Shown here: piece by piece, positions 1 to 64,000 of the stretch | Numbering within the stretch: the stretch's first letter is position 1 | Layout of the letters: every line of letters starts with the position of its first letter | Assembly (NCBI GenBank): GCA_964016885.1 | Contig: OZ024743.1 | Span: 229,586,001-229,650,000 of the forward strand | From: Eledone cirrhosa | Lineage: Eukaryota | DNA length: 64,000 bases | Direction of reading: 5' to 3' | Notes under the pieces: model-generated | Database searches by the model: none | What the model saw: only the letters and a program-made list of their open reading frames with translations | Told to the model about the DNA's origin: nothing | Program-made: the position numbers and the translations under genes

Positions 1-300
1 CAAATATTTTTATAACTGCATTCAACAAATATTTGGAGTAAAAATACGATATTAACAAAGGGAAACTATATTTATAAAACCATATTTATTTCATTATACA
101 TATTCCAAGGACACCAAGTTAAATTATGGTGTGCTTTCATCAGATAAAATATAATATAGATCAGTTTTATAAATAAATATTGACATACCCTTAAAGAATG
201 CAACCATTTCTGTTGGAAGCTCCCGGATAGTGGAGTTGTAGCTTTAATTATATTATTAGTATTGGATATTTTAAAAATAAACCGTTGGGTTAAGGAGAAA
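1..300 (+). mobile_element. Penelope-like RT fragment, inverted copy of 2771-3024; probably continues upstream of the window
   Basis: 44-300 is the reverse complement of ~2771-3024 (ttggaagctcccggatagtggagttgtagct vs agctacaactccactatccgggagcttccaa). That segment lies immediately 5' of the YRDD motif of the minus-strand element. Confidence 0.8.
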
Positions 301-1582
301 GAGAGAGATAGAGAAGGAAAGAGAGAGAAACAACAGAGAGAGAAAGATAGAGAGAGAGAGGAGACAGAGAAAGGAGAGAGAGAACGAAAAACTCTAATTC
401 ATATCTTGTTGAGTTAACTTAACAATTGAGATGAAATGAATAAATAAAGTTAGAAATGTTAATAATCATGAATGGAATATACATATATAATATGAGAAAT
501 TTAACCATTGTTTAAATATGATAAGATTTTTAGTTAATCAGTTAAATATTGAGATCAATATATTAAAAATTGGGATCTATATATTAAGAAATCCATATAT
601 TATTAAAAATCTATATATTATATAACACGTATACACACGCAAAAAGTACATACATATATATATATACACGCTTATAAAAATACATATTACATATCTAACT
701 ACGTATATGATATATACATACAAAATATAAAGGATTCTTTAATTTAATTTAAGATATAGGAATCTTATAAAATGTTACGATTGTTAAGATATTAAAGGAA
801 ATTTTATGTTATACACACTTTATGTTATTAAACAAAATTTTTTATATAAGTTTTAGAAGATTACCTGTTATGTATTTATGGCTTTTATTATATGTCTATT
901 TGTCACGAATCTTGGGATAATCATTATACATAAGTGCAATCGAATTGTATGGATATACACGCACATGTACATATATGTACCCTCACAAATAGGTAGATAC
1001 GCATCACGTATATATATACATAGAGATAGACATACACGCATAAAACATATGTACATGCATGTCAATACACACATATACATATATACACTCATATAGAGAG
1101 AAGTATATATAAATACAGTACATAGTATAATTGAGTACATAAAATACAAAAGAATTATATTACGATTTGGCAATATAATTATAAGCAATATAACTTAAAA
1201 AAAATATAACTTTAAAATATTATAGAATATTTCAAGTTATAATTTCAAAATAATAGTATGTTTAATAGATTTAGTATAGAAATTTTCTACGTATATTTAA
1301 CTTAATTTTATATCCATAAGAGAAATAAACAGAAACTTTGAAAGGATAAACTTTCGAAAATAGGAGAAGCTATCAAACAATAAAAAATAAAAAAATATAA
1401 GAAATATTTTCTCTTTTCAAGAGCCCTCAGTATATATCTCTAGAATAGTTTATTATATTTATTTATATTTAGGAAGAAAAGTTATTTTTACTTGAGTGTA
1501 TAATCAGTCAAAAAAGATGAATGAATCTAATGATTTATCGACAGGTTCAATATATTAATAAAATTAATTAATTAATTATATA

Positions 1583-3020
1583 TTACATTTTAAATTTATA
1601 TTTATATTTAAACCTTGCATTTAATCTATGTCTACAGCAACTGAATAAATTATTCCTTAAGTTCAGGGAATTTTTGGTCTTTAATATAAAGAATATTTCC
1701 TCGATACAAAGATCACAATTTTCTGAAGAGGAGTTAAAAGGAGTAGCTTTTGAAATAATATTCCAAATCAACGAATATTCAACGTTCTTTAGTTTGAGGT
1801 CCCATAATAGGCTAGATAGAGAAGTTGAAGATTTTTTGTTTGGATCTGTAAAATAATTTTTATGATTATTGAAGCGGGATTTAAACTCTGTGGAAGTGGA
1901 TCCCACATAATTAAATGAATTTAAATAAATTTTTACATTACAATTATATACTATATTTTTAGCTAAACAATTGTTATTTAACGAACAGTTAGATTATTTC
2001 TACAGTTACATTTATCAAATTGGATATTGCTTGCGTTATTAGTCGTATTTTGGTTAGGTTTTAAATTTCTATTATTAATTCTATTAATATTTTACGCTAA
2101 ATTTTTGGTGGAAGAAAAAGTTAATTTTATAGTATGCCTATTAAAAATTGAGTAATATTTATGTGTTCTAGGGAAGCATTTGTCAAGAGCTTTAAAAAAT
2201 AGTTTAGCAATAGGGGTTTTAATATTTAATGAGAAAGGAGGAGCGAACCATAATATGTTCCTAGTTCTATTTCTTTTTCCGCTTTCGGAATTAATGTAAG
2301 GTTTCTATTATAGTTGTTAAAATTGTTACCATAGTTAACATTGTTACGATTATGGTTAGTTGTTATATTATTATTATTATCAATGTATTTAATTTTATTT
2401 CTATACCCAGCTCTACCTAACGCTTCGTTGTAATAATGTGCTTTTTCATCAAATATATTCTTATTAGCTGAAATTCTCGAAATTCGTTCCTGTACAGAGT
2501 TCACTATAGTATTTTTAACGGATCTGGGGTGATTAGATTTAAAATTGACGTAGTTTAAGTTCTCATTTAGTTTGTGAAATGGATAATGAAGACATGTGTT
2601 AAGATTTAGTGTTACATCTAGAAAGTTAACTATTTTATGGTTATTCTCTATTTCTACTTTTAGATTAAGGTAATTAAAAAATTGTATAATTTGTTTTCTT
2701 TTTCTATTTAGTTCACAGTTATTATTTTCTATAAGTAAAAGCATGTCGTCACGATATAAACCTCCGGTTATCTTTCTCCGTAACCAAACGGTTTATTTTG
2801 AAAATATCCAATAATATAATTAAAGCTACAACTCCACTATCCGGGAGCTTCCAACAGTAATGGTTGCATTCTTTAAAAGTATGTCAATATTTATTTATAA
2901 AACTGATCTATATTATATTTTATCTCATGAAAGCACACCATAATTTAACTTGGTGTCCTTAAAATATGTAAAATGAAATAAATATGGTTTTATAAATATA
3001 GTTTCCCTTTGTTAATATCG

Positions 3021-3024
<4 letters not shown>
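1583..3024 (-). pseudogene. Degenerate Penelope-like retroelement ORF, family A (RT C-terminus/thumb plus GIY-YIG endonuclease)
   Basis: ORF 2226-2744 follows an LYRDD motif and contains VNFLDVTLNL and YVNFKSNHP. ORF 1583-1906 has GSTSTEFKSRFNNH and CDLCIEE. The frame is broken, and an AT-rich 3' UTR extends toward ~400. Confidence 0.9.
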
Positions 3025-3075
<51 letters not shown>

Positions 3076-3078
<3 letters not shown>

Positions 3079-3453
3079 GTTTGAATTTGTAAAGCCAAAA
3101 CAATGCAGGTATCGACATAGAATAAAAAATGCAAATGCAAAAGATATTGTTGACAATTAGTCTTTTACCTTAGATTTATTTAAATGTCCTTAATTTTCGA
3201 GATACTATCTCTTCTTCGGAGGGAAGTAAAGCGGTTAGACCAATGTTCTAAATAGCTTGCCAAGCATACCAAGCTATTTAGAACACTAGTTTAACCGCTT
3301 TACTTCCCTCCGGAGAAGAGATATTATCTCGAAAATTAAGGACATTTAAATAAATCTAAGGTAAAAGACTAATTGTCAACAATATCTTTTGCATTTGCAT
3401 TTTTTATTCTATGTCCATACCTGCATTGTTTTGGCTTTACAAATTCAAACGTT
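3076..3453. repeat. Long fold-back palindrome (~184-bp arms) with a hammerhead variant in each arm
   Basis: Arms are 3076-3259 and 3270-3453. Right arm reads cct-CCGGAGA-a-GAGATA/TATCTC-GAAA-at-TA-agg; the left arm on the minus strand has a CCGAAGA core. Confidence 0.9.
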
Positions 3454-3508
3454 GTTCTGGTGACTAGGCTCGATGGAGCCTGCTACCTTTGATATACTTT
3501 TGTTTATA

Positions 3509-3555
3509 GGCTCTGATGATTCCTACCCTAGGGTATGGATGAAACACTGTTAGGA
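3509..3555 (+). ncRNA. Minimal type I hammerhead motif, partly decayed, in a Penelope terminal fragment
   Basis: CTGATGA at 3513-3519, stem II tcc-taccc/gggta-gga, GAAA at 3541, then cactgTT. Stem I is weak. AATAAA follows. Confidence 0.65.
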
Positions 3556-3618
3556 AATAAAACAATGTATTTCTAAGCACTCTTTGGTTATTCCTAAACT
3601 TATATATATATATATATA

Positions 3619-3830
3619 TTGTGTAGGTAGTACGGTAAAATACTGGTGTTGATACCAAATCAAGCACTCTATGCACAGGCAGAGTGTATATAAGGAAGTT
3701 TCGTTTACATAAGAAAAATATTTATTGCTTATCAACCTGTTACGAGCCAATCCTCTGCGAAACACGTGTAACTGGTCGATATTCAATAAATATTTTTCAG
3801 ATGTAAACAAAACTTCCTCGTTTTTTCTAT
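3619..3830. mobile_element. Penelope terminal fragment (family B) folded back at its hammerhead
   Basis: 3619-3745 matches 15873-16010. 3746-3818 is the inverted copy and contains tctgcGAAAcacgtgTAactggt. Confidence 0.8.
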
Positions 3831-3861
3831 TATATATTTATATATATAATATATAAGATCA

Positions 3862-3966
3862 AAAGATGATCTTATATATTATGTATACTCCAGTCCTACA
3901 AACTGTAGAGTGCTTCTTATCCGATATCTGCATTGCTTTATTGTACTACAATAGAACTCACCTCCT

Positions 3967-3967
<1 letters not shown>
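3862..3967 (+). mobile_element. Solo 3'-terminal fragment of Penelope family C
   Basis: Reverse complement of ~6970-7071; flanked by TA/CA repeats. Confidence 0.8.
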
Positions 3968-4017
<50 letters not shown>

Positions 4018-4228
4018 CATATATATAATGAACACAAATGTAGTGGATGAAAATTTCATATAATTTCATAGAGTATATTTGCCTTCAATAAAAAAAGCAG
4101 TTAACAAGCCAACAACATTCTATATCCTGATGAGAAGACTGTTAAAGTCTAGAATCGTAGATTAGATTATAGATTTTGGTACTTTGTTATTCCAAATGAA
4201 CTGCAGAAAACTCATGAAAGGTTTAGAT

Positions 4229-4458
<230 letters not shown>

Positions 4459-4554
4459 AGATGAATATATAGATAGACAGACAGAGAAATGCAAATATAT
4501 ACGTATCAGTTGATTTCTCTCTCTCTCTCTGTCTCTCTCTCTCTCTCTTCACAG

Positions 4555-4598
<44 letters not shown>

Positions 4599-5286
4599 AT
4601 ATATAGATCGACAAACAGAGAAATCTAAATATATACGTATCAGTTGATTTCTCTCTCTCTCTCTGTCCCTCTCTCACTCTTTCTCTCTCTCTTCACAGAT
4701 ACACACACACACACACGCAAATGCATACAAACACACACACACATAGATGGACAAACATATGCACAAACATACGTATATATCCAACACCCCTTCCCATAAA
4801 CACGCTCACGCACACCTCAATACGTCTTCGTTTATTACCAGAACTGACATGATGAATTTAGTTTAGTCACAAGATGTCTGACTGACAGATGCTGTAAGCA
4901 ACAATAGAAGCCGAGCATTCGAACATAACATAATAGCTGTCCCTTTGACTAATTCATTTGGCTGAAGTGAAATTGTCTTTCAGAGCATTCTCCCTCTCTT
5001 TCGTTCTTTCTCTCCCTCTCTCCCTCTCTCTCATTTACTTCTGACCTCTTGAGGATTAGACAAGCATGAAATGTTCTATTTGACAAACACACAATACACA
5101 GAGAAGACAATACATACTTTTCAGTCCATTATTATACATAGTTTCGTAATAACTTCCTTCCCCATTCTGCTGCTACTAGATTCACTATTAACTGCCGTTG
5201 TCTGTTTGTGTATGTATGTATGTATATATGTACGTATGTGTGTAAGTGCCTAAGTGTGCATGATTGTGTGTGACTGGTGTTTCGTA

Positions 5287-5333
<47 letters not shown>

Positions 5334-5344
5334 GACATATATAT

Positions 5345-5401
<57 letters not shown>

Positions 5402-6286
5402 TACACGGGTGTGTATGATTGTGTGTAGAGGATTATATTAATAAAAGGAATTCCAGATTTGTCTGATTTACTCGTTTTATTTACAATCCTTTAAAATTAT
5501 AATGATATTATAATGAAATAGCGTGATAGAATATTAAATGTTATGTGTTAAGTGTTAATTGAACAAGTATTTTCAAGGTTTCGCAATCTTCAGGTTCATA
5601 GTCAATGGTGCAATTTTCAACTGTAATGAGATGGCTAAATTTTGTGCCTTATATACAGTATAAAGTGGCTACAGCATGCTAAGTTTTGCAAACTCTATTT
5701 CAACCAATCGGTGTGTAGTTTCACTAGATTACTAAAGCTGATTGGTTTAGGCATCACGGTTGGTTGAGCATGTCTAACAACTTCTATTTGACCTTATCCA
5801 AAGCATAAATTGTATATAGATACACACGTATATATACACTATCATGTAAATTCCTATATTTATATCTATATAATTACATTATACATGTACATCTACGAAT
5901 ACATAGCTACTGCATGTCTACATGTACATGAACACACATACACACACATACACACACGCACACGAACGCACACACTCACACTCATATATATATTCAAACA
6001 TTCATATATGATAGAAACAGAACGACAGAGTAATTTTTATGTGTTCGTATATGTATATGTTTGTTTACTTACACAAAAAAATGACATGACCACATTACCT
6101 TCGCACCCAATCCACTTCATCTTTGTGGTTTTCTGTGATTTCAGCTACAACGGTCGGAGGTTGGTCTGAGATGTCTAGTACAATATCTTCCTTTGTTCAT
6201 ACTTTTTAATTCTATCTATTGATATGATGATGCACTGCGCCACACAACTCACGTGGATGGTATAATACATGTATGTGTCTATATGG

Positions 6287-6365
<79 letters not shown>

Positions 6366-6451
6366 ACATCTGTATATCTGTATATATATATATATATATA
6401 TGAGTGTGTATACATCTGTACATCTGTATATATATATATTTGTATGTAAAT

Positions 6452-6491
<40 letters not shown>

Positions 6492-6495
6492 CAAC

Positions 6496-6527
<32 letters not shown>

Positions 6528-6538
6528 AGATATGCAGA

Positions 6539-6571
<33 letters not shown>

Positions 6572-6577
6572 TTGTGA

Positions 6578-6695
6578 AGGCGTGTGGCTGAGTGGTTAGA
6601 TAATTGTATTCGCAATCGTAAGGTTGTGAGTTCGATTCATGGACCAAGCGATGCGTTATGTCCTTGAGCAAGACAATTTATTTCACGTTGCTCCT
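6578..6695 (+). mobile_element. tRNA-derived SINE (family 2), 3' truncated
   Basis: A box tggctgagtggtt, B box gagttcgattc, body tgtccttgagcaagaca...tttcacgttgctcc. A related copy lies at ~20915. Confidence 0.75.
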
Positions 6696-6890
6696 TCTAC
6701 CTGGAGTTGCGACCGATAGATAGTATTAGCAATTGGAAAGACCAACGGAAACATTGTTCCCTCGGTCCGATTTGACAAAAAAGTCGATCGTTCCTTTGTA
6801 TATATGTGTTTCGTTTCTGAAAGTGAAAGCAACTGGTGCGTGTGTTTCTTATTGGCAACATGACCCTCCCAAAGTATAACAATATGTATA

Positions 6891-6968
<78 letters not shown>

Positions 6969-7095
6969 TGTAGGAGGTGAGTTTTATTTTAGTACAATAA
7001 AGCAATGCAGATATCGGATAAGTAACACTCTACAGTTTGTAGGACTGGAGTATAAATAATATATAAGATCAAAAAATGGTTAAAAGAGTTCCATG

Positions 7096-7166
7096 TATTT
7101 TATTATGCGCATTTCAAAAACAAATACCATCATGCGATGACATTTGCGTTTTCGTCAGATAAAATA
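7096..7166 (-). ncRNA. Type I hammerhead ribozyme with canonical core
   Basis: Minus strand reads tattttat-CTGACGA-aaacgcaaatgtcatc/gatggtatttgttttt-GAAA-tgcgca-TA-ataaaata: 8-bp stem I, long stem II, palindromic stem III. Confidence 0.9.
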
Positions 7167-8080
7167 GGGAGACATGATATGAAGGTTAAAAAACACTTGT
7201 GAATAGTGCAGTTTAAATCAACATATGAAAAGTAGTTTTAGATTGATGTGTGATATTGGGAGAAAAAAAATGAAAAAAAATGAGGGGTGGGGGGGGGGGT
7301 GGAAAGGATGAAAAAGAGGAGGAGATGAGTGTAAAGAAGAGAGGGGGAGGAGTATAATAAGGATGAGATAGGAGGAGAGATGGGTGATAGCGAGAGAGAG
7401 ATAGCTTTTATAACTGAGAAAAATATATTGTTTTGCAGAGAGAGGTTAAAAAACCGTTGGAAGATAATATATAAATTAAAAGAATTTCGAAATTAACGAA
7501 GAGAAAAATTTAAGAATAATGTTAAATTCAGGTTTGTATATTGAAGTGTTTAATAATATGTGCGATGAAAAGAAATTGTTAATATGTATTAAGAATAATA
7601 TTAAGTTAAGGTTTGAATATTGAAGGGTTTAATAATATGTGCGATGGAAAGAAATTGTTGATATGTATTATTAAAAAAAAAAAAAAATAGTAATGCAATT
7701 AAGGATATAGTGTGAAAAGAAGTAGGAGAGTGGATGAATATGTGTAATATGTAGAAGTTACATGAGCATGAAAGGGAGAAAAAAATACTGAATTGAGGAT
7801 GAACAATCTAACGTAAAAAAAATGTTTATGTTTACGAAGGATTTTTCAAGGTGATACTATAAAGTATTTAAAAGGGTAATAGTAAATTTTATGGCCAGTG
7901 ATAGGATGGAAGAAGGAAGAGTGGATATATTGTGGTGAGTAATAATGAGAATTGAGAAGTATCTAGGAAGAAAAGGTACAAATTAGAGGTTAGAAATTAA
8001 AAGAAAAAAGGAAAAAAAGGAAGAAAGGGAAGTGATAAATACGAGTGTTATAGAATGAGTAACTAGTATTATATAATGTA

Positions 8081-8960
8081 CTAGCAAATGACCCCCGTCC
8101 ATTGGACGGTGTCAGTTCTTGGTAGGGCTGCATATTAATGGTCAATTTCCGTGTTGTATGTTTAACTTGGAGGATAATTTTACCTGATCAACTCTTTCAA
8201 TAAAAAAAATGAGACGGTATTCAAAAAGAGCAAGTTTTATTTACAGATATGTGTCATTAAAATGTGAACATAGAGAAATGTATCGTTAGCCGTGTCGGTT
8301 GAACAATGTGTATTTTAAAACATCCATCATGTACACACACACACAAACACATACACACACAAACATACACACACATACACACAAACACACACACATACAC
8401 ACACACACATACGCACACAATCCCAAGACGTGACGTTGTGGAAGGGGGAGAGCTAAGATGTGTAATAAATAAGTTAAAATTATAAACGCTGTATTTATCA
8501 TATTCGCGTCACACACACTCCTCTCTTTCTTTATTTTACTCTCTCTCTCTCTCACTCCTCTCTTTCTATCTCTCTCTCACACATCCTTCTCTGGCCGTTA
8601 TGGAAATTACACACACACACACACGCACATGCACGCACACATACACACACATATACACACGCACATACACATACAATCCCATAACGTCGTGTTGTGGAAG
8701 AGGGAGAGTTAAGAAGTGTGTAAAAGGAACGCTCTCTCTCTTTATGGCCGTCATGGAATTTGTTAGTGCAAAAGTCTATAAGATTATAAAATCGAAGTTT
8801 GTGACTTCGAAATTAATCATTATGAAATAAACTTTTCTTGATGTTACAAACGGTAGCGTATTTTGGCTATGTGTTTAATTTGACAGAGATGGATAGAATA
8901 TTTTCCAAGTGAAACTCTTTTACACACACACACACAGAACGGGAATTATATATATATAGA
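8081..8960 (-). mobile_element. Non-autonomous Helitron
   Basis: On the minus strand it starts A|TC (8960) and ends CTAG|T (8081), with a subterminal hairpin ccgtcc-att-ggacgg. It has no TSD, carries internal CA/CT repeats and interrupts the Penelope 3' UTR. Confidence 0.82.
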
Positions 8961-9074
8961 TAATAAATAACATTGAAAGAAGGTAGTAAGATGGGTATAT
9001 TTTTAAAGAAATATATATGTATTTATATGTGTGCCTTTGAGAAAAAGGATTTTAAATTGGTAAATTATTAGATA

Positions 9075-11180
9075 TTAGCTGTATACTTTATGGAATGTTC
9101 TGTCGAATTTATGCAAGCCGAGAGAAAACAAGTCAGTGCGTCTATTTACTATATAATCTAAATTAGACATAATGGTAAATTTATCACATAAACAGAGATT
9201 ACATGTCTTGGATAGAGAGGCATTCAAGTATGAAGAAGCAGAACAAACCTTCCTCCAAGAGATGTTATATTTAATGTTTTTGTCTTTCAAGGACCATATG
9301 AGTTCTGAGAGTGCCGTGTTGGTTCTTTTAAGTTGGTATTTAAAATACGAATGATGATTATAAAGACGAGCTTTAAAGGAGGTGGAAGTGGAGCCAAAAT
9401 AGGTAAAGGAATTGGTGTCAGTTATAACTTTACATTCATAGATTAAGTTTTTTTCAAGACAATGGTTGTTGAGAGGACATTTATTTTTAACAGGGCAATT
9501 ACAATTGCGATTAGAGAAATTAACAGAGTTATTAACAAGTGACCTAGTGTTATCTATAGAAGGAATTGGATTGGAGAAGTTATTTACGATAGGAATAATA
9601 GTTTCTTGATTTAGATTGGGATTAAGAACATTTAACGAAGTTGCGTTTGACGTTGTATTTGGGTTTGCAGAAATTAGCCTAGGGTTTACAATGACGTCGG
9701 GAGTACTATTACTATTATTATGATATTCAGTGTTGGAAGGAAGCGATTTAGTATTTAGTATTTTATTGTTGTGTTTAGAGATAATGTTGGAGATGTTGGA
9801 GGAGGTCGAATAGGAAAATGTTATAGTGTGTTTGTTAAATATTTTACTATAGATATGTGAGGGAGGGAAGCATTTATTTAAGGCACTAAAGAATAATTTA
9901 GGAATATTATTATTAATACAGATGGAGAAAGGAGCATTATACCAGATTATCTTTTTGTATCTAGGTCTTTTATTAAAGTTATTGGAATGATCATGATTAA
10001 TTATTCTACTGTAAGATCTTCTAGAATTTGTTTCTTTACTGTATTTGATTTTATCAGGATAACCGGCTTTAGAAAGCGCGTTATTATAGTAATTGGCGTT
10101 AGCATCAAAGATGTTTTTATTAGATGATAGGTTGGATATTCTTTTTCCAATATTACGAACTATAGCATTCTTAATATTAGTGGGGTGGTTAGATTTAAAA
10201 TTAACATAATTTAGATTCTCATTGTTTTTCTGGTAAGGGTAATATAGGCCAGTGTCAAGATTAAGAGATACATCCAAGAAATTAACTAGTTTGATGTTGT
10301 TATCAAATTCAATTTTTAAGTTATGTTGGTTAAAGAGATTACGTATATTGTTCTTAATAATATTAAGGTTAACTATGTTGCAATTTAAGATCTTAAAACG
10401 TCCATCGTCACGATCAATTCCAACGCGAAGTTTAGGAATTTTCAGATTCAAAGAGTTCAAAATAAAGATACCAATTAAATCTGTCAATTGGGATGAATCG
10501 GATGCTCCCATTGTGATGTCAAAGTTGTTAGAGGTATCAGCTCTGGTCCAATATTCATTGTTGAACTCTCGGATGGTTTTACGTGCGGTGAGAATGATGT
10601 GAAGTTCATCTGTGGTGAATATTTGTAAGCGAAAGATAGAGCATTGTTGAGAAGTGAGGGCGAAATAGAAGAATAGTAGCTGGCAATATCAAATTGAATA
10701 AATTTTTGTTTGTTTTTCTTATTCAATTTGTTGAACCAGCCAATCACTTCAGAAGTACCAAACCATAAATTTAAGTTCGAAGTAGAGCAATTAGAACGAA
10801 CCTGTGGGATAATTCTATCCAAGATGGCTTTGCTAACAACCCCAGATCTGATTTAGAGGGGGAGATTGGTCTAACAGGTAGTTCAGTACGAAAGTTGCTT
10901 TTGTGATCCTTGAGATTTTTCCTCGGAGTTCTTGGGAGGAATGGTTCGGTCTTTTTTCCGATGCCAAGTTTTGACATAATCTCAGAAGCTTCAAAGTTTA
11001 CGGATTCTAAATTATCATGGTTGGTTTTGCGATATTGTTTCCTAAGTTCCTTACGGATAAGGTTGTTATAGTTATCCTTAGAAATACCATATAAATTATT
11101 TGTTTTGTCGGAGTTTTGAGGAATTTAGGTTTAAAATTGTGCTCTTGAGATTTACAAGGTGCTCTTGTCCTCTGTAAGGG
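9075..11180 (-). pseudogene. Penelope-like RT plus GIY-YIG endonuclease, frameshifted
   Basis: Motifs: PVRPISPSKS, FIQFDIASYY, MGASDSSQLTDLIG, IDRDDG (YRDD mutated), VNFLDVSLNL, CNC..CPLNNHC, LIYECKV...YFGSTSTSFKARLYNH. Confidence 0.93.
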
Positions 11181-11815
11181 TTTCTCTTGAATTTAAGATT
11201 TTTTAACATAAACATAAACATAAACATAAACATAAACATAAACATAAACATTTTTTTTTACGTTAGATTATTCATCCTCAATTCATTATTTTTTTCTCCC
11301 TTTCATGCTCATCTAACTTCTACATATTACACATATTCATCCACTCTTCTACTTCTTTTCACAATATATCCTTAATTACATTACTATTTTTATATTTTTT
11401 TAATAATACATATTAACAATTTCTTTTCATCGCACATATTATTAAAGCCTTCAATATACAAACCTTAATTTAACATTATTCTTAAATTTTTCTCTTCGTT
11501 AATTTTGAAATTCTTTTAATTTATATATTATCTTCCAACGGTCTTTTAACCTCTCTCTGTAAAACAATATATTTTTCTCAGTTATAAAAGCTATCTCTCT
11601 CTCTCTATCACCCATCTCTCCTCCTATCTCATCTTTATTATACTCCTGCCCTCCATTCTTTACTCTCATCTCCTCCTCTTTTTCATCCTTTCCAAACCAC
11701 CACCCCACCCTCAATTTTTTTTCCAATATCACACATCAATCTAAAACTACTTTTCATATGTTGATTTAAAACTGCACTATTCACAAGTGTTTTTAACCTT
11801 CATATCATGTCTCCC

Positions 11816-11886
11816 TATTTTATCTGACGAAAACGCAAATGTCATCGCATGATGATATTTGTTTTTGAAATGCGCATAATATAATA
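11816..11886 (+). ncRNA. Type I hammerhead ribozyme in the inverted pLTR
   Basis: tattttat-CTGACGA-...-GAAA-tgcgca-TA-atataata; inverted copy of 7096-7166. Confidence 0.88.
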
Positions 11887-11914
11887 CATGGAACTCTTTT
11901 AACCATCTGTTGAT

Positions 11915-11981
<67 letters not shown>

Positions 11982-12235
11982 AAAATTAAAATTAAGGATT
12001 GTCATGTCTGGGAGACATGCGTCATACCCACCGTAGAATAAGCTCAAAGATTAGATTCGAGCATTACATATCAACTAGAAATACATTGACATATATATAT
12101 ATAAAATAAATACATGAAACAATTCTTTACAAATTATTCCCTGTGATTGATTCATGTATATATTTTATATATATATATGTCAATCTATATATATATATAT
12201 GTCAATATATATATATATGTCAATCTATTGCTAGT

Positions 12236-13972
12236 TGATTCTCCTTCTTCTGCTCCTTCCACCCCTCCCTCCAAATCTTTGCCCAGTACACCGGCCCACG
12301 CCCGAACTGTACGGTCGTTACATCGACGACTGTATCGGAGCCACGACCCTCACCAGAGAACAGCTCAACTCATTCTCTACTTCTTCTGCTCCTTCCACCC
12401 CTTCCTCCATTTCACCACCTCTATCTCCAGCACCCACGTCTACTTCTTAGACATCCCCATCGCCTTCGACCCCTCCCACCACTCCCTCGTCACCTCCGCC
12501 CTCTTCAAACCCACCGACTCCTACTCCTACCTCGACTTCACCTACACCCACTAAACACTCTATTCCCTACTCTCAACTCCTCAGGATCCGCCGCCTCTGC
12601 AGCCGAGATGTTGACTTTGAGTCGCAGGCCCTTTCCCTGGTCAACCATTTCATCCGCAGAGGTCCCCCCACCCTCGCCCACACCGCCCTCACTCGCGCCC
12701 GTGCTGTCAACCGCTCCACCACCCTCACCCCACACCACCGCACACCACCCAACGTCTCCCCTTCCCCATCACCTACAATCCCGCCACCCTACCCCTCTCC
12801 GCACCATCCACCGCCTCTTCTGACGCCTCCAGTCCGAACCCTCCACCTCCCACATCTTCCCATCCCCACCACTCTCCTCCTTCAAACGCGCACGCAATCT
12901 CTGCACCCTCCTCGTCCGCAGCTCCCTACCCCCAACCCACGCTCTTATTTTCCCCCCGGTTCCCTTCCCTGTTCCAGGCCTCGTTGCAACACCTGCCCCC
13001 ACATCACCAACAACACCACCTTCCAGGGTTCCAACGGCGACGCTCTCTCTGTCCGGCATGCCTTCCGCTGCACCTCCTCCAGCCTAGCACATGGACTTCG
13101 CTGCACGGAGTGCAGCACAACCTACGTCGGACAGACTGGACGTCGCCTGGCGGACCGTTTCACCGAATACCTCTGGGATATTCGTTTCGGCGGGAGTTCC
13201 CCCATCGCCCGCCAATTTGGTGCCCCTGGACATTCCGCGCACCACCTCACAATCTGTGGCCTACTCCAATGCCACGGAACACCCGCTACCCGCCTCAGGG
13301 TCGAACAACGCACCATCTTCACCCTACAGACCCACATTCCCCCCGGCCTGAACTCCCCACCTCTATTCCTTTAGCCTTCGACCCCCCTGTTCCTCCCCCA
13401 CTCACATATACCCCACTTACATCACTAACACACTCCTCCTTTTCACCCCCCTGTCCCACCCCACAACTAACAATACTAACACCCCCACCCGACCCCGACC
13501 ACCCTCCCCCAACTAACAATACTAACATCCCCCCCTATCACGCACACACACACCGGTACATATATACACGCACTCACACTATCCACACACCACACTACCA
13601 CCACTAACCCTCACCCACACATCCACTCCAACCACCCCACAACTAATACCACTAACTTCCCCCGACCCCACGCATACGAACAACCACACCCACCCACACC
13701 CACTTACACCTCCCACTCTACACCACGCACTCAACATTACCCACTCTACACCACCCACTCTACACCACTCACTCTACATATCCTACCACCACTGACCCCC
13801 GCTAACACACCCGCATTCAACCCTTTCCCCGCCACCAGTATACGAAGACCCACTAACACCCCCTTCACCACACTCACACTCATCCAAACACGCACACACA
13901 CACCAGTACACTACACTCCCTCCAACGTCCCCCACACCTTTTCTTTCCCTCTCCTCGCTCCACTCACACCCC

Positions 13973-14005
<33 letters not shown>

Positions 14006-15037
14006 TCCACTAACAGCTCTACTAATACACACCCCATCCCCTCACATGATCCCTCCCCACTCCACCTTTCACACTTAACCATCCTCTCCCCTGTCCACCA
14101 CACCTCCGCACACACTGACACACTGACTTTCTCCACCTGCCATTCTCCTCTACTGCTGCTATGCCTTGACCCTCTGACTACTTCTCCGCACACACAGACA
14201 CACAGTCATCCCACCTTTCATTCTCCTCTACCCTCATCCTGCCTTTACCCTCTGACCACTTCCTGTTGCGCGCGCACCCCACATCTCCCTACTTCCGACT
14301 ACCACAAACACGGATTACACATCATTGGCCATCGTTCCCACTATCTACGCCATAACATGGAAAATATCCGGCACCTCTTCACATCCTCTACGAAACTACG
14401 TTAGGAACTCACCCACGGACATACACTCACAAACATTTTTTTCGAACCACGCCACCTACATCCACAAAACGTATAAACAACAACACACACGTGCGTATCG
14501 CCACATATATACACACTTAGCCTCCGGAATCCTCTACCCCGTACCCCACCCCTCTGACACCTCCCCACCCACACCCACACGCACACCGACCTACAACCCA
14601 CCCCACACACACACCTTTTCTAGAACATGGAACCTCGTTCTTCCCCCAACTCTCACATACACACACACACACACACACGTACACCTACAAACATACACCA
14701 CCTAGAGCCCTCCCCGCTCGGACACCCCGCCTCCCTCTCCCCACTCCACCCTACACCACCCCTACATGCCCCACACCCTTCCACCACCTGTTTATCTTCA
14801 TGTTTATTTTTATTTATTTTATTTTTATTTTTATTTGTACCCCTTCCACCGTTTTTCTTTACCCCCTTTTCTAAATTTCTCTCCTCCACTCCCCTACGCA
14901 CCCTCGGAACTCTCTTCCCTCCCACTTTTCGCTTGAAGAAGGGCTTATGCCGGAAACGCCCCCCCCTCTCAAGAGCGTGAAACTAATAAACCTTTGTTTG
15001 TACTGCCTCTCTGTTTTGTTCCCGTTCCATTTTTCAC
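12236..15037 (+). mobile_element. GC-rich Penelope-like element, family D, 5'-truncated and degenerate
   Basis: PELYGRYIDDCIG (RT), FLDI...FKPTDSYSYL (thumb), and a GIY-YIG segment near 13060-13330 (TTYVGQTGRRLADRF). A long C/A-rich 3' UTR ends in a hammerhead and AATAAA. A second copy lies at 40858-43468. Confidence 0.9.
14930..14960 (+). ncRNA. Decayed minimal hammerhead at the 3' end of Penelope D
   Basis: TTGAAGA-agggcttatgccg-GAAAcg; the paralogous copy at ~40950 has CTGAGGA and a perfect stem II. Confidence 0.7.
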
Positions 15038-15049
15038 TATATATATGTA

Positions 15050-15867
15050 CTAGCAGCTGAGCCCGGTTGCACCCGGTGCCACTTTTTATTAAGTTAATAA
15101 TTTGAAAAATATTATTGAAAGTTTATTATAAAGAAGCAGTTTCAGGAAAAAAAAATAGAAATATGCACTTGGGGCTGGACGGCGTAAAATGAGAAGTGGA
15201 GCGACGTGAAAAGCATTGTTTATTAACAGCGAAATAGCAATGTCGATGATATGCAATTTGAAAAATACTACTCACTGTTAGTGGTGGTTAACATGTATTA
15301 AAATAAAAACACGCGTCCTTTCTTCGCAATTTAAGGGTTTTATTTTTTTTAATGGAAAACAGTGACCGTACTGCAGAATCGATTTCATAAAACGGTACTG
15401 TATGATCGTTAAATGTAGAAGTATGATAGTTATTAACAGCGAAATAGCAATGTCGATGATATGCAAGTTTAAAAATGAATATTATGAAGGTTTGTATGAT
15501 AGTTTACACTTTTTCCTGAAACTGCTTCTTTATAATAAACTTTCCATAATATTTTTCAAATTATTGGTACTGTATGTTAACAGCGAAAGAACGTTGATGA
15601 GTTTAAAAATTTGTATGAAATTGTAAATAACTCAGCCAAGTATTAGAACAGGAGGAAATAACTCACCGAACGCGATAGTAAATAGACCGTTTGGGGTCCC
15701 TAGGGACCACACTTTTCAGGTTAGCGATTTGAAACCTCGTTTATTTGCTTCCTTGGCACGTTTTACATAGGTGTGTAAATTTTCATGTCCGTCCGACCAC
15801 GTCTACTACCATTTAACAGTGCACATCTGAATTTCAACCACCACCCATTTCACAAATATATATTAGA
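15050..15867 (-). mobile_element. Non-autonomous Helitron, second family
   Basis: Minus strand reads A|TC (15867) to CTAG|T (15050), with hairpin ccgg-ttgcac-ccgg near the 3' end. It contains an internal direct repeat (~15220/15431) and an inverted repeat (~15100-15150/15510-15563). Confidence 0.75.
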
Positions 15868-15872
15868 TATAT

Positions 15873-16245
15873 ATTGCGTGTAGGTAGTACGGAGAAATAC
15901 TGGTGTCGGTACCAAATCAAGCACTCTATGCAGAGGCAGAGTGTATATAATAGAAAAAACGAGTTTCGTGATTACATACGAAAAATATTTATTGCGTATC
16001 GACCTGCTACGCGCGTTTCTCAGAGGATTGGATCAAGGTGACCCATAGGAGTTATGGACCCGACTCCACCATCGATCTGCTCCTCAGACTGGTGATGCGA
16101 CAAGAAATATATTTTTGTTGTGGTATGTGTGCCGAGAAGTTATATTTATAGGCATCGGCCCTATTTTTTTGTGTGTGTGGACGTATGTGTGTATTTTGGT
16201 GTAATTAGTGAGGTAGAAATGCGGGTGTATATATATATATATATA
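15873..16245 (-). mobile_element. Penelope pLTR (family B) with a hammerhead at 16002-16093
   Basis: Minus strand reads accagt-CTGAGGA-gcaga...tctga-GAAA-cgcgcg-TA-gcaggt then aataaa; homologous to 3619-3830 and 18133-18280. Confidence 0.82.
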
Positions 16246-16577
16246 TGGGTGCGGATGCATTCATGTATATATATATGTGTGTCCCCGCATGTATCTGTGT
16301 GTTTCCAAATATATTAATAACTCCCTCTGGTCGAGCAATCTTTGAAGTGTGGGGACAACTGGAAAGCTTCCATTACTCATACTTCTCGCCTTCTTCACTA
16401 CCTCTTCTACGGCCTCGATATGAATACCCCCTCCGCCTCCGTGGTATTTTCTTCGTGGTTATAGGAGGCTTAGCTCTGTTTCTCGACCGTTATATCGCGT
16501 GACTATCTCCCCCTCCGCCTTTTGGGATTCTTTCTCACGTCGTGTAGACGCGTTCTTGAGACTAGTAAAATGAGGTA

Positions 16578-16665
16578 TCCTCTTGATAAGTCGGCAGACC
16601 TCGCAAGGACTCTATATCTTTGATATATTGTTTTTGTTTATGCCACGAAACTACGTAGTCGAGGA
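16578..16665 (+). ncRNA. Type I hammerhead, U3-A8 compensatory variant (unit 1)
   Basis: tcctc-TTGATAA-gt(c)ggca...tgccac-GAAA-ctacgtag-TC-gagga: 5-bp stem I, 6-bp stem II, palindromic ACTACGTAGT stem III, and a GUC cleavage site after 16660. Confidence 0.85.
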
Positions 16666-17172
16666 ATTTAGGAACAGTTTAGGTATGATACATTTTATTA
16701 CTAATTATATCTAAATGTTTCTTCTCTCTTCATAATGTATTTTTAACTCTGATACTGGTTCAGTCTAGTTCAAACTGAATTGGTCTGTCCCAGTCATTCA
16801 TTGAGCAACATCGGTGAAGTTGGCACCCTTAACTCACAGTTGGGTGCTGATGCATTCATGTATATATATATGTGTGTGTCCGCATGTATCTGTGTGTTTC
16901 CAAATATATTAATAACTCCCTCTGGTCGAGCAATCTTTGAAGTGTGGGGACAACTGGAAAGCTTCCATTACTCATACTTCTCGCCTTCTTCACTACCTCT
17001 TCTACGGCCTCGATATGAATACCCCCTCCGCCTCCGTGGTATTTTCTTCGTGGTTATAGGAGGCTTAGCTCTGTTTCTCGACCGTTATATCGCGTGACTA
17101 TCTCCCCCTCCGCCTTTTGGGATTCTTTCTCACGTCGTGTAGACGCGTTCTTGAGACTAGTAAAATGAGGTA

Positions 17173-17260
17173 TCCTCTTGATAAGTCGGCAGACCTCGCA
17201 AGGACTCTATATCTTTGATATATTGTTTTTGTTTATGCCACGAAACTACGTAGTCGAGGA
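17173..17260 (+). ncRNA. Type I hammerhead, U3-A8 variant (unit 2)
   Basis: Same motif as 16578-16665, offset by 595. Confidence 0.85.
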
Positions 17261-17767
17261 ATTTAGGAACAGTTTAGGTACGATACATTTTATTACTAAT
17301 TATATCTAAATGTTTCTTCTCTCTTCATAATGTATTTTTAACTCTGATACTGGTTCAATCTAGTTCAAACTGAATTGGTCTGTCCCAGTCATTCATTGAG
17401 CAACATCGGTGAAGTTGGCACCCTTAACTCACAGTTGGGTGCGGATGCATTCATGTATATATATATGTGTGTGTCCGCATGTATCTGTGTGTTTCCAAAT
17501 ATATTAATAACTCCCTCTGGTCGAGCAATCTTTGAAGTGTGGGGACAACTGGAAAGCTTCCATTACTCATACTTCTCGCCTTCTTCACTACCTCTTCTAC
17601 GGCCTCGATATGAATACCCCCTCCGCCTCCGTGGTATTTTCTTCGTGGTTATAGGAGGCTTAGCTCTGTTTCTCGACCGTTATATCGCGTGACTATCTCC
17701 ACCTCCGCCTTTTGGGATTCTTTCTCACGTCGTGTAGACGCGTTCTTGAGACTAGTAAAATGAGGTA

Positions 17768-17855
17768 TCCTCTTGATAAGTCGGCAGACCTCGCAAGGAC
17801 TCTATATCTTTGATATATTGTTTTTGTTTATGCCACGAAACTACGTAGTCGAGGA
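17768..17855 (+). ncRNA. Type I hammerhead, U3-A8 variant (unit 3)
   Basis: Same motif as 16578-16665, offset by 1190. Confidence 0.85.
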
Positions 17856-18093
17856 ATTTAGGAACAGTTTAGGTATGATACATTTTATTACTAATTATAT
17901 CTAAATGTTTCTTCTCTCTTCATAATGTATTTTTAACTCTGATACTGGTTCAGTCTAGTTCAAACTGAATTGGTCTGTCCCAGTCATTCATTGAGCAACA
18001 TCGGTGAAGTTGGCACCCTTAACTCACAGTTGGGTGCGGATGCATTCATGTATATATATATGTGTGTGTCCGCATGTATCTGTGTGTTTCCAA

Positions 18094-18132
<39 letters not shown>

Positions 18133-18135
<3 letters not shown>

Positions 18136-18280
18136 ATCGGCCTCCATACCACAAAAAAATAATATCTGAGGAGCAGATCAAAACTAGAGTCGGGTCCATA
18201 ACTCACCTTGAGCCAATCCTCTGCGAAACGCGTATAACAGGTCGATACGCAATAAACTTTCTCGTTTATTCTATTATATA
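18133..18280 (+). mobile_element. Inverted family-B pLTR fragment with hammerhead
   Basis: CTGAGGA(18166)-gcaga...tctgc-GAAA-cgcg-TA; reverse complement of ~15943-16140 with deletions. Confidence 0.82.
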
Positions 18281-18389
18281 TATATGTATATATATATATA
18301 TACACAGATCCTTATACACACTCGCGCACCACACACACACAAGCATACTACTACATATCTATCTATCTGTATTCGTATATTTATGTATG

Positions 18390-18420
<31 letters not shown>

Positions 18421-18919
18421 GCATATATATATATATACACACACGCACATACAGACATCACGTATCAGTACATAACACTATCCACTATAGAGTATTCAGA
18501 ATAGTAACATTTTATGTCACTCTGTCTATAGGACAATGGTCTCCATTCAGATATAAATGAAAGCCTACTCATTTTTTTTTTGGCTTTTGTTTCTGCACTT
18601 TGTCTTTTTGATGTGTTTGTTGTTGTTATTGTAGCTATTGTTCTTGTCATTGATATTGTCTTGTATTTTATTGTCAGTAGTCTTTGTGATATTGTTGACG
18701 TCATTGCTGAATCTTCCTTACATGATATATGCACGTTCCATACTTCCCGTATATTGCTTTATTGTTTTGTGTTTTTTAGAAATGGCTGGATGTACTGTTA
18801 AAAAGGATCACTTACAGCCTGTAGTTACTAGTTCGATTCTTCCGTTCGGCGTCCTGGAATCGACACGTCTTTCGTGCTAATCGCGAATTAACAACAACAA
18901 TCTGCCTTTTATAGATAAT

Positions 18920-19103
18920 TGTTTCTACTTTAGGCACAAGGCCAGCAATTACCCAGTGCATTACTGGTACTTTAGTTTATCGACCCCGTAAGGATGAAAG
19001 GCAAAGTCAACCTCGGCGGGATTTGAACTCAGATCGTACAAGGACGTAACTATGCTGGAAAGCATGGCGTCCGACCCTCTACCGATACTGCCAATCTACC
19101 GCC
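18920..19103 (-). mobile_element. tRNA-derived SINE (family 1), full length, with TSD
   Basis: On the minus strand: A box tggcagtatcgg, B box gagttcaaatcc, body tttgcctttcatccttacggggtcgataaa. The direct repeat ttttatagataat flanks both sides. Confidence 0.9.
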
Positions 19104-19115
19104 TTTTATAGATAA

Positions 19116-19316
<201 letters not shown>

Positions 19317-19397
19317 ACATACCACATATATATACCACAAAAATATTGAAAACAATTAGTGTTATTAGGTTCACTCTATGGATGAAAGAGAGAATAA

Positions 19398-19436
19398 AGT
19401 TCAACGTTTCGGACGTTAGTCCTTCATCAGGTGAGT
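19398..19436 (-). ncRNA. Minimal hammerhead in a solo Penelope-type terminal fragment (~19330-19655)
   Basis: Minus strand reads CTGATGA-a-ggac-taac-gtcc-GAAAcgtt; the same stem II family occurs at 30615-30655. Confidence 0.8.
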
Positions 19437-19654
19437 ACAATAACAGATGTAATAGAAAATAGAAAAAGAGGGACATCTGAGGGTGTCTGTTTATAATGTT
19501 TTGTGAATATCAGCTTATATATGACTCTTCATTTTCTGAAGCCCCAACTGTTAACCGTATAAATTTCGTCCGGTTCATGTTCGTGATCTAAGATCTAACA
19601 ACAAGATACGATCAAACATTATATCCAGCACCACTCAAAATCCTGTTATCTGCA

Positions 19655-19772
<118 letters not shown>

Positions 19773-19814
19773 GGAGTGTGCATGCTTTTATATACATACA
19801 TATAGCCATATGTT

Positions 19815-19847
<33 letters not shown>

Positions 19848-20353
19848 TTGTGTGTCTGTATTTATATATATATATATAAGTATATATATAAAAAATGTAT
19901 ATATATATATCTGTGTCTGTGAGTGAACATATATTCATACATACATATATGCATAGATATCAGCATGTATGCATACATTCATTCAAACATATATGAATAC
20001 ATACATGCATACATACATACACATTCATATATACATACATACATACGTACATACATACATAAATACATACATACATACACATTAAGCACCATTTTTGTGC
20101 TTTTGTTTTGGCCTGAGGCAATGGGAAATTGAGGTGGGCAACTTGTTTCAAATTAGGCAAACACAATCAGATTGCTATTACCATCTTTTAAAATTCTTAC
20201 CTTTTCTGGCTACAGTTCTTCTTTTCTTTTTCTTTATTTCACCGAATATTACCGTTAATATTATTATTGTTATTATTTACGTCGATACTTGCTACATCAT
20301 CATAATCATAATCATCCTCATTATTATTATTATTATTATTATTGTTATTATTA

Positions 20354-20400
<47 letters not shown>

Positions 20401-20578
20401 CATTATTGTGTTATTGGCCCTTATGGCAAGTAAAAAAAATATTATTATTTGTATTATTTTCAACGTATTTTTTAACAGCAAATTTACTTTTGGTTTGTTT
20501 TATTTGTATTTATATAATATAGACTGCACAGTATAACGTATACACTGTACTGTACATACACTGTACACTAAAATATAC

Positions 20579-20668
<90 letters not shown>

Positions 20669-20669
20669 C

Positions 20670-20718
<49 letters not shown>

Positions 20719-20914
20719 CATATATATGTGTGTGTGTGTGTATGTATAAAGGAAGTAAACAAAATAATGAGTTATAGGAATAGAAAATAAAATATATATT
20801 ATGTTTAGGCAGCAATCATTACTTTAGCAACAGCAGCAGCAGCAGCAGCAGCACAGTGACAGTAGCCGAATCAATAGTGGCAAAAACTTAACCAATGGCT
20901 ATATCAAAAGCTGT

Positions 20915-21150
20915 GGAGATGTGTGGTCTTGTGCTAAGAGTGTTGGACTTATGATCGCAATGTTGTGGGTTCGACCCTTTGGCCGGGTTGCTTGTTGTGC
21001 TTTTGAGCAAAACACTTCATTGCACATTGCTCCAGTATACTGGTTTAACTCTGGACTGGATTGGCGTCCTGTCCAGTGTGGAATATGGTACTCCACGCGA
21101 CGAAACCGGGAAAATCACCGGCCCCACGAGCTTTCTGGCTTGAGACAGTC
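20915..21150 (+). mobile_element. Degenerate tRNA-derived SINE (family 2)
   Basis: B box gggttcgaccc and body ttgagcaaaacacttcattgcacattgctcc, similar to 6578-6695. Confidence 0.6.
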
Positions 21151-21167
21151 AGATATCAAAAGCTATA

Positions 21168-21214
<47 letters not shown>

Positions 21215-21686
21215 ATCCTGGTTGCACCACATCACCACACTCACCACCAACTGACACAGCCACAACCCAAACTAGCAAAACTAACATCACCAACACCGCT
21301 ACCAAAGTTACCACAACAGCTTCCACCGCATCACCAATCCCCACATTACGACGACCACAATTACAATCACCAAATTCATCACCAGCACAACCATCACCTA
21401 TATAATCACTATCTCAACCACTACTACAACTAGTACCACTACGCCCGCCACCGTTACCAATATCAGTATAATAAATAACTATCACCACTATCTCAACCAC
21501 TACTACAACTAGCACCATCACTCTAACCACCATCCAACAACAACCTTTATCTATAGCAACATCACACCATCATCAGCCTAATTATTACATTTACACCATA
21601 AAAACACTAAATACTATCATAATCACTATCAGTATGTTGTCACATTAACGTCACAAGCAGCACATTATTACACTAACGCACTAAAT

Positions 21687-21865
21687 GTTTCTACTTTTGG
21701 CACAAGGCCAGCAAATTATCGAGTGCATTACTGGTACTTTATTTTATCAACCCCGTAATAATGAAAGACAAAGTTAACCTCGGCGGGATTTTAACTCAGA
21801 ATGGCAAGGGCCGTAACTCTATGCATCAAAACATGGTGTCCGACCCTCTACCGATACTGCCAATC
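21687..21865 (-). mobile_element. SINE family 1 with 16-bp TSD
   Basis: Family-1 body; cactaacgcactaaat at 21671-21686 and 21866-21881. Confidence 0.9.
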
Positions 21866-22712
21866 CACTAACGCACTAAATAATGCTAATGACACTAAGT
21901 ATTATAATACTATTATAACGTCGCTACACCAATGCCACTAATAATGCATGAAGACATTCACACCACTGACAATACTAAATATTATTAATATCACTAACAA
22001 CACATTAACAGATTAAGAATCTTGACAAAGGGCAATAACTCCAAAACAACATTGAGGATTGTTTCTCTCTGTCACCGCTAGAACAAAAAGAGGACGATGG
22101 TCATCTCAAAAACATAGCGTATTGAGCCTGTGTGCTTGCAAATGAATTGAATATTATCATTATTCGATATAAAACTTACAAATACATTTACGTATCGGCT
22201 ATGTTAGTACAAACAATTATATTCTACTGTAAATATTGCTATCTATATATTATTACACCCCCCAACACTATCAAATCATCGTTATTTTAGTAACAATGGT
22301 AAATAACTGTTACAAGCACAGATAAAATTTGGGTTGGGTTTGCAAATGTATGGCTTATATCTACCTATGTTGAATATATACAAATGCAGGTATTTATTTC
22401 CAGTTGCCATTTGGAAAGTTTCTCTAAAAAAAAAAATATATATATATCTATATCTTTATCATAATCATGCCTGTATATTTTCTTCAGTTCTCATAAAACA
22501 ACACATTTTATAGATTATTTTCTTCGGTGTGTATCCGGTTTATAATAAGTACACCGTATCCCCGCGGGTCTTAAGAGGCGACTAAAAGATTTGGCGCCAG
22601 GAAAAGTATCCGGATATAAAATATTGCTTCAAAAAGAACCACATGATAATTATAAAGCCTGTCATTGGTCCGGCAAGTCTAACGTTTCTTTGTTATATAA
22701 TATGTATATAAT

Positions 22713-22830
22713 ATGATCTGAGTTCAAATCCCGCCGAGGTTAACTTTGCCTTTCATCCTTACGGGGTCGATAAAATAAAGTACCAGTAATACACTGGGAA
22801 ATTGCTGGCCTTGTGCCTAACGTAGAAACA
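22713..22830 (+). mobile_element. SINE family 1, 5' truncated, with 17-bp TSD
   Basis: gatctgagttcaaatcccgccgagg...; gttatataatatgtata at 22692 and 22831. Confidence 0.9.
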
Positions 22831-24257
22831 GTTATATAATATGTATAGATTAATTTATAATATAATATACAGTAAATGTGACTGAATATATGCTGTTCAG
22901 TCAATTATAAGTTAAGAGATGAGAGTGGTCATTAGATGTAAGTAAGTTTAGATGAGAACGTGGCATGGGCGAATGTTTAAGAAGTTCTCTTCGTAATCAA
23001 TGTTCCGACCCATTGCGTGAGACGGGAACTGTATTGAAGGAAGCCCGTCGTATTGTATGTATCTGTGATTCAAATAGCGAGCTCTGCCGCACAGTGTCAA
23101 CTTGAACCTCCATGTACATGTGGAATGCTTAATCACTTGCACCTTAAATTCCAAAGCAGGCTATTCTGCTGATCAAACAACAGGACCACTCAATTTCGAA
23201 ATTGACGGATGTCCATTCCAAGTTTAGTGACCATATGCATAGAAAGAAATTGGAGTGAAGTTTCAATTTCTATTTTATCATTCATTGTTTTCTTTAAATC
23301 AAATTGTTTTGCAATCATTTTGTACTGAAATACAAACTTTGCCATTAGAAATAACAATATACATTCAATTGTGAACCAACGTAGAAGGAACATAAAATAT
23401 TTAAGAAATAGGCACTATATGCTATAACATGGCCCTGTGTTTACTCCTTGAGCAAGAGAAAGATAGAAGTGGTTGTGGGTGGCATCAGCAAACACTGAGT
23501 TTTATCTATTTAATTGAATAGAATATCCACGTTGCTAGCTAGATTGTATCATTTAAGTATAGGCAGGATTTACCTGGAGTCAGTTGCACGAGCCGGTGGT
23601 TAAATGTCATTTTAAAATGCGAACCGGTATAAAGACTTTAAGCTGCCTGGAATTTCAAGTTAACTTTCAGTAATCTGAAATCGCTACACTGGCTTACTTT
23701 TTTGCATGTATTTTTACTGTACGACAATTTATAATATCAATTTTCGGTGTTAGTATGTTTGCCTTAATATTTTGTGCCGTGATTATGTTTTTGCCATAAA
23801 CATGTTTTATATAAAAAAAAAATTTCTTTGTTTCTCTTTATCGTAACGTTGAATAAGAAATATTAAAGAAAAAAAATGGACAGGAAAATCTAACAAAGAT
23901 CTCTTCATTGAACCTTTAGTTTAGTTCGTAGTTTTCATTTCAGGAACTAAGTGTCTTGTTTATTCTATTATCATTCTCTTGGTTTCTTTTATTAGAATGT
24001 AGCCATGCAGGGTGTATTTATGAATATAGTGGATCATATCGGCAGCAGTACTTATTTTTTCAAGTCTAGCACTTTTTTGTCATCGATCTCTTTTTTGTCA
24101 ATCTGCTAAGTTACGGGAAATAAACACAAACAGACTAAACATAGACATGGAAAACAAATACACGCACGCGCACACACACACACACACACATATACAGACA
24201 CACACATACATACACACACACACACACATGCACACACACGCATACGCATATATATCT

Positions 24258-24740
24258 AATCAACTTCTAAGTAGGATCTTCCAGCTTCAATGCACTTGTA
24301 GCGCTCCAGCGATTTATGCAAGGCCCCTTTGTAGTCCTCCAAAATGAAGGTGTCCAGGGCGCTTGTCCCATCATCCCTCATCTCCTCCATAGAGTGGAAG
24401 AGTTCTGGTCACTTGCGACGAAATCTCTTTCTGAACTGCCTCAAAACCTCTACATTCTACTCTTTGTTGACTGTCTGGCTGTGGGGGATACATTGGATAT
24501 AGATGATGTCCTTGCTGTCGATGAATGGGATCCTCATGAGCTCCCCAGTTGATCTGCTTCGCTTGGCCTTCTTTGATATTGGGGAATCAGAATGTTTTCA
24601 CAGGGCACTCTGTCTCTTCGTCTCTGGATAATTACAGTAGACCCAGCTCTCGTCACAGGTTATCGGAGACTCTTGGATTCGAAGCGATCAAGTCGACCAT
24701 CTCGCTGCTGTCATCAATGCACCTCTGCCTTTGTCACAGT
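24258..24740 (-). pseudogene. mariner transposase remnant with internal deletion
   Basis: Hand translation of the minus strand gives ITCDESWVYCNYPETKRQS...QTVNKE*NVEVLRQFRKRFRRK*PEL and a C-terminal ERYKCIEAGRSY. These match the mariner TGDExWxY motif and C-terminus. Confidence 0.8.
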
Positions 24741-25189
24741 ATAACAGCGTGTGAAAAAGCCCTTTGAAATGCCGGTACGGTTCATTCGACGAGCTTCCAA
24801 ACAGTTTCTGTCTACCCAGTTTCACCCACAAGATGTCACAGAGAGTAATCAAACTAAATACTTATTGAATGCGAAGCAAATATATTAAACAAGAGGCCAT
24901 GTTTCGTCTTCTACAAATGATCCGAATCTTAACCAGACAAAACGTTACGTTTGGATAAGAAATGATGGATCCCCTTTTCTTTATTTCCACAGCTGTAGCA
25001 CGTAACTAGTACTGACTAGTAACATGTTACTCTTGTCAAAGAGTCTCTGTCTTGGATATTGTTGTTATTGTTATTGCTTGTATTGTTGATTTTCATGTTG
25101 GAACTGTTGTTGATTTAGTTGTTACTGTTGTACAGTTGGTGATATTTTTAGTTACTCTTGTCACATTCTTCCTCATTATTGTTATTCCA

Positions 25190-25915
25190 GCATAGTTACG
25201 TCCCTTTACGATCTGAGTTCAAATCCCGCCGAGGTTGACTTTGCCTTTCATCCTTACGGGGTCGATAAAATAAAGTACCAGTAATGCACTGGGTAATTGC
25301 TGGCCTTGTGCCAAAAGTAGAAACAATTATTGTTAATATTATTATTATACACAGGGCGGTGGATTGGCCAGTATCGGTAGAGGGTCGGATGCCATGCTTT
25401 GAAGCATAGAGTTACCTCCCTTTATGATCTGAGTTCAAATCCCTCCGAGGTTAACTTTGCCTTTCATCCTTACAGGGTCGATAGAATAAAGTACCAGTAA
25501 TACACTGGAATAATTGCTGGCCTTGTGCCAAAAGTAGAAACAGTTATTATTATATACGGTGTCGATAAAATAAAGTACCAGTAATGTACTGGATAATTGC
25601 TGGTCTTGTGCCAATAGGAGAAACAATTACTGTTATATACGGTGGATTGTCAATCAGGCACCGTGCTTTTCAACATAGAGTTTAGCTTTGACTTTCATCC
25701 TTACGGGGTCGAGAAATAAAACACCAGTAATGGACTGGAGTAGATTTAATCGACTTTCCCTTCCCACAAAATTGTTGGTCTTGTGGCTCTCTCAGAAATT
25801 ATTATTAATATTGTTCTGAGTTCAAATCCCGCCGAGGTTGACTTTGCCTTTCATCCTTACGGGGTCGATAAAATAAAGTACCAGTAATGCACTGGGTAAT
25901 TGCTGGCCTTGTGCC
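25190..25915 (+). mobile_element. Head-to-tail cluster of five partial or full family-1 SINE copies
   Basis: The gtcgataaaataaagtaccagtaat module recurs at ~25261, 25478, 25561, 25708 and 25864. One copy with its tRNA head starts at ~25354. Confidence 0.9.
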
Positions 25916-25998
25916 AGTGACAAAGAGAAAGAACAATATTAATAATTGCTTCTACTTAGAAGCAATTATTAATATTGTTCTTTCTCTTTGTCACTGGC
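25913..25998. repeat. Perfect palindrome with 42-bp arms and a 2-nt spacer
   Basis: gccagtgacaaagagaaagaacaatattaataattgcttcta-ct-tagaagcaattattaatattgttctttctctttgtcactggc. Confidence 0.95.
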
Positions 25999-27091
25999 TT
26001 ATAGTATCGGTTACTGGTCATTCTCAATATAGGAGTTAACATCCATTACTACTTAAATAACTACAAAACATATTTTTGTTTTATCAGCCAACTACAAATA
26101 TAGATAAAATATTATAGCCTAGAGTAGAGATATTTCACAAGAAATATAAAAAAGAACATTGCGTCTCCAGCTACTAAATATCTATAATTTCAGTGAAACA
26201 ACAAAAAGCAATTTAAATGTAATGGAAATAAAATATTTCGTGAAACTTTATAAAGCTTTACTCAGCACTTCGGCTTCAGTTAAGATAATAATTATACTTT
26301 CTACCATAAGTTTAAGACCAGAAATTTGGTGAATGAATGAGAGTTTATTGAGTGATGCCATCTAAGAGCATCCAATGAGTAGTTTTGGGTATTAAACTGG
26401 ATGAGGGATTTCGGATACCTTTGAAGTAAACAAAGTCATGATTTGAACTCAGAATGCAACGAAAAGGAACAATATTGTTGTTCTCCCAGTTACACTGTTC
26501 ACTTTTATTGAACCCAGAAGGATTAAAGACAAAATCAACGGAATCCTAGCAGTAAAAATTAAAATATTCACGACCATATATATACTCTTTTACTCTTTTA
26601 CCTGTTCCAGCCATCCAGCTGAGGCCATGCTGGGGCACCGCCCTTAAAAATGGTTGCATCGTGAATAATGTTTACTGCTAGGATTCCGTCCGTGTGTACA
26701 ACGCATGCACGGAAGAAACCGGATACCAAGTAATAATTAACAATTGCAGCAAAAGCAGTTTATCTCAATTTTTTTAGCCAATTATAATCACTCGCTACTA
26801 TTACACTTGAAGCAATGCTCAGCCAGGCGCACATATACATGTGCACACACACACAAAAGCTGCATTGATATAAAACAATATCAAATACACAATATCATTA
26901 ATATTATTTCTTTCACTGCTATTTTCATTATTGTTTGTTATATATTTATGATATAATGGATTAAAATTCCATTGATGAATTTAGAAATCTTGGCTTTAAA
27001 AAGCTAATTTCGTCACTTCACTCCACCGCTTCCTGCTTTATCTATACACAGAAGCTTTGACAGATAGACAGATATATAAATACATGGATGA

Positions 27092-28856
27092 ATAGGTAAA
27101 TAGGTAGATAGGTAGGAAGGTAGGTACTATGTAGGTAGGTAGGTAGGTAGGTAGAGAGATAGGTAGATAGGTAGGTAGAGAGGTTGGTAGGTAGGTAGGT
27201 AGGTAGGTAAGTAGGTAGGTAGGTAGGTAGGTAGGTAGGTAGGTAGGGAGGTTGGTAGGTAGGTAGGTAGGGAGGTAGGGAGGATGGTAGGTAGGTAGGT
27301 AGGTAGGTAGGTAGGTAGGTAGGTAGGTAGGTAGGGAGGTAGGTAGGGAGGTTGGTAGGTAGGTGGGTAGGGAGGTAGGGAGGATGGTAGGTAGGTAGGT
27401 AGGTAGGGAGGTAGGGAGGATGGTAGGTAGGTTGGTAGGTAGGTAGGTAGGTAGGTAGGTAGGGAGGTTGGTAGGTAGGTAGGTAGGGAGGTAGGGAGGA
27501 TGGTAGGTAGGTAGAAATGTAGGTAGGTAGGTAGAGAGGTAGGTAGATAGGTAGGTAGGGTGGTAGGTAGGTAGGTTGGTAGGTAGGTAGGTAGGTAGAG
27601 AGGTAGGTAGATAGGTAGGTAGGGTGGTTGGTAGGTAGGTAGGTAGGTAGGTAGGGAGGTAGGTAGGTAGGTAGGTTGGTAGGTAGGTAGGTAGGTAGGG
27701 AGATAGGTAGATAGGTAGGTAGGGAGGTTGGTAGGTAGGTAGGTAGGTAGGGAGGTTGGTAGGTAGGTAGGTTGGTAGGTAGGTAGGTAGGTAGGGAGAT
27801 AGGTAGATAGGTAGGTAGGGAGGTTGGTAGGTAGGTAGGTAGGTAGGTAGGTAGGTAGGTTGGTAGGTAGGTAGAAAGGTAGGTAGGTAGGTAGGTAGGT
27901 AGAGAGGTAGGTAGATAGGTAGGTAGGGTGGTTGGTAGGTAGGTAGGTAGAGAGGTAGGTAGATAGGTAGGTAGGGTGGTTGGTAGGTAGGTAGGTAGAG
28001 AGGTAGGTAGATAGGTAGGTAGGGAGGTTGGTAGGTAGGTAGGTAGAGAGGTAGGTAGATAGGTAGGTAGGTAGGGTGGTTGGTAGGTAGAGAGGTAGGT
28101 AGATAGGTAGGTAGGGTGGTTGGTAGGTAGGTAGGTAGGTAGGGAGGTAGGTAGGTAGGTAGAAAGGTAGGCAGGTAGGTAGGTAGAGAGGTAGGTAGAT
28201 AGGTAGGTAGGGAGGTTGGTAGGTAGGTAGGTAGGGAGGGAGGTTGGTAGGTAGGTAGAAAGGTAGAGAGGTAGGTAGGTAGGTAGGTAGAGAGGTAGGT
28301 AGATAGGTAGGTAGGGTGGTTGGTAGGTAGGTAGAAAGGTAGGTAGGTAGGTAGGTAGGTAGGGAGGGAGGTTGGTAGGTAGGTAGGTAGGTAGGGAGGG
28401 AGGTTGGTAGGTAGGTAGATAGGTAGGTAGGTAGGTAGGTAGGTAGAGAGGTAGGTAGATAGGTAGGTAGGTAGAGAGGTAGGTATATAGGTAGGTAGGG
28501 TGGTTGGTAGGTAGGTAGGTAGGTAGGTAGGGAGGTTGGTAGGTAGGTAGATAGGTAGGTAGGTAGGTAGGTAGGTAGGTAGAGAGGTAGGGAGGTTGGT
28601 AGGTAGAGAGGTAGGTAGGTAGGTAGGTAGGTAGAGAGGTAGGTAGATAGGTAGGTAGGTAGAGAGGTAGGTAGATAGGTAGGTTGGGAGGTTGGTAGGT
28701 AGGTAGGTAGGTAGGGAGGTTGGTAGGTAGGTAGATAGGTAGGTAGGTAGGTAGGTAGGTAGGTACAGAGGTAGGTAGGTAGGTAGGTTGGTAGGTAGGT
28801 AGGTAGGTAGAGAGGTAGGTAGGTAGGTAGGTTGGTAGGTAGGTAGGTAGGTAGAT
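27092..28856. repeat. Compound (TAGG)n tetranucleotide satellite, ~1.8 kb
   Basis: TAGG units interspersed with GAGG, TTGG, TAGA and TGGT variants; this explains the three long LPTY ORFs. Confidence 0.97.
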
Positions 28857-28994
28857 ATTTCGGAATGTATGTAGGCAAGCATGAAGGCACGCTGGCAGGT
28901 ATAAAGGCAGGCAGGTAGGTAGGCAAATAAGCACGTGTGTAGGTAAAAAGATAGGTGGATAGATCGATGGAGAGAAATACAAACATACATGTAG

Positions 28995-29086
<92 letters not shown>

Positions 29087-29124
29087 TAACTGGACATCTG
29101 GAAACTCTGCTTCGTAGAATCGAG

Positions 29125-29217
29125 ACGTATCTGAGGACCTTGCCATTTCAGAGTCAGGTTCTATCATTACATCGATCGTGCCTCGAGCTGGTCACCAGAG
29201 AAACGATTGTAATATGT
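29125..29217 (+). ncRNA. Hammerhead motif with a long, decayed stem II
   Basis: acgtat-CTGAGGA(29131)-...-GAAA(29200)-cgattg-TA-atatgt; stem I pairs over 6 bp. Confidence 0.7.
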
Positions 29218-29365
29218 CTAATACATTTTATTCGTCGCAACACTGATTCTCCGTTTCTTATGTGCTATATATATATAATATATACAACGAAGGAGTGTGG
29301 TAAGGAACCAGATGGACCATAACGCACCAGAGTACTCAATACTTAGGGTAGTAGAGTGGGAATAG

Positions 29366-29471
29366 GAAAAATTTTAACCCCGGCGGCAGAGCTCAAGCCG
29401 TTTCGACGGCTATTCTGTAGTTAAGAAATAGCCGTCGAAACGGCTTGAGATCTGCCGTCGGGGTTAAACTT

Positions 29472-29475
<4 letters not shown>
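29366..29475. repeat. Fold-back hairpin (~49-bp arms) built from the 3' half of a hammerhead-type Penelope terminus
   Basis: ctcaagccgtttcgacggctatt / aatagccgtcGAAAcggcttgag. Confidence 0.85.
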
Positions 29476-30111
<636 letters not shown>

Positions 30112-30387
30112 GATGGCGTAGACATACAATACAACAGGAGGAAACATAATAGCACCACTGACGATGTTGATGTGCAACAAAAGAACTTTGTTAGACTATA
30201 TATATGTGTTTGTGTCTATATTGCATCTGTATTTTTGACCGTTGGTCAGTCAATGGTAACATTGAGGACCGAATAAATTAAATTAACTGATATAAAAGAT
30301 ACAGAAGCGAAAACCAACCAAACAGTGAGTGTGTTCTGTTATTAATTCTGGCAATATTATTACACAAATATGACCCTCCCCAAGTAT

Positions 30388-30525
<138 letters not shown>

Positions 30526-30614
30526 TTGTGTGTGTGAGTAAACAGAAATAACAACACGATCGGTACAGTATATGAAAGGAATATATTAGATTAACGCTTG
30601 AAATAGCAGGAAGA

Positions 30615-30655
30615 GGGTCTTAACGTTTCGGACGCTAGTCCTTCATCAGAAGAAA
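30615..30655 (-). ncRNA. Minimal hammerhead in a solo Penelope-type terminal fragment
   Basis: Minus strand reads tctt-CTGATGA-a-ggac-tagc-gtcc-GAAA-cgt-TA-aga. Confidence 0.8.
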
Positions 30656-30783
30656 GAATGAGAAATAAGATAGATTGAGGGGACGGGTGGGTTTGAGTTG
30701 GAAAAAATGTCAGAGAGAGAGAGAAATAGATAGGTAGGTAGACAGATAAACAAATGTATGAAAGAGAGAACGTTTCGTTATCG

Positions 30784-30896
<113 letters not shown>

Positions 30897-31641
30897 CGTG
30901 TGTGCGTGTGCGTGTGTGTGTGTGTAGAGCCCCGATGTAAATCGGGAGGCAAGCACTCTCAAAAAGGGTACTCAGTACGTTGATAGAGAATAGGCATGTT
31001 CATCTTATTTTAGAAATGACTCCTACGGGACTGGAACTGTATCATTCTAATGTTATACATTTAACAATATCTACAAATTCCAACACGACACAGTGAGGGA
31101 GCCTTTTATAGGTGCTCAAACTGCTTGCAATAGCAATGGGATCTCCCTCAAATCCCACATTCTACTAACATAGAAGAAGAGAGATTGGAGAAGGTAATCC
31201 TTCCATAAAAAAAATTGGATACTCAAGTCTAGAATGCATTTTATTATAGGTCTGTTACATCATAACTAACCTGGAAATAGGCTACCAGGAAACAGTTGTC
31301 ATTCTGTAGGTTATCCGTTAGCAATAGCAGCCAATGCTCCCGCAATCGCATCCCAGCGTCTTCAAAATAGAATGATGGCATACAGAATCTAGTTACTTAT
31401 TTACAAAAATATCGCTAATCATATTTGGAAACCTTTCCTCACGTGTTTATCTACTCAGGAGCTCAAGATTGAAATAAGCACTCAAGTCTCCTGCATATCA
31501 AACACCGTCATAAAAAATGAAGCAACTATTAGACAATGCAGTCCCTGATATACACAAGTATGATGGTTACAGTTGGAACGCTTTTTATCATTGGTCTGTT
31601 CAATCACGGCTAACCTTCGGCTGCACAACATCTAACTTATG

Positions 31642-31724
<83 letters not shown>

Positions 31725-32754
31725 CACACACATACACATATATACATACGTACTCATGCACACAGACATACACACACAGAGGAAAAAACAACAACATATT
31801 GTTTTATTCTTTAAATGGATTTAGTCATTAAACTCTGTTAGTCGATCATATCGAGCCCAGTACATGTTTTCTCATGTCTATATACCACGGATACATAGTA
31901 CTATGATACGGATACATATCTATCTATATTGATACACAGGTAACATAGCGAATTCGCAAATATGCACAATATTTTAACTATGATTGATTTGTAAACTTTC
32001 TTTTTACTCATAATTCTCTTAATGCTTAATAGGTGGAAAAAAAATATAGTTTTCTGCTTATAGGATTTTCAGCTGTCGCTATAGCAACAGTGATTGTGGT
32101 AACGAAGGTTACGAAGGTGAAGTTGGTCTAAAAGTCAGTGTTGTTGTCGCAGACAGCAGCAGAGCTAGTGTTAGTTCCATAATAGAGCTGGATGTCTGTA
32201 GATGGCGCTATCATCGGAATAGTGCAAAATGACAGAATTGAATTCTAGCATGGTGAAAATATAGCAGAAATAAGCGGGAGTGAGGTGGAAGAGAGACGGT
32301 GTCTTGTTGTTGATTATGATATTGCTGTTTGTGTTAGTGATGGTGGTTGTGGTTGTGGTGCTGTTGCAAGTGATGGCCATGGCGGTGATAGCGGTGATGG
32401 TGGTGATAATAGTGATGGATACTTTTCGTGATGGCAGCAGTGGTGGTAGATGTTGCGGTAGTGACGGTGGTTGTAACCGTGGCTAGGGCTAATGATGTTG
32501 GTAGTGGTGGAGTTTCCACAAGTAAATCGCAATACTCTCAGCTGTTACATCAAGGCAGTATGAAGGCTTTTGTCTTGTAACACCTTTAAAAAATAAATAA
32601 TATAAACGAATAAATAAATTAAAATACAAATAGTTAAAAATATTAATTCAGAAGCTCATTATGTTTTCCAAAAAAGTTTATCGCTATTCAAAGCTTTAGC
32701 GAAAATGATTTTCCACCACCAGTTGCTAATATTTCTACAACAGATATCGATCGT

Positions 32755-32805
32755 CATCATCATCACCATCATCATCATCATAAACACCATTACCTCCACC
32801 ATCAT

Positions 32806-32883
<78 letters not shown>

Positions 32884-33713
32884 CTCCACAAATATTACTA
32901 TTACTACCTCGAAAACCATTACAACTACTACCTCCAAAATCATCATCAATACCACCACCACCATCACCAATACTGCTGCCACCACCACTACTATCACTAC
33001 CACAATCACCACCACCGCCACCGCCACCACCACCACCACCACCACCACCACCACCACCACACCACCACCGCCGCCACCACCACCACCACCACCACTACCA
33101 CCGCCGCCACCACCACCACCACCACCACCACCACCACCACCACCACCGCCGCCACCACCACCACCACCACCACTACCACCGCCGCCACCACCACCACCAC
33201 CACCACCACCACCACCACCATCACCACCACCACCACCACCACCACCACCGCCGCCGCCACCACCACCGCCACCACCACCACCGCCGCCACCGCCGCCGCC
33301 ACCACCACCGCCACCACCACTACCACCGCAGCCACCACCACCACCACCACCACCACCACCACCACCACCACCACCGCCGCCGCCACCACCACCACCACCA
33401 CCACCACCACCACCACCACCACCACCACCACCACCACCACCGTCACCACCACCACCACCACCACCGCCACCACCACCACCGCCGACGCCACCGCCACCAC
33501 CACCACCACCACCACCACCACCGCCATCGCCACCACCACCACCACCACTGCCACCACCACCACCACCACCACCGCCACCACCACCACCACCACCACCACC
33601 ACCACCACCACCACCACCACCACCACCACCACCGTCACCACCACCACCACCACCACGGCCATCGCCACCACCACCACCACCACCACCACCACCGCCACCA
33701 CCACTACCACCAC
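32755..33713. repeat. Compound trinucleotide repeat (CAT/CTA followed by long CCA/CCG)
   Basis: Read directly; it explains the poly-Gly, poly-Pro and poly-Val ORFs. Confidence 0.97.
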
Positions 33714-33887
33714 CGGTGGTGGTGTATATATATATGTGTGTGTGCAGTGTTTGTACCAGAGTTTTCAAGTCGCTAGCTGGACCAACAAGTCACACTCGTC
33801 GTGTAGCGCATCGGTAGGAGTTCTCCTACATGGATATAAAGTAGTGGCCGTACTAGAAAACTAGTTGGCAGCCACCATATATATGTG

Positions 33888-33944
<57 letters not shown>

Positions 33945-34129
33945 ATAAACTTTAATTAGTTTATTTCATTAATAGCTAACTTTGTCTGTTACAATGCAAA
34001 CACGTTTTGTGTTTATCATATATTTTAATGTATTTAACTGCTCGGAAATGCCCCTTTTCTTGGAGCTGGATTATTGTAAACGACTGAGAGTTTATTCTCA
34101 AAATATAATATAGTATATATATATGTATG

Positions 34130-34204
<75 letters not shown>

Positions 34205-34208
<4 letters not shown>

Positions 34209-35689
34209 ATAATAATAAATTTGAAGACTAAAATCCAAAGAGGGCTCGATAAGGATAAATATATATCTAATATATAAGAACCGTAGAGAAAATATTTATT
34301 AAAATAACAGATTAAAGTTTAAGCAAAGAATCGCTGCTTTCACCCTTAACGGGATCTTCTGAAACTAACAAAGTCAATCTGTAAACGCAGAACTGGATAT
34401 TTCAAAAAACGTTGCAACCGGAGGAAGACAGGAAGATGATACTTTGGTTCGTGGAAACGTTCGCTGGCGAAGAACGGGAAAAAACGAATAACACGTCATT
34501 AATAGGAGCGGTGAAAAACATTTACGCGGAAAGACAGAACCACGTTCATGGTATAAAAGAGGTCGTAGACTAATGTTCTCTTAGGTGGTGCATAGAGACG
34601 TTCTCTGGCAATGAACGAAAAAACGAAGATAATACGTCATATGTGGAGCGTGGAGAACAATAGCACGCAAAGACAAAACCACGTAAATGGTATAGCAGAA
34701 GTCGTAGACTAAAATTCTAACTAGGAGACCAAATGAATCTCCGCTACAGAGTTAAGAACAAAGTAAATAAATACAATACAGAAGTAATAAATAAATACAT
34801 ACACGCAATCAAAAACGTACATACACAAGCATACGCAAAACCTTACCATAGGTATACAAAACCACGCACATATAAATATGTGTGTGTGTGTATGCGTGTA
34901 TACAAATAAAAAAACAATTATATAAACGTATATAAATAAATAAATACGTATATAACAAGCGCACACACATACCTACATATAAATACACGAATGTTCGGAG
35001 ACGTAAGTCAACTAAAACAAGAAGTACACATATACACACACCCACCATACGTACGAACCTACATAATCGCACAGACGCAAAAACTTCCGTATACACATAG
35101 CCAAACCCTATGTACCAGAATATATAAAATTATACGCCATAGCAATCAAATATACGTACGAGAAGGTATACGTACCTTCACAAAACATACGGGTAGTATA
35201 TACTTACCTATGCAAATAAGTAAAGGAATAAACAAAACATATACTTAGCTCCCACATCAAGACGTAAAATATCCACGTATAGATCGTACTATCCGTTAGG
35301 GTATAACGTGGGGCTGTAATACAGGAAAGTTTTGTGCAATTTATGTTTATAAGCCGAAATTGCCTCAGACTTTTTGTTTAAGATGTGGTCTGCGGCGTAG
35401 AGTATTTCCAGGGCCTCAGCGGCGCAGAGGTCACATGGTCTTTTATTTCCGTTATACGATCTAGACCTAGCTAGGATCTCCCAGTGTAATTTATATTGGG
35501 TGTGGTTGTCTTTTAGACTCCAGATATAAGCTGAAAGTGACGTCATATTCCTTCTTAGAGGGTAACGAAAAGAATGGGTATGCATGTAAAGACGTAGTTT
35601 AGCTAAATTTGAAGCTGTGATGTTATGTGCAAGGTTAGGAGTCGTAGAGTAAGAAATTTTAATAGTATTTCTATTAAACATTTCTATTA

Positions 35690-35693
<4 letters not shown>
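34205..35693 (-). mobile_element. Penelope family E 3' portion: deleted GIY-YIG tail, 3' UTR and terminal hammerhead variant
   Basis: ORF 35289-35681 has FNRNTIKISYS, TSLSAYIWSLKD and CDLCAAE. The terminus has CAGAAGA-tccc/gggt-GAAA on the minus strand at ~34335-34361. A ~140-bp internal duplication lies at 34457/34598. Confidence 0.85.
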
Positions 35694-35762
<69 letters not shown>

Positions 35763-36045
35763 AAATATGATGTCGTGCCGATTAGATACTAAAATGATTA
35801 AAGATGTTTATCATTATTTTTTTTTTTTCAATTTCCAGAGAAATTGTTATTTTCTGGCATCTTTACATGGCTACATGTTAGATATGTGTATATCGTTGGT
35901 GTAGTCTTGGTTACGCATTTTCTATTTATACAGATATAACTTTATACACGTCGGAAGCTAGCGCATTTCTTTCTATATATCTTAATTAATTATCAACACA
36001 ATCTCTAATTATATTCAAATTTATACGTCCATTTCAGAGTAATAA

Positions 36046-36172
36046 TTGTTTCTACTTTTGGCACAAGGCCAGCAATTATACCAGTGTATTACTGGTACTT
36101 TATTTTATCGACCTGCAAGGATGAAAGGCAAAGTTAAGCTCGGTTGGATTTGAACTCTGTCCGTAAAGGGAC
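36046..36172 (-). mobile_element. SINE family 1, 5' truncated
   Basis: ttgtttctacttttggcacaaggccagc...gatttgaactc. Confidence 0.88.
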
Positions 36173-36187
36173 GTGTAGTTTGATTAG

Positions 36188-36251
36188 ATGATGTACATGT
36201 CTTTTGATGAGGATCCAGTTAAATCCGAAATCGATCAAAGTTGTCCATCAT
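36188..36251 (+). ncRNA. Type I hammerhead with extended stem I and an altered position 3
   Basis: atgatg-t-aca..cttt-TGATGA-ggat..atcc-GAAA-tcga-TC-aaag-t-tgt-c-catcat; palindromic ATCGAT stem III. Confidence 0.78.
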
Positions 36252-36464
36252 TTTTCCAATTTACAGTAAAATTCATATTTTCTGGCTTACGCATATCTAA
36301 ATGACTTCAGATATTTGAATGCATATATTATATACACGTTGGCGCAGTTTCTGTGACAGATTCTGTATTTATACAGATATATCATTATATATGTAACCCT
36401 TCTCTCTCTCTCTCTCTGTATATATTATATATATATATATATACATGTATATAAAAATACATGC

Positions 36465-36526
<62 letters not shown>

Positions 36527-36537
36527 CATATATATAC

Positions 36538-36693
<156 letters not shown>

Positions 36694-37281
36694 GCATATA
36701 TATATACATACACAAAAAATAAAATACACACACATATGTATGTATCCGTTTCGAACTAGCTATCTTTCTTTCTTTCAAACAATCCCTCTTTCTAGAATGT
36801 TCCCCCATTTTCCCATCCGCACCATTACATAGTTTCCTTTCAGCCATTTTACGCAAACACTCAGCATGGTAAGAAACTGCAACAGTTGTAGTACTTTTCC
36901 AATCCTTCCACCCCAGAAGCTAACTTTGCATATGTTATTGACTTATTTATTCATCATATTCCAGCTTTATATTCTTTTTTCCCTTACTTCCTTACCTTTC
37001 TATATTCTTCAGCTTCTCCCATGGAGTATTCCTTTCTATGTATGTACCTTTGTGTATAGCTATGTATTTGTCTGTGAGTAAGGTACATGCATGTGTATAT
37101 ATGTATATATGTATATATATGTGGTTATGTATGTATGTATGTATGCATGTATATGTGTATGCGTGAATGTATTTCTGTATATATAGATTTGTATGTATGC
37201 GTGGATGCATATTGATTTGTGACCTTATCTTTCGCTCTTTCTCTCTCTTTCTTTCGCTCTCTCACACTCCCTGACTTTCTT

Positions 37282-37376
<95 letters not shown>

Positions 37377-37383
37377 CCACACA

Positions 37384-37414
<31 letters not shown>

Positions 37415-37829
37415 CACTTCCTCATACCCACACAGATAAGTATATAATACATCCTTCTGTCAATCAGCTTTTACTTTCAGCCTTTATAAAATTCCACATT
37501 ACTTAACATTTTGTTTGCTTGATTTTCGTTCCTTTCTTTCATAACTTCATTCTCTCTCTTTATATCCAGGATTTTTTCTTCCTATATTCTTCTTTATTCT
37601 CCCTTTTCTTCGATTTGTCTGCCCTTAACGGACATTTTTTCCTCTATTTCTATCAGATATCGCTGGATTGAAACGAAAGTTGTAGACATGGATATAATGC
37701 ATTCAAATAAATATAAGTATTTATGTCAATACATGTACTTTTGCACCCAAGTACATATGCACATATATACCTTCTACACAAAAACGCATACATCTACATA
37801 TTCTCTCACAATTATGTATATATATATGT

Positions 37830-38497
37830 ATTAGAATTGGTGCTCTGAAATAGCGATGTAGTATTTTTGGCAATATACTGTATGCTTAATTAAAAGCATT
37901 TTGAAGATCTTGCGCTATTATTTTAAAGTAGCGACTATGTCATTTACTTCTTTTTTCAACAAACAAAGGGAGATAAGCTGACAGATCTGTTTCATACTAT
38001 TGGTAATCATCAGAGCTAGGCATTCGCTTTGTCTGTTGAAAATTATAAATGTTAGATTCTTATATAATTCTAGTAATAATCAGGAAATGATTATACAGAG
38101 CGATTGCCGGTCCAGCAAAACTTGAAAATTAGAATTGGTGCTCTGAAATAGCGATGTATACATGAATGTATATATAGTATATTTGGCAATATACTGTATG
38201 CTGAAGTAAAAGCATCTTGAAGACCTTGCGCTATTATTTTAAAGTTGCGACTATGTCACTTATTTCTTTTTTCAACAAACAAAGGGAGATAAGCTGACAG
38301 ATCTGTTTCATACTGTTGGTAATCACCAGAGCTTAGCACTAGCTTTGTCTGTTGAAAATTATAAATGTTGGATTCTTATAGAATTAAAGTAATATTCATT
38401 CATGTATACATCACTATTTCAGAGCACCAATTCTAATTTTCAATTTTGGCTGCACTGGCAACCGCTCTGTATAATCAGTTCCTGATTATTACTGGAA
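37830..38497 (-). repeat. Dimer of a ~300-316-bp hammerhead-containing unit plus an inverted ~100-bp segment
   Basis: Units start at ~37830 and ~38128. The hammerheads lie at 37974-38019 (agct-CTGATGA-ttac..gtat-GAAA-cagatctg-TC-agct) and 38290-38335 (CTGGTGA). 38396-38497 is the reverse complement of ~38067-38168. Confidence 0.88.
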
Positions 38498-38790
38498 AGA
38501 CTTCTATCCGAAACGTTGAAACTGCCTCCACTTCCCCCAAGCGTGAATCTAATAAAACTGTGTAAAAGTGCTTCCTGTGTTTTGTTTGTTTCATTTATTA
38601 ACTATACATACATATATATATATATATATGATAATTTTAAAAGGAGAGGAGTAAACATAGCACCGCTTTTGTAGATATCTATCTTTTCAACCAGGAAATT
38701 ACGTTCCTTCCTTTTACTACATCTTACCTTGATATTGTCTTTTGGAGCTCTTTCACATTTCCAGCAAAGTATCGTAGCCATTACAAAATT

Positions 38791-38848
38791 GGCGTCAATA
38801 TATGCTGAGGAGCTTGTCTGTCTAAGTGAAAGATCTGAAACAGACGCC
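38791..38848 (+). ncRNA. Decayed hammerhead
   Basis: ggcgtc...CTGAGGA-gctt..aagt-GAAA-gatc-TG...gacgcc; the cleavage-site nucleotide is G, so it is predicted inactive. Confidence 0.65.
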
Positions 38849-39170
38849 TAGCAAACTAATTGTCCTTTAAAGATAACATAATTAGTGTAATAGATATCTA
38901 TATATCATAAACACCTTCCACTGATTAAATACTCTCTCAATTTCGGATACACACACATACATACATATATATATATATGTAATATATTAGTATATACATT
39001 AAGCAAAACGATGAAGTTACGTTTAAATGATTTTATTGATTATCCCCCCTCTTACGTACGTTTGGCAGATAATTGGTTCAAGCTCACCCATGGAAGTGAA
39101 TATACATGTATTTAGACACACACGCACACACACAGACACTCAGACACACACGCACACACACAGACACTCA

Positions 39171-39251
<81 letters not shown>

Positions 39252-39254
39252 ACA

Positions 39255-39303
<49 letters not shown>

Positions 39304-39323
39304 ACACACACACAGACACACGT

Positions 39324-39376
<53 letters not shown>

Positions 39377-39419
39377 TATATGAATAAATCAGTTTTATAG
39401 ATGTTATACTTCACTGAAT

Positions 39420-40560
39420 TGGTAGCAATAGCTTGGCGTTGTGCTGCAATCAAGGCGTTCAGTGGTAAGCTTCAAATCACATTGCTTAAGCCATGTCCAG
39501 GATGTTTTATCCTTGATATCTTGTGTCTTTCTTTCAAACTACCCATGCATTTTCATTTCCAAAAGATCTTTTCTCTTCTTTTCAAATATTTGGTTAAACA
39601 TTTCCTTAACTGGCTTTTAATCTGTATTTATGCCTATAACTTCTGTTGCATATTGCATCAACTTTTCGTTACTGTTTACCAAATACTCTACAAGCCATCT
39701 CCTTTCAGTCCTTATACAATAACCCACTCTGGTGAGTCTTCTACTACCATTCTTTCTCGTCATGTACAATCTATTATATTTACTTTAGGTTGCAAAACTC
39801 CGAACAATGACATTAACTTTCTCGTCTTTCTATCCAAATTTGCTATTTCTTCTTCAGTCTACCTGTGAATAGACTCGCTATATCTAACCACTGCAACTGA
39901 CCAGATATTCATTGTAGTCACTAGATTTCTAGTATTCGGGTTGAATTTTAAAATCATTTTTACTCTTTTTAAATATCTCTCTCTATATATACTTTTCTTT
40001 CAATTCTGCATATACAATGCCATCCAGTTCTAAAATCCCTATGTACTTGATCCACTATCTTCCGGTTGCTCGATGGTTTCTCTCGATTGCAGCCTTAATC
40101 TACAGGCTGTTTTTTCCCTCTTTTAATATTTGCACAGATTATTTTGAAATCCAAAATTCCATACCGATGTCATTGCTAGATACCTGGATATTTTTAAGCA
40201 AAGAATCGATCTGATTTTCAGGCTTCGCAAATAGTTTCAAGTCTTACATAAACAGAATGCTTTTCAATGATCCATTCTTTCCACATTGGTCACCCATTTT
40301 AAATTTCCTAAGTGTCATTGTTATAAGTATAAGAGTAATGACAAATAGTAATAGTAAAAATTCGTCACCTTCGGAGATACCACTTTTAATATTTCCTTCG
40401 CCAAGGAACAAATTGTTTGAGTCTTCCGCCCTAGCATACTATTCTGAAGAAAATTTGTGATGTTGTAGGCAATAACAAATATATGCAGGTATTCAATCAT
40501 CAAAAGGATGACGTTGTCATCTAACACGTGGTGTTCTTGGGCTGTTTGCTTGCAAACAAG
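39420..40560 (-). pseudogene. Old degenerate R4/Dong-like RT fragment
   Basis: Hand translation of the minus strand gives IKSGISEGD, LFM*DLKLFAK and KYIGILELDG, in the same order as the RT at 45893-47998. Confidence 0.72.
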
Positions 40561-40654
40561 CCGAATATTAATAATATTATGATTTTATTATAATATTATT
40601 GTTATTACTCATGAAAACACTTAGGTTGAGAGCGAAAATAAATTTTGTTTAATA

Positions 40655-40686
<32 letters not shown>

Positions 40687-40857
40687 GGGGCGGGGTGGGG
40701 GTGGGAGTCACGAGTTCAATCTGGGGTGGCTGCAGTTAGTAAGGTACTCAATACACTAGTAGAGTGTATACAACAGATTTAATATCTGATGATTTCCTTC
40801 GAATTTAACAGTTCTAGTCCTGTAGAAACCATTTCTAAATTTATTATATATATATAT

Positions 40858-43467
40858 AATGGAAAAATTTGAACAGGAACAAAACAGAGAGGCAGTACAA
40901 CGAATATTTATTAATTTCACGCTCTGGAGAGTGGGGTGGTGGTGGGGAACGACGTTTCGGGCATAAGCCCTTCCTCAGGTGAGAAGTGTGTGGGAACAGA
41001 GTTCAAAGGGTGTGTAGGGGAGTGGTGGAGAGACATATAGCGAAAGGAAACGGTGCGAATGAAATTAAAAATAAAAATAAAAATAAAAATAAAGCATGAT
41101 CAAAATACAAGGAATGAAATAAAAATAAATATAAAAGCATGATCAAAATAAACTGAAATAAAAAGGGGGGTAAAACAGGTGGTGGAAGGGTGTGGGGTGT
41201 GTAGGGGAGTGGTGGCGGGTGGAGTGGGGAGAGGGAGACGGGGTGTCCGAGCGGGGAGGGCTGAAGGTGGTGTGTGTGTGTAGGTGTACGTGTGTGTGTG
41301 TGTGTGTGTGTGTGGATGTGAAAGTAAGGGTTGGGGGAAGAACGGGGTTGCATGTTCAGGAAGAGGTGTGTGTGTGTGGGTGGGGGTGGGGGGTTGTAGG
41401 TTGGAGTGTCTGTGCGTGTGTGGATAGAGGGATCGGGGGAGAGGAATCAGGAGGCTGAGGGTGTAAATATGTGGTGGAAAGCACGTGTGTGTGGGGTTTA
41501 AGCGCGTTGTGGGTGTAGGTGGCGTGTGGAGAAAAACATTTTTTTGGGGTGTGTGTGTGGGTGAGTTATATAGGTGGTTCCGTAAGAGGATGGTTGAAAA
41601 GTTGGTAAAATCCTATGGTGTTTAGTGGATTATGTGGTGGTCAAGTTCAGCATACGATTATTCCATGAAGAGATGGTCGGAAGAGGAGAGATGTGGGGTG
41701 CGTGCGCAACAGGAAGTGGTCAAGCAGTGGGAGTGCTGTGTGTCTGTTTGTGCTGGGAGGTGGTCAGAGGGCATAGCAGCAGTCGGTGGAATGGTAAAGG
41801 GGCGAGGATGGGTAGGTGTGAAAGTTGGAGTGAGGAGAGTGCGTGTGTGTGTATTAGTAGAGGTGTTAGTGGGATGAGTGAGTGTGGAGCGAGGGTGTGA
41901 GTGGAGCGGGGAGAGATGGGTGTGAGTAGTTCTATGGAGGGAGTGTGGTGTACTGGTGTGTGTGTAGTTTGATGAAGGGGTGTTAGTATACGGGAGGTGG
42001 GGAAGGGTTGAATGCAGGTGTGAGTGGGGGTTAGTGGTGGTAGGGTGTGTAGAGTTGGTGGTGCACGAGGGTGTGTGGGTACGTGTGCGTGAGGGTTGGG
42101 GGGTGTTAGTGATGTTAGTTGCGTGTGGGGTGGGGGGTGTAAGTGGGTGCGTGTGTTCGTGTGCTTGGGGTCACGGGGTGTTAGTGAGGTTAGTTGCGGG
42201 GTGGTGAGATGGAAGTGTGGGGGTGAGGGTTAGTGGTGGTAGTAGGGTGTGTGTATAGTGTGAGCGCGTGTATATATGTGCCGGTGGGTGTGTGCGTGTG
42301 ATAAGGAGGGCGGAAGGAGGAGAAGAAGGGAGGGATGTTAGTATGTTAGTTGGGGAAGGGTGGTCGGATGAGGGGTGGATTGGAGGTGTTAGTATTGTTA
42401 GTTGTGGGGTGGGCGGTGAAAAGGAGGGGTGTGTTAGTGGTGTTAGTGGGGGATAAGTGTGGGGGGAGGGGGGCGGTCGATGGCTAAAAGAATGAGGGTG
42501 GGGAGTTCAGGCCGGGGGGAGTGTGGGTCTGTAAGATGAAGATAGTTCTTTGTTCGACTCTAAGGCGATTGGCGGGTGTTCCGTGGCATTGGAGTAGGCC
42601 ACAGACTGTGAGATGGCGTGCGGAATGTCCAGGGCCACCAAAGTGGCGGGCGATGGGGGAACTACCACCGAGACGAATATCCCAGAGGTGCTCAGTGAAT
42701 CGGTCCGCCAGGCGACGTCCCGTCTGTCCGACATAAGTCGTAGACTAGGTTGGAGGAGGTGCAGCGGAAGGCATGCCGGACAGAGAGTGGCCGTTGGGAC
42801 CCTGGAAGGTGGTGGTGTTGGTGATGTGGGGACAGGTGTTGCAGCGGGGCCTAGAACAGGGAAAGGAACCGGGTGGGTGGGAACAGAGCGTGGGTTGGGG
42901 GGTAGGGAGCTGTGGACGAGGAGGGTGCGGAGATTGCGTGCGCGTTTGAAGGAGGGGAGTGGTGGGGTTGGGAAGATGTGGGAGGTGGAGGGGTCGGACT
43001 GGAGGCGTCGGAAGAGGCGGCGGATGGTGCGGTGGAGGGGTAAGGTGATGGGGAAGGGGAGACGGCGGGTGTGTGTGCGGTGGCGTGGGGTGAGGGTGGT
43101 GGAGCGGTGGACAGCACGGGCGCGGGTGAGAGCGGTGTGGACGAGAGAGGAGGAGTAACCTCTGCGGATGGAATAGCTGACTAGGGAAATGGCCTGGGAC
43201 TCGAAGTCAGCATCTCGGCTACAGAGGCGGCGGATCCTGAGAAGTTGGGAGTAGGGAATGGAGTGTTTAGTGTGAGGTGGGTGGGAAGAGGTGAAGTCGA
43301 GGTAAGAGTGGGAGTCGGTGGGTTTGAAGAAGGCGGAGGTGACGAGGGAGTGGTGCGAGGGGTCGAAGGCGACGGAGATGTCTAAAAAGTGGAAATGGGT
43401 GGTGGAGATAGAGGTGGTGAAGTGGAGGGAGGGGTGGAAGGAGCAGAATAAGGAGAGAAAGGAGTCG

Positions 43468-43468
<1 letters not shown>
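40858..43468 (-). mobile_element. Second copy of Penelope family D, with a canonical hammerhead at ~40948-40980
   Basis: Colinear reverse complement of ~12370-15037; CTGAGGA-agggc-ttat-gccc-GAAAcgtc. Confidence 0.9.
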
Positions 43469-43525
<57 letters not shown>

Positions 43526-44064
43526 GTGTGTGTGTACCTACATAATGGTTTATATTTTAACTTTGCATTACACACTTTTCCTTTCTCGTCATCCCATATA
43601 CATCTGCATATCGAGGTTTTAAGCTTTTGTATTTATTTAGTATTTATCGTTATTCTAACTCTTATCTTATATATATTTTTTTATCCTCTCAGACTCTCCC
43701 TCTTTCTTTTTAACATTTATTTATTTATTTATTTATATATTTATTTATTAAATCATTTATTGATTTATTGGAAACAATCCAGAATATTCCTCGACGTTTT
43801 TTGTATGAGTTCTATACTGTACAACAACTACCACACTCATATATACCATATTTTGATTTGTTTTGGGGTCTGTTTTTATTTTCATATTTGGATGTATTTG
43901 TAAATTTAGTTTTGCCTTTGTTTTGTTCTTTATTTATTTGTTTCAGTTATTATTATTTTTTTTTTTTTCATTTCACTTTGCTGAGAGAAAAATGTTTAGG
44001 GTCCACTGGATTCGGAATCCTCTACTGTTCTGTCTTTCTGTTACACATATTGATTGAAGGGACA

Positions 44065-44066
<2 letters not shown>

Positions 44067-44113
<47 letters not shown>
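44067..44113. repeat. (TAA)n microsatellite at the left edge of the LINE nest
   Basis: Read directly. Confidence 0.95.
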
Positions 44114-47100
44114 TAGGGAAGAAGACGCACGAGGTGACGGAGGTCATGAAATCGCTCCCGTAAGTTTTGAATATTTAACATATTTAAATCATTTGTGAAA
44201 TAACAACTCTTAGTACAAATGCTACGTAAAGCACCCGGCTTGAACCCCAAAAAATTCGGACCCAAAATATATTGTTATAAGGCTCAAATATTCAAATATT
44301 CAACATTGTATTGTACACTGTATATCCAAAAAAAAAAATGGCTATAAATGGAAGAAGAAGAACCCCCCCCCCTCTCCTCTGGCTACACTATATAGGACAG
44401 CTAAACTCACCAACACCAGAAACTAGATACACCACCCACCCCATCATCTGTGTACACTAAACACAACAGCATTTTCACCTTCACCGCCACCGCTCACTAC
44501 GGCCATCATTACCACCACTATCCCATCACCGCCGCCACCACCCCTTGACTCCTTCACTGCTGCTGCCACCGCTACAGCACCATCACTACAGTAATACGGT
44601 CGCATCACCGCCACCACTGCCTCGGTATCGACATCACCACCACCACTGTCTCAGTATCGCCAACGCCGCCAGTCTCCCACTTCTCCCTGCTGGCTGCTAC
44701 TTCCACATTATAGAATTCCTACTACTAACAAAGAGGAAGGCATCAAAATATATAGATAGACTCAAAAGAAAAAAGAAAAAACAAACAACAAAACCAAAGC
44801 AGCACAGCAACAACAGCAAAAAACGAGAAAAACAAACAGAGAAAAACAAAAACAAAAAAAGAAACCCCAAAAACGTAAAGAAAATAAGAATGAAGAGAGA
44901 AGCAGGCGGACGGACAGAGAAGAGGGGGGAAAAAGTAAAACTTAAAAAACAAAAACTAAGTCAGACATTCGAATACTACATTACAATGAAACTTATGCTT
45001 ATTCATTTTTGGGGCCCTTTCTGCCCGTGTGTTTGTTTGTTTATGTGTGTTCGTATACAGCGTGGTGATAATGCCACACAAGGGCCAAGTGGGATGGCGG
45101 ATCCACAGATGGCTATGTAAACATACATTCGCCAATCCTCGATAAGAGTGTTTAAATATCGAACATAAACAGTTCGAATAACGGTGAAATGGAGACTAGA
45201 ACGTCATGTGACAGACTCTCACCCAACAGGTGCCCCCTGGCTCAGCAGCAGGAACCTGACTGTCAACCAAATACTGCTGATGTTGGAGGAAGAAGAAGAA
45301 GGAAAGGGGCCAGAACCAACTGGACGAAAGAATTGAATAGAACTGTTATGCAATGCTACCTGAAAAGTAACCCCAAGGAGAGGGGCTACAGGAGACGGAT
45401 GCATAACATCTGGAACGAGATTGGTTTATTTAAATTAGATGAACAAAAATTGGCCGGGCAGGCTCGGGTAATAAGAACTAATGGGTGGATAAGCGAGCTG
45501 GAACTGGAGGAACTGAGCAGAGAGAATGGCTTGGAGATGGCGGGTGTAGTATGCCAGACAAGCGAGCCGGTGGGAAATGAAGGTGAGGAGGTCCTGAGAA
45601 CGGAGGAACCACCCGAAGCAGACAATGATCTGAATACTGAGATAAATAATACCTGGAACAGAGATACGGCCACTGAGGAGATGAATGCTGACGGGCTAGG
45701 ACAAGATTCGGTTGACATCCTAAATTTAGTGGTAGATGAATTGAACAATGATAGTGGGAGACCTATGAACCTAAGATTTGTAGACAGGAAAAAGTTAAAA
45801 GAAACAACAGCTAAGGTAAACAAATCATCCCATACCTTGAGGCGAGGAGTCTTCACCAGTGCAACAATATCCTCAAAGCAACAGCAAATACGGTGAGGAA
45901 ACTACTTGGTATAAAAGCGAGAGGAAACAACAGACAAGAAAGAGCAGAGCCGTGGTGGAAGAAGCGACTGAGTGGGCAAATCGGGGAAATGAGAAATGAC
46001 ATAGGAAAGCTTGAGTCACTACTGAATGGGACACTAAAAAACATAGGCACTAAAAATAGACTGGAAATAAAATACAAAACTAGGAGTAAAAAGCTAAATA
46101 TTATCATAGAGGAATTGAAGCAACGCATTGTAGCAAAGAGTGCCAAAATCAGGCGATACGAGAACAGAGTCAGTCAGTATAAACAGAACCGCATGTTTGA
46201 CAACAACCAGAAGATGCTGTTTGGACAGCTTGAGGGGAAAGAAAGAGGCAACGACTTGATCCCTGGGGCGGAACAAGCTAAAACATTCCGGAGAGGAATA
46301 TGGGAGCAGGATGTTAGACACAATGCCCAGGCAGGGTGGATTGAGACAGTACAGAGGGAGATCGGTGAGCAGGCACAACAACAGACTGATTTGAGTATCA
46401 CAGTTGAAACTCTTAAGGGGCAAGCCAAAAAACTAACCAATTGGAAATCACCAGGCCCAGATGGTGTGCAGGGGTATTGGATTAAACATTTAACATCCCT
46501 CCACCCGAAGCTGACGGCCATGTTCAATGACTGCTTGGTGTCGGGTGAGGTGCCAGAGTGGTTGACAAAAGGTACCACAGTTCTGATAATGAAAGACCGA
46601 ATCAAGGGTAATGATGTTACCAACTATAGACCTATCACATGTCTGCCCGTAATGTGGAAACTGTTGACGAGCATTGTGTCTGAGGAAATCTACCATCACC
46701 TCCACACAAACAACTTGCTACCGGACGAACAGAAAGGATGCCGAAAGAAGTCACGTGGTACAAAGGACCAGTTGCTTATTGATAAGATGGTAATGGGGAA
46801 TTGCAGGAGGAGACACACTGATCTTGCCATGGGATGGATAGACTACAGAAAGGCATTTGACATGGTGACTCATTCCTGGATCACCAAAAGCCTGGAGATC
46901 TTCAGGGTGGCAGATAACATCAGACAGTTGCTGGGCAGGAGTATGGAGTCCTGGGAGACAGAGTTGACATCAACTGGAGTATCCTTGGGAAGCGTGAAGA
47001 TCAAGAGAGGTATCTTCCAGGGAGATAGCCTGTCCCCTCTGTTGTTTGTCCTTGCCCTGATGCCCTTGACCATTATGCTGCGAAAAGTGAGAGCAGGATA

Positions 47101-48653
47101 CAAGTTGGGAAGGGGAGAGCTTACCATCAATCACCTCCTCTTCATGGACGATCTTAAGCTCTTCGGGAAAAGTGAGAAGGAGTTGGATGTGCTTGTTGAC
47201 ACTGTCCGTATTTTCAGCAGTGATATATGTATGCAGTTTGGTATTGGTAAATGTGGAGTCATTGTGATGAAGAGGGGTAGGTTGAGCAGAAGTAACGGGA
47301 TCCAGATACCAACAGGTGAGATGATAAAGGAAATTGACTCTGAGGAAGGATACAAGTATTTGGGCGTTCTGGAGGCTGATGGCATAAAGAACAAAAACAT
47401 GAAGGAATTGTTAAGAACTGAATACATTCGGAGAGTAAGGAGCGTATTGAAGTCACATCTGAACAGCAGAAATGCCATAAGCGCAGTAAATTCCCGAGCT
47501 GTGTCTATTATTAGGTACAGTGCGGGAATTCTGAGATGGAATGTTGCTGAACAAAAAGAAATGGATAGGAAGACTAGGAAGCTATTGACTATCTACAACA
47601 TGTTCCACAAGAGGAGTGATATCGATAGACTCTACCTAAGGAGATCTGAGGGTGGAAGAGGTCTTATCAGCATAGAGGACTGTGTTCAGATGGAGAAAAA
47701 CAACCTATACAAATACGTGACCTATAGTAAGGAGCCAATGCTCAGAACTGTACTGAAGGAGGGGACAGTAGGCCAGGGGATGTCCAAGGAGGAAATAACA
47801 TCAAGGAGGAAGAGCAGCCTTAAGGGAAAATCCCTTCATAGTACCTTCTTTGAGAAAACTGAATTTAGAAATCCACAGACATGGAACTGGTTGAGAAGAG
47901 GAGACCTCAAAAAGGCTACAGAAGGAATGCTAATGGCTGCGCAGGAGCCATTAGCAAACGAAGTGGTTGAAGCACCATATCTACAAGGAGGAGGCTAGCC
48001 CACTGTGCAGGATCTGTGGAGAGAGAGAGGAGACTGTGGCTCACATTGTGTCCGAGTGTAAACACCTAGCCCAGACCCACTATAAGGGCTGGAGACACGA
48101 TGTGATGGGCAGGGTGATCCACTGGCACCTGTGCAAAGTAAACAATCTACCACATTCTGAGAAATGGTATGAGCATAGGCCAGAGGCGGTGATGGAGAAC
48201 AGTCAGGTGAAGGTGCTGTGGGATTTTAGGATACAGACGGACAAAAAACTGGAACACAATAGACCTGACCTGGTGGTTGTGGACAAAGAAAAAAGATCGT
48301 GCCTGATTGTGGATGTGGCCTGCCCGTTCGACACGAGAGTGCAAGAGAAGGAGAGGGAGAAAATTAACCGATACCAGGACCTAAAGTGGGAGGTGAAAAG
48401 GATTTGGAACTGCCATGAAGTCAAAGTGATCCCGATTGTCATAGGGGCACTGGGGACTATCTCCAAAGGTTTCCAGGGATGGTTAAAGAAAATCGGCCCC
48501 TTCACGCTTTTTGGAACGCTTCAAAAGGCATGCTTGCTTGGAACAGCAAGAACCCTCCGATACGTCCTGAATATCTGAGGCTGCAGGTAGTGGCTTGATA
48601 TTCAATCCAATGGACTTTCCAGTTAACCAACATCAATGACTGAGATTCAAGGA
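44114..48653 (+). mobile_element. R4/Dong-clade non-LTR retrotransposon, near full length; 5' boundary uncertain
   Basis: Single-ORF architecture with RT, CCHC and restriction-like endonuclease. It is bounded by TAA repeats, the known Dong target. Confidence 0.85.
45189..48578 (+). pseudogene. R4/Dong ORF (N-terminal domain, RT, zinc knuckle, RLE) with two frameshifts (~45835, ~47945)
   Basis: Motifs: WTKELNRTVMQCY, WKSPGPDG, NYRPITCL, WIDYRKAFD, GIFQGDSLSP, LFMDDLKL, CRICGEREETVAHIVSEC, RHD, RPDLVVVDK...IVDVACP...EKINRYQDL. Confidence 0.95.
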
Positions 48654-48931
48654 ATAACAATAACAATAATAATAATAATGATTTCTTTATTAACCACAAG
48701 GGTTTACATAAAGTAGACATTAAGGACAGTGCAGGACAATACAGGACAGTACAAATGGGCATTTCTGCGTGTAAAAAACAAAAACAGAGGATGTAACAAA
48801 AAAAATAACAATGAAAAATTCCCCAACAGGGGGGAGACTTCGGAGGGACATTTGTGGAGAAAGCCCAGTAAAAGGCCACAGTGACCCTGACCACCAAGGC
48901 AAGTGCCCTCTCCCAGTTTTCCACCTTTAAT

Positions 48932-51900
48932 TTACAGATACGTACTCAGAGTAGGCCCATTCACTCGGGCCATTCTTGCCTCTCTCACCCATCTTTCAAC
49001 AAAATGCTGGGAAGAGAGCACTTCCCTCTCTACTCTGATTTTCCTTTTCAAATGAAATTTGAAAAAGTCAATCAAGGCATCACCGAAGAGGTAAGTGCCT
49101 GTCTAGAGCCTTTTCAAACGTGTCCACCATACTATCTCTTTCGCCATGGTCACCAGACAGATAAAAATTGCCTGCCCTTCCCGGCTAAAGGAAGAGGGTG
49201 GGGCAATCCTCACAATGGACTCAGATGATAGCCGGATCCGTCCTACACGCGACAGCAGGTGTTCGACATAAACCCACAAGTCAGCAATTTTCGGACACTG
49301 GACGAGTGCGTGCAGGACGGTTTCGTCGCCCTGCGCGCATGTCGGACATGCCTGGCTGACGGCACCTCCATGCCTGTAGAGTTTATCCCGAACGGTAGAA
49401 CTGCCAGGCCAGAGATTTCTGGAAGTTGTCCGTAGGTCCCGACCCGAAAGTTCTTCCGAAGAGATTGGCTAGTTGATTTTCGTCGACGCCTAGAGTTTCC
49501 CCAAGTACGTCGTCGCTCTTCCCCTCCACTAATCCTCTATAGAACGCCGAGGTGGAGTTTCCACCGATCACATTGCCCGATTGGTCGAGGGCTGTGAGAG
49601 CCTGAAGACATTCCAGTCTCCAGGCGCTCCCTCTCGGTCTTCGCATGACCCAGGACTGCAGCTCCGTCAAAGAAATGAGCTGGGGAAAGACGCGTCTAGC
49701 AAACGGCGACCACACCTGATCACCGTCGAGGAAGAGGTGGAGATGTCGTAGCCTGAGCGCGTGTCCGCGCATCATCAGCCACGGCATGCCCAGCCCTCCA
49801 CGTAGCGGGTGTTGACAGCAGATGGACCGCCTGACGATCGGAGCGCGTCCCTTCCACAAAAAGCGAAAGAGCAAACGCTCCAGCGCAGTCAGGCGGGGCT
49901 TAGGACAAGGTACGACGGTTAGGCGGTAGCAGATGACAGACGCGATGTACGCGTTAGCCACCTCCGCTCCACCCATTTCTGGGTGAGAGAAGCCACCCTG
50001 CTCGTCACCTCGTCCCAGGTTTTGTCCGTCTGGACATCCGGACCGAATCAGACCCCTAGAAATTTAACCGGTCCGTCCGTCCAGCGTCCGACGACGCTGT
50101 TGGACGGCATGGACCTGCCTCTGCAGGTGACGAGCTGCAGGCCCACTGACTTTTCCTGGTTGATCATTGCTCCTATCACCGCTTCGTATTCTCTTAGTGT
50201 AGTGACGATCGCCACGATGTGTTTGGCGTTCGACACCACTACGGTGACATCGTCCGCATATGCTGACACGGATCTTCCGCATCCTAGTTCGCGCGGGACG
50301 CCCCTCAACGTCTCCAGTTTGTGCAGTAATGGCTCGAGAGTCAATACGTACAAGAGGGACGAGAGGGGACATCCTTGGCGGACCGAGCGCATGATGTTGA
50401 GCGTTTCCAAAAGGTGACCGTTCACTCTCACCACAGAGCAGATGTCGCTGTGCATGGCAGCGATCCAGCCTCTAAAGACGGGCCCAAAGCCAGCCGCCCT
50501 CAGGACTGCCGCTAGGTAACGATGGTTGACCCTATCGAAAGCTTTCGACTGATCTAAATTGATCAAGGTCCCACCCGTGCCACGTTCCCTAGCTACCCTC
50601 TCTACGATGTATCCCATGAGGTGGAGGTTGTCGTGGATGGATCTGTAGGGAATGGCGCATGTCTGCACCTCTCCCACCAGACCACCAACGACAAGCGCCA
50701 ACCTCTTTGCTAGCACCTTGGCCAAAATCTTGAACTCAGTGTTTAGCAGAGTTATGGGCCTGAAATTATCTATGTTATCCCCCTTGTACGGATCCTTTCT
50801 CAGCAGTGCCACCGCTCCTCGGCTCACAGAACTGGGAATTCTCCCGTTCTGTTGCCAGTTGCAGTAAACGTCCGCCAAGAGGCCTCCGAACAAGTCTAGC
50901 ATCTGTACGTAAAGTTCATAGAGCAGACCATCCAAACCAGGCGATTTACCCCTTGTGCAGCCAGTCATTGCCTCCCGTACTTCAGCGGCTGTTATCGGCT
51001 TTTCGCAACATTCCGCCTCAGTGGCCGAGAGCCGCGGCAGTCCTTCGAGGTAGACACTAAAGTCCATCCCTCGACACTAAAGTCGCACCGCTGCCCCCGA
51101 ACAGCTGAGCGAAGTGTCGCTGAAAAGCTTCACATATTTGCCCGGGATCGAGTAGCATACGCCCGTCGTGGTCAACCAAAGACCGGATCGTGGATTTGTT
51201 GCCACGACGCGCCCCGCCACTCGGGCCCATTGAACGGCTTTCATCCCCTCGTGTCTGAGAGCACGCACCCTAGCTCTGACAACGCAGCCTTCGTGCTTTG
51301 CATTGAAGAATTGGTCAAGGGCAAATTTCGCTGCAAGCACGTCGGTCGCGATGCCTTTGCTAAGCGCCTCATCTAATTTTCTAACTAGTTCTCCCTCTGC
51401 TCTATTTTTCTCTATTTCTAAAGCCTTACTAAACCTAATGGATTCTATTCTAATCGCTCTTTCAGAGCAAACCACCACTTGTTGTTGACGATGGCCCCCG
51501 TCAACGCCCGCTTAACTAGTTCGCTAATCCGGTCTCTGTAGACCTTGCGCGCTGGTAAGGACGCGTTTAGCTTCCAGTAGCAGGGTCCTCGTCTATGAAG
51601 CCTATCTAAGTCAAACACACAGATCACGAATTTGTGGTCCGTGTAGCTGACTATCTTGAATTGTGGACAGCCTATGCTAGACCTATCTATTTCCCTACAA
51701 AATACTCTATCTAGATATGATCTGGATGACCCTATGCGATTTGTCCAAGTCCACATTGGCACATTCGGGAAATCCAATTGGTATCTATCAGACAGTTCAA
51801 AACGCCTGAGCAGGTTGGTCAGGCTCTTGCACCCTCCACCCCTATCCGTTAATCCCACACAAACCCAGCGTGCATCTAAGATCCCGTTCCAGTCGCCCAC

Positions 51901-52313
51901 TAACACTAAAGAGCGGGACGTTCCAAGAAAGGTCTCCAGACGCCGGAAGAAATCAGGCCGCCCTGCTCCTGTCGGGGCATAGACGGCCACTAGCCTGAAA
52001 GCTTGCCCGTCTCCGCTGGTCACGTCCAGAACCACCAACTTACCCTTGGGTCCAGGAAGATGGCCCGTATGGCGAGATCCAAACCTCTCCGAAAAAGCAC
52101 AGCAACTCCACCCCCCGATCCAGGACGGCTGGGAGATGCCTACACATCGTAGCCGCCGAAGATTGGTGCGAAGACCCGTGCTTCGGAGATTCTGGTCTCG
52201 CTGATGGCCACTACATCTATGTTTAGTGACCTAATGTCGTTGAGCAGGTGACCCTGCTTCCATGACGACCCCAAGCTACTCGCATTTATGCTGCCTATTC
52301 TGAGTGAGGTCAT
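48932..52313 (-). pseudogene. Tx1-like ORF2 (APE endonuclease plus RT), frameshifted and internally deleted
   Basis: ATG at 52313 (MTSLRIGSINAS...VVAISET); VYAP, VGDWN, SYLDR, YTDH, KSPGLDGL, LDQSKAFD, RQGCPLS, AYADD. Confidence 0.92.
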
Positions 52314-52347
52314 GTTTAAAATAGAGTGGAAAAGATGGGAAAGACCA

Positions 52348-54426
52348 CTTACCGTACTTTTCGTAGAGGAAGGATGGTTTTTCCATCCCTTTTCACTTGA
52401 TCGTCTGGTGAAGGGACCGTTGAATCGTCCCTTCGGCTGGTCGTCGGCTCTTCTATGAGTATGTCCGAATATACTCTCCGGTTGAGAGTCCCTCCTAGGT
52501 CTCTGAAATCACCAACTGCGTTGGGGAATTTCGTTTTAATGTTTGTGTATTGTTACTGCGCTATTTTTAGCAGTCTTATGTTTGTTGGCGTTTTGATTGG
52601 TGCTGGTATTATGTAGTCGTGCTGTGAAATGTCTGTGTGTTCAATTATGTAAGGCATTAGTTTCTTGTTGTGTGTATTTATTGCCGTGCATTTGTTTTTC
52701 TGGGGGTGGGGTGTGGTTCTGCTATTTTCATGTCGTTGTTGCTGGGTATGTGTGTTTTGTTGTTGTGTTTGCGATATTGGTGCTTGTGGTGGTGGTGTTG
52801 AAGGTGTTGTTGTTGTCGCCGGTGGTGATGGTGTTGGTGGTGTTGCTGCTGTGAGTCTCTTTGCAGTAGCCTTTACCTATTTTTCATTTCTTTCCTCCCT
52901 TTTCGAAGGCGACGATGCGCTGCTTCTACGTTTGTGCCTTCTTACGACCTTTTGGCATCCCTCTCCCACCTCACACTCCATGTCTCATTCGGTGAGGTCG
53001 ATGAGGGGTACAAGCTCCACTCTTTCACTTGTTGTTGTTGGTGATGTTTGCAGTGGAGTCTCTGTTGCAGCTGCATTTGGTATTACTGTTATTGTTGTTA
53101 ATACTTTCACTGCTGCTGCTGTTTTTGATTTCCTTGGAGTGGGTATGGGTGCCACGGATCTATCGTTCCTGGTTGCCGTTTGTCCTGTTGCTGGTAGCCG
53201 TGGAGCCGCTTTCGGAAGGCGGGGGGTTTTCTCCTTTCTCAGGGTCTTCTCGTTGCAGAAGGCCCAGAGGTGAGTCTTCGATCCACAGCGAAAGCATTTC
53301 GGGTGTTTGCCCTCAACACTTATGGGCAGTTGAGTGCTGTTATCGAAGTCTATCACATCCGGGATAGCTTCGATGCACTCCTGGTTGGTTTGGATTAATA
53401 TCTCAATGGAGGTGCCGACCCAATCTTCTATTACTTTTTTCTGTACTTGCAGTACAGTTGTTTTGTCCTCGATTCCGACGAGGACAGACGCGGCCAGCCA
53501 AGAAGGGGCCCTCCCGGGGGGGGGGGGGACGTGGGTCAGTTTGACCCTCACAATTTTTTGCCGGCAGTAGGAGGGCACCAACACCATTTCCTCGCTCCTT
53601 AGGGTCACTAAGGATTGAGCCTTTGCCTCCTGGGGCGTGGCAAAAAGCACGTCTACGGTGGCATATTTCATGCCTCGGGTGATGTGCGTTTTCCGCTGCC
53701 ACACAGACCCTAAGGCTTTTTGTATTTGAGCCTCTGTGGATCTTTCAACTCTACGGGATTTTGTGCTTACTGTATGGTACGTGACCGTACAGTGCTGTTG
53801 GGTTTCGAAAAATGTTTCGGCTGCCTTGCAGATTGCTCGGTGTCCGGTTTTCCTCACCATCTTCTTCGCTTCCTCTAATTCCTCATTTGTTATGAGGATG
53901 GTTTCCAGGTTCTTTGCGATGACTGCAAACGGGATTGGTTTTTCTTTGCTGCTGCTGTTGTTGTTGTTGTTGTCGTCAGAGCTGCTGTTACTTTTGTTGT
54001 TGCTGCAGGTACTACGATTACTGCCGCCGCCGCTGTTGCTGTGGTTGTTGTTGTTGTTGCTGTTGCTGCTAATGCTGTTGTTGTTTATGCTGCTGCTGCT
54101 ACTGTTGTTTTCCTTGTCACTGTTGCTGATGCAGCTGCTGTTATTACGGCTGCTACTGCTATTATTCATGACGTCAGACGAATGAAATGGGTTTTCGTAT
54201 TTCCCGCACACCTTTTTCGTCGTTGTCGTCGTCGTCGTGGAGAAATCTTGCACGCTTTCTACGTGATTTTTCTTTACTGGCGTCGCTTGCGAAAGAGATG
54301 GGAGGGAGAGAGACACATTTAGAGAAGGGAGGGAGAGAGACAATCTTCTCTCTGCTGTAGTGACGATTGAGGAAGAAGAAGACGAATGACTGGGAGTGAC
54401 CTATGAAAATTCTTTTTCGTAGCCAT
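52348..54426 (-). pseudogene. Tx1-like ORF1 (Gag-like, CCHC knuckle), frameshifted
   Basis: ORF 52985-54343 has CFRCGSKTHLWAFC and a low-complexity N-terminus; it is homologous to 61996-63978. Confidence 0.85.
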
Positions 54427-54663
54427 GTTTTTTTTTTTCGTTTAAAATAAATATTGGGCACAAATCCCCAACAAGCGCTTATTTAACCCGAAGGGCCAAA
54501 TAACGGGCAGAAAGACCCCTCTCACGAGGAGGAGGGTGTTTTTGTCTACAATTTGGTTAAAGTTTTAAACAATTTACAATTGTTATAGCGGTCAAAATTT
54601 ACAATACCTTACAGAGCCGAGCCTCCGTCAACCATAGCATTTAATAATAATAATAATAATAAT

Positions 54664-54987
54664 GCTTTCTTTATTAACCACAAGGGTTTACATAGAGTAG
54701 ACATTAAGGACAGTACAGGACAATACAGGACGGTAAAAATGGGCATTTCTGCGTGTAAAAAAAAACAAAATGAGGATGTAACAAAAAATAACAATGAAAA
54801 ATTCCCCAATAGGGGGGAGGGGGGACTTCCGAGGGACATTTGTGGAGAAAGCCCATTAAAAGGCCACAGTGACCCTGACCACTAGGGCAAGTGCCCTCTC
54901 CCAGTTTTCCACCTTTAATTTACAGACACATACTCAGAGTAGGCCCATTCACTCGGGCCATACTTGCTTCTCTCACCCATCTTTCAA
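54664..54987 (-). mobile_element. 3'-terminal fragment of Tx1-like subfamily A
   Basis: Direct repeat of 48680 to ~48998. Confidence 0.92.
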
Positions 54988-54988
54988 T

Positions 54989-57222
54989 GATTTCTTTATT
55001 GGCCACAAGGGCTGACATCAAGAAAAACATAAATACGGCACAGGACGGTACAGGACGGTGCGATGTGGGTTTTGTGCGTGTAAATATTTTTATTATTTAT
55101 ATAAGAAAAGAAAAAAAAGAGATAGAAACATATATATATATAAACAATAAAAATGAAAATTGAAACAATGAAAAATTCCCCAATAGGGGGGAAACCTCCG
55201 AGAGCTATTCGTGGCGAAAACCACACAAAAGACCACGGCCACCCTGACCACCAGGGGAAGCGCCCTCTCTCAATTTTTCCATTTCTCAAACTATAGACGT
55301 ACATTCAGAGCGGTCCCATTCACTCGGACCATTCTCGCTACATTCACCCACCTTTCAAAAAACTTGCTAGAAGGCAGCACTTGCCTCTCCACCTTGATTT
55401 TCCTCTTCAAGTGAAACTTGAAAAAGTTAATTAGGGATTCGCCGAAGAGGAAAGTGTCTGTCTTTAACCCTTTCAACCTTGTCCACCACACAATCTCTTT
55501 CGCCATAGCCACCAGGCAGATAAAAACCGCCTCCCCTTCCTCCTCGAAGTAAGACGGCGAGACCATCTGCACAATGGACTCAGTCGATAACCGGATCAGT
55601 CCTGCACGCGACAGAAACTGTTCGACATAGCTCCACAAGTCAGCAATGCTCGGGCACTGAACGAGTGCGTGCACGACGGTTTCGTCGCTCTGTGCGCATC
55701 TCGGACAGGCTCGGCTGACGGCACTTCCGTGCCTGTAGAGCTTATCTCGAACCGGCAGCGCTCTCCGGTAGCACTGCCAGGCCAGGGATTTTTGGAAGTT
55801 ATCCATAGGCCCTAGGCTGAAAGTTCTCCGGAAGAGAGCAAACGGCTGATCTTCGACGGCCAGGATCTCTCCGAGAACGTCGTCGCTCTTCCCCTCCACT
55901 AGTCCTCTATAGAACGCCGAGGTGGATGTTACACCGATACTGGTGCCCAGCTGGCAGAGGGCAGTGAGCGCCTGGAGACATTCCAGTTTCCAAGCGCTAT
56001 ACCTCGGGCTTTTTCTGACCCAGGACTGCAGCTCCGCCAAGGAGATGAGCTGTGGGAAAACGTGCCTGACGAACGGCGTCCACACCTGTTCACCGTCAAG
56101 GAAACACCAGAGATGTCGCAGCCTCAGCACATGGTTGCGCATCATCAGCCATTGCATGCCCAGTCCTCCACACAACGGGTGTTGACAGCAGATGGATCGT
56201 CTGACAATGGGAGCGTGTCCCTTCCACAAAAAGTGGAAGAGGAGGCGCTCCATTTTGGTGAGAGTTGGGCCGGGGCTTAGGACAAGGTGAGGCGGTAGCA
56301 GATGACAGATGCGATGTACGCATTCGCCACCTCCGCCCGGCCTTTCAGGGACAGCTTCCTCTCGGCACATTTCTGGGTGAGGGAGGCCACCTTGCTCGTC
56401 ACCTCGCTCCAGGTTTTCTCCATCTGGAGGTCCGGTTCGAACTAGACCCTAGCAATTTAACCGGTGCGTCCGTCCAACGCCCCACAACGCTGTCGGACGG
56501 CATGGACTTGCCGAGTTGCAAGCCCACCGACTTTTCCTGGTTAATCTTTGCTCCTGTCACTGCTTCGTATTCCTTGATAGCGGTGCCGAGCATCTGGACG
56601 TGACTTGTGTGCGACACCACCACGGTGACGTCGTCGGCGTAAGTCGATTCGGATTTCCCGCAGTCTAGTTCGTGTGGGACGCCCCTCATCTCCCACAGTT
56701 TGTGCAATGACGGCTCGTGAGCCAATACGTACAAGAAGGACGAGAGGGGACAATCCTGGCGGACTGAGCGCATGATGCTGAACGGCTGCGACAAGTGAAC
56801 GTTCACCCTCACAACTGAGCAGATGTCGCTGTATATCGCAGCGATCCAACCCCTGAAAACGGGCCTGAAACCGGCTGCCTCGAGGACCGTCGCCAGGTAC
56901 CGATGGCCGACCCTATCAAATGCTTTGGATTGATCCAAGTTAATCAGGGCCCCACCCGTGCAAGGTTCCTTAACCACCCTCTCTATGATGTATCGCATGA
57001 GGTGGAGGTTGTCGTGTATGGATCTGTCCGGAATGGCGCATGTCTACGCCTATCCCACCAGACCCTTGACGACAAGCGCCAACCTCGTTGCTAACACCTT
57101 GGCCAAAATCTTGAACTCTGCGTTTAGCAGAGTTATGGGCCTGAAATTATTGATAACATCCCCCTTGTTCGGGTCTTTTCTCAGCAGCGCCACCGCTCCC
57201 CGGCTCACAAAACTGGGAATGC
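54989..57222 (-). mobile_element. Tx1-like LINE subfamily B, 5' truncated within RT
   Basis: ORFs 57050-57271, 56399-56998 (LDQSKAFD, YADD) and 55291-56370 (CPRC...ETVVHALVQC). The 3' UTR differs from subfamily A. Confidence 0.92.
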
Positions 57223-57250
<28 letters not shown>

Positions 57251-57253
<3 letters not shown>

Positions 57254-57490
57254 TGTTTCTACTTTTGGCACAAGGCCAGCAATTATCCCAGTGTATTACT
57301 GGTACATTATTTCATAGACCACGTAAGGATGAAAGGTAAAGTTAACCTCGGCGGGATTTGAAATTTATGGTCTGAGTTCAAATCCCGCCGAGGTTAACTT
57401 AGCCTTTCATCCTTACGAGGTCGATAAAATAAAGTACCAGTAATATACTGTGGTAATTGCTGGCTTTGTACCAAAAGTAAAAACAATTAT
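57251..57490. mobile_element. Head-to-head pair of truncated family-1 SINEs forming an imperfect palindrome
   Basis: Minus copy 57251-57362 and plus copy 57371-57490, with TAA/TTA repeats outside. Confidence 0.88.
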
Positions 57491-57496
57491 TATTAT

Positions 57497-59863
57497 TCCG
57501 AAATTCAGGACGCCCTTGTCGGCTGCATGAGGCGCAAGTCACCCGGGTTGGATGGCCTGCCCTACGAGTTTACGTAAATATGCCAGACTTGTTCTCCGAT
57601 CTCCTCGAAGCACTCTACTGCAACTGGCAGCAGAATGGGAGTATTCCAAGTTCTGTGAGCAGGGGAGTGGTGACGCTGATAAGGAAAGACGGAACAAGTA
57701 GGATACATTAGACAACTTCAGGCTCAAAACTCTGCTCAACACAGAGTTTATGATTTTGGCCAAGGTGTTAGCAAAGAGATTGGCGCTTGTCGTCGAGGAT
57801 TTGGTTGGGGAGGCGCAAACTTGCGAATCCCAGCCAGGTCCATACACGACAATCTCCACCTCATACCATACATCATAGAGAGGGTAAGGTGTAAACCTGG
57901 CTTCGGTGGGGAACTGATCAATGTAGATCAATCGAAAGCATTCGATACGGTCGACCATCGGCATCTGGAGTTTGTCCTCAAAGCAGCTGGCTTCGGCCTT
58001 GTCTTCAGAAGCTGGATCGCTGCAATGCACAGCGGCACACGCTCAGTGGTCAAGGTTAATGGCGACCTCTCGGAACCATTTCGGCTCTCCCGATCGGTCC
58101 GTCAAGGGTTCCCTCTCTCTTCCCTTCTGTATGTATTGACTCTCGAGCCTTTACTCGGAAGCTGGAGCTGTTGTTGGGCATCCCGATCGAACCGGGACGT
58201 GGAAAGACGGTGTCGGCTTATGCGGACGACATCACCATGATGGTGTCAAACACCTCAGTAATCGAGGTGGTCGGCACTTATTGAAGGAATATGAAAGGTT
58301 GACAAGAGCTAAACTTAACCCGGAAAAGTCGGTGGGCTTGCAGCTCGGAACCTGGAGAGGCAAGCCCAAGCCGTCCAATAGCATCGTGGGGCGCTACACG
58401 GACGGACGGGTAAAGTTGTTCGGGGTTTGGTTCGGACCAGACCTCCAGGTGGAAAAGAATCGGGACGAGGTAACGAGCAGAGTAGCCAGTCTCACCCCAA
58501 AATGGGCTGGGAGGAAGCTATCACTGAAAGGTCGCGCGGAGGTGGCGAATGCGTACATCGCGTCCGTCATCTACTACCGTCTGACCGTCGTGCCTTGCTC
58601 CCGTCCGCGCCTCGTCAAGTTGGAACGGCTCCGCTTCAAATTCTTGTGGAGGGGACAAGTTCCGTTGGTGAGGCGGTCCATCTGCTGCCAGCACCCTCTA
58701 CGCGGAGGGCTGGGCATGCCGTGGCTAATGATGGTCAGGTATGCGTTGAGGCTTCGACATCTCCAGATATTCTGCCTAAACGGTGAACAGGTGTGGTCGT
58801 CGTTTATCAGACTGGCCTTTCCGCAGCTCGTTTCTTTGACTGCGCTGCAGTCCTGGGTCAAGAAGAGACCGAGACTGGGTGATTGGCACCTGGAATGTTG
58901 CCAGGCACTCACTGCCCTCTACCAAGCGGGCAATGCTATCAGTGGAACTTCCACTCTCGAGTTCTATAGAGGATTAGTGGTGGGCAAGGGCGATGACGCA
59001 CTCGGAGAAGCTTTGGGCCTCGACGAAGTCGAACTGACCAGTCTGTACTGGAGGTCTTTCGAGCCGGGGACGATGGACAATTTCCAGAAATCCCTCGCTT
59101 GGCAATGCTACCGGGGGGCACTGCCGGTTCGGGATAAACTCTACAGGCACGGAAGTGCTGTCAGACGGACCTGCCCAAGATGCCCACAGAACGACGAAAC
59201 CGTTCTGCACGCACTTCTCCGATGCCCGTGCATTACTGACTTGTGGAGTTATGTCGAACAGCTACTGTCGCGTGTGGAACGAATCCGGCTATCGGCCGAG
59301 TCAATAGTGAAGATCGACCCGCCACCTTCCTTAAGTCAGGAAGAGCAGGAAATGTTCCTCTGTCTGGTGGCAGTTGCGAAAGAGGTTATATGGTGGACCA
59401 GATTAAAAGGACTGAAGGCACACTTTTCACTTCGGACAATCCCTCATCAACTTCTTCAAGTTTCACCTCGAAAGGAAGGTGAGGGTGGAGAGAGAAGTGC
59501 TGCCCCCAGTACATTTGCTAAAAGGTGGATGAATGTGGCGAGAATGACTCGTGTTAATGGGCCTACCCTGACCATGCGCCTATAGGCTAGCTAACTTGAG
59601 GAGAGGGGCGCTCTCCCTGGGTGCCATAGAAGCGCAGGGTGGTTCAGGATAGGTGGGTTACCCAAATCACCCCAGGGTCGTCCACCCCCTATCGGGGAAT
59701 TTATTTTGTTATATTTATGCATAGTTTATTTTATATATTTATATCTTCATTGTTAAATTAGTCTTGACATTGTATACTTTTACTCGACCTTATTATAAAC
59801 CCCTACTGTCCCTGTCTTTGTATTGTCCCCTACATGTCGGCCCTTGTGGCTAATAAATGAAAT
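57497..59863 (+). mobile_element. Tx1-like LINE subfamily C, 5' truncated at the start of RT
   Basis: KSPGLDGLPYE at ~57535; ORFs 57821-58240 and 58281-59585; AATAAA followed by (ATT)n. Confidence 0.92.
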
Positions 59864-59884
59864 CATTATTATTATTATTATTAT

Positions 59885-60936
59885 AGTTGCATTTATCTTG
59901 CTTTATGTTTATACGAGTTATCACCAAGTCACAACCAGTGACCTCAAGAGACAACAAGGTCCGCCATGTTCAAGAAAGAACATACATACACACACATGCA
60001 TCTTTAGTGTTTAGACTTGTGATGTACTTATGTTGACAGAATTTTCCTTAGTATATGGGCAGTTCCCATTAGTACTATCTTTTGTATTTCTCCTATACGC
60101 GGGTTTCCTGGGATTTGCGATAAGTAATCATTAGACCCCTTACGTATCATTCCTAGAGCGCCTACAACCACTGGTATTGGTTTAGTTCTCAATTTCCACA
60201 TTTTTCCACTTTCTATCTCCAGGTCCTTATACTTGCTTAATTTTTCAAATGTTTTTATAGATACATTCTTCTCTATTGGAACGGACATATCAATTAGCAG
60301 GCATACCCTCTTTTTAAAATCCTTCAGTATTATATCAGGTCTATTTGCATCTATTTTTCAGTCTGTTTGGATGCTAAAGTTCCACAAGATTTAAGATGTT
60401 ACCTTTTTCAAGTATGGAAGGTGGTTGATGCTCCCACCAATTCTTTTGATGGGGCAGGTCAAAATGCTTACAGATTATCCAATGTATGTATTGTGCAGCT
60501 CTGTCATGACTGTTTAGGTATTCGGTTGGAGCTATAGGACTGTACATTGAAATTATATGATCAATGGTCTCTGGTTGTTTTTTACATACACGGCATAATG
60601 GGATGCATCCATTTTTATTATGTTGGCTTGGTAATTTTTTGTTGGCAGACACTGATCTTGTGCTGATATAATCAGTCATTCAGTCTCCGATTTCAGTCCA
60701 GAGAATGCCAACCACTGATGGGTTAAAGTTTTGTCAACATCAAGATTGTTAGCTCTTTCTGGTTATTTTCCATACAGAGGCTTTTCTTGCCATTTCTTAG
60801 CCAGTTTCTGTAGCAGTTCTGTCTTTGCAGTTACTTTTACCTGCTTTGCTTCTTCTGTGTTTTCCATTTCAGCAGTAAATGGGACTTCTGAAATTTGTAG
60901 TCCATACTGTATCTTTGTGCATCTTTTATAATGGAG
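59885..60936 (-). mobile_element. R4/Dong 3' fragment (second family; CCHC plus RLE)
   Basis: PLCRVCKKQPETIDHII, SHDRAAQYIHW, EKLSKYKDLEIE, PVVVGALG; TAA repeats on both sides. Confidence 0.88.
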
Positions 60937-60956
60937 TATTACTATTATTATTATTA

Positions 60957-61369
60957 CAGCTTCACTTATCTTGCTTTATGTTCATACGAGTTATCACCAA
61001 GTCACAACCAGTGACCTCAAGAGATAACAAGGTCCGCCATGTTCAAGAAAGAACATACATACTCACACATGCATCTTTAGTGTTTAGACTTGTGATGTAC
61101 TTATATTGACAGAATCTTCCTTAGTATATGGGCAGTTCCCATTAGTACTATCTTTTGTATTTCTCCTATACGCGGGTTTCCTGGGATTTGAGATAAGTAA
61201 TCATTAGACTCCTTAGGCATCATTCCTGTTTTTTACATACACGGCATAATGGGCTGCATCCATTTTTTATTATGTTGGCTTTGTAATTTTTTGTAGGCAG
61301 ACACTGATCTTGTGCTGATATAATCAGTCCTTCAGTCTCCGATTTCAGTCCAGAGGATGCCAACCACTG
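60957..61369 (-). mobile_element. Tandem, internally deleted second copy of the R4/Dong 3' fragment
   Basis: Matches ~59885-60153 joined to ~60574-60718. Confidence 0.88.
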
Positions 61370-61382
61370 ATTATTATTATTA

Positions 61383-61746
61383 TTTGAAAAGGAAAATCAG
61401 GGTAGAGAGGGAAGTGCTCTCTTCCCAGCATTTTGTTGAAAGATGGGTGAGAGAAGCAAGTATGGCCCGAATGAATGGGCCTTCTCTGAGTATATGTCTG
61501 TAAATTAAAGGTGGAAAACTGGGAGAGGGCACTTGCCCTGGTGGTCAGGGCCACTGTGGTCTTTTAATGGGCTTTCTCCACAAATGTCCCTTGGAAGTCT
61601 CCCCCCTATTGGGGAATTTTTCTTTGTTATTTTTATTTCACTCTCTGTTTTTTTACACGAAGAAATGCCCATTTGTACCGTCCTGTATTGTCCTGTACTG
61701 TCCTTAAGGTCTACTTTATGTGAACCCTTGTGGTTAATAAAGAAAA

Positions 61747-61747
<1 letters not shown>
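61383..61747 (+). mobile_element. 3'-terminal fragment of Tx1-like subfamily A
   Basis: Reverse complement of ~48680-49051; (TTA)n on both sides. Confidence 0.92.
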
Positions 61748-61786
<39 letters not shown>

Positions 61787-64000
61787 GGCGACCTACGTAG
61801 GAAATCGTATTATCGTGAGCTCCGCAAAGGTTTGTTATTTCCGTTTGTTTAAAAATTGCCATTTATGGAAAATTTTATTGTAAACTGTTTATAAGCACAC
61901 ATACATTGTTTTCCGAAAAGGACAGCCAAAAAGATTGGGGCCTTGTGCCCAAAATTTTAACTTTTATTATTATCCAAAAATTTATTTGAAAAAAAATGGC
62001 TAATTCCCCTCTGCACGAAGCAGCTGAAAGCCTTCCTCACAAAATAACACCTCACACCGACACCACCATTGTAAATGTTACAACGTTTGCCAACACAAAA
62101 AAAAATATAAGCAGTAGCAATATTTTAAATTTGTCTCAGACAGACATTCATTTCCCGCCATTACCAATGACTGCAGGTGTTAAACCCTCCACCACCACCA
62201 CCACCGCGACAACCACCACCACCACCACCACCGCGACAACAGAAACAAAAGAAGAAAAAAATAAATTAACTCGTGACGTCGAAATGAAATCAAGCAAAAT
62301 GGACTCTTCCCCACCAAAGACGACTGACGCCACCACCACCACAACTGAAAATAAAATTAATATTAACGATAGCAACAACAACAACAATGACATTATAAAA
62401 CCGACCCTCAGTTTCGCCATCGTAGCAAAACAATTCGAAGCGTTCACGGTAACTCAAGAAGATTTAGAAAATGCCAAACAAATGGTAAAGAAAGATGGGT
62501 ACAGGGTCAGCCTCACCCCCCCCCCCCCCCACCTAATAAAATGGAGCATCGGCGCCTGTGCACCGTGTCGTATAGAACAATAAATGTAAAATCGCGCCGA
62601 GTGGAACGGGCATCCGAGTCCCAAATCCAAAAAGCTTTGGGACATGTGTGGGCAAGAAAAACCCACATCAGACGTGGGCAAAAGTATGGAACCGTGGATG
62701 TGTTCTTTGAAACACCAGAGGAGGCTAGAGAACACTCCATGGCCCCATTAAAAAGTGACGACTTCACACTCGTCCCAAGCTATTGTGGCCAGAGACTCGT
62801 AAAGATCAGGGTGACCCACGTTCCACCGGCCATCGAAATTCCCTGGCTAATAGCGGCTGTCATCGCCGGCATCGAGGCCAACACGAAAATAATAACAATA
62901 GCAAAAGAAAAGCAGGAAAACTGGTCCGGATCTGGGATGGAGCTCCTGATCCAAGCGGACCAAAAAAGCATTGAGGAGATCCCAGAGGTAATAGACCTCA
63001 CTGACGGCAGCCACCTCACGGTAATTGTCGAGGGCAGAAGACCTAGGTGTGTCGTTTGTGGTGAAGGAACCCACCTAAGGGCTTTCTGCCCTCAGGCTAA
63101 AAGGTTGAGGCCACCTCTCCTACCCACCCCAGTGACACAACCATCAACACCACCAGTAGCAGAGATGCCAGCAACCAACAACAGAAGCAACTATAACAGC
63201 AACAACCCCAGCAACAGTAGCATAACCAACACCACTACCACCACCAGCAAAACCAACACCACCACCACCCAACGCTTCAGAACTAGCACCAGCGCCTACA
63301 CCATCCACCACACCACAACCAAAACTAACGGCTGTGGAGGATTTTCCACTCCCCGGCCTATCACAACTGGAGACAGATTGTGACGACGAGGAGTGGGAAA
63401 CGATATCCGGAAAAAAAAAAGAAACCAAAAAAGAAAAAAATTCTCTTCCGTCCCCCTCCAAAAACAAAATACAGAGGGAAACAAATAAACTAAGAAACAA
63501 AAAAGTTAGGACAGATATGCCACCATCCACACCAGCATCACCAACCCCATCAACCCAAACACCAACACCATCACCATCATTAACTCCAACACCACCATCA
63601 CCTACACCACAAAAGTCACCAAAATGCGAAACAGAAACAAACCCACAACAAACGCAAACAAAACAAAACAACCAAAACGATACACACTACACAGCATTAA
63701 ATTTGAACAACAAGCATTTATTGCACTACATCCAACACAACACCAGCATCACAGAAAAAGACTACACAACAACCCCAAAATTCACACCACCTCCACACAT
63801 ACAAATCACTCGCATCACACAGAAAACGTACATGACACTAAAACAAAAATTCCCCAAAGACATCGGAGACTTCCGACAAGCACTCTCCAGGAGGATTTAT
63901 AAGGACATCCTTCCTGAGGAGGCCACAAGCAGTGAAAAGGATGGAAAAACCGTCCTTCCCCTACGAGAAGTAAGGTAAGTGGTCTTTCCCATCTTTTCCA
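61787..64000 (+). mobile_element. 5' part of a further Tx1-like LINE (5' UTR plus frameshifted ORF1), running off the window
   Basis: ATG at 61996; ORF pieces 61996-62583, 62541-63383 (CVVCGEGTHLRAFC) and 63334-63978. One frameshift falls in the poly-C run at ~62516-62530. Confidence 0.9.

Follow-up and report, generated by a model that had tools for sequence, protein, structure and literature searches.

The question raised by this locus is what kind of element has placed, in the genome of the octopod Eledone cirrhosa, a short tandem array in which every unit carries a hammerhead ribozyme with an exchanged core pair, and whether the array was copied from RNA or multiplied as DNA. Within the stretch analysed (the window: 64,000 nucleotides of contig OZ024743.1, assembly GCA_964016885.1, positions 229,586,001 to 229,650,000 of the forward strand), self-comparison of the sequence delimits a head-to-tail 595-bp repeat made of three full units and a 70-bp partial fourth:

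16228–16246, (TA)n tract adjoining the array on the left
16247–18101 (+), tandem array
16247–16841 (+), unit 1, with two private letters, both within the TA/TG segment
16842–17436 (+), unit 2, with three private substitutions
17437–18031 (+), unit 3, with one private substitution
18032–18101 (+), partial fourth unit, equal to the 68–70-bp TA/TG-rich segment present at every junction
18094–18131, (TA)n tract adjoining the array on the right

The units differ by 5, 3 and 4 letters in the three pairwise comparisons, with no insertions or deletions (99.2–99.5% identity). A preliminary description had reported three near-identical 595-bp units, each with a U3-A8 hammerhead, which holds for all three (at most five pairwise differences); it had placed the limits at 16246 and 18100, and while the array itself stands, both ends move by one base. 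The array escaped Tandem Repeats Finder, whose maximum period of 500 is too short for it. The unit has a GC content of 41%; neither a long open frame nor a coding remnant was found in it (best tblastn E value 0.036 against 123 PLE-like proteins), no ORF with RT and GIY-YIG was found in or adjoining the array, and no LTR-type organisation was seen (PBS and PPT lay outside this search). Apart from microsatellite-like scraps, no further copies of the unit were found within the 64-kb window.

The array is probably a non-autonomous, (TA)n-targeting hammerhead element that originated from a Penelope-like terminal repeat (pLTR) and counts, broadly speaking, as a non-LTR retrozyme.

The hammerhead motif and its predicted folding

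The earlier likening of the array to a retrozyme tandem is borne out by its three non-coding units, all of which contain a complete type I hammerhead, the three ribozymes being identical:

16578–16665 (+), type I hammerhead 1, U3-A8 core at 16583–16589, predicted cut after 16660
17173–17260 (+), type I hammerhead 2, predicted cut after 17255
17768–17855 (+), type I hammerhead 3, predicted cut after 17850

In the first of these, stem I consists of 5 bp (TCCTC, 16578–82, paired with GAGGA, 16661–65), the core TTGATAA (16583–89) supplies U3, U4, G5, A6, U7, A8 and A9, and stem II (GT(C)GGCA, 16590–96, with TGCCAC, 16641–46) has 6 bp and one bulged C, is closed by G10.1-C11.1 and is extended by a long hairpin. 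GAAA (16647–50) supplies G12, A13 and A14, the 10-nt palindrome ACTACGTAGT (16650–59) constitutes stem III, and the cut-site triplet is GUC with C17 at 16660. Everything that a type I core requires is thus present, i.e., positions 3–9 and 12–14, the A15.1-U16.1 pair, an NUH site and a Watson-Crick pair between positions 3 and 8. Both core deviations sit at the paired positions 3 and 8, exactly where they had been reported, and motif mapping reproduced the three proposed cut positions to the base. In hammerheads generally, exchange of C3-G8 for U3-A8 restores activity. Pairing of C3 with G8 in the hammerhead core has been confirmed (PMC3884650), and the exchange is no surprise, being already published for minimal hammerheads of Penelope elements (PMC4209133).

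When the unit was dinucleotide-shuffled 20,000 times, only 4 of the resulting sequences matched the hammerhead descriptor, which for this purpose admits five core types, and 60 block-shuffled windows yielded 0.067 matches per window, none equal in quality to the array motif; in the real window the descriptor also matched at 7158(−) and, weakly, at 30649(−). The Rfam hammerhead models gave no match to the motif at the gathering score and none among the 39 E-value matches, and the canonical-core motifs at 7158 and 11824 likewise fall below that score. A chance or dead look-alike within an ordinary satellite would agree with this lack of Rfam support and with a motif predicted to be off in its sequence context, but it is scarcely credible given the rarity of matches among shuffles, the placement of both deviations at paired core positions and the fact that, among the best-supported 40 of 111 differences in one sequencing run (X1, discussed below), four lie within the unit (16399, 16456, 16464 and 16674) and none inside the ribozyme. 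The U3-A8 hammerhead motif is confirmed as real and non-random.

Minimal hammerheads have been described in the pLTRs of Penelope-like elements (Cervera & de la Pena 2014, PMC4209133), and the array motif resembles them in being of type I with a 4–5-bp stem I, a long stem II and G10.1-C11.1. In the same paper the U3-A8 covariant accounts for approximately 1,300 matches in Schistosoma mansoni, in Cercyon elements, with which the array shares both the palindromic stem III and the core, and the Penelope hammerhead of D. virilis combines a palindromic stem III with a bulged stem II like that of the array. The S. mansoni motifs are, in the available text, heterogeneous and mostly single, whereas the array has three identical motifs, with a palindrome of 10 nt, in a tandem that is non-coding and has no ORF beside it (PMC4209133). 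The ribozyme is of the Penelope terminal-repeat type and not of the canonical type found in validated circRNA-producing retrozymes. The accessible parts of PMC7151607 and PMC6155905 contain nothing on a U3-A8 core. For the giant squid, 235 Rfam hammerheads have been reported (PMC6962438); a high-copy family such as the present one escapes Rfam and descriptors limited to C3-G8.

It had also been stated that all three stems pair. For the isolated motif this is correct, all three helices being able to form with a predicted active fold 1.1 kcal/mol above the minimum, but stem III in the monomer is a mere 3-bp hairpin (predicted +1.5 kcal/mol, pairing probability < 0.1). As a duplex between two motifs, stem III is predicted at −12.9 kcal/mol, and the double hammerhead is predicted to be 10.7 kcal/mol better than two monomers, in agreement with the earlier suggestion that the palindrome favours dimers, yet still 7.6 kcal/mol above the minimum. 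Once at least 40 upstream bases are included, the predicted pairing probability of stem I is 0.02 or less, and in context, as treated by an equilibrium model only, the active monomer fold is predicted to lie 4–8 kcal/mol above the minimum, with a similar result for the circle. The 5′ strand of stem I is predicted to be captured by an upstream GAGG hairpin and the 3′ strand by a downstream one:

16661–16740 (+), hairpin sequestering the 3′ strand of stem I (z −3.8), which terminates at the frequent (TA)n junction
16741–16841 (+), structured 3′ extension (z −3.5), with approximately 40–50% of the body depth in X1

Folding of the monomer has a z of −5.8; without the TA segment, the plus strand scores −4.9 against shuffles and the minus strand +0.1, and 2 of 12 control windows fold comparably on one strand (z −4.5 and −6.2). 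These models predict that stem I is blocked in the native transcript context, and cleavage would be expected to be weak and biased towards the dimer, because the flanking hairpins compete for both stem I strands. Low, dimer-dependent cleavage is also reported for minimal Penelope hammerheads (PMC4209133), and in vitro cleavage was obtained for one of nine Xenopus retrozyme dimers (bioRxiv 10.64898/2026.07.22.740005).

Copies of the unit in sequencing runs

Sequence words of the unit are present in 20 of the 24 listed runs, no RNA run being among the listed holders, and the comparison rests on X1, X11, X15 and X22. From X1, 3,324 contig pieces could be aligned over 15650–16841 (left flank and unit), of which 716 have an identity of 99% or more, 783 of 95–99%, 1,045 of 90–95% and 780 of less than 90%, which supports a dispersed multi-copy family. 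The unit is a member of a deep, diverse and dispersed family and not a one-off sequence, because X1 holds many diverse copies ending in (TA)n. Summed word depth in X1 is 1.3–5.5 × 10^5 across the unit (single contigs 5–9) and 0.3–2.3 × 10^4 over most left-flank repeats. Summed depth does not equal copy number, and X1 has no recorded library type; should the run be genomic, division of the depth by 7.3 and by up to 31 (contig overlap) would give a family of approximately 6 × 10^2 to 7 × 10^4 copies, as rough bounds.

The depth profile, which is distorted by contig fragmentation and excludes 16217–16290 (a repeat) and hence the junction TA/TG segment, has a recognisable body:

16314–16740 (+), family body in X1, with loose ends joined to (TA)n on both sides

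The loose ends joined to (TA)n comprise two contigs before 16314 and seven after 16740 (9 of 337 rows). Depth rises from the 5′ side to a peak at 16690–16729 and then amounts to 1.8–2.6 × 10^5 over the extension, while successive bins across 16570–16729 (446k, 333k, 393k and 548k) contain no downward step at the cut site. The profile suggests plus-sense reverse transcription primed at AU-rich sites on templates intact across the cut site, either uncut or circular.

At 16464 all three units have G, a letter that makes up 0.6% of X1 depth against 99.4% for A; the three units descend from one template, because all of them carry this rare G. Of the X1 variants within the unit, 16674 and 16456 fit a pair in the predicted structure, and 16464 and 16399 are ambiguous; the best-supported 40 of 111 differences thus yielded mixed support for the structure and no covariation in the stems. 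The shared letter also bears on the possibility that the element is real and the trimer an assembly artefact made from one or two copies. No listed contig covers even one unit plus flank, and high-copy repeats flanked by microsatellites assemble poorly, but each unit has private differences, the junctions are in exact register and the rare letter contradicts a collapse of family reads, making such an artefact very improbable.

X11 and X15 contributed 10 and 2 low-depth pieces, respectively, from which nothing is inferred about their organisms. One X11 piece (record 14) spans the 5′ strand of stem I and the core, with its sole other letter at 16464, another (record 15) continues a diverged form of the 3′ extension, and one from X15 (record 16) has a single difference from the unit. 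X22 consists of raw reads; with 0 pieces aligned it provides no test of presence. The exact 23-base motif pattern had no matches in metagenome, viral and prokaryote collections. A gapped pattern admitting either C3-G8 or U3-A8 matched two metagenome loci and no prokaryote, and these two loci, without stem I and without likeness to the unit, were dropped as chance.

Origin of the trimer among Penelope-type ends

The array is flanked on both sides by repeats of another family, here called family B, which form an inverted pair with the CTGAGGA cores facing outward:

15960–16150 (−), left flank, decayed family B repeat, canonical CTGAGGA core at 16081–16087
18132–18275 (+), right flank, inverted family B partner, approximately 80% alike, core at 18166–18172

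The right copy has lost the 5′ strand of stem I through a 19-bp deletion. The flanks could also be taken for the inverted termini that bound a DNA transposon; this reading was rejected, because both arms hold outward-pointing hammerhead cores that resemble the neighbouring Penelope termini. The family B copies (15857–16150(−), 18122–18275(+) and 3601–3836) are short, bear hammerheads, have (TA)n ends and are deep in X1; a CACTCT..AGAGTG hairpin occurs both in their one-sided extension and in that of the element at 6990–7060.

Approximately 5 kb from the array lies a Penelope-like ORF (9075–10688(−)) with 126 homologues, many of approximately 700 aa, in which RT-like and C-terminal GIY-YIG-like motifs were recognised by inspection; a Pfam scan named none of the three Penelope-like ORFs of the window and none of four homologues. 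On either side of this ORF lie inverted termini that end in (TA)n and contain hammerheads of canonical core, at 7158(−) and 11824(+), the whole forming a decayed Penelope-like element (6990–11920) with an extension of approximately 75 bp at one end only. Judged by its flanks and these neighbouring termini, the array lies among Penelope-type ends in TA tracts. A tendency of Penelope-like elements to insert into or beside earlier copies has been reviewed (PMC6765202).

A pLTR-type hammerhead, microsatellite-bounded ends and a tandem insertion, which mark a Penelope terminus, are all found here; the RT and GIY-YIG ORF between pLTRs that marks an autonomous Penelope-like element is not. Within the 64-kb window, no RT/EN-coding element was found whose pLTR is homologous to the unit, nor any mobilising element that ends in a matching terminus. 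The units could also be 5′-truncated pLTRs of an autonomous Penelope-like element arranged head-to-tail, with the hammerhead serving the parent transcript. The ribozyme is indeed of pLTR type, depth declines towards the 5′ side as truncation would have it, and partial tandems are the rule for Penelope-like elements. This is nevertheless distinctly unlikely: the same truncation base would be needed in all three units, the loose ends before 16314 are TA-rich and not coding (among the same 9 of 337 rows), and no ORF remnant is present within 264 bases upstream of the ribozyme.

The origin of the trimer depends on the nature of the 70-bp TA/TG segment, as part of the element or as a duplicated target. 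In the latter case, which is close to the local triplication that the preliminary description had allowed for, a monomer of approximately 525 bp would have inserted with a duplicated TA/TG target of approximately 70 bp, and unequal crossover or slippage would then have produced the trimer at the DNA level; a 595-nt RNA would be incidental, and the unit would still belong to a dispersed Penelope-type family. The array amounts to a whole number n of units and one 70-bp segment with nothing left over, this segment resembles host microsatellite DNA, the overlap at the left junction is 1 base only, the X1 loose ends mark a family boundary at 16314 beside (TA)n and the rare letter common to the units fits equally well, all in keeping with such an origin. 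Against it, a 14–15-bp hairpin crosses the junction between body and segment, which is only suggestive since equally good pairing occurs in 391 of 3,867 random flanks and in 9 of the 138 flanks that follow (TA)n; the hairpin at the left junction (z −7.4) is mostly (TA)n. A derivation of the segment from one arm of an older palindrome of the host was rejected, since for the non-TA part 104 of 135 controls did equally well. Taken together, we regard multiplication at the DNA level as rather unlikely and favour RNA-templated insertion of a multimer as the source of the trimer: the array meets (TA)n at both of its ends, a target duplication of 70 bp would be a long one, and multimers are usual in this class.

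For a Penelope-derived retrozyme the following route can be envisaged. Internal or read-through transcription would give a multimeric plus-strand RNA, in which two hammerheads may join by pairing of their palindromic stem III (10 bp) and cut, inefficiently, after GUC; by analogy with the retrozymes of PMC7229834, an RtcB-type ligase of the host may then close the monomers into circles. Supplied in trans, a Penelope RT/GIY-YIG protein would nick (TA)n and prime at an AU-rich site of the RNA, copying would pass the intact cut site on an uncut or circular template, and more than one round of copying would leave a young 3.1-mer in a TA tract beside older Penelope-type ends. A circle-templated model for Penelope tandems has been proposed previously (PMC4209133).

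Non-LTR retrozymes derived from Penelope pLTRs have been described with units of 51–972 bp and at most seven units in 75% of families (Li, Clavereau & Pollet 2026, bioRxiv 10.64898/2026.07.22.740005). The array resembles them in its two or more consecutive non-coding units with complete type I hammerheads, its length, its few repeats and the co-occurrence of Penelope elements, a likeness that is one of structure. That survey covers 35 species (vertebrates, insects and coral) and, in the available text, includes no mollusc and makes no mention of the U3-A8 cores that the array has. The narrower description of 2020 concerns coral, mussel and axolotl, with circles of 170–400 nt (Cervera & de la Pena 2020, PMC7229834), so that the unit length, previously called longer than typical, is outside this range but inside that of 51–972 bp (bioRxiv 10.64898/2026.07.22.740005), and the array agrees with the structural definition of 2026 and departs from the description of 2020 in size and ribozyme type. 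With the retrozymes of 2020 it has in common tandem non-coding units, a GC content below 45–50%, self-paired RNA and high copy number, and its palindromic dimer bias recalls the dimer-dependent cleavage of some of them (PMC7229834). In the accessible text, however, these have mostly canonical hammerheads, are predicted to fold freely and were shown to cleave and circularise, whereas the array, at 595 nt and with a pLTR-type variant core, is predicted to be blocked. EN+ Penelope-like elements have a microsatellite bias, tails and tandem or inverted insertions (Craig et al. 2021, PMC8557442); the array is like them in its (TA)n-bounded ends, the extension past one frequent end, the head-to-tail copies and the inverted termini nearby, and unlike them in that the unit lacks an RT/EN ORF and has an extension of approximately 100 bp compared with a tail of 30–40 bp.

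Neither the U3-A8 exchange nor the length of 595 bp is new, because both are published for Penelope elements or the retrozymes derived from them, and every ingredient has already been described. A literature search, conducted outside subscription papers, repeat libraries and supplements, found neither this family nor any cephalopod retrozyme described. Hammerhead retrozyme-like elements are thus extended to an octopod, with the known picture unchanged. The trimer, young, near-perfect and with the same ribozyme in all three units, lends itself to two questions that the literature leaves open: do Penelope-type hammerheads cleave in vivo, and are circular templates the source of Penelope tandems? 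More tentatively, the array may represent an active U3-A8 retrozyme family of thousands of copies, repressed by hairpins except as a dimer, whose abundant 595-nt circRNA is copied by a Penelope RT, in more than one turn of the circle, into (TA)n. If this possibility, which we hold to be doubtful, were true, it would provide the first cephalopod circRNA of such a type in the literature searched and a natural setting in which to test, in vivo, both the U3-A8 core and the formation of Penelope tandems from circular templates.

Other repeats of the window

The window as a whole is animal DNA rich in repeats. A hammerhead-like motif with a U3-G8 core and a palindromic ATCGAT lies at 36198–36242(+); downstream of it, 36251–36389 has a 69% direct copy at 35823–35946, and a Penelope-like coding scrap is situated nearby (35343–35600(−)). 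Inverted repeats of 94% identity that end in (TA)n (43–302 and 2771–3024) frame Penelope-like ORF scraps (1999–2762(−)), and no intact hammerhead was found in this fragment (43–3024). A different Penelope-like family is represented by two fragments, at 12375–13371(+) and 42487–43556(−), which are related to one another and, more remotely, to the ORF at 9075.

A degenerate (TAGG)n array of 1.76 kb extends over 27093–28854. A cluster of LINE remnants (45156–63978) includes an RT frame (45815–47998) and several inverted copies of another LINE family; a LINE-like frame at 58140–59582 has its only named animal homologues in Argonauta hians at 57–59% identity (2 of 9 matches, the remainder being unnamed or carrying a bacterial label), and a homologue search with 62391–63200 gave no matches. 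A near-perfect palindrome of approximately 380 bp, seen by eye at 3075–3455, adjoins a (TA)n tract. A SINE-like repeat of approximately 135 bp, which presumably resembles an Octopus SINE, is represented by at least 10 copies or pieces that are 81–91% alike:

18915–19047, 21682–21797, 22720–22835, 25198–25916, 36040–36174 and 57247–57492, locations of the SINE-like repeat
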